Made by a program: the position numbers and the translations under genes. Under the pieces are notes generated by a model. That model did not search any database. It was not told the origin of the DNA and saw only the letters and a program-made list of their open reading frames with translations. A stretch of DNA of 64,000 nt from Thermodesulfobacteriota bacterium (GTDB lineage Bacteria > Desulfobacterota > GWC2-55-46), in NCBI GenBank assembly GCA_030583865.1, contig CP129479.1, positions 2,637,053 through 2,701,052 of the forward strand, in the 5' to 3' direction. How positions within the stretch are numbered: position 1 is the first letter of the stretch; each line of letters begins with the position of its first letter. Shown here one piece after another: positions 1-64,000 of the stretch.

Positions 1-1347
1 CCTCGCGGTCCCGGAGATTACCACCCAGTGCTCGCTCCTGTGGTGATGGAGCTGGAGGGAAAGCCTCTTTTTCGGCTCGACCCGTATCCTCTTTATCTTG
101 TAGCCATCGCCGGTTTCGAGAAGCGTATAGGAGCCCCAGGGCCTCTCGACGGTCCTGTGTATCTCGTGCTCGGTGTATCCCTTCTTTTTGAGGACCGAGA
201 CGACCTCCTTTACCTCCTGGGCGCGGTCGCGGGGGCAGACGAGCGTAGCATCGGGCGTGTCCACCAGAATCATGTCCTTCAGGCCTATGGTGGCGACCGC
301 CCTGTCAGAGCCGAGTATGATGGAATTTTTCGAGCCGATGTCCACGACCCTGCCGCGGACGATATTGCCGTCCGAGTCGGGCTTCAAGACCGCGTTAAAG
401 GAGCTCCAGCTGCCCATGTCCGACCACGGGAAGCTCGCGGGTATCATTACCACGTCCTCGGCCTTCTCGAGTATGCCGTGGTCTATGGATATGTCTTTTA
501 TCGACTTGTACGCGGCGATGAGGCTCTCGGTGTCTTTGCAGGCTGAGAGGGCTTCGAAGGTCTCGGGCAGGTGCTTTTTTACCTCCTCGAGTATCCTCTC
601 GGCCTTCCAGAGGAAGATGCCGGAGTTCCAGTAATAGCCGCCCTCCTTGAGGTACCTTTTGGCCCTCCTTATGTCCGGCTTCTCGACGAACTTCTCAACG
701 CTCCGTATGCTGAAGCCGGATATCTTCTTTACAGCCCTCGGGAACGCCTTTATGTATCCGTAGCCCGTCTCCGGGTGCGTGGGCACTATGCCGAAGGTCA
801 CGAGGCGGCCTTCCCGGGCGGCCTGAAGGGCCGCCTTCATGGCGGTCCTGAACGACTTGCCGTCCTCTATGACGTGGTCTGCGGGCAGTACCGCCATCAC
901 GGCGCCGGGGTCTTTCCTGTACAGCTCGAAGGCCGCGAGCGCAATGGCCGCGGCGGTGTTCCTGCCCATCGGCTCTATGACGTAGCCTGGGTCCACGGCC
1001 TTGCCGTCGTAGGAGAGGTGCAGCCTTATTATCTCGGCCTGCCGGGCGTTGGTGACGATAAGCACCCTCTCTGACGGCACGAGCGGGCTCAACCTCTTTA
1101 TGGTCGATTTAAGGAGGCTCTCGTCGCCCGCGACCTTAAGGAGCTGCTTCGGGGTGGTCTCGCGGCTCAAGGGCCAGAACCTGCTCCCTATGCCTCCGGC
1201 CAGTATTGCGGCATAGAGCCTGCCTTTTGAAGCCGGCCTTCTCCTCACGCCGGCCCCCTCTGCAAGCGCCTTTTTAAGGGGCTTGATGCGCCCCGCAGTG
1301 ATTGCGCCCGACAGTGCCGCCTTGCTCCCTGAACCGTTCCGCGACAT
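1..1347 (-). CDS. manC: Mannose-1-phosphate guanylyltransferase / mannose-6-phosphate isomerase (type II), 3' end runs off the window
   Basis: Manual minus-strand translation from the ATG at 1347 gives MSRNGSGSK...ILAGGIGSRFWPLSRETTPKQLL...FGIVPTHPETGYGYI...WNSGIFLWKAERILEE...ERPWGSYT (nucleotidyltransferase plus cupin PMI motifs). It is absent from the ORF track because no stop lies in the window. Confidence 0.85.
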   Translation of the reverse strand, partial: MSRNGSGSKAALSGAITAGRIKPLKKALAEGAGVRRRPASKGRLYAAILAGGIGSRFWPLSRETTPKQLLKVAGDESLLKSTIKRLSPLVPSERVLIVTNARQAEIIRLHLSYDGKAVDPGYVIEPMGRNTAAAIALAAFELYRKDPGAVMAVLPADHVIEDGKSFRTAMKAALQAAREGRLVTFGIVPTHPETGYGYIKAFPRAVKKISGFSIRSVEKFVEKPDIRRAKRYLKEGGYYWNSGIFLWKAERILEEVKKHLPETFEALSACKDTESLIAAYKSIKDISIDHGILEKAEDVVMIPASFPWSDMGSWSSFNAVLKPDSDGNIVRGRVVDIGSKNSIILGSDRAVATIGLKDMILVDTPDATLVCPRDRAQEVKEVVSVLKKKGYTEHEIHRTVERPWGSYTLLETGDGYKIKRIRVEPKKRLSLQLHHHRSEHWVVISGTAR

Positions 1348-1425
1348 GGCTATTCCTTTCTCCGGACTCCGGATTCATTTATGCGGAGGTCCGCGATGGG
1401 TTGCTCATAAACGTAATCGAATCAA

Positions 1426-1567
1426 GGCAACCTCTAAAAATTAGAGATTTTTCCCGCAATCAAGGAAGGCCGGGAATAAAAAGCGGAGCATATATGCAAA
1501 TATGTGAGCATTTTTATTCCCGGCCTGACACAGGGTCCGGGGAAAAGATCAATTTTTAGAGGTTGCC
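1426..1567. repeat. Family-1 MITE-like palindromic element, full copy
   Basis: Terminal inverted repeats GGCAACCTCTAAAAATT / AATTTTTAGAGGTTGCC. Inner stem GGCCGGGAATAAAAA / TTTTTATTCCCGGCC. Core AGCGGAGCATATATGCAAATATGTGAGCA. Near-identical copies occur at 12269, 18377, 25003 and 36782. Confidence 0.8.
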
Positions 1568-2362
1568 TCAAGATACCTTCCGCCTTGCGGCCGCGTCGAG
1601 GACCGTATAGGCGGCGCGGATCCCCAGGTAGCTCAGGTAATGGAGGCCGTTAAGGACCGCGGAATCCGTATACTTCCTTGCCACTTGAAGCTCCTCCTTG
1701 AACGTGCGGTGGAAAGAGCTCGAAGTCTTTGAGCCTGGATGCACCCTGAACAGGGCGAGCCGGTCGTCTATGAACCCCGGCGGGTATTTACGCCCGAGCC
1801 GGAGCCAGAACTCGTAGTCCATCACCCTGTGCTGCGACTCGTCAAAAAGGCCGAGCTCGCCGAAGGCCTCCCTCCTTATGAAGGTGGCCGGCTGCGATAT
1901 GAAGTTCGTGACAAGGAGTATATTATAGCCGTACCGCCGAAGCAAAAAGTTCTTGTACGCTGTTATATAGCGCCTCGTCTCCCTGCCCTTTGCGTCTATT
2001 ATCCCGCACTTGCCGGTAAGCCACAGGCATTCCGGGTGCGCCTGAAAGTACCCGGCGACTTTCTCAAGGGCCCCCGGCTCGTAGAGGTCGTCCGAGTTCA
2101 GATAGGCGATTATGTCCCCGGTCGCCTTCCTTATGCCCTTGTTTATGGCGTCGGACTGGCCCCGGTCGCGCTCCGAGACCCAGGCGAGCCGCTTCTCATA
2201 TCGTTTAAGGACATCCAGCGTTTCGTCTTTCGAGCCGCCGTCGACTACGAGGTATTCGAGTTCCGGATAATCCTGGCCGAGTACGCTTTCGATCGTGTCG
2301 CCTATAAAGCCCCCCTGGTTGTAGGAGGGCGTTATGACCGTTATCCTCGGAGGGTTCCTCAT
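1568..2362 (-). CDS. Family 2 glycosyltransferase
   Basis: ITVITPSYNQGGFIGDTIESVLGQDYP...YLVVDGGSKDET...SDDL motifs of GT2. There is a 4-nt overlap with the upstream GT4 gene. Confidence 0.8.
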   Translation of the reverse strand: MRNPPRITVITPSYNQGGFIGDTIESVLGQDYPELEYLVVDGGSKDETLDVLKRYEKRLAWVSERDRGQSDAINKGIRKATGDIIAYLNSDDLYEPGALEKVAGYFQAHPECLWLTGKCGIIDAKGRETRRYITAYKNFLLRRYGYNILLVTNFISQPATFIRREAFGELGLFDESQHRVMDYEFWLRLGRKYPPGFIDDRLALFRVHPGSKTSSSFHRTFKEELQVARKYTDSAVLNGLHYLSYLGIRAAYTVLDAAARRKVS

Positions 2363-3488
2363 GCCCTTGGCCCCGCGATTGCGCCGGATATGGCCTGAAA
2401 GGTCTGCAGGGCCGTGCGCTCCCAGCTGAACCCGGCTGAGCGCTTGAGGCCTTCCGCGGCGAGCCTTTTCCGTAACGCCGGGTCTTCGAGGACCCGCAGC
2501 ATCCCGTGCGCTATGCTCTCTACGCTCAGGGGGTCGACGAAAAGCGCGGCATCGCCCGCGACCTCGTCAAGGGGCTCGATGCCTGAGCAGACGACCGGGA
2601 CGCCCGAGGCCATTGCCTCGAGGACAGGTATGCCGAAGCCCTCATGGAGCGACGGGAAGACGAAGAGGCCGGCGGCCGAATATACCAGGGGTATGTCCTC
2701 GTAAGGGAGCCACCCCAGGAATATGATATCCTCCTCGAGGCCGAGCTCATTTATCTTCCCCCGTATCGATTCGTGCCCGTAGTCCCTCGCGCCGATGAGG
2801 ACGAGCTTAAGGTCCGGCCTGCTTATCTTTACGAGCTTGAAGGCCTTCAGGAGCCTTTCATAGTTCTTATGCGGAAGCGACGAGGCGATGTACAGGACGA
2901 AGCCAGGCGGAAGCCCGTATTTCCTCCTTATGTCAGCGGCCTCCCCCGGCGGCCTCGCCATGAAAACCGACTTCTCCGAGGCAAGGTGCGTGACCGTGAC
3001 CTTATCGGGGCTTATGGAATAGAAATTCACTATGTCCCTCTTGGACTTCTCCGAGAGCGTGAGGACCGCGTGCGCGCTCTTCGCGCTCATGTAGATTATG
3101 GATTTGAGAAAGAGGAGATACCATCTGTTGAAGTTCCCCGGCTGGTTCACGTGCTGCAGGTCGTATACCATGACGAGCGACGGGACCGGAGACAAAAAAG
3201 GTGCCGTCATGCCCGCGGAAAAGAGGGCGTCGAGCCTGTGTCTCCTGGCGAGGAGCGGCAGCACCGCCTGCTCGTAGGCTATCCTCATGGGGCGGTTCGA
3301 GGCCCTGACCTTGCAGCGCACCACTTTCACGCCCTCTTCGCCCAGGAGCCCCTCGGATTCCCTGTTTACATAAAGCAGGAACTCGTGCCCGGGCGCAACG
3401 CGCGGGAGCCACTTGATGAGGTTCCTCAGGTACACCTCGCTACCGCCTACCCTTCCGGGGAGGAGATAGAGCGCGTTTATGCCGACCC

Positions 3489-3492
<4 letters not shown>
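2359..3492 (-). CDS. Family 4 (GT1-fold) glycosyltransferase
   Basis: C-terminal ...EGFGIPVLEAMASGVPVV... GT4 signature. The start is called at the internal ATG 3492 (MRVGINALY). ATGA overlap with the stop of the upstream reductase gene suggests translational coupling. Confidence 0.8.
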
Positions 3493-5460
<1,968 letters not shown>

Positions 5461-5677
5461 TCATACCACTCCATGCCCGGGTTTTCACCAGCAAAAAACC
5501 CGCTCTTGGGCCTGGACCTGATTGTATGTTCACGAAATGAACGATACCACGGGAAAGGAACTCGCGTCAAGAGTGAAGAGCTTGTTTTCCGGAACAAAAC
5601 CGTAGAGATATCCAGCCTGAACCCGCAGGCGAGATTCAGGGCGGAGATCTTGAAGGAAAGGCGGCTGGTTGTAGGGG

Positions 5678-6094
5678 CTATTCCCTGTCAGAGGCTTTCA
5701 AGACCGCGTCTATGGCCGACTTTATGGCCCTGGAATGGGACTCATCCGGGCTTCGGAGTACCTTGAGGAGTTTCATTATATAGGCGGCCTCTTCCGCCTC
5801 GGGCGAGCCGACATCCACGGCCTGCCCCCTGGGTGCGTAAAGGGCCGGGCTTTCGCCTGCCAGAGGGGCTTTCCCGGGCTTGTAGATCTCGCCTCTGCCG
5901 TCAATAAGCCAGTCGAGGCCCACCCCGAACCTCTCGGAAAAGGCGAGCACAAGGCCCGAGGGCATCTCTCCGCGCTTTTTATAGTTGGAGAGCGCCTGCG
6001 GGGTGACCTCCAGGGCCCGCGCAACCGCAGAGTCGTTCTTGAGGCGCGCAGCCCACTTCATCCTCTCTATCACATCCGCGTAATTTACGCCCAT
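5678..6094 (-). CDS. Helix-turn-helix DNA-binding protein, phage CI-repressor-like
   Basis: MKWAARLKNDSAVARALEVTPQALSNYKKRGEMPSGLVLAFSERFGVGLDWLIDG resembles a CI-repressor N-terminal HTH. It sits between manB and gmd. Confidence 0.6.
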   Translation of the reverse strand: MGVNYADVIERMKWAARLKNDSAVARALEVTPQALSNYKKRGEMPSGLVLAFSERFGVGLDWLIDGRGEIYKPGKAPLAGESPALYAPRGQAVDVGSPEAEEAAYIMKLLKVLRSPDESHSRAIKSAIDAVLKASDRE

Positions 6095-6120
6095 CGCGAA
6101 CCTCTCGTAAATAGGTACTT

Positions 6121-6170
6121 AAGGCAGGCCTGACACAGAGTCCGGGGAAAAGATCCTTTTTGAGGTTGCC
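6121..6170. repeat. Family-1 element, right-arm fragment only
   Basis: GGCCTGACACAGAGTCCGGGGAAAAGATCCTTTTTGAGGTTGCC matches the right arm of the copy at 1426-1567. Confidence 0.7.
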
Positions 6171-7619
6171 TTAAGCCTCAAGCTCCACCGTACCGCCGGG
6201 CAACGAGGCCTCAAGCCGCTCCTTTATGAAGGCCTTTGCCTTGTCGAGCTTCTCCTGGTCAACTGCCTCGAACCTCAAGACCAGTACAGGCTGGGTGTTC
6301 GAGGCCCTTACAAGGGCCCAGCCGCCATCGAAGTTCACCCTGAGGCCGTCTATCTTGATGATGTCCCTTACCCGGAAGTCGTCCGAGCCCTGGCCGATTT
6401 CTCCCTCGAGCTTCTCGATTACCGAGAACTTGACCTCGTCAGGGCAGTCTATCCGTATCTCCGGGGTCACTACCGTCTCGGGGAGCCCCGAAAGCATGGA
6501 GGAGAAGCGGAAGGCGGGGTTTGCGGCCCTTTCCCTTGCGGCTATCTCGGCCACCCTGCACGAGGCGTAGATCGCGTCGTCAAAGCCGAACCATTTGTCC
6601 GCGAAGAAGATATGCCCGCTCATCTCTCCGGCCATCGCAGCGCCGAGCTCCTTCATCTTGGCCTTTATGAGCGAATGCCCGGTCTTCCACATCACAGGGT
6701 TCCCGCCCATGCGCGCTATCTCGTCGTACATGACCTGCGAGCATTTTACCTCGCCCACGATGGTCGCGCCCGGCTTTTCCTTCAATATGGATTTTGAAAA
6801 CACCACCATGAGCTTGTCGCCCCAGATTACCGACCCCCTCTCATCTACCATGCCAATTCTGTCAGCGTCGCCATCATAGGCGACCCCGAACTCGGCCCCG
6901 GTCCTCCTTACCGTCTCGATAAGGTCAAGGAGGTTATCCGTGACGGTCGGGTCCGGGTGATGGTTCGGGAACGAGCCGTCGGGCTCGCTATAGAGCTCGA
7001 TCACGTCGAACCCGAGCCTCTTGAGGAGCTTCGGGGCGACCGGCCCCGCGGTGCCGTTCCCTGAATCGAGGACGATCCTCATGCGCTTGGGTAATTCCGG
7101 TATATTGAAGGAGCCAGCGACGTAATCGATATAAGCCGGTATTATGTCGTGGATCTCGACAATGCCTGGCATCGCATCAACCGGCGGCTTCCCGAGGACC
7201 TCTTCCCTTATTATCTTTTTTACAGCCTGTATCTCCGAGCCGTGAATGGTCTCTTTCCCGACGCTCACCTTGAAGCCGTTATACTCCGGGGGGTTGTGGC
7301 TTCCGGTTATCATTATGCCGCCGCCCACCTTTAGCGTGTGCATGGAGAAATACTGTAGCGGCGTGGGGCACTCCCCTATGTCGATGACGTTTACGCCGCT
7401 CTGTGTGAGGCCCCGGACAAGCGCGTCCCGTATGGGCTTGGAGCTCGTCCTTACGTCCCTTCCGACCGTGATCTTGAAATCCGGGCCTATGTTCGCGCCC
7501 CGCCTTTGGGCGTATATGGCATAGGCCCTGCCCAGTAGCTCCGCGACCTCGGCGGTAAGGTCCTTCCCCCATGTGCCCCTTATGTCGTATTCCCTGAATA
7601 TCGCGTCAGAAATGCTCAT
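6171..7619 (-). CDS. manB: Phosphomannomutase / phosphoglucomutase
   Basis: TGSHNPPEYNGFK phosphoserine loop, GDGDADR Mg-binding motif and GEMSGHIFF sugar-binding loop. Confidence 0.9.
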   Translation of the reverse strand: MSISDAIFREYDIRGTWGKDLTAEVAELLGRAYAIYAQRRGANIGPDFKITVGRDVRTSSKPIRDALVRGLTQSGVNVIDIGECPTPLQYFSMHTLKVGGGIMITGSHNPPEYNGFKVSVGKETIHGSEIQAVKKIIREEVLGKPPVDAMPGIVEIHDIIPAYIDYVAGSFNIPELPKRMRIVLDSGNGTAGPVAPKLLKRLGFDVIELYSEPDGSFPNHHPDPTVTDNLLDLIETVRRTGAEFGVAYDGDADRIGMVDERGSVIWGDKLMVVFSKSILKEKPGATIVGEVKCSQVMYDEIARMGGNPVMWKTGHSLIKAKMKELGAAMAGEMSGHIFFADKWFGFDDAIYASCRVAEIAARERAANPAFRFSSMLSGLPETVVTPEIRIDCPDEVKFSVIEKLEGEIGQGSDDFRVRDIIKIDGLRVNFDGGWALVRASNTQPVLVLRFEAVDQEKLDKAKAFIKERLEASLPGGTVELEA

Positions 7620-7667
7620 GGATATAACCCCCGGTTTATTTAAACAAGGAAGGCACCGCCGGACCCG

Positions 7668-8153
7668 CTAAAGCGTTCTCTTCCCGGAGCGCTTCTCCTC
7701 CCTTAGCTTCCTGAAAAACGATTTCAAGACCTCTTCCGATTCCGAGGCAAGCACCCCGCCGGTCACATGGACCCTGTGGTTCAGGCGCGTATCCGTTGGG
7801 ATGTCGTAGAGCGAGCCCGAAGCGCCCGCCTTGGGGTCAAGCGGGCCGAATACGAGCCTCGGTATCCGGGCGAGCACTATTGCCCCCATGCACATCAAGC
7901 AGGGCTCGAGCGTGACGTACATGGTCGCGCCGGAGAGCCTCCAGGTCTTGAGCTTCCTTGCCGCGCTCCTTATGGCCAGAAGCTCGGCGTGCGCGGACGG
8001 GTCGGCCTTCGATTCCCTCAGGTTATGCGCCCTGGCTATGACGCGCCCCTCGCGGACGATGATTGCGCCCACCGGGACCTCTCCCTTCAGGGCGGCCTTC
8101 TCCGCCTCCCTGAGGGCCTTTGCCATGAAGGCCTCGTCCAGCTTTATGCTCAA
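7668..8153 (-). CDS. tadA: tRNA adenosine(34) deaminase
   Basis: HAELLAI...TLEPCLMCMGAI CDA zinc motif; 161 aa. Confidence 0.85.
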   Translation of the reverse strand: MSIKLDEAFMAKALREAEKAALKGEVPVGAIIVREGRVIARAHNLRESKADPSAHAELLAIRSAARKLKTWRLSGATMYVTLEPCLMCMGAIVLARIPRLVFGPLDPKAGASGSLYDIPTDTRLNHRVHVTGGVLASESEEVLKSFFRKLREEKRSGKRTL

Positions 8154-8293
8154 AACACCTACCTTCTTACCTGCGAAAGAGTAAAAGGTACATTAAATAT
8201 GAGGTGTTGTCAACCGGGGTACAGGCAGCCCAGAGCCTAAATGCCAATCCATGAATTGTGAAGGGAATTTCCGGAGCAAGCGGGAGAGAGATT

Positions 8294-11137
8294 TTACCTG
8301 AGGGCGAACCCTTTTTGCCCCAGGACGCCTTTTAGATACGCCCCGGTGTGCGAGCCCTTGACCCCAGCGACGTGCTCGGGAGTACCTTCGGCCACTATCT
8401 CGCCGCCCTGGTCGCCGCCCTCAGGGCCGAGGTCGATTATGTGGTCCGCTGATTTTATGACGTCGAGGTTGTGCTCGATTATGATGATGGTGTTGCCCGC
8501 GTCGCGGAGGCTTTTCAATACATCGAGGAGCTTGTGTATGTCAGCGAAGTGGAGGCCCGTGGTGGGCTCGTCGAGTATGTAAAGGGTCTTCCCCGTGGCC
8601 CTCCTTGAAAGCTCCCTGGCAAGCTTTATCCTCTGCGCCTCGCCTCCCGAGAGCGTGGTCGAGGCCTGGCCGAGCTTTATGTAGCCGAGCCCGACGTCAT
8701 TGAGGGTCTTGAGTTTTTCCCTCACCTGGGGGATGTTCTCGAAGAAGACGAGCGCCTCGGCTACCGAGAGGTCGAGGCACTCGGAGATGTTCCTCCCCTT
8801 GTACCGTATCTCAAGGGTGTCGCGGTTATACCTTTCCCCGCCGCACGCGTCGCAGGTGACGTATACGTCCGGGAGGAAATGCATCTCGACCTTTATAAGG
8901 CCGTCTCCCTTGCACGACTCGCACCTGCCGCCCTTCACGTTGAAGCTGAACCTGCCGGGGCTGTAGCCCCTTACCTTGGCCTCGGGGAGCTGGCTGAAGA
9001 GGTCCCTTATGGGCGTAAATAGGCCGGTGTAGGTGGCCGGGTTCGAGCGCGGCGTCCTGCCTATGGGGGTCTGGTCTATGTCAACGACCTTATCTATGTG
9101 CTCGAGCCCTGCAATCGAGGCCGCCTCTCCGGCCCGCTCCTTCGAGTCATAGAGCTTCCGGGCGAGGTTTCTATAGAGCGTATCCACCACGAGCGTGCTC
9201 TTTCCAGAGCCCGAGACCCCGGTTACGCAGGTCATAAGCCCGAGCGGGAAACGGACGTTAAGGTCTTTGAGATTATTCGCCCTCGCCCCTTTTACGGTAA
9301 GGAACCTCTTGTCAGGCATTTTCCTCTTCTCCGGCACAGGTATCCTTAAAGAGCCGGAGAGGTACTTGCCCGTAAGCGAACTTTCGTTTGCGGCTATCTC
9401 ATTGAATGTCCCCTGGGCCACTATGCGTCCGCCCGAGAGCCCGGCCCCGGGGCCCATGTCGATTATGTGGTCGGCGTCGTTCATGGTCTCCTCGTCGTGC
9501 TCGACGACGATGACCGAGTTACCCATGTCCCTGAGCCGCTTAAGGGCCTCAAGGAGACGCCTGTTGTCCCTCTGGTGGAGCCCTATGGAAGGCTCGTCGA
9601 GTATGTAGAGCACGCCGACGAGCGAGCTCCCTATCTGGGTTGCGAGCCGTATCCTCTGCCCCTCGCCCCCTGAAAGTGTCGCGGCAGGCCTGTCGAGTGA
9701 GATGTAGTCAAGCCCTACTTTCGAGAGAAAGCCGAGCCTCTCGCCTATCTCCTTCAAGACCCTCCGGGCTATCTCCTGCTCGAACGTCGTAAGCCTCAGG
9801 CTCTTGAAGAACTCGAGCGCATCCTTAATGGACATGGCCGCGATATCCCGGATGGACCTCGCCCCTATCTTTACGAAGAGCGCCTCTTTCTTGAGCCTCG
9901 AACCCTCGCATACCGGGCAGGGCTGCGAATTCATGAACCGCTCAAGGTCCTCACGGACGTCCTCCGAGTCGGTCTCGCGGTAGCGCCTCTCCAGATTGGC
10001 GAGCACGCCCTCGAAAGGGGCCGTGTAGGCGTACTTGCTCTTCTCTCCCTCGTGCCGGAACTCGACCTCCTCTTCTCCGGAGCCGTTAAAGATTATCTCC
10101 CGGATCCTCGGCTGGAGTTTCTTAACCGGCGCATCCAGGCTGAACTTATAGTGCCTCGCGAGCGAGGAGAGCATGTTCAAATACCATGAAACGGCCTTCT
10201 TTCCGCCGGACCTGCTCCAGGGGGCTATGGCCCCCTCGCGTATCGATAGCTCCGCGTCCGGTATGACGAGCTCAGGGTCGAAATAAAACTTCTCGCCGAG
10301 GCCCTTGCACTCCGGGCAGGCCCCGTAGGGGCTGTTGAATGAAAATGTGGTGGGGCTTATCTCGGGGTAGCTTATGCCGCACTGGGCGCAGGAGAGCTTC
10401 TCGTTAAAGAGGAGTTCCCTTCCGCCGACGACCTCCACCTTTACGAGCCCGCCCGAAAGCCGCGAGGCGGCCTCCAGGGAGTCGGTAAGCCTCCTCAGTA
10501 TCCCCTCCTTGATGACGAGCCTGTCTATGATGACGTCTATCGAGTGCTTCTTCCTCTTGTCGAGGACGATTACGTCCTCGAGGTCGCGCGCCTCGCCGTC
10601 TATCCTGGCCTTGGTGTAGCCGTCCTTCCTGAGGGATTCGAGCTCCTTCCTGTATTCCCCCTTACGGCCCCGGACTATCGGGGAGAGGAGGACTATCTTC
10701 GAGCCCGGCGGAAGGGCCGCCAGCCTGTCGGCCATCTCCTGTATGGTCTGGGATGTGATTGGACGGCCGCAGCTGAAGCAGTGGGGCTTCCCGATCCTTG
10801 CGAAGAGGAGGCGGAGGTAGTCGTATACTTCGGTGACTGTTCCGACAGTCGAGCGGGGGTTCCTGGAGGTGGTCTTCTGCTCTATCGATATGGCGGGCGA
10901 GAGCCCTTCAATGGACTCAACATCAGGCTTGTCCATCTGCTCGAGGAACTGCCTGGCGTAGACGGAGAGGCTCTCGACGTACCTCCTCTGCCCCTCTGCG
11001 TAAATGGTGTCGAAGGCCAGCGAGGACTTGCCGGAGCCTGAAACGCCTGTTATGACGACGAGCCTGTCTCTCGGTATCTCAAGGTCTATGGACTTGAGGT
11101 TGTGTACCCTCGCGCCCTTGATTACTATCCTGTCCAT
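8294..11137 (-). CDS. uvrA: Excinuclease ABC subunit A
   Basis: 947 aa with two ABC ATPase modules ([19 protein letters not shown]..., [14 protein letters not shown]...), zinc fingers and LSGGE signatures. Confidence 0.95.
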
Positions 11138-11168
11138 CTTTGTCTTTCAAACGGCCTGAATGATCAGA

Positions 11169-12134
11169 TCAGGGCCTTCTCTTTCTGTTCACGGCCATCT
11201 CTACGGCCATCTCTATCGCCGCCCTGAGGCTAAAGTGGCTTGCTACACCCTTCCACGCGATGTCATAGGCGGTGCCGTGGTCTACCGAAGTCCTTATTAT
11301 GGGCAGGCCCAGTGTCGCGTTCACGCCGTCCTCGAAATGCTGCAGCTTCAAGGGCCCGAGCCCCTGGTCGTGGTACATGGCAAGCACGCAGTCGAACTCC
11401 TTTTTCCTGACCGTCCTGTAAAAGACCGTGTCAGCCGGGAGCGGCCCCAGCGCGTTTATGCCCTCTTTCCTCGCCTTTTTGACGGCCGGCGCTATGGCCT
11501 TTTTCTCCTCGTCACCGAATATGCCGCCCTCGCCAGCGTGCGGGTTCAAGCCGCATACCGCGATCCTCGGCCTCTTCATCCCGAAATCACGCGTAAAGGC
11601 CCGGTGCGTTACGCGGAGGGCCTTCAAAACAGCCTTCTCCGTCACGAGGCGCGGCACATTCTTAAGGGCCTCGTGGATGGTGACGAGCGCGACCTTGAGG
11701 TCCTTCCCTCCGAGCATCATGACGAAATCTTCGGTATCCGTAAGCTCGGCTATGAACTCGGTATGGCCCGGGAACCGGAAACCGGCGAGCTTCGCGGCTT
11801 CCTTGCTTATGGGGCAAGTCACCATCGCGTCCGCGTCGCCTATGGCGGTCATGAATACCGCCTCTTCTATGTAGCTTATGAGCGCCTCTCCCGCGGCTTT
11901 CACGGGCTTGCCGGGCTTGAGCCTTTTGAGGTCCAGCCTGGAAACTCCGATGACCTCGCTCTCGCGCGGCGCCTTCAACCCGAGCTTTCCGGCAAGATGG
12001 CTGAGGAGCCCCGCGTCACCGACTACTATAGGGTTGCAGAGCGCCCTCACCCTTTTATCACCGAGGGCCTTTAGTGCGAGCTCGGGGCCGACGCCGGCGG
12101 GGTCGCCCATGGTTATGGCTATGTTGGGTTTCAT
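11169..12134 (-). CDS. pdxA: 4-hydroxythreonine-4-phosphate dehydrogenase
   Basis: MKPNIAITMGDPAGVGPE... HTEF... NPHAGEGG motifs. The start is set at the internal ATG 12134. Confidence 0.85.
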   Translation of the reverse strand: MKPNIAITMGDPAGVGPELALKALGDKRVRALCNPIVVGDAGLLSHLAGKLGLKAPRESEVIGVSRLDLKRLKPGKPVKAAGEALISYIEEAVFMTAIGDADAMVTCPISKEAAKLAGFRFPGHTEFIAELTDTEDFVMMLGGKDLKVALVTIHEALKNVPRLVTEKAVLKALRVTHRAFTRDFGMKRPRIAVCGLNPHAGEGGIFGDEEKKAIAPAVKKARKEGINALGPLPADTVFYRTVRKKEFDCVLAMYHDQGLGPLKLQHFEDGVNATLGLPIIRTSVDHGTAYDIAWKGVASHFSLRAAIEMAVEMAVNRKRRP

Positions 12135-12196
12135 AAATTTTCCAGTGGCCGGGCATGCAGGGGGAATCACATTAAAACTCTAAATCTACTCTAACC

Positions 12197-12265
12197 TGTC
12201 ATTCCGAGGGAGCGTCAGCGACCGAAGAATCAGATACGAGATTCTTCGCTACGCTCAGATTGACA
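12197..12265. repeat. Family-2 palindromic element, short copy
   Basis: TGTCATTCCGAGGGAGCGTCAGCGACCGAAGAATC...GAGATTCTTCGCTACGCTCAGATTGACA; its arms are reverse complements of each other. Confidence 0.75.
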
Positions 12266-12268
12266 TAT

Positions 12269-12409
12269 GGCAACCTCTTAAAATTAGAGATTTTCCCGCT
12301 TTTCACGGAAGGCCGGGAATAAAAAGCGGCGCATAGATAATGTGTGGGCATTTTTATTCCCGTAACACTACCCAGAGTCCGGGGAAAAGATCAATTTTTT
12401 AGAGGTTGC
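12269..12409. repeat. Family-1 MITE-like element, full copy
   Basis: Same inverted-repeat termini and core as 1426-1567 with a few substitutions; lies directly next to a family-2 copy. Confidence 0.8.
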
Positions 12410-12415
12410 AAAAAC

Positions 12416-13363
12416 TCACTGCATCCTTATCTCAATATGCGCGAACTTCCTGGTCTCGTTAAGCCAGAAGCTGTACCTCTCGTCCATTATCTTTTTGAAG
12501 AGCCTGTCCTGTATCTCTCCCCTCACCTCCGCGAGCGGCCTCGGCGCCCGGGGCAGGTAATCCGAGAGACGGACGAAGTAGACGCCCTCTGGCCTCTCGA
12601 TTGCCGGGCTCACCTCGCCGGGCTTGAGCTTAGAGGCGGCCTCCTCCAGCCAGGGCTCAAGCTCCCCGGATTTCAGGAGCCCCAGGTCGCCTCCGGCAGA
12701 CGCCGCGGGCCCCTCTGAGTACTGGCTTGCCAGGTCCCTGAAGTCCTCGCCTGCCCGGAGGCCGCCCGCTATGAGGTTCAAGCGCCTCGCGAGGACGTCC
12801 TTGTCGTTGCCGGGCAGGAATATGATATGAAGCCTGAAAAGGGCGGGGGACTGGAAATTATCGATATTGCGGCGGTAGTAGTCCTCTATGTCCTCGGGCT
12901 GGATGGATATCCTTGACCTGAACTCCCTGTTCACGAACTTCACCTGGCGTATCTGCTCTTTGAGCTGCTCCCTGTATTCCTTCTGGGTCAGGCCGTTTTC
13001 GGCCAGAGCGAGAAGGAGCTGCTCCTGAGTCAGCCTGTTCTGCTTTTTAATATCGTCAACGGCGTTGTCTATCTCCCGCTCGCTCACCTCTATGCCAGCC
13101 TTGTCCGCCGCCTGTTTCACAAGCCGCTGCTCTATTAGCCCCTCAAGTATCCCGCCTTCCATCTCGCGGGCCTTTTCAGGGTCGATTGCGCCGCCTTCCA
13201 CCCCGAGCCTCTCCATTGCCACGGCGGTCGCGGCCTTGAGCTCGGATAGCGTTATGATGCTGTCGTTAATGACCGCCACGACCTTGTCCACCACCTCGGC
13301 GCGGGCCTGGGCGGGGGAGAAGAGCATTGCGGCAAGCGCCAGGGCGGCGATGAACCCTCTCAC
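12416..13363 (-). CDS. SurA-like periplasmic chaperone / peptidyl-prolyl isomerase
   Basis: GTG start gives MRGFIAALALAAMLFSPAQA (signal peptide), a SurA N-terminal domain and a PpiC-type PPIase domain; 4-nt overlap with the upstream gene. Confidence 0.75.
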   Translation of the reverse strand: MRGFIAALALAAMLFSPAQARAEVVDKVVAVINDSIITLSELKAATAVAMERLGVEGGAIDPEKAREMEGGILEGLIEQRLVKQAADKAGIEVSEREIDNAVDDIKKQNRLTQEQLLLALAENGLTQKEYREQLKEQIRQVKFVNREFRSRISIQPEDIEDYYRRNIDNFQSPALFRLHIIFLPGNDKDVLARRLNLIAGGLRAGEDFRDLASQYSEGPAASAGGDLGLLKSGELEPWLEEAASKLKPGEVSPAIERPEGVYFVRLSDYLPRAPRPLAEVRGEIQDRLFKKIMDERYSFWLNETRKFAHIEIRMQ

Positions 13364-14316
13364 AGGAGCCCCTCCCGTATCTCTATCCTGGAAGAGCGCT
13401 TCCTCTCGGCTATCCACTCGTCCAGGATGGCCGCGGTCTTCTCGTTTTTGAGGCGCTCTACTATCCTGGCCCTGACCTCCGGATACGGGACCGGCCCGCC
13501 CTTCCTCTTTTCCTCAAGGAGGAATATGTGGAAACCGTATTCCGTCTTGACCACCTGGCTTATCTCCCCCGGCTTGAGGCTGAAGACCACGGCCTCGAAC
13601 TCGTTCGGCATATCACCGGCCCCGAAGTACCCGAGGCTTCCGCCCTCCTTGCCCTCTGGGCTCAGGGAGACCTCCTTCGCGATTTCTCCGAAGTTTTCAG
13701 GGGTGATCCTTTCCCTGACTTCCGTAGCGTCCTCCTCCGAGGCGACGACGATCATCCTGGCCCTGACCTGCTCGGGCCTCGAAAACCCTTCCTTGTTCTG
13801 CTCGTAATACTGCCTTGCCTCCTTTTCGGAGACCTTTGCCAGGCTTGTTATCGACTCGATGGCCTTTTTGACCAGGAGCTTCCTCTTGATCTTCTCCTCC
13901 CACTCGCCGAGGCTGCCGTAGCGCGACTCTATCGCCGCCCTGAAAGAGGCGTCGCCGTACTCCTTTTTTATAAGGTCAACCTCCGCCGCGAGCTCTGCCG
14001 CGCCCACGGTAATGCCGGCCCTCTCGGCCTCCTCGAGCAGGAGCTCCTCTTCTACCATCTCGGCTACGAGCTCTTTTTTCAGCTCAATGAACTCGCCCGC
14101 CTCTTCGCCCTTCTCCGAGGGCACCAGCCGCTTAAGCGCGTCCCTGTACTCCCCGGCTGTTATCGAGCGCCCGTTGACCTTGATTATGACCTCACCGGAG
14201 TCGTCCTTGAAGTAGCCGCACCCGGCTGCGAGCGCCAAAAAAAAGAGGAGTGCGAAGGCCTTCAACAGCCCGCTCCCTGGGCGCTTTTTAATAGGTAAAC
14301 CCCTGCCGGCCATCAT
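13360..14316 (-). CDS. PpiC-type peptidyl-prolyl isomerase lipoprotein (PrsA/SurA-like)
   Basis: LALAAGC lipobox and a C-terminal parvulin domain (GGSLGYFGAGDMPNEFEAVVFSLKPGE). Confidence 0.7.
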   Translation of the reverse strand: MMAGRGLPIKKRPGSGLLKAFALLFFLALAAGCGYFKDDSGEVIIKVNGRSITAGEYRDALKRLVPSEKGEEAGEFIELKKELVAEMVEEELLLEEAERAGITVGAAELAAEVDLIKKEYGDASFRAAIESRYGSLGEWEEKIKRKLLVKKAIESITSLAKVSEKEARQYYEQNKEGFSRPEQVRARMIVVASEEDATEVRERITPENFGEIAKEVSLSPEGKEGGSLGYFGAGDMPNEFEAVVFSLKPGEISQVVKTEYGFHIFLLEEKRKGGPVPYPEVRARIVERLKNEKTAAILDEWIAERKRSSRIEIREGLL

Positions 14317-14325
14317 GAAATCATA

Positions 14326-17300
14326 TCACCCCTTAAGAAGCTCTTTCAATACATATCTGGCCACGTCGAGCGGGGATTCGCCCTCCTTCATGAAGGTTAT
14401 GAACCTGCCCTCGGGAGTGACCCTGTGCCTTTTGGGCTCTTTCCTCGCAAGCTCCGCCGCCTTTTTTACGGCCCCCTCGGGCGGGAGCTTCCCTTCCGCG
14501 CCCTCGAACGAGAGATAGAGCCGTGTGCCCTTCTGGGTCAGCTCGCGGGCATTGAGGGCCTTGAGCATCAATTTGAGCGACGCCGTGGAGAAGAGGTTCC
14601 GCGTAAGCGCAGGGACCTCGCCGTACCTGTCCTCGAGCTCCTCGGTAATCGCCGAGATGTCGTACTCGGATGATATTGAAGAGAACCGCTTGTAGAGGTT
14701 GAGCCTCTGCCTAGTGTCAGGGACATAGTCCTCGGGTATGTACTGTGATATCCGGAGGTTTATCTCCGGCTCGACCTCCTCTTCCACCCTTTCGCCCTTT
14801 ATCTCGCGTACGGCCTCTTCGAGTAGCTGCGTGTACATGTCGAAGCCCACGGCGGCTATGTTGCCGGACTGGGCCGTGCCCAGGAGCTCCCCTGCCCCCC
14901 TTATCTCAAGGTCGTATGTGGCGACCCTGAAGCCCGAGCCAGGCTCCGAGAGCTCCTGTATGACCTCTATCCTCTTCCTTGCGTCGCCCGTAAGCTCGGC
15001 GATGGATGGGCATATGAAATAGGCATAGGCCCGGTGCTTGCTCCTTCCTACCCTTCCGCGGAGCTGATAGAGCTCCGCAAGCCCGAACCTGTCGGCCCTG
15101 TTTATGATTATCGTGTTGGCGGTCGGTATATCGAGGCCCGATTCTATTATGGAGGTCGAGAGGAGTATGTCGAACTCCTTTGAAACGAAGCCCAACATCT
15201 TCTTCTCAAGCTCCCCTTCCTTCATCTGGCCGTGCGCCACAGCAACCCGAGCATGGGGCACGACTCTCCGGAGCATTTCCTCTATCAATCCTATTGACTG
15301 TATCCTGTTGTGGACGAAAAATACCTGGCCGCCCCTTGAAAGCTCCCTCTCTATGGCCTCGCGGACGACCTCCTCGTCGTGCCGTACGACCTGGGTCCTT
15401 ATGGCGAGCCTGTCCTCAGGGGGCGTGTTTATTATCGAGAGCTCCCTTATCGAGGCTAGCGACATGTGGAGCGTCCTCGGTATGGGCGTTGCCGTAAGCG
15501 TAAGGACGTCGACCCTGGCCCGGAGCTTCTTGAGTTTTTCCTTGTGCGCGACACCGAACCTGTGCTCCTCGTCTATAACTATCAAACCCAGGTCCTTGAA
15601 CTCGATATCGGACTGAAGGAGCCTGTGTGTGCCGATTATTATGTCCACCTTGCCTTCGGCAAGCCTCTTTACTATTTCCTTCTGCTCGGCTTTCGACCTG
15701 AACCGCGAGAGGACTTCGACCGTCACCGGGTATGCGGCGAGCCGGTTCGAGAAGGTCCTGTGGTGCTGCTCGGCAAGGACGGTAGTGGGAACGAGCACCG
15801 CGACCTGCTTCTTATCGAGCACGGCCTTGAACGCGGCCCTTATGGCGACCTCGGTCTTCCCGTAGCCGACGTCTCCGCAGACGAGCCTGTCCATGGGCCG
15901 GGGCTCCTGCATGTCATTAAGCGTTTCCTCAATTGCCCTGGCCTGGTCGGGTGTTTCCTCGTACTCGAAGCCTGCCTCGAACTCGTGGAAGAGCCTGTCG
16001 GGAGGCGAGAATGCGAAGCCCTCCGCCGCCGCCCTCTCGGCGTAGAGTTTGAGGAGCTCTCCCGCGAGCTTCTCGACCGCCTGCTTTACCTTCTTCTTTG
16101 ACCTCTCCCAGCCCGGGCCGCCGAGCTTATCGAGCTCAGGGGAGCTCCCCTCGACCCCGTGGTACTTGGTCACGAGGTCCATCCTCCAGACCGGGAGATA
16201 GAGCCTGTCGCCGCCCCTGTATTCCAGCAGAAGGAACTCGTTCTCAAGCCCGTCTATCGAGAGCTTGTTAAGGCCCCTGTAGAGGCCGATGCCGTGCTGC
16301 TTGTGGACTATGAAGTCTCCGGCGGAGAGGTCCTGGAGCTGCGTAAGGAACGCCTCGAGCCGTCTCGACGGCGGGCCCCGCTTCTTTACTCTTTCTCCGA
16401 AGACCTCCTCCTCGGATACTATTACAAGCCCCTCGGAGGGGAGCCTGAAGCCCGTGGAGAGGGCGCCTGTCGCCACATAAAGGCCAACGCCCTCGATGGC
16501 CGCCGCTTCAATGCCCTTCGTGAGCGCGTATTTTAGGCCGTAGCCTTCAAGGAGCTCCCCTGTCCTCTCGGCCTGCCCGCGGTTGTGCGCTGTTATGAAG
16601 ACCCGGAGCCCGGCCTCGGTCCACGAGCCTATCCTTTCGACAAGGGGTTTAAGGAGCTCCTCGCCCTTTCTCGACGATATCTCCTGCCGTATGTCGATGT
16701 TGGATTCAGCGTATATCTCGAGGCCGCCGCTACGGAAGGACTCGATATGAAGGAGCGCGGTCTTATCGAGCATTCCGAGGGCCTCGTCTGCCTTCAGGTA
16801 GATCGAGTCAGGCTCGGTAAAAAACTCTTTACGGGCGAGCAGGCGTCGGGCCGCCTCGTCCACCTCATCCCCGAACGCCTTAAGGCCGCCCCTTACGAGC
16901 TCGGGCTCGATGAGCGCGGTCATGGTGTCCGGCTTGAGGTAGTCAAAAAGGGTATCGAGCCTCTCATGGAAGAGGGGCAGGAGGAAATCCAGGCCGGCGA
17001 CCGAGCCTTCCCGGAGCCTGTCCGAGAGCGGTTCCCACCTCTCGCGCGGGATCTCCAGCTCTTCAGCCCTTTCTATGAGCCTTTCGCGGGCGTCCAGCCT
17101 CGAAGACCTCCGGGAGGCCGTCTCCCTGGCAGGCACTATGAGCGCCTCTTCGAGCTCCTTGAGCGACCTCTGGGTAGCGGGGTCGAACGTCCTTATGGAT
17201 TCGACCTCGTCCCCGAAGAACTCTATCCGGACGGGGAAATCGTACATCGGCGGGAATATGTCGAGTATGCCGCCCCGTACCGATATCTCGCCCCGCTCCT

Positions 17301-17799
17301 CCACCATGCTCATACGCGAGTACCCGGCATCCAGTAGGCTCATGGTAAGCGCGTCCCTGTCCGTCTCCTCGCCTTTCCTTAACGCGAGGGACTTCCTGGA
17401 GAGGTCTTCCCTGGGCGTGACCTTCTGCATCAGGTTGGAGGCCGGAGTTACCAGGATAAGGGGTTTCCCGGAAACGAGCCTGAAGAGGGCCTCCATCCTC
17501 CGGGCCTGTATGTCCTGGTGAGCTGGCTGGGGCTCGAAGGGGAGCACCTCCGGCGCCGGGTAGAGGAGCACGTCATCCTCGCCCAGGAAGAACCGGAGGT
17601 CGCCTGCAAAGGATTCCGCGCTCTCCGTCCCGTCGGTCACGGCAAGGAGAGGCCTTCCAAGCCCGCGGAAAAGCGAGGAAAGCAGATACGCCCTTGATGA
17701 GCCGTAAAGGCCGGAAATCGAAATCCTCCTGCCTGGCCCAAGCTGGACGGCGTCCCTCAAGGCGTCTCTTATGGAATAGGTCTTTTCTCTGGTGGACAT
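14326..17799 (-). CDS. mfd: Transcription-repair coupling factor
   Basis: 1157 aa. DEAD/DEAH helicase motifs (LVCGDVGYGKTEVA, DEEHRFG), RNAP-interaction domain and TRG motif. Confidence 0.95.
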   Translation of the reverse strand: MSTREKTYSIRDALRDAVQLGPGRRISISGLYGSSRAYLLSSLFRGLGRPLLAVTDGTESAESFAGDLRFFLGEDDVLLYPAPEVLPFEPQPAHQDIQARRMEALFRLVSGKPLILVTPASNLMQKVTPREDLSRKSLALRKGEETDRDALTMSLLDAGYSRMSMVEERGEISVRGGILDIFPPMYDFPVRIEFFGDEVESIRTFDPATQRSLKELEEALIVPARETASRRSSRLDARERLIERAEELEIPRERWEPLSDRLREGSVAGLDFLLPLFHERLDTLFDYLKPDTMTALIEPELVRGGLKAFGDEVDEAARRLLARKEFFTEPDSIYLKADEALGMLDKTALLHIESFRSGGLEIYAESNIDIRQEISSRKGEELLKPLVERIGSWTEAGLRVFITAHNRGQAERTGELLEGYGLKYALTKGIEAAAIEGVGLYVATGALSTGFRLPSEGLVIVSEEEVFGERVKKRGPPSRRLEAFLTQLQDLSAGDFIVHKQHGIGLYRGLNKLSIDGLENEFLLLEYRGGDRLYLPVWRMDLVTKYHGVEGSSPELDKLGGPGWERSKKKVKQAVEKLAGELLKLYAERAAAEGFAFSPPDRLFHEFEAGFEYEETPDQARAIEETLNDMQEPRPMDRLVCGDVGYGKTEVAIRAAFKAVLDKKQVAVLVPTTVLAEQHHRTFSNRLAAYPVTVEVLSRFRSKAEQKEIVKRLAEGKVDIIIGTHRLLQSDIEFKDLGLIVIDEEHRFGVAHKEKLKKLRARVDVLTLTATPIPRTLHMSLASIRELSIINTPPEDRLAIRTQVVRHDEEVVREAIERELSRGGQVFFVHNRIQSIGLIEEMLRRVVPHARVAVAHGQMKEGELEKKMLGFVSKEFDILLSTSIIESGLDIPTANTIIINRADRFGLAELYQLRGRVGRSKHRAYAYFICPSIAELTGDARKRIEVIQELSEPGSGFRVATYDLEIRGAGELLGTAQSGNIAAVGFDMYTQLLEEAVREIKGERVEEEVEPEINLRISQYIPEDYVPDTRQRLNLYKRFSSISSEYDISAITEELEDRYGEVPALTRNLFSTASLKLMLKALNARELTQKGTRLYLSFEGAEGKLPPEGAVKKAAELARKEPKRHRVTPEGRFITFMKEGESPLDVARYVLKELLKG

Positions 17800-17926
17800 A
17801 TGTGGTCCCCCGTTTCATCCTCGACCGGACGGGGGAACGAAAAATTATAACACACCGGGCGCTTCGGGGAAAAGCGGTGATTTACGGACAAAAATCTGGA
17901 AGGGGTAAAGGGTAGAACGCGTCAGT

Positions 17927-18280
17927 TCAGGGCTCCGCGAGCGCGGCTGTTTCTTTCGTATCGTCGCAGCAGGACCTTACGTATGTGTCGATGTCTCCGA
18001 CAGGCCTTGCGAAGGTGTATTTGAACGGGTCTGCTATAAGCTTATCGGCGGTGACTCCCACGCTTCTGGCCGGGATGGTGAAGGGCAGGCCAACGATGAA
18101 GACCGCGGTGCCGAGGACGGTAGCCACTATGCCCAGCGGCCTCCCGACCAGCACGTCGAATATTATCTCGGTCGAAGAGGGCTCCCCTTTTTCCATTGTC
18201 GGGGAGGCCTGTGACGGAGTAACGGCGAGAAATAAGACAAGGGCTGCAAGGAGCGCGGAGACGGTCCTTTTCATGGGCAT
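17927..18280 (-). CDS. Hypothetical exported / membrane protein
   Basis: N-terminal signal-like MKRTVSALLAALVLFLAV, a central hydrophobic segment, and GC-rich codon usage consistent with the genome. Confidence 0.4.
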   Translation of the reverse strand: MPMKRTVSALLAALVLFLAVTPSQASPTMEKGEPSSTEIIFDVLVGRPLGIVATVLGTAVFIVGLPFTIPARSVGVTADKLIADPFKYTFARPVGDIDTYVRSCCDDTKETAALAEP

Positions 18281-18376
18281 TCCCCCCTGCTTTTTTGCCG
18301 CCGGATTTCAGGTCCGGCGAGGCATATATAATAATAGCCCCGGTTTTCCGGTTTGCAAGCCCGCACGGAAATAAAA

Positions 18377-18519
18377 GGCAACCTCTAAAAAATTAGAGAT
18401 TTTTCCCGTAATCAAGGAAGGCCGGGAATAAAAATGCTCACATATTATCATATATGCTCCGCTTTTTATTCCCGGCCTGACACAGAATCCGGGGAAAAGA
18501 TCAATTTTTAGAGGTTGCC
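18377..18519. repeat. Family-1 MITE-like element with the central core in inverted orientation
   Basis: Termini match the other copies, but the core reads TGCTCACATATTATCATATATGCTCCGCT, which is the reverse complement of the core in copies at 1426 and 12269. Confidence 0.8.
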
Positions 18520-19319
18520 AGGGCTTCGACGAGCTGCCTGAAGGAGGGATGATACGGGCCCGCGGCAATGGATTCCTCAAGCTCTTTCCCGGGCTGGAGG
18601 CCCATGCGGATCACGGGCACGCCTGCCTCGTCAAGGAGCCGCTTGACCTGCACGCATGCCTCTGTCATTTCTTCGAGCCCCCACGGGCTGTAGAGCCCGC
18701 CTAAATACATCCTGTGCATGGCCGTGCCCTTGAGGACGAGCGAGGGATAGACCCTTACGAAATCAGGCTTGAGGGCGATTATTTTTTGGGTTGTGTCGAG
18801 TATGGTTTCAATCGAATCGCCCGGGAGGCCGGGCATGAACTGGAGGCCCACCTTGAGCCCGGCGTCTTTAAGCGCGGCCACGGCAGCTATTGTCGCATCC
18901 GGGCCGTGCCCCCTTCCGGAGAGCGCAAGCACCTTCGGGTCCATTGACTGCACACCGAGCTCTACTGTCCTTACCCCATTATGCAAAAGAAAAACAGCCC
19001 TTTGAACGTCGATGTAGTCGGGCCTGGTAGAGACCCTTATTGAATCGAGCCTGCCGTCCCTTATAAACGGGAGAGCCGCCTCGAGATAGTCTTTCTGGGT
19101 CTTTTCCGGGAGGCCGGTGAAGCTGCCGCCGTAAAAGGCGGCCTCGCGCGCGCCCTTGCCCTTCCATGTGGAAAGATAGAGCTCGATTTGCCTTGCCGCC
19201 TCCGTTGGCTCTGGCAGCTCCCTTACCGCGGATATGCCCTTCTGGTCGCAGAACACGCACTGGTGGGGGCAGCCGCCGAAAGGGATGAAGATGGGGATTA
19301 TGAGCTGCTTATGCGCCAT
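18501..19319 (-). CDS. Radical SAM protein (ELP3 / TIGR01212-like)
   Basis: IFIPFGGCPHQCVFCDQ CxxxCxxC cluster motif near the N-terminus; the last ~6 codons and the stop are encoded by the right TIR of the family-1 element. Confidence 0.7.
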   Translation of the reverse strand: MAHKQLIIPIFIPFGGCPHQCVFCDQKGISAVRELPEPTEAARQIELYLSTWKGKGAREAAFYGGSFTGLPEKTQKDYLEAALPFIRDGRLDSIRVSTRPDYIDVQRAVFLLHNGVRTVELGVQSMDPKVLALSGRGHGPDATIAAVAALKDAGLKVGLQFMPGLPGDSIETILDTTQKIIALKPDFVRVYPSLVLKGTAMHRMYLGGLYSPWGLEEMTEACVQVKRLLDEAGVPVIRMGLQPGKELEESIAAGPYHPSFRQLVEALATSKN

Positions 19320-20061
19320 GCAGTTCCCCGCCGGGCATCCTTTCAGGGAAGAACTCGGTGAAGCGTTCGGTCATGTTCCCGAGCGCCTCCCCGGCTGCGG
19401 CCTGCTCCGCGTCTTTTTTCCTGGTTGCCGAGCCAGAGCCGAGCACCCTTCCGTTGACCATGACCTCCACCTCGAAGGTCTTTTTGTGCGGCGGGCCTTT
19501 TTCGCCCTTCAAAATATAGACCGGGGCTTCCTTGAATAGCCTCTGCGAGAGCTCCTGCAGCTTCGGCTTGAAATCGAAATGACCGGGCGATTCGAGCGCC
19601 TCCTGCAATAGAGGAGAAAAGAGGGTCTCGACATATTCGAAGGTCTTCTGGAACCCGTGGTGGAAGTAGACGGCGGCTATGAAGGCCTCGAAGACGCCGG
19701 CGAGTATGGAGGGGTTGTCGACCCCGCCGCCCCCGCGCTCGCCCTTGCCGAGAAGGAGGTATTTGTCGAGCGAGAGCTCCTTTGCTAGCAGGGCCAGTGC
19801 CTGCCCGTTCACGAGCTTGGCCCTCATCCTCGTAAGCTCGCCCTCGTGTATGTCCGGGAACTTCCTGAAGAGCATGTGGCTTATGATGTTCGAGAGGATG
19901 GCGTCGCCGAGGAACTCGAGCCGCTCGTTGGACTTGAGCCCCGCCCCCTCCTTTTCATTGAGGTAAGACCTGTGGACAAAGACCTTCCTCATGAGCTCGG
20001 GGTCAGTAAAGCTGAAAGGAAGGGTCGCAAGAAATGTTTCAAACGCATTACCGTCTTTCAA
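19309..20061 (-). CDS. rnc: Ribonuclease III
   Basis: HRSY...ERLEFLGDAIL catalytic signature plus a C-terminal dsRBD. Confidence 0.9.
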   Translation of the reverse strand: MKDGNAFETFLATLPFSFTDPELMRKVFVHRSYLNEKEGAGLKSNERLEFLGDAILSNIISHMLFRKFPDIHEGELTRMRAKLVNGQALALLAKELSLDKYLLLGKGERGGGGVDNPSILAGVFEAFIAAVYFHHGFQKTFEYVETLFSPLLQEALESPGHFDFKPKLQELSQRLFKEAPVYILKGEKGPPHKKTFEVEVMVNGRVLGSGSATRKKDAEQAAAGEALGNMTERFTEFFPERMPGGELHGA

Positions 20062-20257
20062 AATACACCTCCGGCTGGTCGTGTGGCTGAAAAGATTGAC
20101 GGTGCGCGGAGCGCACCCTGCTACTGCGCTAACCCTCGCGTGCTATCACGGGGTACTTCAGCTTCCCCCTTTTCTAAAGGGGGACAGAGGGGGATTAGAA
20201 TGGTGCGCACAGCGCGCCCTACGAGATAATCTCCCCTGCCCCTCTTCAGGGAAGGTC

Positions 20258-20366
20258 TGATTGATTCGCAAATTTTGTCATTCTGAGCGAAGCGAAGAAT
20301 CTCGTATTCAGGAAAATCCGCGAGTTACGAGATTCTTCGGTCGCTTACGCTCCCTCAGAATGACAA
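20258..20366. repeat. Family-2 palindromic element with conserved GATTGATTCGCAAATTT leader
   Basis: TGTCATTCTGAGCGAAGCGAAGAATCTCG...CGAGATTCTTCGGTCGCTTACGCTCCCTCAGAATGACA. It is preceded at 20095-20255 by two further hairpin repeats, including the family-3 motif CTCCCCTGCCCCTCT. Confidence 0.8.
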
Positions 20367-20378
20367 AAATACTACTGG

Positions 20379-21695
20379 CTAAACCTTTTCTCCGGCAGCG
20401 ACAGCCCCTTTCATGCCGCCGTTTGCGGGCTCCTGAAGCTCCGCCTCCACAAGCTTTCTCTTGAGCGCGTCGTCGCCTTCGAGAAATACACGTATGTAGT
20501 TCCGCGCCCTTCCTGTAAGGAGCCCTGAGCGCCTGTCGCGGCCCCCCTCAACGAGCACGCCGGCTTTTTTGCCGATAAAATTTTGATGGAAGGCGTCCCT
20601 CTTGGCCCGATCAAGCTCCTGCAGCCTCGAACACCGCTCTTTTACGGTGCGGGGCTCGACCTGGTCTTTAAAATCCGCGGCAGGCGTGCCACGGCGTTTC
20701 GAGAACGGGAATACGTGGAGATAGGCTATCGGCAGGCCGGAGAGGATCGAATAGGTATTTTCGAATTCGGCATCTCCCTCGCCCGGAAAGCCCGCTATGA
20801 CGTCAACGCCCACGGATATCTCCGGCACGGACGCGACAAGCCTCTCGATCCTTTCGGCAAAGAGCTCCCTTGTGTAAGGCCTTCTCATGCGCTTTATGAT
20901 GTTATCATCGCCGCTCTGAAGGCAGAGGTGCAAATGGTTGCAGACCCTTTTGGCGTCTTGCAAAATTTCAATGAGCCTGTCCGTCACCTCGTCCGGGTCG
21001 AGGGAACTGAGCCTGAACCTGCACGGGTAGTCCTTTTTCTCTATAAGCTCAAGCAGCGTTGTTATGTCGGTTGATGGCGATAAGTCCGCGCCCCATGCGC
21101 CGAGGTGTATGCCCGTGAGCACCACTTCCTTGTATCCGGCTTCAACGAGAGAGTCGAACTCGCGCTCGATTTCATTCAAGGGGAGGCTCTTCGATAGGCC
21201 CCTGGCCCTGGGGATGATGCAATAGGAGCAGGCTCTTCCGCACCCTTCCTGTATCTTCATGTTGGCCCTGGTGCGGCCCGATGAGGAGCGGGCGCGAAGC
21301 GTCCAGGGCGTGCCCTCCTGCCACTGACCCAGGTCTTCCGTAATCCCCTGCCGCCTGCCGCCAAGGAGATATTCGACGATCCTTTCCTTCTCCGGGTTCC
21401 CTACCACGAAATCAACTCCGAGCGATTTCACTTCATCGGGCGAGACCTGCGCGTAGCAGCCTGTTACCACCACTATCGCGCCGGGGTTTTCCTTCCGCGC
21501 CTTCCTTATTACCTGTCGCGACTGGGTATCTGTCCTGCCCGTGACCGTGCAGGTATTTATGATATAGGCGTCGGCAGGCCCGGAAAAGGGCGCGACCTCG
21601 AATGACGCGGCGCGGAGCGCGTCCTCGAGCGCGGAAGAGTCGTACTGGTTCGACTTGCAGCCGAGGGTTGTTATGGCGACTTTCCTCACGTTCAC
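20379..21695 (-). CDS. mtaB: tRNA methylthiotransferase (MiaB-like, MtaB-type)
   Basis: VAITTLGCKSNQYDS MTTase N-terminal domain, CSYCIIP radical-SAM cluster motif and a TRAM domain. The start is ambiguous: GTG at 21695 or 21689, or ATG at 21716. Confidence 0.8.
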   Translation of the reverse strand: MNVRKVAITTLGCKSNQYDSSALEDALRAASFEVAPFSGPADAYIINTCTVTGRTDTQSRQVIRKARKENPGAIVVVTGCYAQVSPDEVKSLGVDFVVGNPEKERIVEYLLGGRRQGITEDLGQWQEGTPWTLRARSSSGRTRANMKIQEGCGRACSYCIIPRARGLSKSLPLNEIEREFDSLVEAGYKEVVLTGIHLGAWGADLSPSTDITTLLELIEKKDYPCRFRLSSLDPDEVTDRLIEILQDAKRVCNHLHLCLQSGDDNIIKRMRRPYTRELFAERIERLVASVPEISVGVDVIAGFPGEGDAEFENTYSILSGLPIAYLHVFPFSKRRGTPAADFKDQVEPRTVKERCSRLQELDRAKRDAFHQNFIGKKAGVLVEGGRDRRSGLLTGRARNYIRVFLEGDDALKRKLVEAELQEPANGGMKGAVAAGEKV

Positions 21696-22798
21696 TTCCT
21701 CGCCTCCCGTATCCATCCGCCGCCGAGCACCTCGTCGCCGTCGTAGATTACGACACCCTGTCCGGGGGTGATGGCCTTCTGGGGCTTGCCGAAGGCGACC
21801 TCTATTGATCCGTCCGGCAGCGTCTTCACCATGCAAGGCGCTTCCTCATGTCGATAGCGTATCTTCGCGGCGGCAATCAGTTTGCCGCCGCGCGCCTTTT
21901 CCATTGCCTCAGGATTTATCCAGTTTACATCAACGGCGGTAAGGCCGTTGGAATAGAGCCTTTCAGCGCTTCCCACCACGACCCTGTTCGACGGGACTAC
22001 GATGTCGAGAACATAAAAAGGGCCGCCCGAGAGGTTAAGCCCCTTCCGCTGGCCGATGGTGTAATTGAATAGGCCCTTGTGCCTTCCAAGCACATGGCCT
22101 TCAGTATCGACTATATCTCCGGGCGCGTTCGGAACGCGCGCCGATAGGAATTCCGCGTAGCTCGGCTCTTCGACAAAGCAAATCTCCTGGCTCTCTGCCT
22201 TCTCGGAAGTCCGGACGGAAAGCGAGCGCGCAAGCTCCCTTACTTCGGGCTTGGTGAGATTTCCAAGCGGAAAAAGGACGCGCCCGAGCTGTGCCTGCGT
22301 CATGGTAAAGAGGAAGTAGCTCTGGTCTTTGGAATGGTCAACGCCCTTAAGAAGGCGCATGCCCCAGGGCGCGCGCTCTATGCGGGCGTAGTGGCCTGTT
22401 GCGAGATAGTCTGCTTCAAGGCCGAGGGCCTTATTAAGCAGCACCTCGAACTTCAGGACCTGGTTGCATTTTATGCAGGGGTTTGGGGTGGAGCCGCTGG
22501 AATAGGACGAGACGAAGTAATCGACGACCTCGCGCGAGAAGGCCTCTTCCACGTTAACGACGTAGAAGGGCACACCGAGGCTGTCGGCCACGCGCCGCGC
22601 GTCGTGGATGTCGTCGAGGGAGCAGCAGCTTCCGGCGGTTGCGCCGCTCCCTTCCTCTCTTTCGAGTTCTTTTTTGGAGTAGTCCCAGAGCTGCATCGAG
22701 ACGCCGATGCATTCATAGCCCTGCTCCTTGAGGAGAGCAAGGGCTGTGGATGAATCAACGCCGCCGCTCATGGCGACTACCGCCTTCTTTCGGGACAT
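21692..22798 (-). CDS. mnmA: tRNA-specific 2-thiouridylase
   Basis: VVAMSGGVDSS PP-loop and the overall MnmA architecture. Confidence 0.9.
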   Translation of the reverse strand: MSRKKAVVAMSGGVDSSTALALLKEQGYECIGVSMQLWDYSKKELEREEGSGATAGSCCSLDDIHDARRVADSLGVPFYVVNVEEAFSREVVDYFVSSYSSGSTPNPCIKCNQVLKFEVLLNKALGLEADYLATGHYARIERAPWGMRLLKGVDHSKDQSYFLFTMTQAQLGRVLFPLGNLTKPEVRELARSLSVRTSEKAESQEICFVEEPSYAEFLSARVPNAPGDIVDTEGHVLGRHKGLFNYTIGQRKGLNLSGGPFYVLDIVVPSNRVVVGSAERLYSNGLTAVDVNWINPEAMEKARGGKLIAAAKIRYRHEEAPCMVKTLPDGSIEVAFGKPQKAITPGQGVVIYDGDEVLGGGWIREARK

Positions 22799-22832
22799 TC
22801 CGTAAGTCCTCGGCCCTTGAAAAACGGCTCTA

Positions 22833-22856
22833 AAAGGGGTAATCCCCTTAATTTTA
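22833..22856 (-). terminator. Putative intrinsic terminator downstream of hicB
   Basis: AAGGGGTAATCCCCTT hairpin followed by a T-run on the minus-strand transcript. Confidence 0.45.
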
Positions 22857-22985
22857 ATAAAGAATCAGACGTTTTGCCAGAGAAAAGTTGGGGGGAGGAA
22901 ACGCAGGACGGATTTCAGGGAACATCTGATTGGTTCGCGAATGTTTGTCATTCTGAGCAAAGCGAAGAATCTGTATTTATGAATA

Positions 22986-23201
22986 TTACTCGTTTACGGC
23001 TATGTACTCCGCAAAAGAGGATGATTCGGGAATGGGGAGATTGTCTTCCTTCATGCCGCGGATATGGAGCTCGACGGCCTCGTGCATGTTACGCTCGGCT
23101 TCCTCGCGCGTCGCGCCGGTTGCAACACAGCCGGGGAGGTCGGGCGAGTATGCGGAAAAATTATTGTCCGCCTTTTCAATCACGATAAGAAAACGATGCA
23201 T
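22986..23201 (-). CDS. hicB: HicB-family antitoxin (UPF0150)
   Basis: MHRFLIVIEKADNNFSAYSPDLPGCVATGATREEAERNMHEAVELHIRGM is a classic HicB N-terminal domain with an AAGGAG RBS. No hicA was found nearby. Confidence 0.8.
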   Translation of the reverse strand: MHRFLIVIEKADNNFSAYSPDLPGCVATGATREEAERNMHEAVELHIRGMKEDNLPIPESSSFAEYIAVNE

Positions 23202-23444
23202 TATTTTTTCTCCTTGTGGGTAACTATTCAGTTTATTCCTTTTGGGTGGATTTCGTCAAGACAGAATGGCAGGCACAGCAATTATGTAAATGGCTTGTAT
23301 ACTGGATTGAATATGCGGTATAAAAAGAACAAGAACTGGTGGGCGGAGCCCACCGGCGACTGGCGAGAAGCCATCTCGCCCTTCATGGGAAAGTGGTGTG
23401 CCTACCGGAACCTTGGAAGCAGATTCCGCTCCACGGGCTAATTA

Positions 23445-24200
23445 ATGAAGAAAATAAGACCAAATTCTTTGACCAACGCGCCTCTCCAGTATGCACCACA
23501 AAATGAAATCGGTGTCGTCTATCTTTTTGCTCACATTGCACGCAAAAAACAATTTCGCATTGAAGAAATTCGCCCTCAATTCCCCGATTGTATTGCATAT
23601 CGACGAAGTGGTGACCGTGAGAAGCTTGTCAGGATTGAATTTGAATTTCGATCAAGCAATTTCAAATCACATGGTCACGATCCCAAAAAATGTGATTGTA
23701 TAGTATGTTGGCATCATGATTGGCCTGATTGTCCCTTAGAAGTAATTGAATTAAAAAAAGAATTTCATTCCGTACCAAAGATTTGGATTCAGCCGGCGAG
23801 GGAAGATCAGTGGCACTGGCTGGAAAATTCAAAAAGGGTTTCATGGGGCATTTCTAAACGCGCCACTATCGGCGACCTATTGCTCATATACCGATGTCGT
23901 CCAGAAAAGACTATCAAGGAAATTTACACACTAATTGGGGAAAAACATAGAGGAAAAGCTGATTGGAGAGAAGGTGACTGTTACATTGGAAACATACAGC
24001 GGTTGTGTTTATTAGAAGCGCCCATTTTTTTCGAGGACCTGAAGTCTCATCGTGTCCTTAAGACTGCTGGGTTTGTACGTCGTAATCTACAGGGCAATCT
24101 TCTTGTTTCAGAATATTGGCCATATATTCATGATATGATCGTTAAAAGAAATCCGAAGGTAGCAAAAATACTTAAAAACTATGACCCGATGAAATTATGA
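23445..24200 (+). CDS. Hypothetical protein with C-terminal PUA-like (EVE/ASCH-type) signature and possible N-terminal PD-(D/E)xK-like nuclease motif
   Basis: C-terminal half: W..ISKRATIGDLLLIYRC...IKEIYTLIGE, resembling the EVE core GDxvLfYhS...ivGiaeV. N-terminal half: FPDCIAY...VRIEFEFRSSNFK. It is AT-rich and divergent from hicB. The call is based on motif recognition only. Confidence 0.45.
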   Translation: MKKIRPNSLTNAPLQYAPQNEIGVVYLFAHIARKKQFRIEEIRPQFPDCIAYRRSGDREKLVRIEFEFRSSNFKSHGHDPKKCDCIVCWHHDWPDCPLEVIELKKEFHSVPKIWIQPAREDQWHWLENSKRVSWGISKRATIGDLLLIYRCRPEKTIKEIYTLIGEKHRGKADWREGDCYIGNIQRLCLLEAPIFFEDLKSHRVLKTAGFVRRNLQGNLLVSEYWPYIHDMIVKRNPKVAKILKNYDPMKL

Positions 24201-24335
24201 AAAAAAATGGGTCTTCACCATTTTCTGTGGGTAGATTTGTGAGCCTTGTAGTTTGGGTTAGCGGAGCGTAACCCAACAAATTATATTCCTAAACCAGATT
24301 GCCGCGCTACGCTCGCAATGACATCCAAAAAACCA

Positions 24336-24365
24336 AAGCCCCCCGGGTCTCCCCGGGGGGCTTTT
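24336..24365. terminator. Bidirectional intrinsic terminator
   Basis: AGCCCCCCGGGTCTCCCCGGGGGGCTTTT GC-rich hairpin with T-runs on both strands. It terminates the plus-strand island ORF and minus-strand nifU. Confidence 0.7.
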
Positions 24366-24392
24366 CAATTCCAATCTTTTTCCCGCCTGAAA

Positions 24393-24773
24393 CTACTTCG
24401 CCGTACCGGCGAGCTTCTTCTTGTAGTCCTCTATTGCCGCGTGGAGGGCGTCTGCCGCGAGGTTCGAACAGTGCATCTTTACGGGCGGGAGGCCGTCGAG
24501 GGCCTCGGCGACCGTGCTGTTCGATATCTGCTCGGCCTCATCGAGCCCCTTGCCCTTAACAAGCTCCGTAACCATCGAGCTCGTCGCGATGGCCGCGCCG
24601 CAGCCGAAGGTCTTGAACTTCACGTCGGTTATCACGTCGTTCTCGACCTTGATGCTGAGCTTCATTATGTCGCCGCACGCCGGGTTGCCCACCGTGCCCG
24701 TTCCGTCCGCGCCCTCTACCTCGCCCACGTTCCTGGGGTTTGAGAAGTGGTCCATCACCTTTTCGCTGTACAT
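24393..24773 (-). CDS. nifU: Fe-S cluster assembly scaffold protein NifU/IscU
   Basis: NPACGDIMKL...FKTFGCGAAIA...HCSNLA, three conserved Cys of the IscU fold. Confidence 0.9.
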   Translation of the reverse strand: MYSEKVMDHFSNPRNVGEVEGADGTGTVGNPACGDIMKLSIKVENDVITDVKFKTFGCGAAIATSSMVTELVKGKGLDEAEQISNSTVAEALDGLPPVKMHCSNLAADALHAAIEDYKKKLAGTAK

Positions 24774-24855
24774 TTTCGTGGCTCCTGTCTATTTCGCCTG
24801 TTGGTTGTTTGAGAAGCTTCCTTCTATGTAGTTTCTGAATGGGCCTTTCGCCCGG

Positions 24856-24952
24856 TTGATTGCAGATTCGAATTCTGTCATTCTGAACGAAGTGAAGAAT
24901 CTGGTTTGGTTGAAATACGAGATTCTTCGTCGCTTCGCTTCTCAGAATGACA
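24856..24952. repeat. Family-2 palindromic element
   Basis: GATTGCAGATTCGAATTCTGTCATTCTGAACGAAGTGAAGAATC...GAGATTCTTCGTCGCTTCGCTTCTCAGAATGACA; followed by the family-3 motif CTCCCCCTGCCCCTCTTTAAGAAAGAGGGG at 24961-24990. Confidence 0.8.
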
Positions 24953-25002
24953 CTCTTAATCTCCCCCTGCCCCTCTTTAAGAAAGAGGGGTGAATTAAAT
25001 AA

Positions 25003-25129
25003 AGATTTTTCCCCGCTTTTCCAGAAGGTCGGGAATAAAAAGCGGAGCATATATGACAATATGTGAGCATTTTTATTCCCGGCCTGACAAAGAGTCCGGG
25101 GAAAAGATCAATTTTTATAAGACAATTCT
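25003..25129. repeat. Family-1 MITE-like element with degenerate termini
   Basis: The core GGGAATAAAAAGCGGAGCATATATGACAATATGTGAGCATTTTTATTCCCGGCC is conserved, but the outer TIRs have diverged. Confidence 0.75.
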
Positions 25130-25150
25130 ATTCCAACTCCGGTTTCCTTG

Positions 25151-26332
25151 TCAACCCTTGCCCCCTGCCGCGTAGAGCGGCGACATGGCCCGCATCCGCT
25201 CGACTATGGGCGGCATTGTCTCGAGGAGAAAGTCTATCTCCTCTGCGGTGTTTGATTTCCCCAGGCTGAACCTGACTGAGCCGTGCGAAAGCTCGTGGGT
25301 AAGGCCCATTGCGATGAGCACATGAGAGGGCTCAAGGCTCCCGGATGTGCAGGCAGAGCCGCTTGAGGCCGCAATGCCCTTCATGTCGAGGTTAAGGAGG
25401 AGCGATTCGCCCTCCACGAACTCGAAGCTGATGTTCGAGGTGTTGGGTAGCCTCTTATCCGCGTGCCCGTTCACCTTTATGTGCGGCACCCTCTCGGCCA
25501 TGCCCTTCTCAAGCCTGTCCCTCAGGGATTTAAGGTGCTCTATCTCCTTGTCCATGTCGCGTAGCGCTATTTCCGCTGCCTTGCCCATGCCGACTATTCC
25601 GGCCACGTTCTCGGTTCCGCCGCGCCTGTTCCTCTCGTGGTGGCCGCCGTGGATAAGGGGCACGAGCCGCACGCCCCTTTTAACAAAGAGCGCGCCTATT
25701 CCCTTGGGGCCGTAGAGCTTGTGCCCGGATATGGTAAGGAGGTCGCAGTTGATGTCCTTTACGTCTATTTTGGCCTTCCCTGCGGCCTGGACAGCGTCCG
25801 TGTGGAAGGCTATTCCCTTTTCCTTCGCTATCGCGCCTATCTCCTTCATGGGGAAGAGGACGCCTGTCTCGTTATTGGCGAACATGACGGATATTAGGAT
25901 AGTCTTGGGGGTGATGGCGGCCTTTAGCTCGTCGAGGCTTATGAGGCCGTCGTTATCCACGCCAAGATAAGTGACCTCGAAGCCCTCCTTCTGGAGGTGC
26001 TTGCAGGTATTCAAGACCGCCGGGTGCTCGACTGCGGTCGTTATGATGTGGTTGCCCTTGTCTTTCTTCGCGTAGGCGAGGCCCTTCAGGGCGTGGTTGT
26101 CGCCCTCGGTGCCGGAGCTTGTGAAGATGAGCTCGGTATTCGTGCAGTTAAGGAGGGCGCAGACCTTCTCCCTTGCGTCCTCGACCGCCTTCCTCGTGCC
26201 GCGGCCTGCCCAGTGTATGGATGAGGGGTTGCCCCACTGCTCTTTAAGAAACGGGACCAGGGCCTCGAATACCTCTTCGGGCACAGGGGTCGTCGCGTTG
26301 TGGTCAAAGTAGATCCGGTTCAATGTGCTCAA
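25151..26332 (-). CDS. nifS: Cysteine desulfurase
   Basis: Class V aminotransferase with the PLP lysine in SGHKLYGPKGIGAL and the active Cys in SSGSACTSG. Confidence 0.9.
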   Translation of the reverse strand: MSTLNRIYFDHNATTPVPEEVFEALVPFLKEQWGNPSSIHWAGRGTRKAVEDAREKVCALLNCTNTELIFTSSGTEGDNHALKGLAYAKKDKGNHIITTAVEHPAVLNTCKHLQKEGFEVTYLGVDNDGLISLDELKAAITPKTILISVMFANNETGVLFPMKEIGAIAKEKGIAFHTDAVQAAGKAKIDVKDINCDLLTISGHKLYGPKGIGALFVKRGVRLVPLIHGGHHERNRRGGTENVAGIVGMGKAAEIALRDMDKEIEHLKSLRDRLEKGMAERVPHIKVNGHADKRLPNTSNISFEFVEGESLLLNLDMKGIAASSGSACTSGSLEPSHVLIAMGLTHELSHGSVRFSLGKSNTAEEIDFLLETMPPIVERMRAMSPLYAAGGKG

Positions 26333-26402
26333 GCCTCCCTTTTCTCTTCATTTACTCTTAGGATCTGATACCCCGCCGCTTGCGGTCGTGTTTGCTTTTG
26401 AC

Positions 26403-26486
26403 TCCTCCCCCTTGATGGGGGAGGCTGGGAGGAGGTGAAGAGGTTTCACCCTCCCCTCTTATCCCCTCCCATCAAGGGAGGGGAGG
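26403..26486. repeat. Long palindrome between iscR and nifS
   Basis: CTCCTCCCCCTTGATGGGGGAGG ... CCTCCCATCAAGGGAGGGGAGG: inverted arms about 40 bp apart. Confidence 0.6.
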
Positions 26487-26528
26487 TCTAAAAGAAACCC
26501 TGCGGCTTGCCGCGGGTAGTTCATTTAC

Positions 26529-27005
26529 TCAAGACCGCGTTTGCTCGGTTATGCCGCATACGTTTGTGTTCACGGGCGGGTGGCCGGATTTAAGGGCCAG
26601 GGCCTCCCGGCTCAAGTCTTCTATGGAAACCGAATTAAGGAACTCGGAGATCTTCTCTGCAAGGCACTTCCAGACGCGCTGGGTGGTGCAGGTTGTGGCC
26701 CTGTCGCACCCGGCTGAGTCGTCGTCGAGGCAGGCAACCGGGTTCATGGGCTCCTCGACCACTGAGATAATGTCGCCCACGCTTATGACCGCAGGCGGCT
26801 TGGCGAGCACATATCCGCCGCCGGGGCCCCTGACGCTCTTTACGATCTTCCCCTTCCTGAGCTTCACGAAAAGCTGCTCAAGGTAGGAGAGAGAGATGCC
26901 TTCCTCAGCCGAAATGTCCTTCAAGGTCACGGGCTTTTCGCCGGAATGGCAGGCGAGATTTACCATCGCCCGAACCGCATACTGACCTTTTGTGGATAAC
27001 CTCAC
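26529..27005 (-). CDS. iscR: Rrf2-family transcriptional regulator (IscR-like)
   Basis: MRLSTKGQYAVRAMVNLA...ISLSYLEQLFVKLRK wHTH, with a C-terminal Cys cluster for Fe-S ligation. Confidence 0.85.
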   Translation of the reverse strand: MRLSTKGQYAVRAMVNLACHSGEKPVTLKDISAEEGISLSYLEQLFVKLRKGKIVKSVRGPGGGYVLAKPPAVISVGDIISVVEEPMNPVACLDDDSAGCDRATTCTTQRVWKCLAEKISEFLNSVSIEDLSREALALKSGHPPVNTNVCGITEQTRS

Positions 27006-27183
27006 CTGGACTCCCTTCCGAGCATAAGAAAAAACCTGCTACTGTTACAATCTAATATACCTTATCAAAATTGTCAAGTATTAACACCCCTGAAATGGCT
27101 GCTCCCGATGAGAGCTGGAAAAATTCAGAAAACCTTCTTTCAGGTATAGACATGTTTTTTTGGCCCTGATATAATTCTCTTGT

Positions 27184-28224
27184 ATGGAAAAGACTCCAAA
27201 ATTCAAATACTTACCAGAGAAGGCGCTAAGTTCCCTGGTAAAGGGCCTCTTAAAGGAATACAAGGTCTACGGAACGATCGAGAAAGACGGCTTCCCGGCC
27301 TTTGGGGAGGTCTCGGACGCGGACGAGCTAAAGCTAACGCAGTCGCCGAGCCACCTTTCGGCAAAGGGGTTCCTCTTCCCGCAAAGGGAAGTTCTCTTAA
27401 AGTTCAACATGCAGACATCTACACATGTCCCGGTGATCGAGGCTGAAAGGCAGGTCCTCTTCGGCCTGCATCCCTGCGACATAAGGGCCCTCGCCCTAAT
27501 GGACAGGGTCTTTGCCCACGGCGTCGCAGACCCGAACTATCTTTTCAGGCGCGAGCATACGATCGTAATCGGCGCGGACTGCATGCCCGACGAATATTGC
27601 TTCTGCGACAGCCTCGGCAACAATGACGTGGAAGACGGCTTCGACCTTTTCCTCCACAAGATTAGCGGCGGATACCTCGTAAGGGTCGGCAGCGACCGGG
27701 GTGCGGAGCTTCTGGAAAAACACTCCCGGACTCGAGAGCCCGGAAGAACGGCTCTTATCGAGCTTGAGGAAGCCAAGGGAAGGCGGCGCCTCGCATTCAG
27801 GGCAAAGCTCGACGCACCGCCAGAGGAGCTTCCGGCCATATACGCCAGAAGCGACGAAAGCCGCGTATGGGAGAGGATAGGCGCGATATGCACGGGCTGC
27901 GGCTCCTGCAATAACGTCTGCCCGACATGCTACTGCTTCGACGTTAAAGACGAGGTCGGCGCGAGCCTCGCCGAAGGCGAAAGGGTAAGGAGCTGGGACG
28001 GCTGCACTCTCGAAGACTTCGCGAAGGTGGCCGGAGGCCACAACTTCAGAAAGACCAGGGCCGAAAGGCTAAGGCACAGGTTCAACAGGAAGTTCAGGTA
28101 TCTTACGGACACCTTTGATTCGCTCTTCTGCGTGGGGTGCGGCAGGTGTTCGAGATCGTGCCTCGTAAAAATCAACATAGTGGACGTAACAAATGAGCTC
28201 ATACGCGAAAATGCCGGAATATAA
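27184..28224 (+). CDS. 4Fe-4S cluster subunit, AsrA / sulfhydrogenase-beta (HydB)-like
   Basis: CTGCGSCNNVCPTCYC and CVGCGRCSRSCL ferredoxin-type motifs; 346 aa; overlaps the downstream FAD/2Fe-2S subunit gene. Confidence 0.7.
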   Translation: MEKTPKFKYLPEKALSSLVKGLLKEYKVYGTIEKDGFPAFGEVSDADELKLTQSPSHLSAKGFLFPQREVLLKFNMQTSTHVPVIEAERQVLFGLHPCDIRALALMDRVFAHGVADPNYLFRREHTIVIGADCMPDEYCFCDSLGNNDVEDGFDLFLHKISGGYLVRVGSDRGAELLEKHSRTREPGRTALIELEEAKGRRRLAFRAKLDAPPEELPAIYARSDESRVWERIGAICTGCGSCNNVCPTCYCFDVKDEVGASLAEGERVRSWDGCTLEDFAKVAGGHNFRKTRAERLRHRFNRKFRYLTDTFDSLFCVGCGRCSRSCLVKINIVDVTNELIRENAGI

Positions 28225-29059
28225 GGAAGGGGCGCTCTCAAGGGGCATGGACTCTCCCTATCTCCCGTTCCTGGGGATGGTGGAGCGCTCCATACGGGTG
28301 AGCGAAAAGGAGAGGTTTTTCGTCGTCGCCCCCTCGAACGAGACGCTTCTCGACTACGGGCCGGGCCAGTTTTTCATGGTGGGGCTCCCGGGCTACGGGG
28401 AAGCGCCCATCTCAATCACCTCCGGGCCAGGCGAGAGGAAGATAGAGCTATGCATAAGGGCAGTCGGGAACCTGACGAACGCCTTCCATAAGCTACGGAA
28501 GGGCGACCGCATCTGGCTGCGAGGCCCATTCGGCAGGGGCTTTGACCTCCACGCGCTGGAAGGGAAGGACATCGTATTCGTGGCGGGCGGAATAGGCATC
28601 GTGCCCATGCGCTCGCTCTTGAAGGCCGTGCTCGATAATCCCGGGCGCTTCGGGAGGCTTACTTTGATTTACGGCGCGAAGACCCCGGAGGAGATGCTCT
28701 TTACCGAGGAGATGGACGGCTGGAGGCGGCGCGGCCTCGACGTCCAGGCTACCGTAGACAGGTCCGACGCGCTCTGGAAGGGGCATACGGGCCTTGTGAC
28801 CGCCCTCATCCCGAAGATAGAGATGAACCACATGAATACCACGGGCGTGGTAATCGGCCCGCCGGTCATGTACAGGTTCGTTATCCTGAGCCTCAATGCC
28901 AGGGGGCTCGGCGCTGAGGATATATTCGTTTCGCTCGAGAGGCGGATGAAATGCGGGGTCGGCAAGTGCGGCCACTGCCAGATAAACAGCCTCTACGTAT
29001 GCCAGTGCGGCCCGGTCTTCAGGCTATCGGAGCTTAAGGGCATGCCGGAGGCGTTCTGA
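28211..29059 (+). CDS. FAD/NAD(P)-binding 2Fe-2S subunit, AsrB / sulfhydrogenase-gamma (HydG) / PyrK-like
   Basis: GQFFMVGLPGYGEAPISI...LRGPFGRGF...FVAGGIGIVPMRSLL...GPPVMYRFV...ERRMKCGVGKCGHCQ parallels Pyrococcus HydG / AsrB motifs. The start is ambiguous among 28193, 28211 and 28247. Confidence 0.8.
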   Translation: MPEYKEGALSRGMDSPYLPFLGMVERSIRVSEKERFFVVAPSNETLLDYGPGQFFMVGLPGYGEAPISITSGPGERKIELCIRAVGNLTNAFHKLRKGDRIWLRGPFGRGFDLHALEGKDIVFVAGGIGIVPMRSLLKAVLDNPGRFGRLTLIYGAKTPEEMLFTEEMDGWRRRGLDVQATVDRSDALWKGHTGLVTALIPKIEMNHMNTTGVVIGPPVMYRFVILSLNARGLGAEDIFVSLERRMKCGVGKCGHCQINSLYVCQCGPVFRLSELKGMPEAF

Positions 29060-29202
29060 TATTTGAAGGCTGCTGAAAAAGTCCATCTGCTTCGAAGGCT
29101 ACGTCGCTTGACACTCCGGCGTACGCGAAAAGTAACGCCTCATTCCTCGCTCCCCTGTTCCAACCGGGCCTCGCATCTGGAGCTTTTTGAGCAGCCTGAA
29201 TA

Positions 29203-29250
29203 AAAACGGCTTTTCAGCTAGCTGCTGAGAAAAAAACCGTTTTTTTGCTT
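29203..29250. terminator. Putative bidirectional terminator
   Basis: AAAAACGGCTTTTCAGCTAGCTGCTGAGAAAAAAACCGTTTTTTTGC: imperfect long hairpin with T-runs on both strands. Confidence 0.5.
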
Positions 29251-29448
29251 TTGCCTTTCAACACAACCCAGGGGCATAAGGCGGAGCGAACATAGGGTTG
29301 GGGGAGGGGCGGGCGAGGCGGGGCAGCAGGAGCGAGGCCGAAGGCCGAGCGACATACGGGCCGAGCCCGCGGGAAGGAGGCGGAAAGGGCGCGGAGCCTT
29401 ATGCCCGAAAAGAGCGCGGCAGCGCGTTAAAAGGCCTTTTTGCAACAA

Positions 29449-29522
29449 GGATTGAATACGAGATTCTTCGGTCGCGGAGTTTACCCTGAGCGAAGCGAAG
29501 GGCCTCGTTCTGCAGAATGACA
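29449..29522. repeat. Family-2 element, rearranged copy
   Basis: GATTGAATACGAGATTCTTCGGTCGC ... CTGAGCGAAGCGAAG ... CAGAATGACA. Confidence 0.6.
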
Positions 29523-29547
29523 GAAAAAAGTAGCCCGCTGGCGCGCC

Positions 29548-30585
29548 TCACATTATCGTCTGGAAAAGCCTGATGACCGGCGCTATCAGGAAATCAAGCC
29601 ACTTCTCCCTGTACATCGACGGGTCGAAGGGAACTGAGTCGGCCTTCCATTCCTCGATGATGCCCTTCAGGTCCTTTACCATTTCCTTTTCCCTGAAGCA
29701 CACCCCGGCCTCTATCCCGTAGTCAAAGGAAAGTATGTCGAGGTTCTGCGAGCCGACGACGCCTTCCTTCCCGTCAACTAGCAGCACCTTCGCGTGGTTC
29801 ATCTCGTCCTGTATGTAGAACCTTATCCCCGTGGAGGCGAGCGCGGATATGTAGAAGAAGTTCGTCTTCGTGAAAAGCCGGTGGTCGGTGCGGCGCGGGA
29901 GTATCATCTCTACCTTTACGCCCCTGAGCACCGCCTGATGCAGGAGCGCCACCATCCACCTCCGGGGAAAGAGGTAGGGCGTCACTATCACTATGCTTTT
30001 CCGGGCCCTGGCTATGGCGCTCCTGTAATGCTTCTTTATTAGCCTCTTTCCGCTCGGCGGCTGGTGCTCGAGGAACCAGATGCGCGCCCTCTCCCCGAGG
30101 CTCGGTCCCCTTTCGCAGAAGCGCGCAACCGACGGGTCTTCCCCGCCGCACGTCATGTAGGTGCGGGCAAAAGAGCAGATCACGTTATTCACTATCGGCC
30201 CTTCGAGGCGTATTTGCAGGTCCTTCCACTTGAGGAATAGCCGGTGGATGTTGACCCCGCCGATGAACGCGACCTTCTCGTCAACGATGAGTATCTTCTT
30301 ATGCGTGTGGCGGAACCAGCGGCTGAAGAGCATGAGCTCCGCCCCGGCCCCCCGTATATCCTCTATGGTCTCCTTGCTTAGCTCCGAGCTCCCGAAGGAG
30401 TCGATAACTATCTTTACGCGCACGCCCTCGCGCGCCTTTCTCTTTATGGCCTCGAAGAAGGCGTGCCTGGGGGTGTTGTCCACGAAGATGTACATCTCGA
30501 GGTAGATGGACTCCCTCGCCTCTTTCATGGCCTCGAGCATCGCGTCCCAGGCCTTCTCGGTCGTGGAATAGAATTTATATCTCAT
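29548..30585 (-). CDS. cls: Phospholipase D family protein / cardiolipin synthase (ClsB-like)
   Basis: Two HKD motifs: HTHKKILIVD and NHAKVLLVD. Confidence 0.85.
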   Translation of the reverse strand: MRYKFYSTTEKAWDAMLEAMKEARESIYLEMYIFVDNTPRHAFFEAIKRKAREGVRVKIVIDSFGSSELSKETIEDIRGAGAELMLFSRWFRHTHKKILIVDEKVAFIGGVNIHRLFLKWKDLQIRLEGPIVNNVICSFARTYMTCGGEDPSVARFCERGPSLGERARIWFLEHQPPSGKRLIKKHYRSAIARARKSIVIVTPYLFPRRWMVALLHQAVLRGVKVEMILPRRTDHRLFTKTNFFYISALASTGIRFYIQDEMNHAKVLLVDGKEGVVGSQNLDILSFDYGIEAGVCFREKEMVKDLKGIIEEWKADSVPFDPSMYREKWLDFLIAPVIRLFQTIM

Positions 30586-30654
30586 GGGCCGGTTCCGCTT
30601 GCGAATCCTTGGGCGGCAGAATAGGGCGGGGGATAAGACGAGAGCCGAAAGACC

Positions 30655-31179
30655 TTACTTCCTGCCCGTCTGGATTAGATACTCCCTCCTTGAATAGTCT
30701 ATCCATGTGTAGACCGTAATCATGGCCGTGGCCCCGGCCAGGAACGGGAAGAAGGCGTCCCTGCCTATGAGCATGGCATATACTACAGTCAGTATCTGCA
30801 GAACCGTCGTTGACTTGCCGAAGACGCTCGGGGAGGCCGCGACCTTCCTGCCCATGCCGCGGAGCGCCATGAACCCGGTCAAAAGAAAGGAGTCCTTTAG
30901 TACTACCGGTATCGTGAGCCAGAGCGGCAGGAGACCCTTGGCAGTGAGCGCTATGTACGCGCTCATGAGGAGGAACTTGTCCGCGAACGGGTCCATGTTG
31001 GCGCCGAACTCGGTCCTCAGGTCGTACCTGCGTGCGAGAAAGCCGTCAACCCCGTCGGTTACGCCCGCTATTATGAAAACAGCGGCCGCGGTGTAAAGCT
31101 CTTCGATTACGACGAAATAAAGGAAGACCGGGACGAGGGCTATCCGGAGGATTGTAAGGAGGTTCGGGATATGCTTCAT
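30655..31179 (-). CDS. pgsA: CDP-diacylglycerol--glycerol-3-phosphate 3-phosphatidyltransferase
   Basis: CDP-alcohol phosphatidyltransferase motif DGxDGxxAR...G...DxxxD (AGVTDGVDGFLARRYDL...FGANMDPFADK). Confidence 0.85.
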   Translation of the reverse strand: MKHIPNLLTILRIALVPVFLYFVVIEELYTAAAVFIIAGVTDGVDGFLARRYDLRTEFGANMDPFADKFLLMSAYIALTAKGLLPLWLTIPVVLKDSFLLTGFMALRGMGRKVAASPSVFGKSTTVLQILTVVYAMLIGRDAFFPFLAGATAMITVYTWIDYSRREYLIQTGRK

Positions 31180-31215
31180 CTTCCGGCGGAATTCCTCCCC
31201 TCAGAGGCGCCCCTG

Positions 31216-31821
31216 TCAGGGCAGCCATTTGAAATAGGTCTTGGTCCGCTCCTCCGCCTTCCCGGGCGGCAGGGTCGTGAATACGGCGTCCACGAACCTC
31301 TGCACCCTGGGCTCATATGCCTTGTACATGGCGAGGTGCATGGGCGCCCTGTCCAGATTAAGGTCCGATTCCCTGCTCCTGTAGTCGGCCGTCCAGAGGA
31401 GCTGGCCCGTGGCCGAGCGCAGCTCGAAGTAAGCCTTTATGCTCAGGGAAGCGTACGGAATGAAGCTGTCCCTGTCCCAGTCCGTTACGCGGATGTAGAG
31501 GAGCCCGTCGGCCCCCAGCAGGGCGGCCGCCTCATTCGGAGGCCTGGAGGCCCAGCCCTCCGCGTCCCTGCCGTGCTTTTCGAATTCCTCTAGCGGCACC
31601 GTAATGTACTTGAGGGCCGCAAGCTTCTCAACGGACATTGCCCTGAAAAGGCGGCTTATGTCCTCGGCCTCGCCTGGGGCCTTCTCTTCCCAGACGACCG
31701 GGAGAACCGCGACCTTTACGGGCGCGGCCTTTGCGTATCCGTCCGTGACGGAGTGCCTGACCGCGGTCCCGCAGCCTCCGAGCAGAAGGGCCAGCAGTAT
31801 GGCGGGGAGGAGTCTTCTCAT
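31216..31821 (-). CDS. Hypothetical lipoprotein
   Basis: Signal peptide with LLGGCG lipobox; no recognisable catalytic motif. Confidence 0.5.
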   Translation of the reverse strand: MRRLLPAILLALLLGGCGTAVRHSVTDGYAKAAPVKVAVLPVVWEEKAPGEAEDISRLFRAMSVEKLAALKYITVPLEEFEKHGRDAEGWASRPPNEAAALLGADGLLYIRVTDWDRDSFIPYASLSIKAYFELRSATGQLLWTADYRSRESDLNLDRAPMHLAMYKAYEPRVQRFVDAVFTTLPPGKAEERTKTYFKWLP

Positions 31822-32591
31822 TCGAGCGAGAGCCCCTCCGAGGGCCTTATGATGATCTGCCCGGCCCCCTCCACCACGGCGAATTTCTCGGGCACCTCGT
31901 TGGCTATCCTGGCCGCGAGCATGCGCGCGCTTGCGCCGGTCTCCGCGAGGAGCGTGACCCTGCCCGGGGAAAAAGACCTGTACGAGAGGTGTTTTATGAC
32001 GGCTATCTTCCTTATCGAGGAGAGGAGCCCGTTGAAGGTCCCGTAATCGACGACGTCTATTATGTTTATGACGAGCGGGCTCTGGTAGGCGCTTACGGCG
32101 AGGTATTTGGTTATGGCGTCCCGGAGCGCGTCCCTGTCGACAGAGGCGTCGATCCAGACATGGTAAAACTCGACGCCCGCGCCTGGCGAGGCATCGACCG
32201 GGAGCGGCCCGCCAGCCGGGAGCGCGTCCATGTGCATTACGAGCCCTTCGGAGCGAATCCTGTAATTGAGGACATATGCGCCGGGGCTCGAGGTCATGTC
32301 CTTTAAGACGGCCTCGGGCGCGACAAGCGATTCCTTTACGAGTATGGAATTGACGGCGTCCCTCACGGCGTTCACGAGCGCCCCGTCCAGGGCCGAGCGC
32401 TTCATCCGGGCCATGTCGTCGGATCTGGCGGCAGTGCCCTCCGAGGGTATGACGACGATATCGGCCGCTTCCGCGGCATTAAAGTGCGCGGTAGCGGAAA
32501 CGGCCAGTAATATCAAAACAAGCAGGTATCTCAATTGAGGAACCCCCTTACAAGCCCTATTATACAGTTTTTGTCCCCCGGATTGAACCAT
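31818..32591 (-). CDS. Hypothetical secreted protein
   Basis: Hydrophobic N-terminal segment (LRYLLVLILLAVSATA). The exact start is uncertain because the first ATG would overlap miaA by 60 nt. Confidence 0.4.
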   Translation of the reverse strand: MVQSGGQKLYNRACKGVPQLRYLLVLILLAVSATAHFNAAEAADIVVIPSEGTAARSDDMARMKRSALDGALVNAVRDAVNSILVKESLVAPEAVLKDMTSSPGAYVLNYRIRSEGLVMHMDALPAGGPLPVDASPGAGVEFYHVWIDASVDRDALRDAITKYLAVSAYQSPLVINIIDVVDYGTFNGLLSSIRKIAVIKHLSYRSFSPGRVTLLAETGASARMLAARIANEVPEKFAVVEGAGQIIIRPSEGLSLE

Positions 32592-33442
32592 CTTATTTCA
32601 GGGTCTTTCCTGAACCAGGTCATCTGCCTTTTCGCGTAATGCCTCGTGTTCCTTTTTATGAGGCGGACGGCCTCATCGAGCCCGTACCCGCCCTCGATGA
32701 AAGCGGTCATCTCCTTATAACCCAAACCGCGCATCGGCTTCAAGCCGGAATGGTACCCCATTGAAAGGAGCCTTCTCGTCTCTTCCAGAAGACCTGCACC
32801 GACCATCATATCGACTCGCCTGTCTATTGCCGCGTATAGCTCCTCCCTTTCCATCGAGAGCCCTATCTTCAGGGTCTCGAAGGGGGCCGGGGCAAAGGAG
32901 TGCTCCTTATGGAAGTCTGATATGGGCTTCCTGGAGAGGCTGTATACCTCCAGGGCCCTTATGACCCTGTGGAGGTTATTGGGGTGTATGCGCGAGGCGC
33001 TCACGGGGTCGACTTCACGGAGCTTCTCATGGAGGGCTGCCCTGCCTTTTTTTTCCGCCTCTTCGAGGAGGCCCCTACGGAGTTCCCTGTCGGCTTCAGG
33101 CCCGTCGAAGAGCCCCTGGGTAAGGGCCTTGATATAGAGGCCGGTGCCGCCTGCGATCACGGCCCTTTTTCCCTTATCGTTTATCTCCCGGATCTTTCGG
33201 AAGGCGTCCTCCCTGAATTTGGCGGCCGTGTACTCTTCAGAAGGGTCGACAATGCTTATCAGGTGGTGGGGTACGCCTGCCTTTTCGTCTTCAGCGGGCT
33301 TGGCCGTGCCTATGTCCATGTGCCTGTAGACCTGCATGGAATCAGCGCTTATGACCTCGCAGTCAAATAAGAGCGCAAGCTCGACTGCCAGGGCCGATTT
33401 GCCGGAGGCTGTGGGCCCGGCTATGACAAGGAGCTTCTGCAT
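32531..33442 (-). CDS. miaA: tRNA dimethylallyltransferase
   Basis: IAGPTASGKSALA P-loop...SADSMQVYRHMDIGTAKP IPT signature. Confidence 0.9.
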   Translation of the reverse strand: MQKLLVIAGPTASGKSALAVELALLFDCEVISADSMQVYRHMDIGTAKPAEDEKAGVPHHLISIVDPSEEYTAAKFREDAFRKIREINDKGKRAVIAGGTGLYIKALTQGLFDGPEADRELRRGLLEEAEKKGRAALHEKLREVDPVSASRIHPNNLHRVIRALEVYSLSRKPISDFHKEHSFAPAPFETLKIGLSMEREELYAAIDRRVDMMVGAGLLEETRRLLSMGYHSGLKPMRGLGYKEMTAFIEGGYGLDEAVRLIKRNTRHYAKRQMTWFRKDPEIRWFNPGDKNCIIGLVRGFLN

Positions 33443-33469
33443 CCGGGAAATTATACTATTTTCAGATGG

Positions 33470-34291
33470 TTATGTCACGAGCCGGATGAGGGTTATCTCA
33501 GGAGGGCAGTTGAACCGGACGGGTATCATGACGACACCGACGCCCCTTGATACGTAGACCTGGGTAGAGCCGTTCCGGACGAGGCCGCCGGAATATTTCT
33601 GGCCGAAGCCGGAGGGCAGCACAGGGGCGAACGAGAACGGGAGCCTCACCTGGCCGCCGTGGGTGTGCCCGGACAGGACAAGGTCCACCCTCTCGCCCTC
33701 AGGAAGGAACTCTGCGTAATCCGGGTGATGGGAGAGTAAAATCCTCGGCGCCTCCTTTGGTGCGCCATCCAAAGCTTTTTTCGCGTCGGGCGCGTCTTCG
33801 AGATAGTCCCTTACGCCTCCTATGCAGAGCGCGTCCCTGCCGGACTCGATGAAAGCGTGGCTATTCTGAAGGAGGGGGATACGGTAGGAGTCCATGACCT
33901 CCTCGGTATAGCCAGTTCCTATGAAGTGGTCGTGGTTCCCGAGGACGGAGAGCGTCCCGTAGCGGGCCTTGAGACCGGAAAGGGCCTTTACAACAGGGGC
34001 CATGTACTTCCTGCCGTCGTCGATATAGTCGCCGGTGAGGACAAAGAGGTCGGGCCTCAAGCTATTCGCCTCTTCTATCACCTTTTCTATGTAGCCGAGG
34101 CCGACGACAGGGCTGTGGTGGATATCGGTAAGGTGGCATATGGTGAAGCCGTTGAAGGCGGGAGGCAGGCCGTTTATCCTGACCGCGGCCTCCTGGACCC
34201 TTACGCCCCTCGGAGCGAGAAGAGTGCTCTCGAAGAGGAGAGCGCCGCCGAGCAGGACCCCGCCCCTCAGGAAATCGCGGCGGGATATCAT
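33470..34291 (-). CDS. Metallophosphoesterase (calcineurin-like) with Tat-type signal
   Basis: MISRRDFLRGGVLLGGA twin-arginine signal plus GDxxD...GNHD metallophosphatase motifs. Confidence 0.75.
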   Translation of the reverse strand: MISRRDFLRGGVLLGGALLFESTLLAPRGVRVQEAAVRINGLPPAFNGFTICHLTDIHHSPVVGLGYIEKVIEEANSLRPDLFVLTGDYIDDGRKYMAPVVKALSGLKARYGTLSVLGNHDHFIGTGYTEEVMDSYRIPLLQNSHAFIESGRDALCIGGVRDYLEDAPDAKKALDGAPKEAPRILLSHHPDYAEFLPEGERVDLVLSGHTHGGQVRLPFSFAPVLPSGFGQKYSGGLVRNGSTQVYVSRGVGVVMIPVRFNCPPEITLIRLVT

Positions 34292-34295
34292 CTTC

Positions 34296-36053
34296 TTACC
34301 TCCCGAAGAAAGACTCTATCTCCCTCCTTGAGAGCCTTTTCACGACCGGCCTGCCGTGGGGGCAGTGCCCGGCAAAGTCTATTGCGGCCATCTCCTTCAA
34401 AAGCGCCCGGGCCTCTTCTTTCCTTAGCGGCCTCGGCCCCCTTATGACGCTGTGGCATGCTATCCTCATTAACACGGACTCGACCCTCTCCTCGGCCATC
34501 CGGCTCCCTCCGTGAAAGGAGAGCTCTTCCGCCATGTCCTTTATAAGGGATGCGGAGCTCCTGCCGGCAAGGAGGTCGGGAACGGACTTGAGGAGGAATG
34601 TCTCGCCCCCGGCCTTTGCGGACGGGCCGAAGGGCATGACCTCGAAACCCATTTCAGAAAGATACTCCAGGGACTTGAGTATCATCTCCTTTTCCCCGGG
34701 TGTCGTCTCTATCCTCTCAGGAAGAAGGAGGGCCTGGCTCCTTATGGAGCCTGAGTCGAGCCTTTTCTTTAAAGCCTCGAAGGCGCACCTCTCGGCAGCG
34801 CCGTGCTGGTCAATGAGATACGCTTCCCCGCTCTCCGGGCCCTGGGCCACTATGAACTCGCCCCAGAGCTGGCCTATGACTTCGAGATTAAGGAACTCGG
34901 GGTTTTTAACGTCCCCGGTATTTTCCGTTACTTCCGAAAGGCCGAGCTGGACGGGCCTTTCGCTTGGCTCATAGCTCGCGGCAGGCTCGTTAAGCGCTGT
35001 AGCCTGTCCCTGCCATCCCCTGCCCGCAGGGGTGAAGGCCTTCCTGTATCCAGCCCTTTCGATTGGAGAATTGCCGGAGGCAGGCCTGGCCGAAAGCGCG
35101 TCGCGTATCCCGAACCTCACCAGGTCGTAGACATAGCCCAGGTTACGGAACCTGACCTCGCTCTTTGACGGGTGGATGTTTACGTCCACGTCCTCCGGTG
35201 GGATTTTGAGGTCCAGGACCGCGAAGGGGTATCTGCCGCCAAGCAACCCCCCGTATCCTTCAAGTATAGCACGGTTGATCGACCTGTCGCGGACCCACCT
35301 GCCGTTTACGAAGGTATGGATGTGCCTCGCCGTCGGATAGCTCAAGCCAACGGCCCCGACAAAGCCCGTAAGGTCGGGCGTCTCTACCTCGACGAGCCTT
35401 TCCCCGATCTCCGGGCCGAAAAGGTCTGCTATCCTCTGTCTCAATGAGCCCGGCAGGGCCTCGAGGGGCCTGCCGGAGCCGTGCACTATCCGCATGCGCT
35501 TATCAGGGTTTATGAGGGCTATCTTCTTGAACGTATCGAGGATGCGGCCGTATTCGGATTCCGCCCCGCGCATGAACTTTAGCCTCGCGGGTGTGTTGTA
35601 GAAGAGGTCTTTTACCTCGATGGAAGTGCCCTCGGGGCAGCCGTCGGATGTGATTGCCGGCTCTCCCCCTCCCTCGACGACGACCCTCGTTCCCTCGACC
35701 TCTCCTGGCCGCCTGGTCCGTAACGTTACAATCGAAACGGCAGAGATGCTCGCAAGGGCTTCGCCCCTGAAGCCCATTGTCATTATCCTTTCGAGGTCCT
35801 CCTCGCTCTCTATCTTGGATGTGGCGTGGCGTGCAAAGGCAAGTGAGGCGTCCTCCCTCGAAATCCCGCAGCCGTTATCAACGATGCGGATGAGCCTTTT
35901 CCCGCCCTCGGCGACGTTAACGGATATTACCGACGCCCCGGCGTCTATGGAGTTTTCGAGGAGCTCCTTCAAGACGCTCTCGGGCCTTTCAACCACCTCG
36001 CCCGCGGCTATCTTCGAGGCAAGGGACTTATCGAGGAGCCTTATCCTTCTCAT
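34296..36053 (-). CDS. mutL: DNA mismatch repair protein MutL
   Basis: IRLLDKSLASKIAAGEVVERP...ELLENSIDAG GHKL ATPase N-terminus. The start is set at the internal ATG 36053. Confidence 0.9.
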   Translation of the reverse strand: MRRIRLLDKSLASKIAAGEVVERPESVLKELLENSIDAGASVISVNVAEGGKRLIRIVDNGCGISREDASLAFARHATSKIESEEDLERIMTMGFRGEALASISAVSIVTLRTRRPGEVEGTRVVVEGGGEPAITSDGCPEGTSIEVKDLFYNTPARLKFMRGAESEYGRILDTFKKIALINPDKRMRIVHGSGRPLEALPGSLRQRIADLFGPEIGERLVEVETPDLTGFVGAVGLSYPTARHIHTFVNGRWVRDRSINRAILEGYGGLLGGRYPFAVLDLKIPPEDVDVNIHPSKSEVRFRNLGYVYDLVRFGIRDALSARPASGNSPIERAGYRKAFTPAGRGWQGQATALNEPAASYEPSERPVQLGLSEVTENTGDVKNPEFLNLEVIGQLWGEFIVAQGPESGEAYLIDQHGAAERCAFEALKKRLDSGSIRSQALLLPERIETTPGEKEMILKSLEYLSEMGFEVMPFGPSAKAGGETFLLKSVPDLLAGRSSASLIKDMAEELSFHGGSRMAEERVESVLMRIACHSVIRGPRPLRKEEARALLKEMAAIDFAGHCPHGRPVVKRLSRREIESFFGR

Positions 36054-36107
36054 GCGATGGATTTTACTATTTGGGAAGGGAAAAGCCAAGCAGAGCGGTG
36101 AAAAAAA

Positions 36108-36776
36108 TCAGGGGAGGTGTTTAGAGAGCGGGCAGGAAGCGCATTTGGGCTCCCTGGGCCTGCAGAAGTCCTTGCCAGTACGGACAATGAGGGCGTGGTA
36201 TTCGTTAAAGAGGCGGGCATCCAACGGTAGGTTTTGCATAAAGAGGGACTTTACATCATCGTAGTCTGCGCCGCCCGCAAGAAGCCCATGCCTCTCGAAT
36301 ATCCTTTTGGTATAGGCGTCGACCACGAACTCCGGAAGTACGGCGGCATAGAGGATGATGGAGTCGGCTGTCTCAGGGCCTATGCCGTTTATGGAAAGGA
36401 GCTCTCTCCTGAGCTTTTGGGATTCCTGCTTGAGGAGCTTATCGAGGCTACCCTTGTGCTCAAAGTGGAGGTGGTCGAGGAAGTTTCGGAGCCTCTTTGC
36501 CTTGATATTGAAGTACCCTGCGGGCCTTAAGAGGCTTGCAAGCTCGTCATGGGAAAGTGCCCGCATGCGCTCAGGGTTCAGCACCCTCTTTTCCCGGAGG
36601 TTTCTTATGGCCTTCTCGACATTGGTCCAGGCGGTATTCTGAGTGAGTATGGCCCCGGTGATTACCTCGAAGCGTGTCCTCCCCGGCCACCAGCCCTGCG
36701 GACCGAATGCCGAGAAAAGGGAGGAATAATAGGCGGTAAGTATTGAAGAAAGGTTGCCGCGCTTCATCGAATGCAC
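36108..36776 (-). CDS. HhH-GPD DNA glycosylase (endonuclease III-like) with 4Fe-4S loop
   Basis: LPGIGPETADSIILYA HhH-GPD motif and a C-terminal CRPREPKCASCPL Cys cluster. Confidence 0.75.
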   Translation of the reverse strand: MHSMKRGNLSSILTAYYSSLFSAFGPQGWWPGRTRFEVITGAILTQNTAWTNVEKAIRNLREKRVLNPERMRALSHDELASLLRPAGYFNIKAKRLRNFLDHLHFEHKGSLDKLLKQESQKLRRELLSINGIGPETADSIILYAAVLPEFVVDAYTKRIFERHGLLAGGADYDDVKSLFMQNLPLDARLFNEYHALIVRTGKDFCRPREPKCASCPLSKHLP

Positions 36777-36781
36777 TTGAG

Positions 36782-36920
36782 GGTTCCTCTAAAAATCAGA
36801 TATTTTTTCCGAGGTCGAGGCAGGGCGGAAATAAAAAGCGGAGCATATATGTCAATATGTGAGCATTTTTATTTTCGCCCTAACGAAGAGGTCGGGAAAA
36901 AGAGCGATTTTAGGGGGACC
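36782..36920. repeat. Family-1 MITE-like element, degenerate copy
   Basis: Core GGAAATAAAAAGCGGAGCATATATGTCAATATGTGAGCATTTTTATTTTCGCC with diverged termini. Confidence 0.7.
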
Positions 36921-36923
36921 CTT

Positions 36924-37919
36924 CTAAAGCCCTTTAAGCTCGGCTATCTCCCTCTCAGTCAAGTGCCTCCATTCGCCCGGCTTAAGAGCACCTAATTTAA
37001 GCCCCGCGAACTCTATCCTCTTAAGTTTCTGCACCGGGTGGCCTATGGCCTGGCACATCCTCTTGACCAGATGGTTCCTGCCCTCGAATACCGTAAGCTC
37101 TATCCACGAGTTCTGGCGCGTGGCCCTCACGAACCTCACCTTTGCCGGAAGGGTCTTCCCGTCCTCCAAATGGACCCCGTCTTCGAGCTTCTTAAGCCTC
37201 TCCTTCGTGGGCACGTCGCTTACCTTCACGAGGTACTTCTTCGGGACCTGGAAGGTCGGGTGTATGAGCTTATTCGAGAAGTCTCCGTCGTTCGTAAGGA
37301 GGAGCACCCCCTCGGCGTCGTAGTCGAGCCTCCCGACGGGATATACCCTGGCCTTTACGGCAGAGACGAGCTGCGTGACGACCGGCCTTCCGGCCTCGTC
37401 GGATACGGAGCTTATGAAGCCCTTGGGCTTATTGAGTAGGACGTATACCCTGGGCCCGCCGTGCCTGACCCTTTTTCCGTCTACCTCTATCCTGTCGTTA
37501 ACCGGGTCTGCCTTTGCGCCGAGCTCAGTTACTGCCCTCCCGTTCACCCTCACCCGGCCCTCGGTTATCATCTCCTCGGCCTTCCTCCGTGAGGTTATCC
37601 CCGCGTTCGCTATTATCTTCTGGAGCCTCTCCTGTTGCGGCGCCTCCGGAGGCGCTTCCCTCTTCGGACTCCTCCCAGCCGCCCCCTTCGCCGTCCGGGA
37701 AGCCGTCGGCCTCCGGCCCCTCTTCAGGCCCGGAGATGTCGGCCTCTCCTTCCTCCCCGGCTTCGAGGGCCTCTCCTCTTTCCTCGCTTCTTCCGTCCCC
37801 CTCCGGCGCGCTGTCCCGGGCCCTTTCCTCGGCGCTTTCTCCGCCCTCGGGGCTTCCTTCCGCCCTGACCGCCCCCCCGGCTCCGTCTTCCTCGGCTCCC
37901 TGCCCTTCTTCCCGGGCAT
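36924..37919 (-). CDS. rluB: 23S rRNA pseudouridine synthase (RluB/RsuA family) with basic N-terminal tail
   Basis: S4 domain (ERLQKIIANAGITSRRKAEEMI) plus catalytic VGRLDYDAEGVLLLTNDG. The first ~100 aa are K/R/P-rich and read from a GA-rich tract shared with the scpB tail. Confidence 0.8.
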   Translation of the reverse strand: MPGKKGREPRKTEPGGRSGRKEAPRAEKAPRKGPGTARRRGTEEARKEERPSKPGRKERPTSPGLKRGRRPTASRTAKGAAGRSPKREAPPEAPQQERLQKIIANAGITSRRKAEEMITEGRVRVNGRAVTELGAKADPVNDRIEVDGKRVRHGGPRVYVLLNKPKGFISSVSDEAGRPVVTQLVSAVKARVYPVGRLDYDAEGVLLLTNDGDFSNKLIHPTFQVPKKYLVKVSDVPTKERLKKLEDGVHLEDGKTLPAKVRFVRATRQNSWIELTVFEGRNHLVKRMCQAIGHPVQKLKRIEFAGLKLGALKPGEWRHLTEREIAELKGL

Positions 37920-38451
37920 ACTCTTCCTCCATTTTAGTTAGGTCTTTAAGGCTCGGCAGGCAGGAGAGGTCCTTGAGCTCAAATGTCTCAAGGAACTCCT
38001 TCGTGGTCCCGTAGACCACGGGCCTGCCCGGAGCTTCTTTCCTTCCGACTATCTTTATGAACCTCTTCTCCATGAGCGTTGCGAGGACGCCGCCTGAATC
38101 CACCCCGCGGACGGCCTCTATATCGCCCCTCGCCACAGGCTGCCTGTACGCCACGACCGCCAGGGTCTCCATTGCCGCCTTGCTGATCTTCTGGAGGCCG
38201 ATCTTGAAGAACCTCCGGAGAAAGGGGGCGAACTCAGGGTTTGTCCTGAACTGGTACCCGTTCGCCACCTCTTCGATGAAGAACCCCCCTCCCTTTGTCC
38301 TGTAGTCCTCTATGAGTTCGTTCAGGGCTGCCCTTACAGCTGCCTTGTCCTCGCCTTCGAGCACCCCTGCGATCCTCTCGAAGCTTATGGCGTTCTCGGC
38401 GGCGAATATGAGCGATTCGATTACGGGCTTCAGGCTATCTTTGTCCAGCAT
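37525..38451 (-). CDS. scpB: Segregation and condensation protein B with long acidic C-terminal tail
   Basis: ScpB winged-helix core (PVIESLIFAAENAISFERIAG...) followed by ~120 aa of E/G/A/D-rich tail that overlaps rluB out of frame. Confidence 0.8.
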   Translation of the reverse strand: MLDKDSLKPVIESLIFAAENAISFERIAGVLEGEDKAAVRAALNELIEDYRTKGGGFFIEEVANGYQFRTNPEFAPFLRRFFKIGLQKISKAAMETLAVVAYRQPVARGDIEAVRGVDSGGVLATLMEKRFIKIVGRKEAPGRPVVYGTTKEFLETFELKDLSCLPSLKDLTKMEEEYAREEGQGAEEDGAGGAVRAEGSPEGGESAEERARDSAPEGDGRSEERGEALEAGEEGEADISGPEEGPEADGFPDGEGGGWEESEEGSASGGAATGEAPEDNSERGDNLTEEGRGDDNRGPGEGEREGSN

Positions 38452-38456
38452 AGGCT

Positions 38457-39263
38457 CTATTCTTCCTTGTTTTCGTTCTGGTCTTCGTTTTCTCCGGGGC
38501 CGGGCCCGGAGGCATCGGCGCCTTCTCCGCCTTCCTCTTTCCTCTCCTCGGGCATGTAGACCCTTATGACGCCGTCCTCTGTCTGGTGCACCCGTATCAT
38601 GAGCAGCTTCGCGAGCTCAAGGACGGCGAGGAATGTGACCACGATCTCGCCCCTGGTCGCGCCCTCGGGGAAGAGCGAGACGAAGGTCGCGCTCTTCTCT
38701 CTACCGAGGAACTCAACGATGTCGTTTATCTTGTCGGCTATCCTGAAGCGCTCGGATGTTAGCTCGACCGTCCTTTCTTTCGGGGCGCGCAGAAGCACGC
38801 CCTTTATGGCTTCCATTAGGTCGAAGACCGAGACGTTCACGAACCCGGCCCCTTCCTCGAGCTCCTCAAGCTCCACCTCGGCGCCGCGGGTGAACACGTC
38901 CCTGCCGAGGAGGTTCTTCTCGGATAGCTCCCTTGCCGCTTCCTTGTATCTCTGGTACTCGAGGAGCCTTCTTACCAGCTCTTCCCTCGGGTCGCAGCCT
39001 TCCTCCTCCTCGGGCTGGGCCTCCTCGTCCACAGGCAGGAGCATCCTGCTCTTTATGTGGACCAACGTCGCGGCCATGACCAGGAACTCGCCCGCGAAGT
39101 CGAGGTTCATCTCCTTCATCATCTCGATGTATTCAAGATACTGCTCGGTTATGGAGGCTACCGGGATGTCGTAGACGTCCACCTCGTTCTTCTTTATGAG
39201 GTGGAGGAGGAGGTCGAGCGGCCCCTCGAATATATCGAGCTTTATGTTATAGGTCTGGGACAT
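38457..39263 (-). CDS. scpA: Segregation and condensation protein A
   Basis: KLDIFEGPLDLLLHLIKKNEVDVYDIPVASITEQYLEY N-terminus typical of ScpA. Confidence 0.85.
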   Translation of the reverse strand: MSQTYNIKLDIFEGPLDLLLHLIKKNEVDVYDIPVASITEQYLEYIEMMKEMNLDFAGEFLVMAATLVHIKSRMLLPVDEEAQPEEEEGCDPREELVRRLLEYQRYKEAARELSEKNLLGRDVFTRGAEVELEELEEGAGFVNVSVFDLMEAIKGVLLRAPKERTVELTSERFRIADKINDIVEFLGREKSATFVSLFPEGATRGEIVVTFLAVLELAKLLMIRVHQTEDGVIRVYMPEERKEEGGEGADASGPGPGENEDQNENKEE

Positions 39264-39270
39264 GGGGCGG

Positions 39271-40257
39271 CTACGAGAGGCCCATAGCGGACCTGACCTC
39301 CTTCATGGTCTCTGCGGCTACGGGGGCCGCCCTTTCGGCGCCCTTGTCGAGTATGCCCTTTACCCTTTCAGGGTCCGCGGCCAGGTCTTTCCGCCTCTTC
39401 TGGATGGGCTCGAGCATGGCGAGCACCCTGGGTATCACCGACCTCTTGCATTCTATGCAGCCTATGAGGGCCTTTGTGCAGCCTTCCCTCACCCAGCTTA
39501 TGGTCTTTTCGTCGGAGTAGAGGTTATGGAATGTTATGAAGAACGGGCAGAGGTCCGGGGTGCCGACGTCCGTCCTCTTTTTCCGGGCCGTGTCGGTCAT
39601 CATGGTGAGGATCTTCTTTTCCACCTCGCCGGGCTCGTCCGAAAGGAATATGGCGTTGTTGTAGGACTTGCTCATCTTCCGGCCGTCGGTCCCGAGGACC
39701 TTTGGTATGGCGGTAAGGAGCGTTTCCGGCTCGGGGAAGACGTTTCCGTAGAAGTGGTTGAAGCGCCTGGTTATCTCCCTCGAAAGCTCCACGTGCGGGG
39801 CCTGGTCTATGCCCACCGGCACCTTGTTAGCCTTGTAGACGATTATGTCCGCTGTCTGGAGGACCGGATAGCCCAGGAAACCGTAGGTATGGAGGTCCTT
39901 GTCCTTTATCTCCTGGAGCTGCTCCTTGTAGGTCGGGTTACGCTCAAGCCAGGGTAGCGGCGTTATCATGGAAAGGAGCACCAGGAGCTCGGCGTGCTCC
40001 TTTACGGACGACTGCCTGAATATGACCGCCTTGGACGGGTCTATGCCCACGGAGAGCCAGTCGAGGACCATCTCCCTCACGTTCTCCCTTATGCCGAAGG
40101 GGTTCGCGTAGTCGGTCGTGAGCGCGTGCCAGTCCGCCACGAAGAAGAAGCACTCGTACTCCTCCTGGAGCCGGAGCCAGTTGGCCAGCACCCCGTGGTA
40201 ATGGCCGAAATGAAGCTTTCCCGTAGGCCTCATCCCGCTCAGCACCCGATGCGCCAT
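39271..40257 (-). CDS. trpS: Tryptophan--tRNA ligase
   Basis: SGMRPTGKLHFGHY (HIGH) and KMSKS motifs. The start is set at the internal ATG 40257; the 44-aa ORF-track extension was rejected. Confidence 0.9.
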   Translation of the reverse strand: MAHRVLSGMRPTGKLHFGHYHGVLANWLRLQEEYECFFFVADWHALTTDYANPFGIRENVREMVLDWLSVGIDPSKAVIFRQSSVKEHAELLVLLSMITPLPWLERNPTYKEQLQEIKDKDLHTYGFLGYPVLQTADIIVYKANKVPVGIDQAPHVELSREITRRFNHFYGNVFPEPETLLTAIPKVLGTDGRKMSKSYNNAIFLSDEPGEVEKKILTMMTDTARKKRTDVGTPDLCPFFITFHNLYSDEKTISWVREGCTKALIGCIECKRSVIPRVLAMLEPIQKRRKDLAADPERVKGILDKGAERAAPVAAETMKEVRSAMGLS

Positions 40258-40258
40258 C

Positions 40259-40900
40259 TTAGTATATACCTCCCATGAGTAAGCCCACCATGACGAAGAT
40301 GACAGGCGAGATGAACTTGTGGAGCGCCCCCGTGACAATAAGGAGGAGAAGCACGAAAAACCCGTACTGCTCGAATTTGGCCCAGGCAAAGGCCTGGCTC
40401 GGAGGGAGGAGGTTCCCGAGGACCTTGCTCCCGTCGAGCGGCGGAACGGGTATCATGTTGAAGACGGCCAGGGCCACGTTTATGCGGATGCTGAGCTCGA
40501 CCATCGTGAAGAGCGGCCACATGACATTGGGCATGGACCCCAGAAGGGAAGGCCCGGCGATTATGAGCGCCTTGTAGGCCAGGGCCGAGAGTGCCGCAAG
40601 GAAAAGGTTGGATAAGGGCCCCGCGACTGAAACCATTATTATATCGCGCGAGATATTGCTGAAATTCCGAGGATTTATGGGGACCGGCTTGGCCCAGCCG
40701 AAAAGACCGGAGAAAAACAGCATGATGGTGCCGATTGGGTCCAGGTGCTTTATAGGGTTGAAAGTGACCCTGCCTAGCATCTTGGCGGTCGGGTCGCCCA
40801 GGCGGTTCGCAACCCATGCGTGGGCGCACTCGTGCACAGTAAGCGCCAGCAAGATCGGCGGCACCAGGAGAAGCGTCCTTTGCAAAAATTCCTGAACCAT
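40259..40900 (-). CDS. Site-2 protease family (M50) membrane metalloprotease
   Basis: HECAHAW HExxH motif in a TM helix, a multi-pass hydrophobic profile and a downstream LDGS motif. Confidence 0.75.
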   Translation of the reverse strand: MVQEFLQRTLLLVPPILLALTVHECAHAWVANRLGDPTAKMLGRVTFNPIKHLDPIGTIMLFFSGLFGWAKPVPINPRNFSNISRDIIMVSVAGPLSNLFLAALSALAYKALIIAGPSLLGSMPNVMWPLFTMVELSIRINVALAVFNMIPVPPLDGSKVLGNLLPPSQAFAWAKFEQYGFFVLLLLIVTGALHKFISPVIFVMVGLLMGGIY

Positions 40901-41040
40901 GAGAAACCCTTAAACAAGAAACACTTGGGGGATTTTGCCAGTAATCTAAAATTTTAACAGATGAATGAGAGACGGGTCAATGCAAATATTGGAACGAAAA
41001 AGACCGAATTAGATGAAACCTGGCCTGGACGAGTGGCCCG

Positions 41041-43671
41041 CTAAGCGCGCTTCTTGGCGCGGGCGTGTCCTTTTTCTATGGCGGATTTGACGAATTGCTC
41101 CTCGTCCTCCCTCGTGGACGTCTCGCCGTCGATGCGCTTCTTAAGGAGGGTCCTCAAAATCTCGCCCATGAGGGGCCCCTCGGCCACCCCGAGCCTCTTC
41201 AAATCTCCGCCCCTTAGCTCCGGCCTTATGTGCCTGAGCGTCGTTATGTAGGTTGAGAGGGCTTTGCGGGCCGGGTCTTTTCCAGCCTTTGCCATGAGGT
41301 ATAGGACGAGCTCCAGCGGAAGCTTTGAGAGGAGCTCGAATACATCGCTCGCCTTTTTCGCGGCCCCCGCCTGTATCTTCCCGAGGGCCTTGCGGGCCTC
41401 TTCCCTTCTGCCGAGGACATCGAGCCTCTTTTTCCCGGATATGCCGAGCCTCGCCATAAGGGCCGAGAGCTCCCCTTCCTTGAGCCTGTCAGTAAGGGCG
41501 AGAAAGAGGACCAGCCAGGCCTCGACCCTTTCCTTCTCGTAAAGGAGCTCGTACCAGGCAAGGGCCTCCTTTCCGCGCCTGAAGAGCCGCTCGGATTCCC
41601 TGTCCCAGACGATGGAAGGATGGATGAGCTTAAGGAGACCCAGGTCCGAAAGCCTCTTAAGCGCCTTACCGGAGGTTTCCTCCTCGAGTATGCTCTTAAG
41701 CTCCTCTGCTATCCTCGGGCCGGAGACGGTCATGAAGCCGTCGAGCCTTACCGAGTTCTTTATGAGGTTCAGCGTGTGTTTTCCGATCGTGAAATCGAAC
41801 TTCTCGGCGAACCTCACGGCGCGGAGCATCCTGGTCGAGTCCTCCACAAAGCTTAAGTTGTGGAGCACCCTGATGGTCCTCTCCTTAAGGTCCTTCTGCG
41901 CCCCGAAAAAATCTATGAGCTCGCCGAACCTGCCTGGATTGAGGGCCACTGAAAGGGTGTTCATTATGAAGTCCCTCCTGTAAAGGTCGAGCTTCAGGGA
42001 AGACTGCTCGACGGTCGGAAGCGCTCCGGGCCTCTCGTAATACTCAAGCCTCGCGGTAGCGACGTCGAGCTTGTAGCCGTCCGGGAAGACCAGCACCGCG
42101 GTCTTGAACCTGTGGTGCGCCCTCACAGATGCGCCGCGCCTCCGGGCCAGGTCTTCCGCGAATACTATGCCGTTCCCGCCCTCTACGACTATGTCTATGT
42201 CCAGGTTCTCCCTCCTCATTATGAGGTCGCGGACGAACCCCCCGACGACATAGGCCTTGAAGCCCCTCGCCTCCGCTACCTCGCCGGCCTCCTTCAATAA
42301 ATCCAGCGCCCAGGCCGGGAGCCGCTCCTTCATAAGGCCGGAGACGACGCGCACCTTCTTCGTCTCGTCGCGGGCCCCGGCGCGAAGCTCCTCCTGCAGG
42401 AGCTTAAGGAGGTCTGTCCGGGTGATTACGCCCACCACTTTTCTGTCCTTCAACACCGGCAGAAGCCTTTGCCCGTGGCCCACGACCTTCTCCCTGATGC
42501 TCTCTATCGATGCGTCGTGGCCGACCCAATCGACCTCGGTCGTCATGTAGTCCTTTACCGGCGCGGCCCCGAGGCCGTGATAAACGGCCTTGTCCACGAC
42601 CTGCCTGGTTATGACCCCCTGCACGGCCCCGTTCCTCACCACGGGCGCGGCGTTTATGCCGTATCTCCGCATGACCTCGATCGCGTCTTTAAGCGCGGAC
42701 CTCGGTGAGAGGGTTATGGGCGGGAATGACATGATGTCGCCGGCGGTCCTCGCGGGCACGATATTTGCCCGGATGGCTTCAAGGAGCATCTCCCTGGCCT
42801 GCACGAGTGTCGCCCCCTTCAAGGTGGCTGAGGCCGCGTTCGGGTGGCCGCCGCCGCCAAGAGTCTTCAAAATCCTGCCCGCGTCGGCGCGCGCATTTCT
42901 CGACCGGGCTATCACGTGGACCCTGTCTTCCGAATCGACGAGGAGGAAAAGGCATTCCATGTTCTCTATGTCACGGATCCTGTGCGCGAGCACCGCGATG
43001 TCGCCCTTGTACTTTTCGAGATAGGCCTCTGCCACTACGACCTCCACCCCGCTGAAGGAATACCTGGCCTGGGACTGCAGAAGCTCGTTAAGGAGCGACA
43101 CCTCCTCGGGGGTAAGCTCTTGCCGGAGGAGGTCCGAGACGGTCTTGAGGTCGGCCCCTGACGAGAGGAGGAAGGAGGCGGCCTCGTAATCCTCTTTAGT
43201 GGTGGATGGATAGGAAAGGAACCCCGTGTCCTCGTATATTCCGGTCATCATTATGGTGGCCTCCTCGGGGGTAGGCGTCAAGCCCCGCTCCCTGAGGACG
43301 AGCGTTAGGAGGGTGGTGTTCGACCCGAAGGGCCTCCTTACCTCGAAGCTCCCCTTGAGGTCACCCGGAGAGGCCGGGTGGTGGTCGTATATGTGCACGT
43401 CCGTTCCAGGCCTTTCCGCAGCCTGGGCAAACGGCCCTATCCTCGACGGGGAGCTCACATCCACGAGTATAAGGCGGCGGATCCCGCCTATGTCGATGTC
43501 CTTTATGCGGCTTACCTCCGCTGTGAGCGGGAGCGTATTTAGAGCGCCCCGTAGAGGCTTCTCGACCGAGCCGGGGAAAACGAGGAGCGCGTCCGGGTAT
43601 AGCCTCTTTGCCGCGACCATCGAGGCGAAGGCGTCGAAGTCGGCGTTTACGTGGGACGTTATGACTTCCAT
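41041..43671 (-). CDS. Multidomain DHH/DHHA1 phosphoesterase - CBS pair - poly(A) polymerase/CCA-adding nucleotidyltransferase
   Basis: N-terminal DHH motifs (HVNADFDAFAS, DHH at IYDHHP), GGGHPNAA DHHA1, two CBS motifs, then the GGFVRD...DIDIVV nucleotidyltransferase head and an RNA-binding region. Confidence 0.8.
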   Translation of the reverse strand: MEVITSHVNADFDAFASMVAAKRLYPDALLVFPGSVEKPLRGALNTLPLTAEVSRIKDIDIGGIRRLILVDVSSPSRIGPFAQAAERPGTDVHIYDHHPASPGDLKGSFEVRRPFGSNTTLLTLVLRERGLTPTPEEATIMMTGIYEDTGFLSYPSTTKEDYEAASFLLSSGADLKTVSDLLRQELTPEEVSLLNELLQSQARYSFSGVEVVVAEAYLEKYKGDIAVLAHRIRDIENMECLFLLVDSEDRVHVIARSRNARADAGRILKTLGGGGHPNAASATLKGATLVQAREMLLEAIRANIVPARTAGDIMSFPPITLSPRSALKDAIEVMRRYGINAAPVVRNGAVQGVITRQVVDKAVYHGLGAAPVKDYMTTEVDWVGHDASIESIREKVVGHGQRLLPVLKDRKVVGVITRTDLLKLLQEELRAGARDETKKVRVVSGLMKERLPAWALDLLKEAGEVAEARGFKAYVVGGFVRDLIMRRENLDIDIVVEGGNGIVFAEDLARRRGASVRAHHRFKTAVLVFPDGYKLDVATARLEYYERPGALPTVEQSSLKLDLYRRDFIMNTLSVALNPGRFGELIDFFGAQKDLKERTIRVLHNLSFVEDSTRMLRAVRFAEKFDFTIGKHTLNLIKNSVRLDGFMTVSGPRIAEELKSILEEETSGKALKRLSDLGLLKLIHPSIVWDRESERLFRRGKEALAWYELLYEKERVEAWLVLFLALTDRLKEGELSALMARLGISGKKRLDVLGRREEARKALGKIQAGAAKKASDVFELLSKLPLELVLYLMAKAGKDPARKALSTYITTLRHIRPELRGGDLKRLGVAEGPLMGEILRTLLKKRIDGETSTREDEEQFVKSAIEKGHARAKKRA

Positions 43672-43706
43672 AAGGGCGATATTAGCATATTTGCAGGGCG
43701 CGGGCC

Positions 43707-43740
43707 AAAAAAAGAGGGCAGGCCCCGTGGCCTGCCCTCT
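43707..43740 (-). terminator. Rho-independent terminator of the cytochrome cluster
   Basis: AGAGGGCAGGCCCCGTGGCCTGCCCTCT hairpin followed by seven U on the minus-strand transcript, 20 nt after the last cytochrome gene. Confidence 0.8.
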
Positions 43741-43760
43741 CGATGCGATCCGGACTTATA

Positions 43761-44621
43761 TTATTTCTTCTCCGTCCCCGCGTCCGCCTTTTCGCCTGCC
43801 TTCTCGCCCTCCTTACCGTCCTTTCCGGCGTCCGTCTCCTCTATGACCGGAGCCGGCTGGGAATGGCACCTGAAGCAGTCGTCTATGGGGAAGGCCACCT
43901 TGGTATGGCATACGCCGCAGTACTGCCCTGAGATTATCTTCATCATGTTCATCTCCGGGTTCCCGCCCTGCTGCTGCTTGAATATGGACTCGTGGCACGA
44001 GGTGCAGTCCAGGACCTTTGTATGCGCCTTATGCGGGTACTTGACGTCCGGCGGGCTCGGCTTGAACTTGGTCGTCGGGATTATTATGTCCATGTCGAAC
44101 TCGAAGAGCTCGTCGGTTCCGTCCGGGTTTGCCGCGGCTTTTGAGGCGCCGGTCTCCAGCGCCTTTACCCAGTCTACCTTGTTCCCGAAGTAGTCCTTGG
44201 GGTGGTCCTTCAGCCTCTCGGCCATGTTCCGATCTTGCAGAAGGCCCTGTGAATGGCACCTGTCGCATTCAAACGGCGCGAAGGCTATGTTGCCGTTATG
44301 GCAGGTCCCGCACTGCTTGCCCTCGAATATCTCGGCCATGGTTATCTCGGCCGTGCCGGCCTTGAAGCTGAAACCGAGGTCCGTATGGCAGACCTTGCAC
44401 GAGAATTTGTCCCGGTGCACCCAGTGCGGGAACACAACTGGCCGCATGTCGTTCTTGCTCGCGTTCTTGTCAAGGACCACGTTCCCGTACGTCTCAGGGT
44501 TCTTGGGCTTCCTCAGGTCGGTCTCCCATGTCACGCCGGCCTGGGCCCATTGATAGACGAAAAACCCCCCGGCGGCCAGGGCCGCCGCGGTCAAAAATCC
44601 CACTAACCTGATGCTACGCAC
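43761..44621 (-). CDS. Hexahaem c-type cytochrome (two c7/c3-like triheme domains)
   Basis: Signal/TM anchor, six CxxCH motifs (CKVCH, CGTCH, CDRCH, CTSCH, CGVCH, CFRCH) and a K/E-rich C-terminal tail. Confidence 0.8.
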   Translation of the reverse strand: MRSIRLVGFLTAAALAAGGFFVYQWAQAGVTWETDLRKPKNPETYGNVVLDKNASKNDMRPVVFPHWVHRDKFSCKVCHTDLGFSFKAGTAEITMAEIFEGKQCGTCHNGNIAFAPFECDRCHSQGLLQDRNMAERLKDHPKDYFGNKVDWVKALETGASKAAANPDGTDELFEFDMDIIIPTTKFKPSPPDVKYPHKAHTKVLDCTSCHESIFKQQQGGNPEMNMMKIISGQYCGVCHTKVAFPIDDCFRCHSQPAPVIEETDAGKDGKEGEKAGEKADAGTEKK

Positions 44622-44649
44622 TTTGGACCTCCTTTGCTCCCTTACAATA

Positions 44650-45072
44650 TCAATGACCTGTATGGCATAAGGCGCATAATTTCATGTACTCTACTCTTAA
44701 AGAGCCGGGGTGGATCGCTTTCCCGTGAGGCTCGTGGCAGGTATGGCAGACCATCTCGCCGTCGTCCGTCAGGGGAAGCCTTGCCGGAACGTGTATATTC
44801 ACTATTAGCCCCATGGGATGGCGGGTGACCGGGTGGTTGCCTATGTTCCCGTGGTGGCACTTGACGCACGTGGTAACCGGGTCCCTGGTAAGGAGCGGCG
44901 GCTGCTCGCTGTGGCACGTCGAGCAGAGGTCTTCCCTCCTGAAATCATGCGGGTTGACGATGACGGAGCGCCCCTCGCCGCCTTCCTCGGCTGCCCTGCA
45001 TTCCCTTGCAGCCAGTCCGGCGGCCGCGGCCATAAGACCCAGCGCCGCTATGGTGGTCAATATTATTTTCAT
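44650..45072 (-). CDS. Tetrahaem c-type cytochrome
   Basis: Signal peptide; CSTCH, CVKCH, CHTCH, CALCH. Confidence 0.75.
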   Translation of the reverse strand: MKIILTTIAALGLMAAAAGLAARECRAAEEGGEGRSVIVNPHDFRREDLCSTCHSEQPPLLTRDPVTTCVKCHHGNIGNHPVTRHPMGLIVNIHVPARLPLTDDGEMVCHTCHEPHGKAIHPGSLRVEYMKLCALCHTGH

Positions 45073-45108
45073 CGATCTCGAAGAGCGCCAGGCGCCTCCG
45101 CCCTGTCC

Positions 45109-47313
45109 TCAATACGAGCAATCGCTCATATTAGTGCAGTCATAATTGACTTCGGTCCCGGGTATCGCGATTTCCTCGAAAGAATCGTTACATACCTTCT
45201 CGGTAGACGGGGTTATGGTCCTGAAGGTTATCTGCCCGTCCATGGCCCCGGTGGTCCTCGGGCTCTTGTACGATTCAACGCACGCCCCGTTCATGAGCCT
45301 GTACCCGAGCGGGTCCGAGTCCTCGAGCGTGCCCGCCGGGGCGTTGCTGCCGTGAATGCCCTTTATCTGGTCCACCGTCTCGGTCGGGTCATACCACCCG
45401 CCGTGGCACGAAAGGCACAGTATCCCGAACTTGTTCGAGTTGTTGCCGGTACCGGTCCCCTGCTTGTAGAAGGGGGAATCGGTCCCGAGCCCGTCGGGCG
45501 GGTGCGAGACCCTCGAATAATTCGCATTCGGGCCGATGTAGCCCTCGTCCCCGTAGACGTCCCTCTTGTGGCAGTTATAGCAGAAATTCCTGGTGGTGCC
45601 GAAACCAGTGGTGTTCGCCTTGAGTATCCATTTCTCGTTTGAGCCGTGCACGCCCGAGGGGTCGGAGGAGACGCTCGAGCCGTGGCAGGCGGAGCATGTA
45701 ATTGTGCTGTCGTGCGTTACGTTGTAATAGCCGGTGCGCTCCCAGGTCTCCGGGAGGTCGACATACCTGAACGTGTTCGTAAGCCCGAGGCCGTTGTCCG
45801 GCCAGTTGAGGTTTGCGCGCGGCGAGCCGGGAGGCACGTTCCTGCCCTGGGCGAAGACCGGGTGAAAGCCCATGTTGTTGATGTTGAAGTCCGCCGTGGG
45901 GTCGGACTGCTCGACCTGAGACCCGTCCGCGTTGCCCGAAGGCGCATAAGGCGGCATGCTGCCGTAGGCGTAATACGAATGGCATTTTATGCAGAGATAC
46001 CCTTCCAGGTTATTGCCGCCTGGGTTGGTGGAGGTAAAATCGACCACTTCGTAGGCCGTGACCGGCTCCCCGGCAACGGGCCAGGACGACGGCTTGACTC
46101 CCCAGCTCCCCAATATGTTCGCGCCGATAATGTTCCCGTTCACGCCGCCCATGGCCTGGTTCCCTTCCATGGCGCCGTGCGGGTTGTGGCAATCGGCGCA
46201 CTCCGCATGCCTGTTGTCCCTCAGGTTTTCAGCCGATTCCCTGGCCGGGTCGCCGGCGAACTCCCTCGAAGGGACATGCAGCCCCCATGTGGCCTTGACA
46301 TCGTGCTTGTAGGGGTATTCGAATTGCGCGGTAAGGTCCTTGGAGGCCACGTTCCCGTTGTGGCAGTTGAGGCATAGCCATTCCTCGTTCTCGATATTCG
46401 AGGTGGACGGGTTCGTGCCCTTCAAAAGCGCCTTCCCGGCCGCGCCGCCGTGCGAGCGGTGGCAGGCAAGGCAGCTCTGCATCTCGGGCGTGTCGTCGCT
46501 GTAACCGGTTTCGCCCAGGTCCTCGTGCCAGGGGTTCACCCCCTCGCCGTTCCACGTGGCCGTGGACGTGCCGTGCACCGAAGGGTTTGTCTCCCAGTAT
46601 CTCTTGTCATGGCATATCTGGCAGAGGCCGCCGTTTGAGAGGCTCCCGAGGAGGAACTTGGGGAACTCGGTTCCGTGCGGGTCGTGGCAGCTCGTGCACT
46701 GCATCATCCCCGCGCCGTCGAGCTTGACTCTCTGCTGGGACTCGCTCAGCGGGTCTCTTATCTCCTCGTTCGACGGATATGAGCGGGAGTACTCGAAGGA
46801 TATGGGGTGGTCATCCATCAGGTCCGTGCCTATATGGGACGTCGATATGGAACTCAGCTTCCCTTCCTCTATGCCGGCGCCGGTCACGCTCAGCTCCCCC
46901 CCGAGCCCCTTTCCCGGAAGGTTGAGGAGCGAGCCTATTGCTATGGTGCCGTCATGGCATGCCAGGCAGAGCTTCGATGAGCCGGTCGGCTGCCCGAGCG
47001 TAGGGGAGTTGGGGTCCAGCGTGGCGGCAAGGGTCTGGCTCATGTAGACGTCGTAGGTGGCCCCGGGGTCCTGCTTGTTCCACGCCGGCCCGGAAGGGTT
47101 TGCGTTATGAGGCGTGTGGCAGAAGACGCAGACCTCGGTCGTCTCGCCGGACTTTATCTCCCCCGGGGAAAGCGAGCCGAAGTTGTGCTTCGTGCCTGTG
47201 ACCGACGCAAGCGAATATCCGGCGGCAGCGGCCAGCAGCCCGGTTACCAACGCCGCGGCTATCACGTTACGTCCCTTTTTCCCGGCCTTTCCCTTCATCG
47301 GATTTAACGACAT
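45109..47313 (-). CDS. Large secreted multihaem c-type cytochrome (11 CxxCH)
   Basis: 734 aa with a signal peptide and eleven CxxCH motifs. Several have a distal His (CHTPH, CHDPH, CHNPH), typical of paired-CxxCH multihaem domains. Confidence 0.8.
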   Translation of the reverse strand: MSLNPMKGKAGKKGRNVIAAALVTGLLAAAAGYSLASVTGTKHNFGSLSPGEIKSGETTEVCVFCHTPHNANPSGPAWNKQDPGATYDVYMSQTLAATLDPNSPTLGQPTGSSKLCLACHDGTIAIGSLLNLPGKGLGGELSVTGAGIEEGKLSSISTSHIGTDLMDDHPISFEYSRSYPSNEEIRDPLSESQQRVKLDGAGMMQCTSCHDPHGTEFPKFLLGSLSNGGLCQICHDKRYWETNPSVHGTSTATWNGEGVNPWHEDLGETGYSDDTPEMQSCLACHRSHGGAAGKALLKGTNPSTSNIENEEWLCLNCHNGNVASKDLTAQFEYPYKHDVKATWGLHVPSREFAGDPARESAENLRDNRHAECADCHNPHGAMEGNQAMGGVNGNIIGANILGSWGVKPSSWPVAGEPVTAYEVVDFTSTNPGGNNLEGYLCIKCHSYYAYGSMPPYAPSGNADGSQVEQSDPTADFNINNMGFHPVFAQGRNVPPGSPRANLNWPDNGLGLTNTFRYVDLPETWERTGYYNVTHDSTITCSACHGSSVSSDPSGVHGSNEKWILKANTTGFGTTRNFCYNCHKRDVYGDEGYIGPNANYSRVSHPPDGLGTDSPFYKQGTGTGNNSNKFGILCLSCHGGWYDPTETVDQIKGIHGSNAPAGTLEDSDPLGYRLMNGACVESYKSPRTTGAMDGQITFRTITPSTEKVCNDSFEEIAIPGTEVNYDCTNMSDCSY

Positions 47314-47341
47314 TTCCTTCCTGCGGTCGAGCCCGCTGGGT

Positions 47342-48415
47342 TCAGCCTTCCCCGAGGTAGTCGAAGACCTGCACCCTGCTATTATACGAATCCGAGACGT
47401 AGATCCTGTTGCCGTTGTCTATGAATATGCCGCTCGGAAGCCAGAAGGTCCCGGCTGATTTGCCGAGGGTGCCGAAATTCAGGAGGAACCTTCCTTGCCT
47501 GTTGAATATCTGTATGGTATCAAAGAGGGCGTCGGCCACGTAAATGTTCCCGTCCTTGTCGAGGGCGATGCCCTTGGGCCTGCCGAAATCGCCTGTTCCG
47601 TCTCCCTGCCTGCCGAAGGAGCTCAAAAACTTCCCGTTGCCGTCGAATATCTGGACCCTGAAGTTCAACGAATCAACGACGTACACGTCGCCGCCCCGGT
47701 CCAGGGCCAAATCAACGGGGTAGTTGAACTCCCCTGTTTCTTTCCCTCTCCTTCCGAAGGAGCCGACCTCCGCGCCCTTCAGGTCAAAAATACGGATGCT
47801 ATGAGACGCGGTGTCGGATATGTATACCCTTGATTCAGTCTTGCTTATCGCGATGCCCGTGGGCCTTTCGCCCGCGGCGAACGAGAAGAGGAACTTGCCC
47901 TTGGGATTGAAGACAAAGGCCTTGCGGGCCACTGAATCGGTGACATAGATATTGTTCTGGCCGTCGGTGGCCGCCGCTATCGGGGATTCGAACCGCTCTT
48001 CCCCGGGCTCTTCTATGAGTGTGTAGTTCTTCCTGGCCAGGTCGAAGACATGCACCTTCTTGAAGGCCGTGTCCGCCACTATGAGCCTTCCGGCGGAATC
48101 GACGGTTACGCCGTACGGCTTTATGAGCCGGTCCCTTTTTTCACCGAGTATGAAATCGGCAATACGCCTGAAAAACCCCGTGTTCGCGCCGATGTCCTCG
48201 GGCCTGCTGATAGTCCGTAAATAACTTACCCTTGCCGGTTCGGGAGGAGACGGCCAGATAAGGGGCGTCTGCGGCGTAAGCATGCCGCTTTTCTGCTCCG
48301 GACCGAAAGCGCAGCCCGCGAGCGTAAGCGCGGCGAACGCCAACGCCGCGGCTAGCCTGAGGGCGCCTGATGACCGGGCCCTTTCGGCCCTTCTGTCTTT
48401 CGGGGCTGCATGCAT
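47342..48415 (-). CDS. NHL-repeat beta-propeller lipoprotein
   Basis: LTLAGC lipobox and six repeats of the form ...NIYVTDS / ..YVADT.. / FNxPxGIA..., typical of NHL propellers. Confidence 0.75.
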   Translation of the reverse strand: MHAAPKDRRAERARSSGALRLAAALAFAALTLAGCAFGPEQKSGMLTPQTPLIWPSPPEPARVSYLRTISRPEDIGANTGFFRRIADFILGEKRDRLIKPYGVTVDSAGRLIVADTAFKKVHVFDLARKNYTLIEEPGEERFESPIAAATDGQNNIYVTDSVARKAFVFNPKGKFLFSFAAGERPTGIAISKTESRVYISDTASHSIRIFDLKGAEVGSFGRRGKETGEFNYPVDLALDRGGDVYVVDSLNFRVQIFDGNGKFLSSFGRQGDGTGDFGRPKGIALDKDGNIYVADALFDTIQIFNRQGRFLLNFGTLGKSAGTFWLPSGIFIDNGNRIYVSDSYNSRVQVFDYLGEG

Positions 48416-48427
48416 CAGGAAATGACC

Positions 48428-49024
48428 CTACTTCCTGTGACAGTACTGGCAGATATCAAGCCCGGCGGACCTGAACCGCCGGGTAGTGTCGGCGCCCCAG
48501 TCGGCCCTGCCCGGAAGAAGCCCTCTCTCGTGCGGGTTGTGGCAGGTTGAGCATATTATCTGGCCTGTTTTCGGGTCGAGCGGCAGGATAGTGGGTATGT
48601 CCTTCAAGGTCATCCTGATGTTGTCGTGAATGGTCTTGGGGGGCACCCTCAAATGGTTCGGCGCTTTCTTCAAAACGCTAAGCATGGCCGTCGGCTGGAC
48701 CGTGGGGTGGACAGGGACCGTATGGCAGCTCCTGCAGAGCTGGACCGGGTCCTCGAAATAGAGCTTCACGTCCTTTATGGTCAGGTTCTTGTCGATTGCC
48801 GGGACTTCCTTATGGCATACAACGCACGTGCCCCAGAGCACCTCTCCGGTCTCGCCTATCTGGTTATGCGGGTTGATTACCGTCAAGAGCGCCTCGGCCC
48901 TCGGGTAGGGGGGCGGCTCGGGCGGGGCAGGAACGGCCGGGGCCTCTGCCGACCAGGCTTCGCCGGAGAAAAACAGGGCGCCTGCTAAAAAGATGACCTT
49001 GAGGATGCCGGATTTCCTTGACAT
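48428..49024 (-). CDS. Tetrahaem c-type cytochrome
   Basis: Signal peptide; CVVCH, CRSCH, CSTCH, CQYCH. Confidence 0.75.
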   Translation of the reverse strand: MSRKSGILKVIFLAGALFFSGEAWSAEAPAVPAPPEPPPYPRAEALLTVINPHNQIGETGEVLWGTCVVCHKEVPAIDKNLTIKDVKLYFEDPVQLCRSCHTVPVHPTVQPTAMLSVLKKAPNHLRVPPKTIHDNIRMTLKDIPTILPLDPKTGQIICSTCHNPHERGLLPGRADWGADTTRRFRSAGLDICQYCHRK

Positions 49025-49072
49025 GTTGGGCTACCTTCTTTGGATGCCGGCCCTGAGGCCGTTTCGTTTAGC

Positions 49073-50209
49073 TTACTCTTGCGTAAAGGCGTAAATGGAG
49101 CCGTCCTCGGAGCCTACGTAAACGGCATTGTCCGTGACCGCCGGAGAGGACTGGATGCTCCCCTCGGTCATGTACTTCCAGACCGTCTCGCCGGTATAGA
49201 GGTCCACGGCGTAAAAGCCGCCGTCGTCACAGCCGACGTAAAGGAGCCCGGAAGCCGAGACCGCCGGGGTCGAGTTCACCTCGTCCGGGAACTTGTAGAC
49301 CGCGAGCTCCCTGCCGTCCTTCCTGTTGAAGACGGTCACGTCGCCCTTTTTGGAAGCCATGTATATCCTGTCGGCGGTGACCACAGGAGAGGCGTAGGCG
49401 AGCTTGCCGAGGTTCTTCCGCCATACGTATTTGCCGTCTTTTACATTCAGAGCGTAAAGGGTCCTGTTATACGAGGATACGTAGACTATGCCGTCCCGCA
49501 CTGCCGGGGTGGAGTATATGGCGGATTCGGTCCTCAACTGCCAGTTCCTTCCGCCGCTCTTCGCGGAGGCGGAGTATATCACCCCGTTCTTGCCCGCGTA
49601 ATATATCGCGCCGTCGGCATAGGCCGGGGAGGCGTATATGCCGCTGTATTTTTCGTAATCCGGGACGTTCATCCTCCAAACCCTCTGGCCGTCCTTTGTC
49701 CGGAGGGCGTAGAGGTAGAGGTCCTTGGAGCCGATATAGACATTGTCCTCGGCTACAACAGGCGAAGTGAGGACCGGGCCGCCGGTCTCGTGCTTCCAGA
49801 CGAGCTTGCCGGTCTCGGCCTCGAGAGCGTAGACGGAGCCGTCCCTGGAGCCGAAATAGACCCTGCCCTTGTCGACCGCCGGGGACGAGAATATCTCGCC
49901 GTTGGTCTCGAACTTCCAGACAACGGCCCCGGTCTTCTCGTCAAGGGCGTAAAGGTGCTTGTCATACGAGCCCACGAAGACCTTGCCCTTGTAGACCGCC
50001 GGAGATGAATAGACCCTCCCGCCGGTCTTGAACTTCCACTTGAGCGCCAGGGGCGGCCTCGGCGCCCTCTCGACAAAGGGGACGTTATCGGGGCTCTTCA
50101 TGAACTTCGGCCAGTCCGCGGCGGCCTGTCCGAAAAAAAGCGGCAGCGCCGCCAATGAGAGGGCCAGCGCTGCTGTTATCTTCCCTGCTGTTGACCTCGA
50201 TTGCTGCAT
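49073..50209 (-). CDS. PQQ-like (BamB-type) eight-bladed beta-propeller protein, secreted
   Basis: Signal peptide and repeated ...G.VYALD..TG..VWK... PQQ-repeat pattern (eight or more times). Confidence 0.75.
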   Translation of the reverse strand: MQQSRSTAGKITAALALSLAALPLFFGQAAADWPKFMKSPDNVPFVERAPRPPLALKWKFKTGGRVYSSPAVYKGKVFVGSYDKHLYALDEKTGAVVWKFETNGEIFSSPAVDKGRVYFGSRDGSVYALEAETGKLVWKHETGGPVLTSPVVAEDNVYIGSKDLYLYALRTKDGQRVWRMNVPDYEKYSGIYASPAYADGAIYYAGKNGVIYSASAKSGGRNWQLRTESAIYSTPAVRDGIVYVSSYNRTLYALNVKDGKYVWRKNLGKLAYASPVVTADRIYMASKKGDVTVFNRKDGRELAVYKFPDEVNSTPAVSASGLLYVGCDDGGFYAVDLYTGETVWKYMTEGSIQSSPAVTDNAVYVGSEDGSIYAFTQE

Positions 50210-50217
50210 AGTTCCTC

Positions 50218-50805
50218 TCAGACCTTCATCTTTGAGATTTTGTGGGATATGCTCTTCCGCTCCCGGGTTATCCCCTCGAGGGCCGCGGCAAGCTCCTTTG
50301 CGTCCCGGGCGGAGGCCTCAAGCCCCCTCGAAGCCTTCTCAAGGGCTTGACCGGATTTTTTCAGGGGACCGAAAAAGGACGCGAGCGAGATGGTCATCGC
50401 ATTGAACGCGTCCGCCAGGGCGCCCGGCATTTCGCTCGAGACCCGCCGCGTAAGGTCGCCACTGGAGACCCCCTTCACGGCCTCCCTGAGCTCGATGAGC
50501 GGGAGCTCTATCCGGCGGAGGACAAAGTAGCCGACTACCGCGGAGACGGACAGGACCGCTGAAACGGTTACGGCTCCGAGTTTCAGCAAGACAGGGACCG
50601 CGATTTCAGAGGTGGTCCGTATCTTTATATGGATTTTATATAACCCCTGTCCAAGTTCCCTGTCAATTAAAAAATAGGCGGCGAGGAGGTTCAGAAGGAG
50701 CCCCAGGAGGACCGTTCCGGCAAAGGCAGCCGCGAACCTCGACTGCAGCTTCCGGTCTATGAAATAGTTCCTGCGCCTCCAACTGGCATCGCGCGCGTCC
50801 CGCAT
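50218..50805 (-). CDS. HAMP-domain membrane protein without output domain
   Basis: Two TM helices, then a HAMP motif (LPLIELREAVKGVSSGDLTRRVSSEMPGALADAFNAMTISL), then ~60 aa of coiled coil. A paralogue lies at 51707-52333. Confidence 0.6.
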   Translation of the reverse strand: MRDARDASWRRRNYFIDRKLQSRFAAAFAGTVLLGLLLNLLAAYFLIDRELGQGLYKIHIKIRTTSEIAVPVLLKLGAVTVSAVLSVSAVVGYFVLRRIELPLIELREAVKGVSSGDLTRRVSSEMPGALADAFNAMTISLASFFGPLKKSGQALEKASRGLEASARDAKELAAALEGITRERKSISHKISKMKV

Positions 50806-50907
50806 CGCTCCTCCGGGCCCGGGCTCGATTCCGGGCTATATGATAGTACCCTGGAATTAAAACCCCATTAATCCAGGGTTAATTCGTCCATGCTCTCCTA
50901 AAGAGGT

Positions 50908-51720
50908 TCATTTATTGTGGCACGCAAGGCAGAGCCTGCTGTATTCGTTGCTCATGACGAGCTCGTTATGGAGCTTCGAGAACGGGTTATGGCAGCTCCC
51001 GCACCCGACGTTGCCGGCAAAGAGCTTTATCTCGGGCGGGAGCTTGTCCACCGGCTTATACGCGCCCCGGTACTTGCGCCTGGCGTCTATGTAGGATACG
51101 CCAATGGGGTGGCTGAGGCCGGAAAGCCCCGACCTGTGGAATAGCGGCCCCGCGATTTCCCTTCCTCCGACGACCGCGTCCGGCCCTGTCAGGGCGTCGT
51201 GGCAAGCCATGCACCTGAGTGATAGCTCGTCGAGCACGCCCCCGACCTCGGTTGCGACGAACTTCAACGAGGCGGAGCCCGTGACGTGGGCCGAGCCGAG
51301 CGAGAGCTTATGGAGCTCGCTCTCAAGGTCGCCGTGGCAAAGCATGCAGAAGCCGGGGCCCTCGGCCCTGGAGCGGAGGCGGAACGGCCCGAAGCCCTCC
51401 ATGTGCACCGGGTGGCAAGTAATGCAGGTCACGTCCCCCTTCCAATCGAGCGGCAGGTTCGCGGGCACCTGCATCGAGGGCCTCACGTCCACCGGATGCG
51501 ACAGCTCGAACTCGGCCTCGTGGCAGTCCACGCACATCCTCGATATGTCCAGCAGGAAGGCGCGGGGAGTGTCCCCGGGGGACGGCTCGGCAATATGGCA
51601 TTCTAGGCACCGGCCCTTGAAGTCGTGATAGCTCGTCCACTGCCGGGAGTAGAGGAGAGCCGCGGCGCCCACCGCGGCTATTGCCATTGATATGGCCAGC
51701 GCCCTCTTAATCGCCTTCAT
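50908..51720 (-). CDS. Heptahaem c-type cytochrome
   Basis: Signal peptide; CLECH, CVDCH, CITCH, CMLCH, CMACH, CGSCH, CLACH. Confidence 0.8.
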   Translation of the reverse strand: MKAIKRALAISMAIAAVGAAALLYSRQWTSYHDFKGRCLECHIAEPSPGDTPRAFLLDISRMCVDCHEAEFELSHPVDVRPSMQVPANLPLDWKGDVTCITCHPVHMEGFGPFRLRSRAEGPGFCMLCHGDLESELHKLSLGSAHVTGSASLKFVATEVGGVLDELSLRCMACHDALTGPDAVVGGREIAGPLFHRSGLSGLSHPIGVSYIDARRKYRGAYKPVDKLPPEIKLFAGNVGCGSCHNPFSKLHNELVMSNEYSRLCLACHNK

Positions 51721-52333
51721 GGGCCTTTACGCTCGAGAGGGCCAGCTGGAGCCTCTTTACGTTCTCGAATAGTTCGCGGACCGCGGACCCGGCCTCGGGC
51801 GGGAGCGGCCCTCCCTTTTCGAGGATTTTCAGAAGCTCCTGCTCGGATTTCTCAAGGGCTTCGATTGCTTCGGCTGCGGCCCTTGCCGTGTGGTTTACCG
51901 ACCGGACCATCGAGTTCAAGTCTTCCGCGAGCGCGACGAGCTGGTCGTTACCCCGAAGCCGCGTAACAACAGTAAGGTCGCCCGAGCCTATCTCTTCCAT
52001 ATTCCGGGCGAGCCTGAAGACCGGCCCCGCTATCCTGTGGGAATAGAGTATTGAGACCGCGGCAACGGCCGCGGTCGCGACCCCGAGGAGCGCTACAGTG
52101 TAAGAGGAGGCGAAGACAAGCGGCAGGGCCTTTACCTTGAGCTCGTAAAGCGTGAAGACGGCCTGGCCGTATGAGTCTCCCACGCCCCTCGAAAGGGAGA
52201 GTACTAGGAGGGCAAGGAGCCCGGCGGCCCCGGCAAGCGTCGCAAGGCACAGCTTGAGCCCGAACCTGAGCTTGAAGCCCAGCCCGAGGAGGCGCGAGGC
52301 GTCCGTTTTTTTACGGGTATCCGGAGCGGCCAT
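51707..52333 (-). CDS. HAMP-domain membrane protein without output domain (paralogue)
   Basis: Same TM-TM-HAMP-coiled-coil architecture (GPVFRLARNMEEIGSGDLTVVTRLRGNDQLVALAEDLNSMV); overlaps the downstream heptahaem cytochrome gene by 14 nt. Confidence 0.6.
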   Translation of the reverse strand: MAAPDTRKKTDASRLLGLGFKLRFGLKLCLATLAGAAGLLALLVLSLSRGVGDSYGQAVFTLYELKVKALPLVFASSYTVALLGVATAAVAAVSILYSHRIAGPVFRLARNMEEIGSGDLTVVTRLRGNDQLVALAEDLNSMVRSVNHTARAAAEAIEALEKSEQELLKILEKGGPLPPEAGSAVRELFENVKRLQLALSSVKAHEGD

Positions 52334-52668
52334 CTTTACCGGCTATAAAAGAGGATTTCAAATCGGTCCGGGAGAAAATAAACGAGGTGAGTGCTGAAAA
52401 CGCGGGGCAGGATTCACAGCCATTATATCCGAATACGGCGCGCTTGTGAAGCCCGGGAGCGCCTCCCTGCCGCCCCTTCATTGAAAATTATTGAAAAAAC
52501 CAGCCGTTATGAATATAATAAAAAGCTCTTTTCCGTCTTGCCCGCCGGAAGCTCGACTGAACGGCGGGGCAGAAGCCGCGGGCCCCCTTTCCGCGGCCCA
52601 AGTCAGGGGTGCGGCGGGAAAAGGCGGGAAGGATTTTTCCCGAACACAATCTGGGAGGATACCTAAAG

Positions 52669-53712
52669 ATGGCAAAGGTCATGGCAAAGGACGCGTTTCT
52701 CAAGGCATGCCGCAGGGAAAAGGCCGGCTACACCCCGGTGTGGCTCATGCGCCAGGCTGGCCGCTACATGAAGGAGTACATGGCCATACGGGAGAAGCAT
52801 TCGTTCCTCGAGATGTGCAGGAACCCCGAGATAGCCGCCGAGGTGACGCTCCAGCCCATAAAGGCTTTCGACCTTGACGCGGCCATAATCTTCGCGGACA
52901 TACTCCTTCCGCTCGACGGCATGGGCATAAACCTCGAGTTCGCGAAAAACGAGGGGCCCGTGATATCCAATCCCGTCCGCACGAGGAAGGACATAGACGC
53001 CGTAAGGGTCATAAACCCCGAGGAGCACGTGCCCTATCTCCTGAAGGCCATAAAACTCGTAAAAGCGGAGCTTGCCGGCAAGGTCCCGCTCATAGGTTTT
53101 TCCGGCGCGCCTTTCACGCTCGCGAGCTACATCATCGAGGGCGAGGGCTCCAAGAACTACATAAACACGAAAAAGCTCATGTACTCGGACCCCGAGGGCT
53201 GGAAGGCCCTCATGGAGAAAATATCCGACGTCATTATAGTCTACCTCGAGGCGCAGATAGAGGCCGGCGTGGACGCGGTCCAGCTATTCGACAGCTGGGT
53301 CGGGTGTCTCGGGCCGGACGACTACAAAAACTACGCCATGCCTTACAGTAAGAGAATTATCGAGACCGTGAGAAAGAAGGGCGTACCTTTCATAAACTTC
53401 AGCACCAATACCGGGACATACCTCGACACCATCGCCAAGACCGGCGGGGACGTGGTGGGCGTAGACTGGAAGGTGAGGCTCGACGAGGCCTGGAAGACCA
53501 TAGGCTATGACAAGGCCATCCAGGGGAACCTCGACCCCGTGGTCCTCTTCGGCCCTGTAAGCGAGATACGGAAGAGGGTCAAAGATATACTCGACATGGC
53601 GGGCGGAAGGCCCGGCCACATATTCAACCTCGGCCACGGCATAATACTCGGCACGCCTGTAGATAACGTCCGGGCCGTAATAGACAGCGTTCACGAGCTG
53701 AGCGCAAAGTAA
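52669..53712 (+). CDS. hemE: Uroporphyrinogen decarboxylase
   Basis: PVWLMRQAGRYMKEY signature. The start is at the internal ATG 52669, preceded by a GGGAGGA RBS. Confidence 0.9.
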   Translation: MAKVMAKDAFLKACRREKAGYTPVWLMRQAGRYMKEYMAIREKHSFLEMCRNPEIAAEVTLQPIKAFDLDAAIIFADILLPLDGMGINLEFAKNEGPVISNPVRTRKDIDAVRVINPEEHVPYLLKAIKLVKAELAGKVPLIGFSGAPFTLASYIIEGEGSKNYINTKKLMYSDPEGWKALMEKISDVIIVYLEAQIEAGVDAVQLFDSWVGCLGPDDYKNYAMPYSKRIIETVRKKGVPFINFSTNTGTYLDTIAKTGGDVVGVDWKVRLDEAWKTIGYDKAIQGNLDPVVLFGPVSEIRKRVKDILDMAGGRPGHIFNLGHGIILGTPVDNVRAVIDSVHELSAK

Positions 53713-53736
53713 AAAGGTGAGAAGGGGCGTCCTGAG

Positions 53737-54669
53737 ATGAGTGAACTTCCGTTAAAGGGAATACTCCTCCTCGCGTTCGGCGGGGCGGACTCCATAGAGA
53801 GCGTAGAGCCTTTCGTAAAGAACGTCCTGAAGGGCAGGACCGTTACGCCGGAGCTCGTGGCGAGGACCGTCGAGCGCTATAAGCTCATAGGCGGAAGGTC
53901 CCCTCTCCTGGAAATAACCCTTCAGCAGGCCAAGGCCCTCGAAGAGGAGCTCAACTCGGGCCCGGACGTCGCCTTCCGCTACAAGGCCTACGTGGGCATG
54001 AGGTACTGGCACCCCTTCATAGCCGAGACCGTGAAGCGGATGAAGGAAGACGGGGTCGAGGAGGCGGTAGCCATAATCATGTCGCCCTTCACCTCGATCG
54101 TGGCCACCGGCGCCTACGAGACTGACGTTGAGAACGCGCTCAACAGCCTCGGCAGCGGCCCGGCCATATCTTTCATGCCATGCTGGCACATAGAGCGGGC
54201 CTACCTCGACCTCGTGGCCGGGAATATCCTGAAGGAGCTCTCGGAATTTACGGACCCGGGGGACGCGCTCGTCATATTCAGCTCGCACAGCCTTCCGAAG
54301 GTCGCCCTGCAGGGCGACCCTTACGAGATGATGGTGAACCAGTCCGCCTCCCTCATAATGGAAAGGGTCGGGAAGGCCGATTACAGGATAGCGTACCAGA
54401 GCAAGGGCTCCGGGCCCAGGGAATGGCTCGGGCCGGAGACCGAGGAGGTCATAGCGGAGGCCGCGAAGCGCGGGAAAAAGGGCGTAGTAGTAGTGCCGCT
54501 CGGGTTTGCCGCCGACCACGTTGAGACTCTCTATGATATAGACATCCTCTTCAAAGACACAGCGCGCTCGAACGGGCTGGAGTGGAGGCGCACTCCGTCC
54601 CTCAACACGGACCCGGCCTTCATCCGCATGCTCGCCGGCATAATGAAAAAGCCCGCTGAAAAAAAATAA
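53737..54669 (+). CDS. hemH: Ferrochelatase
   Basis: GILLLAFGG...RYKLIGGRSPL...MRYWHP...SHSLP signature. Confidence 0.9.
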   Translation: MSELPLKGILLLAFGGADSIESVEPFVKNVLKGRTVTPELVARTVERYKLIGGRSPLLEITLQQAKALEEELNSGPDVAFRYKAYVGMRYWHPFIAETVKRMKEDGVEEAVAIIMSPFTSIVATGAYETDVENALNSLGSGPAISFMPCWHIERAYLDLVAGNILKELSEFTDPGDALVIFSSHSLPKVALQGDPYEMMVNQSASLIMERVGKADYRIAYQSKGSGPREWLGPETEEVIAEAAKRGKKGVVVVPLGFAADHVETLYDIDILFKDTARSNGLEWRRTPSLNTDPAFIRMLAGIMKKPAEKK

Positions 54670-56129
54670 TGAAAAGAGTCGTGATAATCGGCGGCGGCAT
54701 CGCCGGGCTCGCAACCGCGTGGAGCCTCCGCGAGCAGGCGCCCCAGGGCGCGGATTTCGAGATAGTCCTCCTTGAGCGGAACGAGAGGTTCGGAGGCAAC
54801 ATACGCACCGAGAAAGAGGGCGGCTTCCTGATCGAGGGCGGCCCCGACTGCTTCCTCTCGGAGAAGCCCTGGGCAATGGCGCTCTGCAAGCGCATAGGCC
54901 TTTCAGGGAAGTTCCTCCCCACTAACGACAGGCACAGGAAGACCTTTGTGCTCTCGGGCGGCCGCCTCCACGTGCTCCCCGAGGGGGTCATCCTCATGAT
55001 CCCCACCAAGATACTCCCGCTCGCGACCTCAAGCCTCATATCCTGGCCCGGAAAGGTCCGGATGGCAATGGACCTCTTCGTACCGAAGAGGAAGGGCGGC
55101 GGGGACGAGAGCCTCGGCGATTTCGTAAGAAGGCGCCTCGGGAAAGAGGCGCTCGAAAAGATAGCCGAGCCGCTCGTGGCGGGCGTGCACGCGGGCGACC
55201 CCGAGACCATGTCAGTGAGGGCGAGCTTCCCGAAGTTCGTCCAGCTCGAAGAAGAGAGCGGAAGCCTCATCCGGGGCATGATAAAGAGGATGGCGCAGGC
55301 CGCAGCGCACAGAAAAACCGGAAAGCCGGGCGGCCAGTCCGCTCCGGGCAATAAAGTCACGATGTTCATGACATTGAAGGACGGCCTCTCGGAGCTCGTA
55401 GAGACGCTCACCTCAAGGCTCGAGGGCATGGAGAAGACGGTACTAAGGAAGGGCGTCCAGGCCGTATCGATCGAGAAGGCCGGCGAGAAGGCCGGGGCAG
55501 GCTACCGGGTGGACCTCGAAGGCGGCGGCTCGATAGAAGCTGACGCGGTCATCGTCGCAGCCCCGGCGTGGGCGGCGGCCTCGATATTGAAGGGCGAGGA
55601 CGCGGCGCTCTCGGAGAAGCTCCTGACCATCCCCTACGTTTCCACGGCCACCGTCTCCATAGCGTTCAAAAAGAAGGACATAAAGCACCCGATGAACGGC
55701 TTCGGGTTCGTGGTGCCGAAGGTCGAAGGGCGGAAGATCATGGCCGCGACCTGGACTTCCGTCAAGTTCGCGGGCAGGGCCCCGGAGGACTCGGTCCTCA
55801 TAAGGTGCTTTGTCGGCGGGTCTAAAAACGCCGAGCTCGTCTCGCTCGGAGACGCCGATATGATAAAGATGGTAAGGGAAGAGCTCCGGGACATAATGGG
55901 CATAGGGGCAGAGCCGGTGCTCGCCAGGGTCTTCAGGTGGAGGAACTCGATGCCCCAGTACACAATCGGCCACGAGGAGCGCGTCGCATGGATTGACGAG
56001 CGCCTCAAGAGCCATCCGGGGCTCCATCTCGCGGGGAGCGCCTATTACGGCATAGGCATAAGCGACAGTATCCGCTACGGCGAGGTCGTGGCCAAGCGGG
56101 TGATAGACCAGATCCAGGGCAAAAACTGA
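54669..56129 (+). CDS. hemY: HemY-type protoporphyrinogen/coproporphyrinogen oxidase (FAD)
   Basis: VVIIGGGIAGLATAW Rossmann/FAD motif with HemY-family length and layout. Its ATG overlaps the hemH stop (TAATG). Confidence 0.85.
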   Translation: MKRVVIIGGGIAGLATAWSLREQAPQGADFEIVLLERNERFGGNIRTEKEGGFLIEGGPDCFLSEKPWAMALCKRIGLSGKFLPTNDRHRKTFVLSGGRLHVLPEGVILMIPTKILPLATSSLISWPGKVRMAMDLFVPKRKGGGDESLGDFVRRRLGKEALEKIAEPLVAGVHAGDPETMSVRASFPKFVQLEEESGSLIRGMIKRMAQAAAHRKTGKPGGQSAPGNKVTMFMTLKDGLSELVETLTSRLEGMEKTVLRKGVQAVSIEKAGEKAGAGYRVDLEGGGSIEADAVIVAAPAWAAASILKGEDAALSEKLLTIPYVSTATVSIAFKKKDIKHPMNGFGFVVPKVEGRKIMAATWTSVKFAGRAPEDSVLIRCFVGGSKNAELVSLGDADMIKMVREELRDIMGIGAEPVLARVFRWRNSMPQYTIGHEERVAWIDERLKSHPGLHLAGSAYYGIGISDSIRYGEVVAKRVIDQIQGKN

Positions 56130-56449
56130 CCATCCTTTCCGGTCCGTTTCAACCGGAATAAGCCCCTGCAAGCCGGTAAACCAAAAAACTTTGCGGCAGG
56201 CCATTCAATAGCCCATCACCTCCGGTCCTGATCCAATACCTTCTCTACAAATCAAATCCAGTCTGCTGAAAAGCTCAAGGTGCAGGATGTCGAATAATGA
56301 GGCATGCTTTCCTGCCTGATTTTGAAGGCGGCGCGTTCAATGGATTTTTCAGCAGCTGGTTAAAGAAAACCCTGCTTTCTTCCGATAAGTAATCGGGGCG
56401 GGGGATGCGTTTGGTTTCCCTCCCCGTTTATTTTTGGAAGGAAGGCTTG

Positions 56450-58612
56450 ATGAAAAAGATTTTCCGGGTCATCTGGTCCGATTGCAGGCCCACCCTCTCC
56501 ATAGGGACAAAGACGCTCCTCGCGTTCCTACTCATCATATCGGCGCTCACCGGCGGCTTCTATTTCTTCATCTCCGTTAAATTCTCATCCCAGGCCCACC
56601 AGGAGGCCGTTAACGAGATAGACTCGAAGCTCCGCGGGGCGTGGAGCCTTTTCCAGTCGCGACCCGAGCAGATGAAGTTCGGCATGCTCCAGGCCGCGAG
56701 CGAGCGGGCGGTGAAAGCGGCGGTAAAGGCGCGCGATTCCGAATTCCTCGGCAGTAACCTCGAAGGCTACTCCGAGATGAGGCCTTATGTCGACCTCTGG
56801 GCCGTCGTTGACGGCAACGGGCGTGTCATCGCAAGGAGGGACAGGAGGGCCGGGGGCGTCCTGGAAATAAACGGCGCGATACGGAAGGCGCTGGAAAGCG
56901 GCGGGCCGGTCATCTCCACCGAGCTCGTCCCGAGAGAGCTGCTTGAAAGGGAGGGCCTTAAGATCCCCGAGACGGACGAGGATGGGCTTATGCAGCTCGT
57001 TACGGTGCCGGTCATGGAAAACGGCGGGGTCACGGGGGCTTTCGTCACCGGCACGCTCCTTAACGGCAACAGCTGGCTGCCTGATACCGTATACAGGTAC
57101 TTCAGCGTGAACGCCTCCGTCTTCACGATAACGGAAAAGGGGGCCAAGGTCGTTTCGGCATCCGGGGTCCAAGCCGGTGTCTTCAGCCCGCTCACCCGCC
57201 TGGACCTGGACAACGGCATCGGGGGCCGGCTGCCCGGGAGCGAGGGGTTCATCGGGAAGACCGAGCTCGACGGAAAGGGCGTCTTCCTTGGGATAGAGCC
57301 GATATTCGGGCTCGACGGCCGGCCCATTGGCGCGCTGGCCGTGGCCGAGCCGAGCTCGAAGGTCGAGGCGAACATCGCCCGCATGAAATCGCAGATACTG
57401 GGGGTGGCCGCGGCCGGTGTCCTCTTCTCACTCCTCCTCGCGGCGCTCACTTACAGGGACACATTGAAGCCCGTCAGGGCCATAAGGAGCGCTATGGACG
57501 AGACGGCCTCGGGCAACCTCGACGTGGCCCTTGACATCAGGACCAAGGACGAGTTCGAGAACATCGGGCAGGGCTTCAACCTGATGGTCGCGTCCATAAA
57601 GACCAGGGAAGACCGGCTTGAAAGCTTCAACCAGCTTTCAAAGGTGCTACTCCAGTACAACGACCCGGGGATGCTCCTGGAGAGGGCCCTTTCCAAGATA
57701 GCCGAGCTTACCGGCTCCGAGGTCGGTGTCATATACATATACGACGACGAGACAGGGATATTGAAACCAGAGGTGCTCTGCGGGATAAACAAATCAGGCC
57801 TCTCCGGCACGGAAAAAGGAGAGGGGCTCGCGGACAGGTGCTTCTCGGAGCAGAGGACGCTCGCGCTCCTTGACCTCAGGAACGCAAGCGGCCCGGTAAT
57901 CGACGCAGGCATACTCAAGTTCAATCCCGCGGGACTCGTCTGGCTCTGCCTCACCTATAACGAAAAGCCCATGGGAGTGCTCCTCCTCGGGTCGATATCG
58001 CCGTATGAGAAAGAGATGCTCAAGCACATGGAGCACCTCGTAAACCAGATAGCCATAGCCCTCGATAACGCGATGGTCCACAAGGAAATCGAAAAACTCT
58101 CCATGACCGACCCGCTCACGGGAGTTTTCAACAGGAGGCGCTTCGGCGAGCTCCTGAAGGAGCACTTCAAGGCCGCCTCGCGGTATAAATACGAGACAGG
58201 GCTTCTGATGATGGACGTGGACAACTTCAAATATATAAACGACACTTTCGGCCACCAGCAGGGCGATATTATCCTCTCGGAAATAGGCAGGCTCCTCAGG
58301 GAAAGCACCAGGTCAACGGACGTGCTGGCAAGGTACGGCGGGGAGGAATTCGTGTGCCTCGTGGCCCATACCGGCAAGGATGGGCTGCTGGCGCTCGCCG
58401 AAAAGCTCAGGAAGACGGTCGAGACGCACCGTTTCCCGGGCTTGAGGGACTGGCAGGTCACCGTGAGCGTGGGCGCAGGGCTATTCCCCTCCGAGGGGGT
58501 AAGGTGCGAGGAAGACCTCGTCAAGGCGGCGGACGAGAACCTTTATTTCGCGAAGAGGAACGGCAAGAACCAGGTCGCCTTTGAAAAGCGCCCTGAAGCC
58601 AGGCTAGTATGA
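56450..58612 (+). CDS. Sensor diguanylate cyclase (periplasmic sensor - HAMP - GAF - GGDEF)
   Basis: TM-periplasmic-TM N-terminus, HAMP, GAF-like region and a GGDEF domain with RYGGEEF. The start is set at ATG 56450 after a GGAAGGAAGG RBS. Confidence 0.85.
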   Translation: MKKIFRVIWSDCRPTLSIGTKTLLAFLLIISALTGGFYFFISVKFSSQAHQEAVNEIDSKLRGAWSLFQSRPEQMKFGMLQAASERAVKAAVKARDSEFLGSNLEGYSEMRPYVDLWAVVDGNGRVIARRDRRAGGVLEINGAIRKALESGGPVISTELVPRELLEREGLKIPETDEDGLMQLVTVPVMENGGVTGAFVTGTLLNGNSWLPDTVYRYFSVNASVFTITEKGAKVVSASGVQAGVFSPLTRLDLDNGIGGRLPGSEGFIGKTELDGKGVFLGIEPIFGLDGRPIGALAVAEPSSKVEANIARMKSQILGVAAAGVLFSLLLAALTYRDTLKPVRAIRSAMDETASGNLDVALDIRTKDEFENIGQGFNLMVASIKTREDRLESFNQLSKVLLQYNDPGMLLERALSKIAELTGSEVGVIYIYDDETGILKPEVLCGINKSGLSGTEKGEGLADRCFSEQRTLALLDLRNASGPVIDAGILKFNPAGLVWLCLTYNEKPMGVLLLGSISPYEKEMLKHMEHLVNQIAIALDNAMVHKEIEKLSMTDPLTGVFNRRRFGELLKEHFKAASRYKYETGLLMMDVDNFKYINDTFGHQQGDIILSEIGRLLRESTRSTDVLARYGGEEFVCLVAHTGKDGLLALAEKLRKTVETHRFPGLRDWQVTVSVGAGLFPSEGVRCEEDLVKAADENLYFAKRNGKNQVAFEKRPEARLV

Positions 58613-58770
58613 TATGTTGTCTTTTTAACCATTGCCAGGAAACCCTCCGGCTCGTAAAGGCCCGACAATCACGCGCTCTATCCTTAGCAGGCTTAAACCG
58701 CTTAACCCTTTTTTAAACACTAATCAAGACCGTCTGGACTAACCCGGCCCAAAGAAGTTATAATCGTCGC

Positions 58771-59490
58771 ATGGCTACCGGCTTGAAGGAAAGGTCCTTT
58801 TTCTCCGCCATATGCGTCGAGCGCTGCGGCGGCGTATGCTGCGACCCCTGGTGGGGCATCATCTCGTATCCGGTCGTAAGGGATGGCGGCCTTAAAAACG
58901 CTTCCGCCTTCAGGGCAGAGGTGCTTAAGGGCATAAAGGCGCGGGTCGAGAGGATAACGGCCGCCTATAAAACAGGCGGGGAGGAGCCCCGGAAACTATT
59001 CGGGCAGCCCGAAAGGTATAATGTAGTAGTAAAGGATATTCGGCGGTCCGGGCAGGCGCTCACGATAAACCTCATTGCCATGTTCGCCTTCAGGTGCTCT
59101 CTTTTGGCGGAGGACAAGTCCTGCTCCATGCACCCGTCCATCATCGGGCGCGAGATAAGGCCCCCGCATTGCGGCGAGCTCGGCTCTCCTGAGGCAGGGC
59201 CCGGGGAAAAGGGCTTTTGCAGGATAATACACGAGGCGGGCGCGGCTAAAGGCGATGAAACTGCGATCCATGCGGCCATAGAAAGGGAAAAGGGCATCTC
59301 GGGGAGGAGTTTCAACGAAGGCGCGGCCACCGCCGAGGAAGCGGCGGAACGTGTGGCCGGGGCCGTCCGGTCGTGGTGCGAGGCAAACGCGCCGGACCTT
59401 CTGCCCGATGAAAGGCCCGCAGAACCCGGACGGAACGACCCCTGCTGGTGCGGGAGCGGCGCGAAGTTCAAGAAGTGCCACGGCAGGTAA
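58771..59490 (+). CDS. Cysteine-cluster (YkgJ/UPF0153-like CxxxCGxxCC) protein with C-terminal SEC-C motif
   Basis: N-terminal CVERCGGVCCDPWWG; C-terminal DPCWCGSGAKFKKCHG (SEC-C metal-binding motif). Confidence 0.5.
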   Translation: MATGLKERSFFSAICVERCGGVCCDPWWGIISYPVVRDGGLKNASAFRAEVLKGIKARVERITAAYKTGGEEPRKLFGQPERYNVVVKDIRRSGQALTINLIAMFAFRCSLLAEDKSCSMHPSIIGREIRPPHCGELGSPEAGPGEKGFCRIIHEAGAAKGDETAIHAAIEREKGISGRSFNEGAATAEEAAERVAGAVRSWCEANAPDLLPDERPAEPGRNDPCWCGSGAKFKKCHGR

Positions 59491-59519
59491 TGCCTCTCTT
59501 TCAATATTTAGGGCCTCCC

Positions 59520-60272
59520 TCACCTTGTGATGAGCGCGACCGGCCCCCTCGGCCCTGCCGGGAACCCTTCCCTTATAAGAGCCACATCCTGGCCGCAGAC
59601 CCTGTAATCGAAAAACTTCTCTCCTGATGGGCCTTGTGCCTCGTATTTTACGGTCACGCGGCTGCATGCCCCGGCTTTTTCCACGCTATTGTACTTTGCC
59701 TCATATCTCGCGCCGTTTACGGCCCTCACAAAATCCATCCGCAACGACGAGGCCTGGAGGGCAACTTCTTCAAGGAGCCTTGTATTTTCCCGGGCCTCTG
59801 TTTTTTCCGCCTTGACGGACCTGGCCTCAAGCCTTGCTATTTTTTCCGGTTCTTCTGCCTTGATATAGTCCAGCCACTCAAGGCCGCGGCCCCGGCTCAG
59901 ATGAAACTTTTCCGGCTCGCCGGGGCTGTACCGGTAGTCCTTTTCGACAATGAACCTCGAATCCCCCTCGCAAGCTAAATACCAGGGGTACTTGCCCTCT
60001 CCTCCCGACGCGATATGCTCCGCTGCATCGTCAGGAGTGACCTCCACGAGGCGCACGAACCCGCCGAACCTTTTAGAGACGACCGCCAGGGGCCGTCCGC
60101 CTTCCTCGTTGCAGAACGCGCGCATCTTATTATAGACGTCGATACCAGCGAGGTTTCCGTCAATAGGTCCCCCGGACAGGTTCGGAAGCTCGCCTTTACC
60201 TGCCGCGCTAGCGCCCCCTGATGCAAGCAGTGCCGCCAGAAGCGCTGCCAGGATTATCCTGTATATCAGCAT
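59520..60272 (-). CDS. Hypothetical secreted protein, candidate sigma-54-dependent target
   Basis: Signal peptide (IILAALLAALLASGGASA) and an AGGAGG RBS 6 nt before the ATG; it lies downstream of the sigma-54 promoter and enhancer palindromes. Confidence 0.45.
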   Translation of the reverse strand: MLIYRIILAALLAALLASGGASAAGKGELPNLSGGPIDGNLAGIDVYNKMRAFCNEEGGRPLAVVSKRFGGFVRLVEVTPDDAAEHIASGGEGKYPWYLACEGDSRFIVEKDYRYSPGEPEKFHLSRGRGLEWLDYIKAEEPEKIARLEARSVKAEKTEARENTRLLEEVALQASSLRMDFVRAVNGARYEAKYNSVEKAGACSRVTVKYEAQGPSGEKFFDYRVCGQDVALIREGFPAGPRGPVALITR

Positions 60273-60338
60273 AATGACCTCCTCTTTCTTGAAAAGACGG
60301 AACCGGAAATCGCCCTTTTCTTCTACCCGGAGGTAATA

Positions 60339-60353
60339 GCAAAAGGAGTGCCA
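60339..60353 (-). promoter_or_regulatory. Sigma-54 (-24/-12) promoter
   Basis: The minus strand reads TGGCAC-TCCTT-TTGCT, a match to the TGGCAC-N5-TTGCW consensus, about 65 nt upstream of the ATG at 60272. Confidence 0.6.
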
Positions 60354-60416
60354 GCTGAATTCAAGGGAATTTCCTGAAATTCGGGGGGTCTGATACGAAG
60401 CGAGGGGCGGCCCCTA

Positions 60417-60450
60417 TGGAATCAATTCCATAGGGATGGAACGAATTCCA
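60417..60450. promoter_or_regulatory. Tandem palindromic enhancer (UAS)-like sites
   Basis: TGGAATCAATTCCA and TGGAACGAATTCCA, each a TGGAA-N4-TTCCA palindrome, with centres 20 bp apart. They sit just 3' of the NtrC-type gene and ~75 bp upstream of the sigma-54 promoter. A third palindrome GAATTTCCTGAAATTC lies at 60366-60383. Confidence 0.5.
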
Positions 60451-60452
60451 TA

Positions 60453-61805
60453 TTATTCGAGGCCATAGGCCCTGATTTTGGTAAGTAGCGTCTTGTAGTC
60501 TATCTTGAGGATGGAGGCTGTCCTGGCCTTGTTGCCGGAAGATAGCTTGAGCGCCTCCCTTATCGCGGCCCTTTCCGCCTCCCGCGCCGCGTGGGACGAG
60601 ACCTCCTTCAAGGGCATGACAGCCCCGGCCGTGCGGCCGTATCTTTCCTCGGCCCCGAGGTCGAGGTGCGTTGGGAGGACCTCGGCCCCGCCCGCCAGGA
60701 GGGCGGCGCGGCGCATCACGTTCTTAAGCTCCCTTATATTGCCCGACCAGGAATGTTTGAGGAGCGTCTCCATTGCCGGGCCGGAGATGGAGAGCGGCGG
60801 CCTTTTAAGCTCCCCGCACGCGTCCGCAAGGAACCTGCCGGCCAAAAACGAAGTGTCGTCCGCCCGCTCGCGTAGCGGCGGGAGCGTTACCGTAAACTCG
60901 TTCAGCCTGAAGTAGAGGTCTTCCCGGAAGCCGCCTTCCTTTACAAGGGCCCTCAGGTCCTTGTTCGAGGCCGCGAGTATCCGCACATCGACCGGGACGG
61001 GCTTGCTTGAGCCCACGCGGCAGACCTGTCTTGCTTCTACGGCTCCGAGGAGCTTCGCCTGGAGCGCGGCAGAGGTGTTCTCGAGCTCGTCTATGAAGAG
61101 CGTGCCGCCAGAGGCGGCCTCGAAGTATCCGCCCCGGGCCCTGTCCGCGCCGGTGAAGGCGCCCTTCTCGGAACCGAAGAGCTCGCTTTCTATGAGGGGC
61201 TCGGGGATGGCGCCCATATCGACCCTGACGAACGGCCCTTCTTTCCTGCGGCTCATGCGGTGGATGAGGCCCGCGATCATGGATTTCCCCGTGCCTGTCT
61301 CGCCCTGTATTATTATCGAAAAGTCGCTTGCCGCTACCCTTACGAGCTGGCCGATTACGCGCCTTATGGCCTCGCCCCTGCCGAGCGCCGATTCGAGAGA
61401 GGCGTCGACCGCGGACTTAAGCCTTGCCACATCGCGCTCAAGCTCGAGCTTCTCGACCGCCTTCCGGATGAGAAGCGTAAGGGATTCCATGTCCGCGGGC
61501 TTGGTCACGAAATCATGGGCCCCGTTCTTTATGGCCTCCACCGCCGATTGTATGTCGGCGTATGCGGTAAGGAAAATGACCGGGACAGCAGGGTCGATCT
61601 CCTTCAGGGCCCTTAGCGTCTCGAAGCCGTCCATGCCGGGCATCCTGTGGTCGAGTAGCACGGCGTGCGGCCTGAACCTGCTGAATTCCTTTACGCCGGA
61701 TGGGCCGTCCGGGGCCTGGGAAGTGGAGAACCCCCTCATGGAGAGGAGCTCCGAGAGGACGAGCCTTATGTTCTCCTCGTCGTCTATTACGAGCACCTTG
61801 TGCAA
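60453..61805 (-). CDS. Sigma-54-dependent response regulator (NtrC family: REC - AAA+ - HTH)
   Basis: Receiver domain (VLVIDDE...LLDHRMPGMDG), GETGTGKS Walker A, GAFTGA sigma-54 contact motif and a C-terminal Fis-type HTH. Confidence 0.9.
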   Translation of the reverse strand: MHKVLVIDDEENIRLVLSELLSMRGFSTSQAPDGPSGVKEFSRFRPHAVLLDHRMPGMDGFETLRALKEIDPAVPVIFLTAYADIQSAVEAIKNGAHDFVTKPADMESLTLLIRKAVEKLELERDVARLKSAVDASLESALGRGEAIRRVIGQLVRVAASDFSIIIQGETGTGKSMIAGLIHRMSRRKEGPFVRVDMGAIPEPLIESELFGSEKGAFTGADRARGGYFEAASGGTLFIDELENTSAALQAKLLGAVEARQVCRVGSSKPVPVDVRILAASNKDLRALVKEGGFREDLYFRLNEFTVTLPPLRERADDTSFLAGRFLADACGELKRPPLSISGPAMETLLKHSWSGNIRELKNVMRRAALLAGGAEVLPTHLDLGAEERYGRTAGAVMPLKEVSSHAAREAERAAIREALKLSSGNKARTASILKIDYKTLLTKIRAYGLE

Positions 61806-61929
61806 TAGAGCGCCTTTCAGCCTGCGAAATAGCGGCCCTGTGCCATATCGGAGACGGACTTGACGAGGGTGCCTGATGGGATTAGATCAAAGGTGAGAGG
61901 GGCCGTACAGGATGAGCATACTAAAGTTC

Positions 61930-62568
61930 TTACTGCAAATCAAGGCCGCGCCGGGGAGGGGTTGACAGCCTGCGGGCGAGCTCGTCAAGGAGGAGATTGA
62001 GCCTCTCACGTTCGCCTTCAGCCCCCTTTGAGGACTCCCTGAAAACTCCCAGTATGAGGGCCTTGCCGCCCATGACGAAGGTAAAGGTGCTTACCTCGGC
62101 AGTGATTGATCTGCCGCTTGAATGGAGCAAAACCACGTTGTGGGTCTGCCCTGCCGCGCCCTCGACGGCCTTCCGGAAAGTGGAGCTGTAGTGTTCAGAT
62201 TCCTCCGGCGGGTGGAGCCTGGTCTGGTGCATGCCGGCTATCTCGTCCACGGGCCTTCCGATGAGCGAGCCTGCGGCCCTGTTTGCGTGAATTATGATCC
62301 CGCTCCCGGCATCGGCGACGAATACGGCTTCACTTATGAGATCCAGCAGCTTGCGGTAGGCATATTGATATTCGCCGAGGGCCTTCTCGGAATTTTCGCG
62401 CGCGGCCATTTCCGCAAGGAGCATCTCATTGGCCTTTATGAGCTCGGTTGTGCGCGAGCAGAGGAGCGCTTCGAGTTCGAGCCTCTCTCTCTCGGCCCTG
62501 AAAAGCTCTTTCAGCTCCGCCCTGAGCTTCCGGATCTCCTTTATAAGGCCATTTTCACCTGTGCCCAT
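61930..62568 (-). CDS. PAS-domain protein with N-terminal coiled coil (no kinase domain)
   Basis: Coiled-coil N-terminus followed by a PAS-like core (ISEAVFVADAGSGIIIHANRAAGSLIGRPVDEIAGM); no HisKA or HATPase domain. Confidence 0.55.
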   Translation of the reverse strand: MGTGENGLIKEIRKLRAELKELFRAERERLELEALLCSRTTELIKANEMLLAEMAARENSEKALGEYQYAYRKLLDLISEAVFVADAGSGIIIHANRAAGSLIGRPVDEIAGMHQTRLHPPEESEHYSSTFRKAVEGAAGQTHNVVLLHSSGRSITAEVSTFTFVMGGKALILGVFRESSKGAEGERERLNLLLDELARRLSTPPRRGLDLQ

Positions 62569-62665
62569 ATGCCACCTTAAGCGGCAACAGGTCCGCGCTC
62601 AAGTAATTGCTCTCTCGTTTTAATATGTGAAAAGAGCCATAGGACATGATTCCGATTCAAACCGG

Positions 62666-62956
62666 CTAACCCGGCCTGACAAGGGCGATTGCCAGCGCCG
62701 CGAGGGCCAGGGCCGACAAGCCGTAAACAGCGGCGGTGAGCCTCTTTATGGTCTTCCTCGTGGATTCGAGCTCTCTTTCGGCTGATTTAAGCCTGAGTTC
62801 AAGGGTGATGAGGTATTCACGGAGCCTCTCGTCCTCAATATCCCTGTACTCCCTTTTCAGGGAGCCGAGCACCGTGCGGGACGCGTCTATGACGGTCCTC
62901 GATGAAAGGATGAGGCCTGCGGCCCTGGCTATGAGGGCCCAAAACTTTAAAGACAT
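62666..62956 (-). CDS. Small hypothetical protein with C-terminal TM helix
   Basis: 96 aa with a coiled-coil middle and a hydrophobic C-terminus (LSALALAALAIALV). Weakly supported. Confidence 0.3.
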   Translation of the reverse strand: MSLKFWALIARAAGLILSSRTVIDASRTVLGSLKREYRDIEDERLREYLITLELRLKSAERELESTRKTIKRLTAAVYGLSALALAALAIALVRPG

Positions 62957-62978
62957 TCTCTTGCCCGCGAATTGGGGT

Positions 62979-64000
62979 TCAGCGGCTTATTACGGGAAGC
63001 CTGGATAGGGCTTCCCGTATCTTCTCCTCGGGATACTCGTAGTCCGTGAGCTTTCCGGCAAGGTAGTCGGCATAGGCCTGCATGTCAAAGTTCCCGTGGC
63101 CTGAGAGGCCGAAGAGTATAACCTTCTCCTTGCCTTCCTCCCTGGCATTTATCGCCTCTTCTATCGCGGATTTTATCGCGTGCGCGCTCTCGGGCGCAGG
63201 GATTATGGCCTCTGTCCGCGCAAACAGAAGGGCCGCCTCAAATACCTCGGATTGGGGCCAGGCCGCGGCCTCGATGAGCCCGTCGTTGAAGAGCCTGCTT
63301 ACGAGCGGGGCCTCGCCGTGATAGCGGAGCCCGCCCGCGTGGATGCCCGGGGGCACGAAGTCGTGGCCGAGGGTGTACATCATGAGGTACGGGGTAAGCC
63401 CGGCAAGGTCGCCGAAGTCGTAGCGGTACTCGCCTCTTGTAAGGGTGGGGCAGGATGACGGCTCAACGGCTATGACTCGGAGGTCCCTGCCGTTTATCTT
63501 GTCGAGTAGGAACGGGAAGGAGAGGCCCGCTATGTTGCTTCCGCCTCCGCTGCAGCCGATGATTACGTCGGGGAAGTCGCCGGCGATCTCAAGCTGTTTT
63601 CCGGCCTCCTGCCCTATTATGGTCTGGTGGAGGCAGACGTGGTTCAGGACCGAACCCAGGGCGTAGTTGGTGTCCGCCCTTCCGGCAGCGTCCTCGACCG
63701 CCTCGGATATGGCTATGCCCAAGCTTCCGGGGCTTTCCGGGTCGGCCTCAAGTACCTTTCGGCCCGATCGGGTCTTCTCTGTGGGGCTTGCCAGGACCTC
63801 GGCGCCCCAGGTCTCCATGGCGACCCTCCTGTAGGGCTTCTGGTGATAGCTTACCTTTACCATGTAGACGGTTATTTCGAGTCCGAACATGCGGCCGGCA
63901 AGCGCGAGCGCAGATCCCCACTGGCCGGCTCCGGTCTCTGTCGCTATCCTCTTTATCCCTGCTTTCTTATTGTAATAGGCCTGCGGGACCGAGGTGTTTG
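62979..64000 (-). CDS. TrpB-like PLP-dependent enzyme (tryptophan synthase beta family, TrpB2-type), 5' end outside the window
   Basis: [12 protein letters not shown] and ...[26 protein letters not shown]... (read manually past the ORF-track start at 63890) match TrpB-family motifs. The frame stays open to the window edge. Confidence 0.8.

What the first reader, a model, noticed from the sequence alone, without database searches (positions are those of the whole stretch)
43761..52333. Compact nine-gene cluster of secreted proteins: five multihaem cytochromes c (6+4+11+4+7 = 32 CxxCH), an NHL propeller, a PQQ propeller and two HAMP-only proteins
All nine genes are on the minus strand, tightly spaced or overlapping, and every product has a signal peptide, lipobox or TM anchor. 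The run ends in a textbook rho-independent terminator (43707-43740). The mix of a hexahaem c7-type cytochrome, an 11-haem paired-CxxCH cytochrome, a lipoprotein NHL beta-propeller and a BamB-like PQQ propeller resembles extracellular electron-transfer conduits of metal-reducing bacteria. However, no porin-like beta-barrel gene is present, and the two output-less HAMP proteins are not part of described Pcc/Ext/Mtr systems. This is a candidate for a novel electron-transfer or redox-sensing module.
Basis: partly seen in the sequence, partly recalled or inferred. Interest (0 to 1): 0.7.

Follow-up and report, generated by a model that had tools for sequence, protein, structure and literature searches.

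The report
Porin-less undecahaem cytochrome/NHL electron-transfer cluster
A nine-gene operon of an uncultured Thermodesulfobacteriota bacterium carries 32 haem-binding sites and is a rearranged relative of the 'Uet/OmcE-type' gene clusters thought to move electrons between cells and minerals or electrodes, but it lacks the outer-membrane channel and the filament protein those clusters normally encode.

Summary
In detail: nine co-directional genes, 32 CxxCH motifs, a promoter-like site and a strong terminator.

Most loci also carry an OmcE-like tetrahaem, a second NHL and a ~650-760-aa barrel-family protein. This layout matches the published omcE cluster of Desulfuromonadia and the uet cluster of Tenderiales.

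The window's clade has a long-form undecahaem and lacks the barrel and tetrahaem in cis. It adds a PQQ-type propeller, two small tetrahaems, a c7-type hexahaem and a HAMP–heptahaem–HAMP triad. I found no description of the triad, yet it recurs beside canonical clusters in other lineages.

A relative keeps the barrel, tetrahaems and a prolyl isomerase at a second locus. The missing porin may therefore simply lie outside the window.

Verdict: a new variant of a known but biochemically uncharacterised kind. Its function, a haem relay from inner to outer membrane, is inferred.

The parts
52422..52450 (-). Promoter-like site (TTCACA-17-TATAAT), about 85 nt upstream of g1. It lies back to back with a promoter-like site for hemE on the + strand.
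   Evidence: 11 of 12 consensus positions. This is a consensus match only, not evidence of function.
51707..52333 (-). g1: 208-aa membrane protein with two TM helices, a ~25-aa periplasmic loop, a cytoplasmic HAMP domain and a ~60-aa helical tail. It has no output domain.
   Evidence: Pfam HAMP 2.2e-07, 31.6 bits. Hydrophobic segments at 28-46 and 78-96. Its stop overlaps the g2 start by 14 nt. Alignment A3.
50908..51720 (-). g2: 270-aa heptahaem cytochrome c with one N-terminal TM helix or signal anchor. Its C-terminal three haem sites are OmcE-like.
50218..50805 (-). g3: 195-aa paralogue of g1 with two TM helices and a HAMP-like domain, no output domain.
   Evidence: Pfam HAMP 18.1 bits, below the cut-off of 25. 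Jackhmmer links it to the g1 family at 5e-61. Hydrophobic segments at 29-47 and 78-96.
49073..50209 (-). g4: 378-aa secreted PQQ/BamB-type beta-propeller. It has a type-I signal peptide and no lipobox.
   Evidence: PF13360 1.5e-55. TIGR03300 BamB scores 205 bits, below its cut-off of 285. Orthologues occur only in the Thermodesulfobacteriota clade L004-L009, plus a 72-aa fragment at the edge of L011.
48428..49024 (-). g5: 198-aa secreted tetrahaem cytochrome with a Pro-rich linker after the signal peptide.
   Evidence: 4 CxxCH. Paired_CXXCH 5.6e-08. No PDB relative. Related to 8-haem proteins that follow the 11-haem gene in proteobacterial loci.
47342..48415 (-). g6: 357-aa NHL six-bladed beta-propeller lipoprotein (lipobox LAGC, Ala at +2). 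It is the orthologue of the NHL gene that precedes the 11-haem gene in nearly all loci.
   Evidence: NHL 1e-35. Lipobox. 4.2e-96 to the NHL directly upstream of the 11-haem gene in Geobacteraceae locus L082, against 1.8e-48 to the other NHL there. The adjacency holds in 67 of 80 loci.
45109..47313 (-). g7: 734-aa secreted undecahaem cytochrome, the long form of the UetJ-like family.
   Evidence: 11 CxxCH, all invariant across 74 homologues together with 12 other His. AF2 pLDDT 81.5, pTM 0.82. The family has 278 clusters at 50% identity with E<=1e-30 and 2,810 with E<=1e-10.
46603..47250 (-). OmcE-fold head of g7 (residues 22-237, the first four haems). All eight haem-ligating His of OmcE are conserved: H43, H66, H69, H120, H169, H210, H213 and H235.
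44650..45072 (-). g8: 140-aa secreted tetrahaem cytochrome.
   Evidence: 4 CxxCH. Paired_CXXCH 2.1e-08. No significant PDB relative.
43761..44621 (-). g9: 286-aa hexahaem cytochrome made of two c7-type (PpcA/GSU1996-like) trihaem domains, with an acidic/Lys-rich C-terminal tail.
   Evidence: TIGR04257 1.5e-35, two stretches. 3OV0 (GSU1996) 2.3e-41 and PpcA ~1e-4.
43702..43741 (-). Intrinsic-terminator-like hairpin (13 bp, 9 G-C pairs, loop of 4) plus a T-run, 20 nt after the g9 stop.

Best explanation
The nine genes form one operon. It encodes the 'undecahaem cytochrome + NHL propeller + c7-type cytochrome' part of a Uet/OmcE-type extracellular electron-transfer system, in a lineage-specific arrangement without a barrel.

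**Shown**
- g7 is a long-form member of the widespread undecahaem family, and its first ~215 residues have the OmcE nanowire-subunit fold.
- g6 is the orthologue of the NHL lipoprotein that almost always precedes that gene.
- g9 is a double c7 domain.
- The barrel-family protein, the stand-alone OmcE-like tetrahaem and the prolyl isomerase of canonical clusters are absent from the window.

**Inferred mechanism**
- The proteins form a haem relay across the periplasm.
- The membrane-anchored heptahaem g2, held in or regulated by a complex with the two HAMP membrane proteins g1 and g3, exchanges electrons at the inner membrane.
- The soluble hexahaem g9 and the tetrahaems g5 and g8 carry them across.
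- The rod-like undecahaem g7 is positioned at the inner face of the outer membrane by lipoprotein g6, perhaps with propeller g4.
- Passage through the outer membrane, if it happens, most likely uses a UetC-like barrel and OmcE-like tetrahaem(s) encoded elsewhere in the genome, as in a relative. The OmcE-like head of g7 could couple to these.
- The direction of flow (export or uptake) cannot be told from sequence.
For: **OmcE-like head of g7**
- Sequence: E=1.1e-21.

**Family and synteny**
- A scan of GTDB species genomes confirmed 560 relatives. In the best 80 loci, an NHL gene abuts the 11-haem gene in 67, a barrel-family protein is present in 52 and a small OmcE-like tetra/pentahaem in 42.
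- The typical order is tetrahaem, NHL, (5-haem), a ~650-760-aa protein with no Pfam hit, NHL, 11-haem.

**Match to published clusters**
- The minimal omcE cluster is described as two multihaem cytochromes, two beta-propeller lipoproteins, OmcE and a large beta-barrel.
- uetA-J is described as a tetrahaem, a PPIase, a 28-strand barrel, c7 trihaems, NHL x2 and an undecahaem, followed by ccsAB.
- ccsBA-like genes follow the long-form gene in L010-L013.

**Split system in a relative**
- MAG GCA_016218105.1 has a g7 homologue 66% identical to the window's.
- At another locus it carries a c7 cytochrome, an NHL (6e-78 to g6), two OmcE-like tetrahaems, a SurA-like PPIase, a barrel-family protein (1e-32) and a TPR protein.

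**Conserved operon**
- All nine genes are syntenic in L004, L005 and L007.
- The downstream flank is conserved in L004-L009.
- Tight spacing, a promoter-like site and a terminator fit a single transcript.

**Export**
- Signals for export or membrane anchoring are present on all nine products.
Against: - **No experiments:** no biochemical or genetic work exists for any Uet, Occ or long-form protein. The published roles rest on omics and structure prediction.
- **Weak phenotypes in related systems:** deleting the D. ferrophilus NHL/cytochrome clusters did not impair Fe(III) oxide reduction. A polar-prone GSU0616 knockout, in the operon next to omcE, slightly raised metal reduction.
- **No barrel in cis:** none of the ten long-form loci (L004-L013) has a barrel within 10 kb.
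- **No OmcE-like hit from this genome:** a search with a clade-specific OmcE-like protein returned no hit from a 2,751,635-bp or 2,590,723-bp contig among the top 120. This genome may truly lack the outer-membrane module.
- **No direct Uet comparison:** sequences of the Ca. Tenderia Uet proteins could not be obtained, so they were not compared directly.
Confidence: 0.6

Rival explanations
1. A self-contained, porin-independent periplasmic haem network. The long-form undecahaem, the NHL and PQQ propellers and the small cytochromes would form a periplasm-spanning wire or electron store (capacitor). It would never cross the outer membrane, serving soluble or diffusible acceptors and donors, or buffering redox state.
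For: None of the ten long-form loci (L004-L013) carries the barrel-family gene or, with two exceptions, an OmcE-like gene within 10 kb. The exceptions are L012 and a truncated copy at the edge of L009. The window has neither gene. No OmcE-like hit from the window's 2.75-Mb contig appeared. D. ferrophilus has analogous NHL/cytochrome clusters and no recognisable porin.
Against: A relative with the same nine-gene-type cluster has the barrel/tetrahaem/PPIase module at a second locus. L009 and the P0079/P0122 contig carry OmcE-like genes on the same contig. g7 keeps an intact OmcE-type head, and in the solved cases this fold is an extracellular filament subunit.
Confidence: 0.2
2. g7 itself polymerises through its OmcE-like head, or caps or seeds an OmcE/UetA-type filament. 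It would form a decorated cytochrome filament or act as the base/tip adaptor of a nanowire.
For: The head has OmcE fold and sequence, with all four CxxCH and the four other haem-ligating His conserved. These include the His next to the mature N-terminus, 'GTKH43'. OmcE filaments need a His from the neighbouring subunit, and a cap or initiator resembling OmcE has been postulated but not found in omcE operons. In canonical clusters the 11-haem gene is always co-encoded with the tetrahaem.
Against: There is no structural or experimental evidence. The count of conserved His does not single out a spare ligand: the short form has 12 motifs and 16 other conserved His. A 500-residue extension may be sterically incompatible with OmcE-type packing. 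No tetrahaem gene lies in cis here.
Confidence: 0.12
3. Primarily a redox-sensing or signalling module. The heptahaem g2 would report periplasmic redox state to the HAMP proteins g1 and g3, which relay it to cytoplasmic partners, for example c-di-GMP signalling.
For: g1 and g3 have HAMP domains. In Bacteroidota and Calditrichota loci, a HAMP-HisKA-HATPase kinase with one CxxCH in its periplasmic loop directly follows the 11-haem gene. A dCache-HAMP-GAF-GGDEF gene is linked to long-form clusters in two phyla.
Against: g1 and g3 have no output domain and no conserved phospho-acceptor. Thirty-two haems, two propellers and a lipoprotein are far more than a sensor needs. The triad is at most a sub-module: it is present in 8 of 80 loci, whereas the NHL/11-haem pair is near-universal.
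Confidence: 0.1
4. A periplasmic respiratory enzyme complex, such as a nitrite, hydroxylamine, sulfite or tetrathionate reductase or oxidase.
Against: All these hits are far below the family cut-offs of 134-192 bits. There are no CxxCK or other catalytic-haem motifs and no CxxxCH or Cx4CH motifs. No molybdopterin, FeS or NrfD-type subunit is present. Synteny is with Uet/omcE-type clusters instead.
Confidence: 0.03

Closest known systems
uetABCDEFGHIJ (undecaheme electron transfer) cluster of 'Ca. Tenderia electrophaga' and Tenderiales. It is a proposed electron-uptake conduit known from genomics, transcriptomics and structure prediction only (bioRxiv 10.1101/2022.05.06.490989; PMC5371394; PMC10734462).
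   Same: A secreted undecahaem cytochrome with 11 CxxCH and no other domain (UetJ ~ g7). An adjacent NHL propeller (UetH/I ~ g6). c7-type trihaem-domain cytochromes (UetD/E/G ~ the two domains of g9). The long-form relatives L010-L013 are followed by ccsBA-like genes, as uet is.
   Different: The window has no tetrahaem UetA, no prolyl isomerase UetB, no 28-strand barrel UetC and no cupredoxin UetF. It adds a PQQ-type propeller, two tetrahaems, a heptahaem and two HAMP-only membrane proteins. g7 is ~150 residues longer than the common form and has lost one haem site. The host is an anaerobic Thermodesulfobacteriota lineage rather than an aerobic gammaproteobacterium. Tenderia sequences were not compared directly.
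omcE nanowire gene cluster of Desulfuromonadia: OmcE (GSU0618, PDB 7TFS) and D. soudanensis OmcE (9YUQ). The minimal cluster is two multihaem cytochromes, two beta-propeller lipoproteins, OmcE and a large beta-barrel (bioRxiv 10.1101/2025.10.22.684050).
   Same: The head of g7 has the OmcE fold and haem ligands. g6 is orthologous to the NHL upstream of the 11-haem gene in a Geobacteraceae locus with the canonical layout (L082).
   Different: No stand-alone OmcE-type subunit and no barrel. Only one NHL lipoprotein; the second propeller is PQQ-type and has no lipobox. No glycosylation genes. The OmcE module is fused to seven more haems.
osc (omcS-companion) cluster of G. sulfurreducens: OscH prolyl-isomerase chaperone, OscEFG channel-like secretion components and OscD beta-propeller-like protein. 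Source: Shen et al. 2025, Cell Chem Biol, not held; seen only as summarised in PMC13194489.
   Same: The same design logic: multihaem cytochromes co-encoded with beta-propeller proteins in a widespread 'nanowire assembly' module.
   Different: The filament subunit there is OmcS-type, not OmcE-type. No channel or PPIase genes are present here. Homology of g4 and g6 to Osc proteins was not tested because no sequences were available.
Desulfovibrio ferrophilus IS5 clusters DFE_0448-0451 and DFE_0461-0465: seven multihaem cytochromes plus two NHL propellers and no porin. They are induced by lactate starvation and proposed for electron uptake (PMC5815863; PMC9769857).
   Same: A porin-less cluster of several multihaem cytochromes in which an NHL gene sits next to a predicted extracellular cytochrome, in a sulfate-reducer-type lineage.
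   Different: Sequence homology was not tested. The haem counts differ (12- and 14-haem proteins are reported there). No HAMP proteins or PQQ propeller are reported. Deletions there did not affect Fe(III) oxide reduction.
occA-S cluster of 'Ca. Dechloromonas occultata': 19 genes, 10 cytochromes, NHL-repeat proteins and the 922-aa undecahaem OccP. It is expressed in Mn(III)-reducing enrichments (bioRxiv 10.1101/695007).
   Same: An undecahaem predicted to be extracellular plus six-bladed NHL proteins in one cytochrome-rich cluster.
   Different: Homology was not tested. The cluster is much larger and betaproteobacterial.
Porin-cytochrome conduits (MtrCAB, PioAB/MtoAB, Pcc/Ext of Geobacter).
   Different: No porin gene. 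DmsE/MtrA and GSU2203 family models score far below their cut-offs (49.8 against 192 bits; 44.9 against 325 bits). No MtrC/OmcA-type cytochrome is present.

Membership tests
Uet (undecaheme electron transfer) cluster | Secreted undecahaem cytochrome (11 CxxCH, no other domain) | tested here: met
   g7 has 11 CxxCH, a signal peptide and only generic multihaem Pfam hits. All 11 motifs are invariant in 74 homologues.
Uet (undecaheme electron transfer) cluster | NHL beta-propeller gene(s) next to the undecahaem gene | tested here: met
   g6 ends 28 nt before g7. The same adjacency holds in 67 of 80 loci.
Uet (undecaheme electron transfer) cluster | c7-type trihaem-domain periplasmic cytochromes | tested here: met
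   g9 has two TIGR04257 domains at 1.5e-35, and matches GSU1996 at 2e-41.
Uet (undecaheme electron transfer) cluster | Extracellular tetrahaem UetA (OmcE-like) in the cluster | tested here: not met
   OmcE-like queries from six loci hit only g7, and weakly g2, in the whole window. g5 and g8 have no similarity to OmcE.
Uet (undecaheme electron transfer) cluster | Large outer-membrane beta-barrel UetC | tested here: not met
   The barrel-family profile, present in 52 loci, finds nothing in the window or in L004-L013.
Uet (undecaheme electron transfer) cluster | Peptidyl-prolyl isomerase UetB and cupredoxin UetF | tested here: not met
   None of the nine products has a rotamase or cupredoxin domain.
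Uet (undecaheme electron transfer) cluster | Direct sequence similarity to the Ca. Tenderia Uet proteins | not testable with these tools
The link rests on matching architecture and on gammaproteobacterial and betaproteobacterial loci (L010-L013, L021, L051, L054).
omcE nanowire cluster | Stand-alone OmcE-type tetrahaem filament subunit (~200-300 aa) | tested here: not met
   The OmcE fold is present only as the N-terminal module of the 734-aa g7. There is no separate gene.
omcE nanowire cluster | Two beta-propeller lipoproteins | tested here: inconclusive
   g6 is an NHL lipoprotein. The second propeller, g4, is PQQ/BamB-type with a type-I signal peptide and no lipobox.
omcE nanowire cluster | Large beta-barrel protein in the cluster | tested here: not met
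Porin-cytochrome conduits (Mtr/Pcc/Ext) | Porin gene plus a DmsE/MtrA- or OmaB-type periplasmic cytochrome scoring above the family cut-off | tested here: not met
   No porin is present. TIGR03508 scores 49.8 bits against a cut-off of 192, and NF041028 scores 44.9 against 325.
D. ferrophilus DFE_0448-0451 / DFE_0461-0465 type | Several multihaem cytochromes plus NHL propeller(s), with no porin | tested here: met
   Met by architecture only, compared with the descriptions.
D. ferrophilus DFE_0448-0451 / DFE_0461-0465 type | Sequence homology to DFE_0450 or DFE_0464 | not testable with these tools
   No sequences or supplements are held.
Multihaem respiratory reductases (NrfAH, HAO/OTR, MccA) | Family model above its cut-off, or a catalytic haem motif (CxxCK and the like) | tested here: not met
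HAMP-domain signal transducers | Two TM helices followed by a HAMP domain and then an output domain (kinase, MCP or cyclase) | tested here: not met
   g1 has a HAMP domain (31.6 bits) and g3 is sub-threshold (18.1 bits). Neither has an output domain. Their tails do not align with the HisKA region of the related kinases.

The most novel reading that the evidence does not exclude
The undecahaem cytochrome that accompanies OmcE/UetA-type tetrahaems in many phyla may be the missing adaptor of cytochrome nanowires. Its OmcE-fold head would plug into, or seed, the filament. Its seven further haems would lead the electrons to the periplasmic carriers, with the NHL lipoprotein as docking platform.

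In the barrel-less long-form clades, including this window, the same protein would work as a stand-alone periplasm-spanning wire, or would polymerise on its own. It would be coupled to a previously undescribed inner-membrane complex of a heptahaem cytochrome and two output-less HAMP proteins, which either injects electrons or reports redox state to the cytoplasm.
Probability: 0.15. Interest if true: 0.8.

Novelty: new variant of a known kind. Interest (0 to 1): 0.48.

Why it matters
Cytochrome nanowires and Uet/Occ-type clusters are proposed to drive mineral respiration, corrosion, electron uptake from cathodes and interspecies electron transfer. How the filaments are anchored, fed with electrons and exported remains unknown.

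This cluster offers three testable handles:
- **OmcE-fold head.** The undecahaem protein co-encoded with OmcE-like subunits itself starts with an OmcE-fold module. This is a concrete candidate for the link between filament and periplasm, which recent work says is missing from omcE operons.
- **Natural barrel-less variants.** Two clades have the undecahaem/NHL pair but not the barrel or tetrahaem in cis. They separate the functions of the two halves of the system.
- **HAMP–heptahaem–HAMP triad.** It recurs beside canonical clusters in several distant lineages. I did not find it in any published model I could read.

The analysis also suggests that gene clusters published under different names (uet, omcE; probably also occ and DFE) are versions of one widespread system.

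Tried and rejected
1. **'2n+1 histidines' argument.** I tested whether g7 carries one spare His to cap a neighbour's open haem. I rejected this. g7 has 11 motifs plus 12 other invariant His. However, the common short form has 12 conserved motifs (11 CxxCH plus a C-terminal CxxxCH) and 16 other conserved His. The His count therefore singles out no spare ligand.
3. **g5 or g8 as the missing OmcE/UetA equivalent.** Neither has PDB or OmcE similarity.
4. **OmcE-like gene elsewhere in this genome.**
   - A search with a clade-specific OmcE-like protein (truncated by the edge of L009) returned no hit from a 2,751,635-bp contig among the top 120.
   - This is only a weak negative, because just the top 120 of 2,331 hits are listed.
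5. **RNA elements.** An Rfam scan of 43000-53000 found nothing.
6. **g1 against solved structures.** The result was uninformative.
7. **Resources that were unavailable.**
   - The AFDB50 fold search, which could have named the G. sulfurreducens orthologue, was not available.
   - Baquero 2023, Wang 2022 and Shen 2025 are not held.
   - The Deng 2018 supplements are not held.
8. **Jackhmmer with the cytochromes.** It drifts onto all CxxCH proteins, so I used only single-pass phmmer results for them.

Full report
**Observation**

The region 43761-52333 holds nine minus-strand ORFs exactly as described.
- The five cytochromes carry 7, 4, 11, 4 and 6 CxxCH motifs, 32 in 2,766 residues. All six-frame ORFs of at least 100 aa outside the cluster hold only 2 in 41,436 residues.
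- Intergenic distances run from -14 to 102 nt.
- A 13-bp G+C-rich hairpin with a T-run follows the last gene. A promoter-like site matching 11 of 12 positions lies about 85 nt upstream of the first gene.
- Every product has an N-terminal hydrophobic segment. g1 and g3 have two such segments, and g6 has a lipobox, LAGC.
- No Rfam element is present.
- The G+C content of the cluster is the same as that of its flanks.

**Gene content**

| Gene | Product | Evidence |
|---|---|---|
| g1, g3 | ~200-aa proteins: two TM helices, a ~25-residue outer loop, a HAMP domain and a ~60-residue helical tail, no output domain | g1 31.6 bits; g3 18.1 bits, sub-threshold but a clear paralogue |
| g2 | Heptahaem cytochrome with one N-terminal helix | Helix pLDDT ~95; the rest of the model is poor |
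| g4 | Secreted PQQ/BamB-type propeller | |
| g5, g8 | Small tetrahaems with no solved relatives | |
| g6 | Classical six-bladed NHL propeller lipoprotein | |
| g9 | Two c7-type trihaem domains of the GSU1996/PpcA kind | |

No protein reaches the cut-off of any respiratory-enzyme family. The NrfH, NrfB, DmsE and HmcA hits are all small fractions of their thresholds.

**The 11-haem protein g7**
- Its residues 22-237 match the OmcE nanowire subunit of G. sulfurreducens (7TFS, E=1.1e-21) and the D. soudanensis OmcE (9YUQ, E=2.4e-20).
- An AlphaFold2 model built on 74 homologues has pLDDT 81.5 and pTM 0.82.
- The four CxxCH and the four other haem-ligating His conserved among OmcE homologues all align with invariant residues of the g7 family. 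These include the His seven residues into the mature chain, 'GTKH43'.
- The remaining ~500 residues carry seven more invariant CxxCH and eight more invariant His. They have no solved relative.

**Distribution and synteny**
- The exact protein is annotated only as 'cytochrome c3 family protein' in a Thermodesulfobacteriota MAG with a 2.75-Mb contig. It recurs in three other assemblies.
- An exhaustive search finds 278 clusters at 50% identity with E<=1e-30 and 2,810 with E<=1e-10.
- A scan of GTDB species genomes confirmed 560 relatives. The lineages include Bacteroidota, Ignavibacteria, Calditrichota, Planctomycetota, Verrucomicrobiota, Acidobacteriota, Nitrospirota, Myxococcota and several proteobacterial and Thermodesulfobacteriota groups.
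- In the best 80 loci, an NHL gene abuts the 11-haem gene in 67. Most exceptions are contig ends or over-extended ORF calls.
- A barrel-family protein of ~650-760 aa with no Pfam hit is present in 52 loci. A small OmcE-like tetra- or pentahaem is present in 42.
- The typical order is tetrahaem, NHL, (5-haem), barrel-family protein, NHL, 11-haem. A Geobacteraceae MAG, L082, shows this order.
- g6 is the orthologue of the second NHL, not the first (4e-96 against 2e-48).

**Mapping to the literature**
- **uet cluster.** It also matches the uetA-J cluster of Tenderiales: tetrahaem UetA, PPIase UetB, 28-strand barrel UetC, c7 trihaems UetD/E/G, cupredoxin UetF, NHL UetH/I and undecahaem UetJ, followed by ccsAB.
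- **Related descriptions.**
  - The occ cluster of Ca. Dechloromonas occultata has an undecahaem and NHL proteins and is expressed during Mn(III) reduction.
  - The D. ferrophilus DFE clusters have NHL proteins and cytochromes, no porin, and are induced by starvation.
  - The osc cluster serves OmcS.
- **Missing comparison.** I could not compare sequences with those named proteins directly.
- **State of the evidence.** All these roles rest on omics, prediction or, for osc, genetics that I could not read. The available knock-outs of related clusters gave no loss of metal reduction.

**What is different here**
- The family splits into two forms.
  - The common short form is ~560-600 aa. It has 11 CxxCH plus a conserved C-terminal CxxxCH.
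  - The long form comprises the Thermodesulfobacteriota clade of the window (L004-L009, 743-760 aa) and a clade of Sulfurimicrobium, Sulfuricella and Polarisedimenticolaceae (L010-L013, 667-743 aa).
- None of the ten long-form loci has the barrel-family gene within 10 kb. Neither the barrel gene nor a separate OmcE-like ORF exists anywhere in the 64-kb window.
- Relative to the short form, g7 has several loop insertions and a ~100-residue Cys-containing C-terminal domain. It has lost the Cys pair of one haem site, 'PCxxCHDPHG' having become 'SRVSH604PPDG'.
- The window clade adds g4, whose only relative outside L004-L009 is a 72-aa fragment at the edge of L011. It also adds g5, g8 and the g1-g2-g3 triad.
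- All nine genes are syntenic in L004, L005 and L007. The downstream DHH-CBS-poly(A)-polymerase gene is conserved in L004-L009. The cluster is therefore an old, vertically inherited feature of the clade.

**Is the outer-membrane half elsewhere?**
- In MAG GCA_016218105.1, whose g7 homologue is 66% identical, a second locus (L084) encodes the following:
  - a c7 cytochrome;
  - an NHL (6e-78 to g6);
  - two ~296-aa OmcE-like tetrahaems;
  - a SurA-like prolyl isomerase;
  - a 638-aa barrel-family protein (1e-32);
  - a TPR protein.
- In L009 and on the contig shared by P0079 and P0122, OmcE-like genes lie on the same contig as the long-form gene.
- For the window's own genome I found no OmcE-like hit from a contig of its size among the 120 best of 2,331 hits. 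This is a weak negative, and the question stays open.

**The HAMP–heptahaem–HAMP triad**
- Short HAMP-only proteins flanking a 6-7-haem cytochrome occur in 8 of 80 loci.
  - Three are in the window's own clade.
  - Five are right beside clusters of Nitrospiraceae (L036), unclassified Deltaproteobacteria (L020) and unclassified Gammaproteobacteria/Proteobacteria (L021, L062), or of Polarisedimenticolaceae (L012).
  - All five except L012 are barrel-containing canonical clusters.
- The genes are translationally coupled.
- In Bacteroidota and Calditrichota loci, the position after the 11-haem gene is taken by a full HAMP-HisKA-HATPase kinase. Its periplasmic loop holds one CxxCH.
- The triad's function is unknown.
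  - I consider an inner-membrane anchoring or entry complex for the haem relay the most likely role.
  - Redox sensing is the alternative.
  - Neither is shown.

**Mechanism, shown and inferred**
- **Shown:** domain content, export signals, the OmcE fold of the g7 head, orthology and synteny relations, and absence of the barrel and tetrahaem in cis.
- **Inferred:**
  - The proteins form a bis-His haem relay. It would run from the inner membrane (g2 with g1/g3) through soluble carriers (g9, g5, g8) to g7, which is held at the outer membrane by lipoprotein g6, possibly with g4.
  - Any outer-membrane passage would use a barrel and tetrahaem encoded elsewhere.
  - The direction of flow is undetermined. 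Uet is proposed for uptake and OmcE for export.

**Novelty and limits**
- The kind is known, so the finding is not categorically new.
- Three things are new relative to what I could read:
  - the barrel-less long-form variant and its gene set;
  - the conserved HAMP–heptahaem–HAMP triad;
  - the explicit observation that the undecahaem protein of these clusters begins with an OmcE-fold module, whereas a recent paper states that no OmcE-like initiator or tip candidate is encoded in omcE operons.
- Limits: there is no access to the rest of the genome, to the named reference sequences or to model coordinates, and no expression data.

Noticed in passing
window 56405-58612 (+): A dCache_3-HAMP-GAF-GGDEF diguanylate cyclase lies 4 kb upstream of the cluster. 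It is 35% identical over its full length (E=8e-144) to genes 7-8 kb downstream of the long-form undecahaem gene in Sulfurimicrobium and Sulfuricella (L010, L011, L013). This points to a possible conserved c-di-GMP regulatory link across phyla.
   Followed up: partly
window 52609-56129 (+): The haem-biosynthesis genes hemE-hemH-hemY are transcribed divergently from the 32-haem operon, with back-to-back promoter-like sites at 52422-52519. The same adjacency occurs in L007. In addition, hemE and hemY follow the 11-haem gene in a Verrucomicrobiota locus, L023.
   Followed up: partly
loci L014-L083 (58 short-form homologues), e.g. L037:10013-11695: The common ~560-aa 'undecahaem' family has a twelfth conserved haem-type motif, CxxxCH at the C-terminus (conserved in at least 98%), and 16 conserved non-motif His. 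These proteins may really bind 12 haems.
   Followed up: partly
L010:12002-14028, L011, L012, L013: ResB/CcsB-like (417 aa) and CcsA-like (266 aa, WGWD motif) cytochrome-maturation genes directly follow the long-form 11-haem gene in the proteobacterial clade, as ccsAB follow uetJ in Tenderia. A ~305-aa polytopic membrane protein, possibly a b-type cytochrome, also recurs there.
   Followed up: partly
L015:11717-13231, L028:11641-13089, L057:3860-5350: In Calditrichota and Bacteroidota (including the isolate Carboxylicivirga marina), a sensor histidine kinase directly follows the 11-haem gene. It has one CxxCH in its periplasmic loop, so it is a candidate c-haem redox sensor.
   Followed up: partly
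L084:7591-20786 (MAG GCA_016218105.1): A second-locus module sits in a relative: c7 cytochrome, NHL, two OmcE-like tetrahaems, SurA-like PPIase, a monohaem cytochrome, two FGE-sulfatase-domain proteins, a spermine-synthase-like protein, a barrel-family protein and a TPR protein. The FGE-sulfatase and spermine-synthase genes inside it are unexplained.
   Followed up: partly
L009:1-3984 (-): In the MAG OFTM298 relative, the HAMP-heptahaem-HAMP triad is absent. A divergently oriented c7 + NHL + OmcE-like module takes its place. Three OmcE-like paralogues lie on that 37-kb contig (P0147, P0156, P0209).
   Followed up: no
window 50218-50805 (g3 N-terminus) and homologues: The second HAMP paralogue has a conserved N-terminal 'RRR-x-(F/Y)-(F/I)-(I/V)-(D/N)-(R/K)' motif before TM1. 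It vaguely resembles a twin-arginine signal, but it is spaced ~10 residues from the hydrophobic segment. This is probably just positive-inside residues.
   Followed up: no
window 1-43671 and 58771-64000: The rest of the window is ordinary housekeeping: UvrA, Mfd, phosphoglucomutase, a MiaB-like radical-SAM protein, cysteine desulfurase-type aminotransferase, MutL, a PLD-family protein, TrpRS, ScpA/B, a sigma-54 response regulator and a GT4 glycosyltransferase. None of the ORFs scanned is a secretion-system, porin or further cytochrome gene.
   Followed up: partly

What the first reader, a model, noticed from the sequence alone, without database searches (positions are those of the whole stretch)
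50218..52333. Two paralogous membrane proteins consisting only of TM-TM-HAMP-short coiled coil, each immediately upstream of cytochrome genes
HAMP domains are signal-transfer linkers and almost always connect to an output domain (kinase, MCP, GGDEF). The two proteins at 51707-52333 and 50218-50805 have two TM helices, a canonical HAMP motif and only about 60 aa of coiled coil. The gene order is duplicated: HAMP-cyt7 at 50908-52333, then HAMP-PQQ-cyt4 at 48428-50805. The first HAMP gene overlaps its cytochrome partner by 14 nt. They could act as assembly, anchoring or signalling partners that work through protein-protein contacts.
Basis: partly seen in the sequence, partly recalled or inferred. 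Interest (0 to 1): 0.55.

Follow-up and report, generated by a model that had tools for sequence, protein, structure and literature searches.

The report
Output-less HAMP proteins heading cytochrome operon
Two small inner-membrane proteins made only of two membrane helices, a HAMP signal-relay domain and a short helical hairpin are real, conserved parts of a nine-gene multihaem cytochrome operon, and they belong to a large uncharacterised family of HAMP proteins without any output domain.

Summary
Both ORFs are real genes on the minus strand. Each has two TM helices, a HAMP domain and about 55-60 C-terminal residues, and the 14-nt overlap with the 7-haem cytochrome gene is there. The C-terminus is predicted as a helix-turn-helix hairpin, not a long coiled coil.

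They are not decayed chemoreceptors. About 80 relatives are all 189-211 aa, dN/dS is 0.2-0.4 in every region, and MCPsignal matched 0 of 77 members.

They are full-length paralogues (hhalign 98%). They are the first and third genes of a nine-gene operon: HAMP-A, cyt7, HAMP-B, PQQ-like propeller, cyt4, NHL lipoprotein, 11-haem cytochrome with an OmcE-like N-terminal domain, cyt4', 2x c7. This order is kept in every sufficiently long locus from uncultured Desulfobacterota (family A in 15 GTDB species). One divergent MAG lineage keeps both pairs, A>cyt7 and B>propeller.

Both belong to a large family of about 190-aa output-less HAMP proteins. Its core members sit between a SurA-like lipoprotein gene and a secreted HExxH protein gene, and 0 of 80 such loci carry cytochromes.

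Best reading, inferred only: each is a dimeric transmembrane adaptor coupled to the exported protein encoded just downstream. The cytoplasmic partner is unknown.

The parts
52422..52450 (-). Sigma-70-like promoter (TTCACA-17-TATAAT, 11 of 12) upstream of HAMP-A. It faces a divergent 11-of-12 promoter for hemE at 52491-52519 (+).
51707..52333 (-). HAMP-A, 208 aa, first gene of the operon. Layout by residue (nt in brackets): cytoplasmic pre-TM motif FKLRFGLKLCL 15-27; TM1 28-47; short periplasmic loop 48-70 (nt 52124-52192); TM2 71-96; HAMP 97-146 (nt 51896-52045); helical hairpin 147-208 (nt 51710-51895).
50908..51720 (-). cyt7: 270-aa, 7-haem c-type cytochrome that overlaps HAMP-A by 14 nt. 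It has an N-terminal hydrophobic segment (res 4-26) followed by the conserved SQWTSYHDFEGRCLxCH. Whether that segment is an anchor or a cleaved signal is unresolved. The C-terminal part is weakly OmcE-like.
50849..50878 (-). Palindrome CCCTGGATTAA-N7-TTAATTCCAGGG inside the conserved AT-rich 102-nt spacer between cyt7 and HAMP-B. Possible internal promoter or operator.
50218..50805 (-). HAMP-B, 195 aa. Layout by residue (nt in brackets): N-terminal RRRNYFIDRKLQSRF motif; TM1 25-47; periplasmic loop 48-66 (nt 50608-50664; 12 of 19 residues invariant in the family); TM2 67-95; divergent HAMP 96-141 (nt 50383-50520); hairpin 142-195 ending in the conserved ISKxKV.
49073..50209 (-). PQQ/BamB-like beta-propeller with a cleavable signal peptide. 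It starts 8 nt after the HAMP-B stop.
48428..49024 (-). cyt4: 198-aa tetrahaem cytochrome, homologous to the N-terminal module of cyt7.
47342..48415 (-). NHL-repeat six-bladed propeller lipoprotein (lipobox LAGC).
45109..47313 (-). 734-aa, 11-haem cytochrome. Residues 22-237 (4 haems) align with the whole OmcE nanowire subunit (7TFS_A, E 1e-21).
44650..45072 (-). 140-aa tetrahaem cytochrome related to the N-terminal module of cyt7.
43761..44621 (-). 286-aa cytochrome with two c7-type trihaem domains (TIGR04257, 121 bits).
43712..43741 (-). Intrinsic-terminator-like hairpin (13-bp stem plus T run) that closes the nine-gene unit.

Best explanation
HAMP-A and HAMP-B are two divergent paralogues of a large, uncharacterised family of about 190-aa inner-membrane proteins.

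Shared anatomy: a basic amphipathic N-terminal motif in the cytoplasm, TM1, a short conserved periplasmic loop, TM2, a HAMP domain, and a helix-turn-helix hairpin of about 50-60 residues with a conserved C-terminal (F/V/I)-K-(V/T/L). There is no kinase, MCP or other output domain.

In this lineage the two proteins have been recruited into an OmcE-related multihaem cytochrome and beta-propeller operon. They are integral parts of that operon, and each heads one half of it.

Proposed mechanism (inferred):
- Each forms a homodimer, as HAMP domains do.
- Its periplasmic loop and TM bundle contact the exported protein encoded immediately downstream. For A this is the 7-haem cytochrome. For B it is the PQQ-like propeller.
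- The HAMP domain converts that contact into a rearrangement of the cytoplasmic hairpin bundle. An unlinked cytoplasmic partner reads this rearrangement. Alternatively the relay runs inside-out.

The nearest analogies are partner-dependent sensing by HtrII or by intramembrane-sensing kinases, and trans-acting output as in Cache_haem-HAMP receptors.

Shown: the anatomy, the family membership, purifying selection, strict gene linkage and tight gene spacing. Inferred: the physical contacts, the direction of signalling and the existence of a cytoplasmic reader.
For: Anatomy: two TM segments, HAMP and hairpin.

Full-length paralogy: hhalign 98.2%.

Family: a profile search of 1.84e9 representatives gave 201 clusters with E<1e-30. 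Of the 147 best-150 hits that were new proteins, 131 are 150-260 aa; the long hits examined are poly-HAMP MCPs. An HMM built without A or B hits both over their full length (E 1e-32 and 3e-28).

No output domain: MCPsignal 0 of 77 and HisKA 1 of 77 at noise level.

Functional constraint: dN/dS 0.18-0.45 in the TM, HAMP and hairpin regions.

Conservation profile: in B the 19-residue periplasmic loop is the most conserved element (12 of 19 invariant, 0.37 bits). In A the HAMP (14 of 50 invariant), TM2 and the pre-TM motif are the most conserved.

Linkage:
- The gene order HAMP-A>cyt7>HAMP-B>PQQ>cyt4>NHL>cyt734 is kept in every locus with enough sequence. Family A occurs in 15 GTDB species, and there are further metagenome contigs.
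- Two of these loci lie in different genomic surroundings, so the cluster moves as a unit.
- A divergent cluster in another MAG lineage keeps A>cyt7 and B>PQQ although two TPR genes are inserted between the pairs.

Spacing in the window and the four relatives with gene calls: A>cyt7 runs from a 14-nt overlap to a 4-nt gap, and B>PQQ has gaps of 8 to 28 nt.

Family-wide precedent for pairing with exported proteins: in 80 metagenome loci the HAMP-only gene is directly followed by a secreted HExxH protein gene in 52 of 58 testable cases. It is directly preceded by a SurA-like lipoprotein gene in 49 of 56.

Operon structure: all eight other products of the operon carry signal peptides or a lipobox, so the HAMP proteins are its only link to the cytoplasm. 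A promoter and a terminator bracket the nine genes.

Precedent for trans output: an output-less HAMP receptor signalling through a non-covalent partner is described in bioRxiv 10.64898/2026.05.25.727664.
Against: - No physical interaction was tested. The monomer models are of modest confidence (pLDDT 65 and 73), and Foldseek gave no significant hit.
- No cytoplasmic partner is encoded in the operon.
- The loop motif (I-K/R-x-T-x-D/E-x-x-x-P) is shared with family members that have nothing to do with cytochromes. It may therefore be a generic structural feature rather than a partner-specific interface.
- The N-terminal segment of cyt7 may be a cleaved signal peptide (conserved V/L-Y-S|Q-W) rather than a membrane anchor. 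Its NrfH-like match is far below threshold (E 1e-4, 22 bits against a cut-off of 134), and the PDB profile search gave only NrfB at E 0.1.
- The HAMP of family B is poorly conserved (2 of 46 invariant).
- In most loci the two HAMP genes show the lowest identity to the window of any gene in the cluster (40-62% at the distances where the others are 48-75%).
Confidence: 0.45

Rival explanations
1. Purely structural role. The proteins are inner-membrane tethers or scaffolds that hold or organise the periplasmic cytochrome and propeller assembly (or help export or assemble an OmcE-like filament). No information is passed to the cytoplasm, and the HAMP and hairpin serve only as a dimerisation module.
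For: No cytoplasmic partner or output is encoded nearby. In family B the periplasmic loop is far more conserved than the HAMP. The operon resembles OmcE nanowire clusters, for which accessory secretion or anchoring proteins are proposed (bioRxiv 10.1101/2025.10.22.684050).
Against: In family A the HAMP is the most conserved region (14 of 50 invariant, including the AGP and GSGDL motifs). The cytoplasmic hairpin is under purifying selection (dN/dS 0.26-0.40) and has a conserved C-terminal motif across the whole family. A 19-23-residue loop is a small handle for a scaffold.
Confidence: 0.25
2. The two proteins modulate a specific nearby cytoplasmic system. Candidates are the dCache-HAMP-GAF-GGDEF cyclase (56405-58612), by hetero-association of HAMP or hairpin bundles, and the membrane-associated haem-synthesis enzymes HemH and HemY encoded divergently. 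Either would tie c-di-GMP or haem supply to the state of the 32-haem periplasmic assembly.
For: hemE-hemH-hemY is divergently adjacent, sharing a 275-bp promoter region, in 13 loci. The GGDEF gene follows in L001, L005, L009/L010 and L012. The operon encodes 32 haem-binding sites.
Against: The adjacency is not universal. L024, L025, L114 and L115 carry the same nine-gene cluster in other surroundings, and L002 lacks the GGDEF gene. Nothing in the sequences points to these partners.
Confidence: 0.1
3. HAMP-A and HAMP-B form one A-B heterodimeric receptor rather than two homodimers.
For: They always co-occur in the same cluster and are full-length homologues.
Against: They are only 27% identical, with different loops and AS1 motifs (SHRIAGP against RRIELPL). 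Core family members occur singly, one per three-gene module, so they must work as homo-oligomers. In the divergent cluster the two genes stay attached to different downstream partners.
Confidence: 0.1
4. They are truncated or pseudogenised chemoreceptors or sensor kinases, as some database names ('methyl-accepting chemotaxis protein') imply.
For: Weak profile matches of TM2-HAMP plus about 50 residues to the MCPs PcaY and Tsr (E 1e-5 to 6e-4). Sub-threshold NCBIfam hits to HK and MCP models cover only the HAMP region.
Against: Length is conserved at 189-211 aa in about 80 homologues and 163-251 aa in 78 wider-family ORFs. dN/dS is below 0.5. MCPsignal matched 0 of 77, there is no H-box and no ATPase domain. 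The extreme C-terminus is conserved.
Confidence: 0.02

Closest known systems
Cache_haem-HAMP (CHH) receptors with an operon-encoded Ser/Thr kinase (Pseudomonas azotoformans; bioRxiv 10.64898/2026.05.25.727664)
   Same: A membrane receptor that ends in a HAMP domain 'uncoupled' from any intrinsic output. It signals through a separate protein and has a link to c-type haem chemistry in the periplasm.
   Different: CHH has a large periplasmic Cache_haem sensor in cis and a cytoplasmic kinase partner in the same operon. The proteins here have only a 19-23-residue loop and an extra C-terminal hairpin, and no cytoplasmic partner gene is linked.
Af1503 of Archaeoglobus fulgidus (the model HAMP protein; PDB 2L7I, 4GN0 and others)
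   Same: TM-TM-HAMP with no output domain and unknown function. Its HAMP is matched weakly by the family A profile (E 0.14-0.7).
   Different: From my own knowledge: Af1503 has a sizeable extracytoplasmic domain and stops right after the HAMP. The present family has a minimal loop, a conserved N-terminal motif and a post-HAMP hairpin.
HtrII transducers and intramembrane-sensing histidine kinases (BceS/LiaS type)
   Same: Two TM helices joined by a very short outside loop, then a HAMP. The stimulus is received from a partner protein rather than from an own sensor domain. This is the working analogy for HAMP-A with cyt7 and HAMP-B with the propeller. The HtrII fragment 2F95_B is a weak profile hit (E 0.04).
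   Different: Those proteins carry full MCP or kinase outputs. Here the output is absent, and the partner contact is only inferred from gene linkage.
Canonical methyl-accepting chemotaxis proteins (the name some databases give these proteins)
   Same: TM2-HAMP and the first helix after it resemble PcaY and Tsr (E 1e-5).
   Different: No MCPsignal domain (0 of 77) and no long hairpin with a kinase-control tip. Only about 60 residues follow the HAMP.
OmcE cytochrome-nanowire gene clusters of Desulfuromonadia (bioRxiv 10.1101/2025.10.22.684050)
   Same: The operon context contains an OmcE-like tetrahaem module (E 1e-21 to 7TFS_A), further multihaem cytochromes and two beta-propeller proteins.
   Different: The OmcE-like module is the N-terminal third of an 11-haem, 734-aa protein. 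No large beta-barrel gene is present. That description of OmcE clusters does not mention HAMP proteins.

Membership tests
HAMP domain (Pfam PF00672) | Sequence match to the HAMP profile above the curated threshold | tested here: met
   A scores 31.6 bits against a cut-off of 25, and 18 of 20 family A members match. B alone scores 18.1 bits, below the cut-off. B is nevertheless full-length homologous to A (hhalign 98.2%) and to the wider family HMM.
HAMP domain (Pfam PF00672) | Position directly after the last TM helix; two amphipathic helices joined by a connector, with Pro in AS1 and Gly in the connector | tested here: met
   A has SHRIAGP...GSGDLT...DQL...LNSM and B has RRIELP...SGDLT...AFNAM. 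AF2 shows TM2 continuous with AS1, then a break, then AS2.
HAMP domain (Pfam PF00672) | Parallel four-helix bundle formed by a homodimer | not testable with these tools
   Only monomer prediction was available.
Methyl-accepting chemotaxis protein | MCP signalling domain (PF00015), a long cytoplasmic hairpin with a kinase-control tip | tested here: not met
   0 of 77 members match MCPsignal at E<=0.1. Only 55-62 residues follow the HAMP.
Sensor histidine kinase | DHp with H-box (HisKA) and an ATPase domain | tested here: not met
   HisKA matched 1 of 77 members at E 0.096 and there is no HATPase_c. The invariant N147-H148-x-x-R151 of family A is absent from B and from the wider family.
Output-less HAMP receptors of the CHH/Af1503 type | Membrane protein whose cytoplasmic part contains a HAMP and no enzymatic or MCP output | tested here: met
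Output-less HAMP receptors of the CHH/Af1503 type | Extracytoplasmic sensor domain between the TM helices | tested here: not met
   The loops are 23 residues (A) and 19 residues (B).
Output-less HAMP receptors of the CHH/Af1503 type | Cytoplasmic partner (Ser/Thr kinase with helical HAMP-binding repeats) encoded in the same operon | tested here: not met
   All other operon products are exported. No kinase was found among the window ORFs examined.
Short 2TM-HAMP-hairpin family (uncharacterised, defined here) | Length about 160-250 aa; N-terminal +RRxYFIxKxFQxxF motif; HAMP; helical hairpin; C-terminal (F/V/I)K(V/T/L) | tested here: met
   An HMM built without A or B matches both over their full length (E 1e-32 and 3e-28). 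Motif frequencies are given. A keeps SHRIAGP and the 'KxC' cysteine. B has lost both.
Short 2TM-HAMP-hairpin family (uncharacterised, defined here) | Core gene module: SurA_N-like lipoprotein > HAMP-only > secreted HExxH protein | tested here: not met
   In the window and its relatives the neighbours are cytochromes and a propeller. The core module is seen in 30 of 40 fully testable metagenome loci, and none of the 80 loci carries a multihaem ORF.
OmcE-type nanowire gene cluster (context) | OmcE-like tetrahaem subunit, further multihaem cytochromes and two beta-propeller lipoproteins | tested here: inconclusive
   The OmcE-like module is present, but fused into a 734-aa, 11-haem protein. There are two propellers, and only the NHL one has a lipobox.
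OmcE-type nanowire gene cluster (context) | Large outer-membrane beta-barrel gene in the cluster | tested here: not met
   None lies between the promoter and the terminator. The flanking genes examined are housekeeping.

The most novel reading that the evidence does not exclude
The short 2TM-HAMP-hairpin proteins are a widespread, previously unrecognised class of 'split' transmembrane relay. The idea is a generic output-less HAMP adaptor that pairs with whatever exported protein is encoded just downstream. That partner is a small HExxH metallopeptidase-like protein in the core module, and a multihaem cytochrome or a beta-propeller here. The adaptor would report the partner's state to an unlinked cytoplasmic reader, or would control the partner from inside. 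In this operon that would amount to a dedicated sensor or controller of an OmcE-like extracellular electron-transfer assembly, possibly tied to haem supply through the divergent hemEHY genes.
Probability: 0.25. Interest if true: 0.75.

Novelty: new variant of a known kind. Interest (0 to 1): 0.5.

Why it matters
HAMP domains are the textbook in-line relay between a sensor and an output in the same polypeptide. Only very recently has a HAMP receptor without output been shown to signal through a separate partner. This finding adds two things.

First, there is a large, coherent family of such proteins: hundreds of clusters at 50% identity, with a fixed length of about 190 aa and its own N- and C-terminal motifs.

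Second, two members of that family are built into a conserved multihaem cytochrome operon related to OmcE nanowire clusters.

If these proteins couple periplasmic electron-transfer machinery to the cytoplasm, they would be an entry point to a poorly understood question: how cells sense or control assembly of extracellular electron-transfer systems. They would also be a compact model for HAMP signalling in trans. If they are only scaffolds, the interest is modest.

Tried and rejected
- Pseudogene or truncated MCP/HK: rejected on conserved length, dN/dS and the absence of MCPsignal, HisKA and HATPase_c.
- Foldseek of both AF2 models against the PDB: no hit with E<0.1. The top, non-significant hits were HAMP/DHp-containing kinases, Aer2 poly-HAMP and designed helical bundles.
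- 'Rosetta stone' search for family members fused to an output: the longer hits were poly-HAMP MCPs, or had extra sequence with no Pfam domain.
- cyt7 as a NrfH/NapC-type quinol dehydrogenase anchor: only sub-threshold support, and the PDB profile search pointed to OmcE instead. Not adopted.
- Literature: searches for HAMP-only proteins or for HAMP genes in cytochrome, NHL or OmcS/OmcE clusters found no description of this family.
- Rfam on the whole window: no hit.
- Sigma-54 promoter near the operon: none.
- The spacer hairpin between cyt7 and HAMP-B is not thermodynamically unusual (z = -0.75).
- The combined alignment A3 was too divergent for the genome scan.
- The HExxH partner family of the core module has no Pfam, NCBIfam or PDB relative.
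Full report
OBSERVATION. The region 43.7-52.4 kb carries nine co-directional genes on the minus strand. HAMP-A is 51707-52333 (208 aa) and HAMP-B is 50218-50805 (195 aa). Each has two hydrophobic segments. Pfam finds a HAMP domain right after the second one: 31.6 bits in A (cut-off 25) and 18.1 bits in B. The gene after HAMP-A (50908-51720) has seven CXXCH motifs and overlaps HAMP-A by 14 nt. The one at 48428-49024 has four. BLASTP between A and B is weak (27% over 116 aa, E 7e-4). Profiles of the two families, however, align over their whole length (hhalign 98.2%, E 3.5e-14). AlphaFold2 models (pLDDT 65 and 73) give the same four long helices in both proteins: pre-TM motif plus TM1; TM2 plus AS1; AS2 running on for about 25 residues; a tight turn; then a return helix of about 22 residues. 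The 'short coiled coil' is therefore a helical hairpin.

NOT DECAYED RECEPTORS. Family A has 27 database relatives and family B has 54. Almost all are 189-211 aa, apart from a few weak outliers, one likely over-extended call and one fragment. Against close relatives (87% and 80% identity), dN/dS is 0.18-0.45 in the membrane part, the HAMP and the hairpin alike. None of 77 members matches the MCP signalling domain, and one matches HisKA at E 0.096. The only MCP resemblance is a weak profile match of TM2-HAMP plus about 50 residues to PcaY and Tsr (E 1e-5 to 6e-4). That match explains the database name 'methyl-accepting chemotaxis protein'.

CONSERVED LINKAGE. The scan of one genome per GTDB species found family A in 15 species, all uncultured Deltaproteobacteria/Thermodesulfobacteriota MAGs (UBA5799, GWA2_55_10, groundwater bins); GWC2_55_46 came from a protein look-up. 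Every locus with enough sequence has the same order: HAMP-A, cyt7, HAMP-B, PQQ-like propeller, cyt4, NHL propeller lipoprotein, 11-haem cytochrome, small tetrahaem cytochrome, double c7 cytochrome. Two further loci (L114, L115) hold the same nine genes in unrelated surroundings, so the cluster behaves as a unit. A divergent version (L031; the same protein also occurs in a bin labelled Nitrospirae) has two TPR genes inserted. It still keeps HAMP-A-like directly before cyt7 and HAMP-B-like directly before the propeller. In the window and the four relatives with gene calls, the A>cyt7 spacing runs from a 14-nt overlap to a 4-nt gap, and B>propeller has gaps of 8 to 28 nt. In the window an 11-of-12 sigma-70-like promoter lies upstream of HAMP-A, and a 13-bp-stem terminator follows the last cytochrome gene. 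The 102-nt spacer before HAMP-B is conserved and AT-rich and contains a palindrome. It may hold an internal promoter, in which case each HAMP gene heads one transcription unit.

WHAT THE OPERON IS. Residues 22-237 of the 734-aa cytochrome carry exactly four haem motifs and align with the entire OmcE nanowire subunit (7TFS_A, E 1e-21; 9YUQ_N, 2e-20). The cyt7 profile also hits OmcE weakly. Published OmcE clusters contain two multihaem cytochromes, two beta-propeller lipoproteins, OmcE and a large beta-barrel (bioRxiv 10.1101/2025.10.22.684050). The present operon has the cytochromes and two propellers but no barrel, and its OmcE-like module is fused into a larger protein. All eight non-HAMP products have signal peptides or a lipobox. 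The HAMP proteins are therefore the operon's only connection to the cytoplasm. Altogether the operon encodes 32 haem sites.

THE WIDER FAMILY. A profile of A plus B searched against 1.84 billion representative proteins gave 201 clusters with E<1e-30. Of the 147 best-150 hits that were new proteins, 131 are 150-260 aa full-length matches, and the long hits examined are poly-HAMP MCPs that score through repeats. The family shares four features: an N-terminal +RRxYFIxKxFQxxF motif, often a Cys at the start of TM1, SH(K/R)IAGP at the start of the HAMP, and a C-terminal (F/V/I)K(V/T/L). An HMM built without A or B matches both end to end. A metagenome scan with the SH[KR]IAGP[LI][YF] pattern returned at least 576 relatives, and the best 80 loci were analysed. 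All 78 complete ORFs are 163-251 aa (median 188.5). A SurA_N/EpsD-like lipoprotein gene lies directly upstream in 49 of 56 testable loci. A secreted protein of about 190 aa, with invariant HExxH and a downstream Glu, lies directly downstream in 52 of 58. Both are present in 30 of 40. No locus has a multihaem ORF. Output-less HAMP proteins are therefore common. Their core context is a three-gene envelope module, and the cytochrome association seen in the window is a lineage-specific recruitment of two divergent members.

MECHANISM. What is shown: the anatomy, family membership, selection, linkage and spacing. What is inferred follows. Conservation is highest where a partner-dependent sensor would need it. 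In B the 19-residue periplasmic loop has 12 invariant residues (YFLIDREL..LY.IH..IRTTS), against 2 of 46 in the HAMP. In A the HAMP (14 of 50), TM2 and the pre-TM motif dominate. Across the family the HAMP-only gene is almost always followed, with little or no spacing, by a gene for an exported protein. I therefore favour a dimeric transmembrane adaptor. Its loop and TM bundle would contact the downstream-encoded exported protein (cyt7 for A, the propeller for B). Its HAMP would pass the resulting change to the hairpin bundle and the conserved C-terminal tail, where an unlinked cytoplasmic protein reads it, or the relay would run in reverse. The analogies are HtrII and intramembrane-sensing kinases for input, and the Cache_haem-HAMP receptor with its Ser/Thr kinase for output in trans.

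WEAK POINTS. No interaction was tested and no cytoplasmic partner is known. The loop motif is partly family-wide. The N-terminal segment of cyt7 may be cleaved rather than anchoring, and its NrfH-like signal is sub-threshold. In most loci the HAMP genes show the lowest identity to the window of any gene in the cluster.

RIVALS. A purely structural tether; modulation of the nearby GGDEF cyclase or of the divergently encoded HemH and HemY, an adjacency that is common but not universal; and an A-B heterodimer.

NOVELTY AND VERDICT. I found no description of this family, or of HAMP genes in cytochrome clusters, in the searchable literature. Output-less HAMP receptors as a kind are known (Af1503, CHH). 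I rate this as a new variant of a known kind. Interest is moderate, at 0.5.

Noticed in passing
L034-L113 (metagenome loci); also L006 9452-11142, L026 5126-6951, L029 5191-7175, L032 7519-9188: There is a conserved three-gene module: SurA_N/EpsD-like lipoprotein, then a short output-less HAMP protein, then a secreted protein of about 190 aa with invariant HExxH plus a downstream Glu. The secreted protein has no Pfam, NCBIfam or PDB relative. In 80 loci the upstream gene is present in 49 of 56 testable cases, the downstream gene in 52 of 58, and both in 30 of 40. Two of the loci with gene calls (L026, L032) sit beside exopolysaccharide genes. The module appears undescribed.
   Followed up: partly
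window 45109-47313 (-): The 734-aa, 11-haem cytochrome has an N-terminal four-haem module (res 22-237) that aligns with the complete OmcE nanowire subunit (7TFS_A, E 1e-21; 9YUQ_N, 2e-20). The operon looks like an OmcE-type cluster without the beta-barrel, and with the OmcE-like module fused to seven more haems.
   Followed up: partly
window 52334-56129 (+ strand genes 52609-53712, 53737-54669, 54669-56129): hemE, hemH and hemY (haem biosynthesis) are transcribed divergently from the 32-haem operon. They share a 275-bp region that holds two 11-of-12 sigma-70-like promoters back to back. The adjacency is kept in 13 related loci and is absent in L024, L025, L114 and L115.
   Followed up: partly
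window 50806-50907, palindrome at 50849-50878: The conserved AT-rich spacer between cyt7 and HAMP-B contains CCCTGGATTAA-N7-TTAATTCCAGGG followed by TACTATCATATAG. TTAAC/TTAAT repeats are conserved even in relatives that are only about 55% identical. This could be an internal promoter or operator. The hairpin is not thermodynamically unusual (z = -0.75).
   Followed up: partly
window 56405-58612 (+): A dCache-HAMP-GAF-GGDEF diguanylate cyclase gene lies beyond hemY. The same arrangement occurs in L001, L005, L009/L010 and L012, but not in L002.
   Followed up: no
window 60338-60353 (-) and 60453-61805 (-): A perfect sigma-54 -24/-12 consensus (TGGCAC-N5-TTGCT) lies just downstream of a gene for an NtrC-type sigma-54 activator. 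It is the only zero-mismatch site in the window.
   Followed up: no
window 52247-52249 (Cys29 of HAMP-A) and 51881-51892 (N147-H148-T-A-R151): Family A has an invariant Cys at the cytoplasmic end of TM1. This corresponds to the 'KFC' motif found in 56 of 131 representatives and 64 of 79 metagenome ORFs of the wider family. Family A also has an invariant N-H-x-x-R just after the HAMP, which is absent from family B and the wider family. A possible redox or phospho-related role is pure speculation.
   Followed up: no
A5 alignment (family B and relatives): 20 of 57 members give weak, sub-threshold Pfam hits (best E 0.0014) to MscS_TM, the inner-membrane domain of mechanosensitive channels. This probably reflects the composition of the TM region.
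   Followed up: no

What the first reader, a model, noticed from the sequence alone, without database searches (positions are those of the whole stretch)
59520..62568. Self-contained sigma-54 regulatory module: PAS protein, NtrC-type activator, tandem palindromic enhancer sites, -24/-12 promoter and a secreted target gene
Directly 3' of the activator gene (stop at 60453) lie two 14-bp palindromes, TGGAATCAATTCCA and TGGAACGAATTCCA, spaced exactly 20 bp centre to centre. A third palindrome GAATTTCCTGAAATTC sits at 60366-60383. These are followed on the minus strand by TGGCAC-TCCTT-TTGCT (60353-60339), a near-consensus sigma-54 promoter, and then by an AGGAGG RBS and the ATG of a 250-aa secreted protein of unknown function. 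Upstream of the activator is a PAS-only protein but no histidine kinase. This points to an atypical input route for the response regulator, or to the cognate kinase being encoded elsewhere.
Basis: seen in the sequence. Interest (0 to 1): 0.55.

Follow-up and report, generated by a model that had tools for sequence, protein, structure and literature searches.

The report
Sigma-54 activator cassette driving secreted protein
This is an ordinary but cleanly built bacterial gene switch: a sigma-54 activator protein, its two DNA docking sites, a sigma-54 promoter, and a secreted protein of unknown function that the switch turns on.

Summary
Two 18-bp palindromes (TATGGAAT-NN-ATTCCATA type, centres 20 bp apart) start right after the stop codon of an NtrC-type response regulator. 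The nearer one is centred 71.5 bp upstream of the -24 GG of the only exact TGGCAC-N5-TTGC match in the 64-kb window. An AGGAGG ribosome-binding site and a 250-aa gene with a signal peptide follow.

In six orthologous loci the distal site, the left half of the proximal site, -24/-12, the RBS and the ATG are invariant while the spacers drift. The same tandem sites plus a sigma-54 promoter follow regulators only 38-57% identical, all sharing the helix-turn-helix signature IDYKTLLTKI. Their downstream genes differ: receiver/kinase genes, CheY/CheB-like genes, gas-vesicle genes.

The target belongs to an unannotated secreted family with four invariant cysteines, no Pfam or NCBIfam match and no confident PDB fold match. 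Ten of 12 family loci examined carry a sigma-54 promoter, some with a different activator and enhancer motif.

"Self-contained" is not supported. The receiver looks phosphorylatable and no kinase is in the window. One ortholog lacks the PAS gene; another has a kinase-less triple-PAS protein there. The third palindrome is not conserved.

Verdict: a new member of a known kind, of modest interest.

The parts
61930..62568 (-). PAS-only protein, 212 aa: an N-terminal coiled-coil-like stretch, one PAS domain and a short tail, with no HisKA or HATPase domain.
   Evidence: Pfam finds PAS families only. Homologs of 205-214 aa occupy the same position, 94/96-aa gene then PAS then regulator. The gene is absent in L111. 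In L116 a 438-aa triple-PAS-only protein takes its place.
61915..61943 (-). Conserved promoter-like block, TTGATT-N17-TATGCT, upstream of the activator gene. It overlaps the PAS stop codon. Reading it as a sigma-70-type promoter is inference.
   Evidence: The block is kept in the window, L001 and L111, and L111 has no PAS gene. It matches 8 of 12 consensus positions, below the scan threshold.
60453..61805 (-). NtrC-type sigma-54 activator and response regulator, 450 aa, with REC, AAA+ (GAFTGA, GETGTGKS) and HTH_8 domains. The C-terminal signature is GNKARTASILKIDYKTLLTKIRAYG.
   Evidence: Pfam. The closest solved structures are 'Transcriptional regulator (NtrC family)' entries (4l4u, 1ny5, 3dzd), which I recall as Aquifex NtrC1/NtrC4. 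It scores below the NCBIfam cut-offs for AtoC, NtrC, PrsR and ZraR. GAFTGA was found by regex.
60435..60452 (-). Enhancer site A (distal). It reads TATGGAATTCGTTCCATC on the gene strand and abuts the activator stop codon. Its centre is 91.5 bp upstream of the -24 GG.
   Evidence: TATGGAA....GTTCC is invariant in six orthologous loci.
60415..60432 (-). Enhancer site B (proximal), TATGGAATTGATTCCATA, a perfect palindrome that extends to 60412-60435. Its centre is 71.5 bp upstream of the -24 GG and 20 bp from site A.
   Evidence: The identical 18-mer occurs twice behind the 50%-identical regulator of a Syntrophorhabdus MAG.
60365..60382 (-). Only part of it, AATTCC (60367-60372, + strand GGAATT), is conserved, together with an AATTC further downstream at 60358-60362, outside this part. 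Its role is unknown; it could be a weak extra half-site or a bend.
   Evidence: AATTCC is kept in five of the six orthologous loci and the palindrome is lost in L001, L006 and L111. An AAATTCCC block also appears in L092 and L100. There is no IHF-consensus match.
60338..60353 (-). Sigma-54 promoter, TGGCAC-TCCTT-TTGCT. The -24 GG is at 60351-60352 and the -12 GC at 60340-60341. The inferred transcription start is near 60328.
   Evidence: It is the only exact match in the window (expected 0.02). TGGCA..C...TTGCTAT is invariant in six orthologous loci.
60278..60283 (-). Ribosome-binding site AGGAGG, 5 nt before the ATG.
   Evidence: Invariant in the alignments. The leader has no significant predicted structure.
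59520..60272 (-). Target gene encoding a 250-aa secreted protein from an unannotated family. It has an N-terminal Sec-type signal, four invariant Cys (C54, C101, C203, C226) and two alpha+beta modules joined by a long helix.
   Evidence: There is no Pfam or NCBIfam hit. The word-indexed search returned 4 clusters and the exhaustive HMMER search 70 representatives. The AlphaFold model has pLDDT 85.7, with no confident PDB fold match.
58771..59490 (+). Convergent 239-aa protein, Cys-rich with a C-terminal SEC-C motif. It is a conserved neighbour of the target gene and may not be functionally linked.
   Evidence: Pfam SEC-C. It is adjacent to the target in L002-L005, L111 and L116, in L115 only as a 29-aa SEC-C fragment, and was not called in L001.

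Best explanation
The region is a sigma-54 regulatory cassette belonging to a two-component response regulator.

Proposed mechanism:
1. The 450-aa NtrC-type regulator is made from its own promoter.
2. Dimers sit on the two 18-bp palindromes (TATGGAAT-NN-ATTCCATA type) that begin right after its stop codon. The sites are 20 bp apart, roughly two helical turns, so probably on much the same face of the DNA.
3. A histidine kinase encoded elsewhere phosphorylates Asp52.
4. The AAA+ domains then assemble into a ring.
5. The ring loops over about 70-90 bp to RNA polymerase-sigma-54, which is bound at TGGCAC-N5-TTGCT.
6. Acting through its GAFTGA loops, the ring uses ATP to open the promoter.
7. Transcription starts near 60328. 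It yields a short-leader mRNA for a Sec-exported, probably disulfide-bonded periplasmic or secreted protein of an uncharacterised family.

Shown here:
- all sequence elements;
- their conservation across orthologs;
- the co-occurrence of this site type with one HTH signature;
- the sigma-54 promoter association of the target family.

Inferred, not shown:
- DNA binding by this regulator;
- phosphorylation and the identity of the kinase;
- the transcription start;
- export and function of the target.

The upstream PAS-only protein is at most an accessory input.
For: Elements and statistics:
- The promoter is the only exact match in 64 kb (expected 0.02).
- The site pattern occurs only at this locus (expected 0.39).
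- The regulator has REC, Sigma54_activat, AAA_lid and HTH_8 domains, GAFTGA, and the receiver residues D8/D9/D52/T80/K102 (read from the sequence).

Phylogenetic footprint:
- In six orthologous loci (target 44-82% identical), site A, the TATGGA half of site B, TGGCA..C...TTGCTAT, AGGAGG and ATG are invariant.
- The spacers between them diverge.

Same architecture in distant relatives:
- A Syntrophorhabdus MAG, with a regulator 50% identical, has two perfect TATGGAATTGATTCCATA sites 20 bp apart, then TGGCACGGTTATTGCT.
- A metagenome scan for the tandem motif returned 19 loci.
  - In at least nine, the sites directly follow a regulator 38-57% identical.
  - Eight of the 19 also show a sigma-54 promoter downstream of the sites; in four of these the gap from site end to TGG is 53 nt and in the other four 65-133 nt. 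In the window it is 62 nt.

Link between the HTH and the sites:
- All regulators with sites downstream share GNK..A..L.(I/V)DYK(T/S)L(L/F)TK(I/V).
- None of about 25 other activators with different HTH sequences has such sites.

Target family:
- A sigma-54-type promoter lies within 61-109 nt of the start codon in 10 of 12 family loci.
- The background rate is 0.004 per 200 nt.
Against: - There is no experimental evidence of any kind, and no transcription data.
- rpoN is not in the window, so the presence of sigma-54 in this organism is assumed from the activator.
- No cognate kinase was found in the window.
- L008 has the same HTH signature but no sites within about 1.1 kb downstream.
- In the gas-vesicle loci L091 and L102 the sites follow a REC-only gene and no activator is present in the fetched DNA. 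The link between adjacent gene and site is therefore not universal.
- Site B is degenerate in L111 and L116.
- No IHF site or obvious bend was found to help looping over this short distance.
Confidence: 0.8

Rival explanations
1. The PAS-only protein is the real, kinase-independent signal input. It would bind the regulator directly, as an anti-activator or co-activator in the manner of NifL-NifA or PspA-PspF, or it would heterodimerise with a PAS kinase encoded elsewhere. On this reading the module would be self-contained.
For: - The PAS-then-regulator order is kept in every PAS homolog found, down to 63% identity.
- A more distant relative, L116, has a 438-aa protein made only of three PAS domains at the same position. 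Its second PAS plus linker aligns to the window protein (28% identity, E 4e-18).
- The PAS proteins are a consistent 205-214 aa, so they are not decayed kinases.
- No kinase is in the window.
Against: - L111, whose regulator is 74% identical and which has the same target and SEC-C neighbours, has no PAS gene.
- The regulator keeps its own conserved promoter-like block whether or not a PAS gene precedes it.
- The receiver domain has every phospho-acceptor residue, which argues for conventional kinase input.
- Other members of the regulator subfamily have unrelated upstream genes.
- Conserved gene order within one clade is weak evidence of interaction.
Confidence: 0.2
2. The palindromes are not enhancer sites for the adjacent regulator. 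They would instead be a transcript-end hairpin or terminator for the regulator gene, a repetitive element, or the operator of an unrelated transcription factor.
For: - They lie immediately 3' of a stop codon, where terminators are usual.
- Site B extends to a perfect 11-2-11 inverted repeat.
- In L091, L102 and L099 the same tandem sites are not next to an activator gene.
Against: - The arms are A+T-rich, the loop would be only 2 nt and no T-run follows. The terminator scan found nothing there.
- The flanking CCC/GGG extension is not conserved.
- Conservation follows the pattern of a protein site: fixed TGGAA/TTCCA half-sites with a variable centre and a fixed 20-bp register.
- The sites co-occur with one HTH signature and with a sigma-54 promoter at constrained distances.
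- There is no other copy in the window, so it is not a dispersed repeat.
Confidence: 0.07
3. The -24/-12 match is inactive, or only a minor internal promoter. The target would be expressed mainly by read-through from the regulator's own promoter, as a regulator-target operon.
For: - The genes share a strand and are only 180 bp apart.
- No intrinsic terminator was detected between them.
Against: - The promoter is an exact consensus match, invariant across six orthologs while neighbouring bases drift.
- Unrelated loci encoding the same protein family also carry sigma-54 promoters, with other activators.
Confidence: 0.08

Closest known systems
NtrC-family sigma-54 response regulators with tandem upstream sites (NtrC at glnAp2, DctD, ZraR, AtoC; closest solved structures the 'NtrC family' entries 4l4u, 1ny5, 3dzd)
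   Same: - The domain order is REC, AAA+ with GAFTGA, then Fis-type HTH.
- It aligns over its full length to 4l4u, 1ny5 and 3dzd (E 7e-91 to 1.5e-75). I recall these as Aquifex NtrC1/NtrC4.
- It has two dyad-symmetric sites about two helical turns apart, roughly 100 bp upstream of a -24/-12 promoter. That this is the textbook arrangement is from my own knowledge.
   Different: - It does not reach the NCBIfam cut-off of any named equivalog: AtoC 421 of 714 bits, NtrC 375 of 559, PrsR 360 of 503, ZraR 314 of 760.
- From memory, the recognition sequence TATGGAAT-NN-ATTCCATA differs from the NtrC, NifA, ZraR and GlrR sites. Two literature searches found no description of it.
- The sites sit directly behind the regulator's own stop codon, and the regulator-sites-promoter unit recurs in front of unrelated genes.
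NifL-NifA and PspA-PspF type control of an enhancer-binding protein by a partner protein
   Same: A PAS-containing protein without kinase activity is encoded directly upstream of a sigma-54 activator.
   Different: - From my own knowledge, NifL carries H and GHKL domains and NifA has a GAF domain rather than a receiver.
- Here the partner is PAS-only and the activator has a complete receiver domain.
- No interaction was tested, and one ortholog lacks the PAS gene.
ZraP and Spy/CpxP-type sigma-54 or envelope-stress-induced periplasmic proteins
   Same: - It is a small exported protein whose gene lies directly under a sigma-54 promoter next to its activator.
- LTXXQ or Metal_resist genes lie next to distant homologs of the target.
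   Different: - There is no sequence or fold similarity; Pfam and NCBIfam find nothing.
- The model is alpha+beta with four invariant cysteines, not the all-helical LTXXQ type.
- The parallel is one of gene context only.
Type II secretion pseudopilins and type IV pilins (GspK, GspI, PilV, FimA)
   Different: - Only about a third of the protein aligns, at 4-13% identity.
- Foldseek finds nothing at E <= 1e-3.
- Hot-dog thioesterases and p32/Mam33 proteins score similarly.
- The N-terminus is a Sec-type signal, not a prepilin leader (my reading of the sequence).

Membership tests
Bacterial enhancer-binding protein, response-regulator class (NtrC type) | An N-terminal receiver domain with acidic pocket, phospho-acceptor Asp, and conserved Thr and Lys. 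| tested here: met
   Response_reg scores 1.9e-28. D8, D9, D52, T80 and K102 were read from the translation.
Bacterial enhancer-binding protein, response-regulator class (NtrC type) | An AAA+ sigma-54 interaction domain with Walker A and a GAFTGA loop. | tested here: met
   Sigma54_activat scores 1.4e-60. GETGTGKS is in the sequence and GAFTGA was found by regex at window 61163.
Bacterial enhancer-binding protein, response-regulator class (NtrC type) | A C-terminal Fis-type helix-turn-helix. | tested here: met
   HTH_8 scores 1.6e-06 over residues 408-447.
Bacterial enhancer-binding protein, response-regulator class (NtrC type) | Phosphorylation-dependent ATPase activity and open-complex formation. 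| not testable with these tools
   This needs biochemistry.
Named equivalogs AtoC, NtrC, PrsR (PEP-CTERM), ZraR, GlrR | A whole-protein score above the curated NCBIfam cut-off. | tested here: not met
   The scores are 421/714, 375/559, 360/503, 314/760 and 286/763 bits.
Sigma-54 (-24/-12) promoter | GG and GC elements in TGGCAC-N5-TTGC with exact spacing. | tested here: met
   There is an exact match at 60339-60353 on the minus strand, against 0.02 expected.
Sigma-54 (-24/-12) promoter | Conservation of the element in orthologous upstream regions. | tested here: met
   It is invariant in six loci. It is also present upstream of distant homologs of the target.
Sigma-54 (-24/-12) promoter | A transcription start about 12 nt downstream of the GC, and dependence on RpoN. 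| not testable with these tools
   No expression data are available. No rpoN signature occurs in the window and the rest of the genome was not available.
Enhancer (UAS) of a sigma-54 activator | Dyad-symmetric sites about 70-150 bp upstream of -24, conserved, and co-varying with the activator's DNA-binding domain. | tested here: met
   The site centres lie 71.5 and 91.5 bp from the GG. The sites are conserved. They are found only behind regulators with the IDYKTLLTKI-type HTH.
Enhancer (UAS) of a sigma-54 activator | Direct binding by the activator. | not testable with these tools
   This needs EMSA, footprinting or ChIP.
Histidine kinase (as the identity of the PAS protein) | HisKA/DHp and HATPase_c domains. 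| tested here: not met
   Only PAS families hit. phmmer with a hybrid kinase matched only the PAS part. No H-box regex match was found in the window.
NifL-like anti-activator (as the identity of the PAS protein) | PAS plus H and GHKL domains, with a partner activator that lacks a receiver. | tested here: not met
   The protein is PAS-only and the partner has a full receiver. Interaction was not testable.
Any described protein family (for the target) | A significant Pfam or NCBIfam match, or a confident match to a solved fold. | tested here: not met

The most novel reading that the evidence does not exclude
Two linked possibilities are not excluded.

1. The kinase-less PAS proteins feed a signal into a receiver-containing sigma-54 activator without a dedicated histidine kinase. 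These proteins have one PAS domain here and three in L116, and they recur directly upstream of this regulator.
2. The target defines a new family of exported, disulfide-bonded proteins.
   - The family would be dedicated to sigma-54 control, because different activators and enhancer motifs all drive it from -24/-12 promoters.
   - It may be tied to c-di-GMP signalling or envelope stress. PilZ, HD-GYP, GGDEF and LTXXQ genes are recurrent neighbours.
Probability: 0.15. Interest if true: 0.55.

Novelty: new member of a known kind. Interest (0 to 1): 0.3.

Why it matters
- **A predicted recognition motif.** The work gives a clean, testable DNA motif (TATGGAAT-NN-ATTCCATA, in tandem at 20 bp) for an uncharacterised subfamily of sigma-54 response regulators. 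The subfamily occurs in uncultured Thermodesulfobacteriota, Syntrophorhabdus and other anaerobes.
- **A portable unit.** The regulator, its sites and the promoter appear to travel together in front of different cargo genes, including gas-vesicle clusters. This helps regulon prediction in metagenome-assembled genomes.
- **A flagged protein family.** About 70 sequence clusters of unannotated secreted proteins are shown to lie consistently under sigma-54 control. That is a first functional handle on them.
- **No new mechanism.** None of this changes how sigma-54 regulation is understood.

Tried and rejected
- **First structure model.** Folding the target with only 4 sequences gave pLDDT 46.6. It was discarded and redone with 43 sequences.
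- **AlphaFold database fold search.** The afdb50 library was not available.
- **Leader structure.** An anti-Shine-Dalgarno hairpin in the 5' leader was tested and dropped (z-score 0.53, weak covariation).
- **IHF site.** No IHF consensus lies between the enhancer and the promoter.
- **Terminator reading.** Nothing was found at the palindromes by the scan.
- **Kinase, rpoN or a second activator in the window.** None was found. The kinase search used one query and one motif, so a divergent kinase could have been missed.
- **Genome-collection scan with the regulator.** Only L007 proved informative.
- **Literature searches for the motif.** They gave nothing relevant. The Desulfovibrio sigma-54 regulome paper (PMC4641369) does not contain it, and the open search returned only eukaryotic enhancer papers.


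Full report
**1. What is in the sequence**

All genes of the finding lie on the minus strand:
- a 212-aa PAS protein (61930-62568);
- a 450-aa regulator (60453-61805);
- a 180-bp intergenic region;
- a 250-aa ORF (59520-60272).

Pfam gives the regulator Response_reg, Sigma54_activat, AAA_lid_14 and HTH_8 domains. It gives the 212-aa protein PAS families only, and the 250-aa protein nothing.

The two palindromes are real.
- As 18-mers on the gene strand they read TATGGAATTCGTTCCATC (60452-60435, touching the stop codon) and TATGGAATTGATTCCATA (60432-60415).
- They are 20 bp apart. The second extends to a perfect 11-2-11 repeat.
- The motif occurs nowhere else in the window (expected 0.39).

TGGCACTCCTTTTGC (60353-60339) is the only exact TGGCAC-N5-TTGC match in 64 kb (expected 0.02). 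With one mismatch allowed there are 4 matches against 2.5 expected, which is not remarkable on its own. AGGAGG lies 5 nt before the ATG.

**2. Conservation in orthologs**

The word-indexed search found only four clusters for the target (100, 80, 77 and 67% identity). The 100% hit is a hypothetical protein of a Thermodesulfobacteriota MAG on a 2.75-Mb contig.

Their contigs show the same gene order: PALP enzyme, 96-aa protein, PAS, regulator, target, then a convergent SEC-C protein and a convergent GGDEF protein.

I aligned six intergenic regions, including L111, whose regulator is 74% identical and target 44% identical.
- Invariant elements:
  - TATGGAA....GTTCC of site A;
  - TATGGA of site B;
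  - TGGCA..C...TTGCTAT;
  - AGGAGG and ATG.
- The spacers between them change.
- The third palindrome is kept only in the closest relatives. What persists is AATTCC plus a downstream AATTC.

**3. A regulator subfamily with its own enhancer motif**

The genome-collection scan with the regulator returned mostly distant activators. One hit stood out: L007, a Syntrophorhabdus MAG with a regulator 50% identical. It has two perfect TATGGAATTGATTCCATA sites 20 bp apart behind the regulator's stop codon, followed by TGGCACGGTTATTGCT.

A metagenome scan for the tandem pattern (22 specified bases) returned 19 loci.
- In at least nine, the sites directly follow a regulator 38-57% identical to the window's.
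- Eight of the 19 also show a sigma-54 promoter downstream of the sites.
- Proximal-site centres lie 62.5 bp (five loci), 71.5-74.5 bp (five loci), or 115-143 bp (three loci) from the -24 GG. The first two classes differ by one helical turn.

The link to the DNA-binding domain is clear.
- Regulators followed by sites all carry GNK..A..L.(I/V)DYK(T/S)L(L/F)TK(I/V) in the HTH.
- About 25 other activators in the fetched loci, with different HTH sequences, have no such sites.
- L008 is an exception: it has the signature but no sites.

The positions fixed by my search pattern are invariant by construction in the metagenome loci. The flanking T and A of the 18-mer, and the loci found through proteins, are independent support.

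The genes behind the promoter differ by locus:
- a receiver protein with a Cys-rich tail plus a PAS-kinase-receiver hybrid (L007; Pfam) or a similar receiver plus a 903-aa PAS-containing ORF not scanned with Pfam (L097);
- CheY-like and CheB-like genes (L092, L100);
- gas-vesicle clusters beginning at or near gvpA (L091, L099, L101).

The regulator, its sites and the promoter therefore behave as a unit placed in front of varying cargo.

The regulator scores below the cut-off of every named NCBIfam equivalog. Its closest solved structures are 'Transcriptional regulator (NtrC family)' entries (4l4u, 1ny5, 3dzd), which I recall as Aquifex NtrC1/NtrC4.

**4. The target protein**

An exhaustive HMMER search with the 4-sequence profile found 70 representative clusters, 52 of them at E <= 1e-10. 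Most are 335-360 aa, with an extra N-terminal region of about 110 residues. None has a Pfam domain.

Across 43 members, C54, G70, W97, C101, F107, C203 and C226 are invariant. Four invariant cysteines in an exported protein suggest two disulfides, which is inference.

With this alignment AlphaFold gave pLDDT 85.7. The model has a signal helix and two helix-plus-sheet modules joined by a long helix spanning residues 142-177.
- Foldseek against the PDB found nothing at E <= 1e-3.
- I treat this as a generic alpha+beta resemblance, not membership.

Gene context of distant homologs is informative.
- L106, L108 and L110 carry TGGCACGGCTTATGC, TGGCACGGTATATGC and TGGCACGCATCCTGC, 61-78 nt before the start codon.
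- Their upstream repeats are AACCGCACAC-type rather than the TGGAA palindromes. In L108 a 543-aa receiver-less activator lies upstream.
- L116 and L111 use the TGGAA-type regulator.
- Overall, 10 of 12 family loci have a match within 200 nt of the start, against a background of 0.004 per 200 nt.
- L113 has a near-match with a -12 mismatch.
- L117, in a plasmid-like context, has none.
- Recurrent neighbours:
  - PilZ genes (L106, L108, L110);
  - an HD-GYP response regulator (L112/L113);
  - LTXXQ/Metal_resist genes (L106, L108);
  - in the window clade, a dCache-HAMP-GAF-GGDEF cyclase.

**5. Input to the regulator**

The receiver keeps all phospho-acceptor residues, so conventional kinase input is expected. 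No kinase, second activator or rpoN signature was found in the window. These searches were simple and could miss divergent genes.

Evidence linking the PAS protein to the regulator:
- All PAS homologs (205-214 aa, down to 63% identity) sit in the same slot.
- L116 has a 438-aa protein of three PAS domains and nothing else in that slot. Its middle PAS aligns to the window protein.

Evidence against an essential role:
- L111 lacks any PAS gene.
- A conserved TTGATT-N17-TATGCT block upstream of the regulator is kept with or without the PAS gene.

The PAS link is therefore possible but not established.

**6. Rejected alternatives**

- There is no terminator at the palindromes.
- The leader has no significant structure.
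- There is no IHF consensus in the spacer.
- Literature searches did not turn up this motif.

**7. Verdict**

The sigma-54 reading is well supported by comparative data, although no experiment exists.

This is a textbook type of switch. The new content is threefold:
- a predicted recognition motif for an uncharacterised regulator subfamily;
- the cassette-like reuse of that unit in front of different genes;
- an unannotated secreted family that is consistently sigma-54-dependent.

I rate it a new member of a known kind, with interest about 0.3.

Noticed in passing
L091:2334-2800, L099:9942-10444, L101 (reverse strand) around 737-2387: Gas-vesicle clusters in metagenome contigs, with gvpA first or early, are preceded by the same tandem TATGGAA-N4-TTCCATA sites and a sigma-54 promoter. 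In L091 and L102 the sites follow a REC-only gene that is itself preceded by a roughly 490-aa ORF resembling a PAS sensor (not scanned with Pfam). This suggests sigma-54 control of gas vesicles in these uncultured bacteria.
   Followed up: partly
L106:5740-5870, L108:3140-3290, L110:620-770, L113:200-330: A repeated AACCGCACAC-type motif (AACCGCCCACC in L113) lies upstream of the sigma-54 promoters of distant target-family genes. It is presumably the enhancer of a different, receiver-less 543-aa activator seen in L108.
   Followed up: partly
window 58771-59490 (+): A 239-aa protein with a Cys-rich N-terminal half (CVERCGGVCCDPWWG...) and a C-terminal SEC-C motif lies convergent to the target gene. 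This adjacency is kept in most relatives, including those whose target is only 35-44% identical (L111, L116), even where the other flanking genes differ.
   Followed up: no
window 56405-58612 (+): A dCache-HAMP-GAF-GGDEF diguanylate cyclase lies two genes from the target. Distant target homologs sit next to PilZ or HD-GYP genes, so a c-di-GMP connection recurs around this protein family.
   Followed up: partly
L007:5815-6504 and L097:3248-3907: Receiver-domain proteins end in a conserved Cys/His-rich tail (LLPICSHCKKIRDDSGYWNELEKYISDHSDAEFSHAICPTCL). They are encoded just before a PAS-kinase-receiver hybrid in L007, or a 903-aa PAS-containing ORF in L097, and lie downstream of the cassette's sigma-54 promoter.
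   Followed up: no
window 60365-60374 and the equivalent positions in L092 and L100: An AAATTCC(C) block about 15-25 nt upstream of the -24 element is shared by the window clade and by loci whose regulators are only about 53-55% identical. It contains an ATTCC half-site. Its function is unknown.
   Followed up: partly
window 62666-62956 (-): A 96-aa protein with hydrophobic ends and no family match is conserved directly upstream of the PAS/regulator genes in all relatives, including L111 and L114 (94 aa).
   Followed up: no
window 44650-52333 (-): A run of about nine consecutive same-strand ORFs, most with signal-peptide-like N-termini. At least one has a CxxCH haem-binding motif (CLECH in the ORF at 50908-51720). 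This may be a periplasmic or multihaem cytochrome cluster.
   Followed up: no
L001:1-639 and L115:1-607: A phage-type integrase gene lies about 5 kb upstream of the module in two relatives. The equivalent position falls beyond the end of the window.
   Followed up: no
L117:725-6356: The most distant target-family member examined (543 aa) sits in a plasmid- or conjugative-element-like context, next to a ParM/ALP-like gene and a TraG/VirD4-type coupling protein. It has no sigma-54 promoter match.
   Followed up: no
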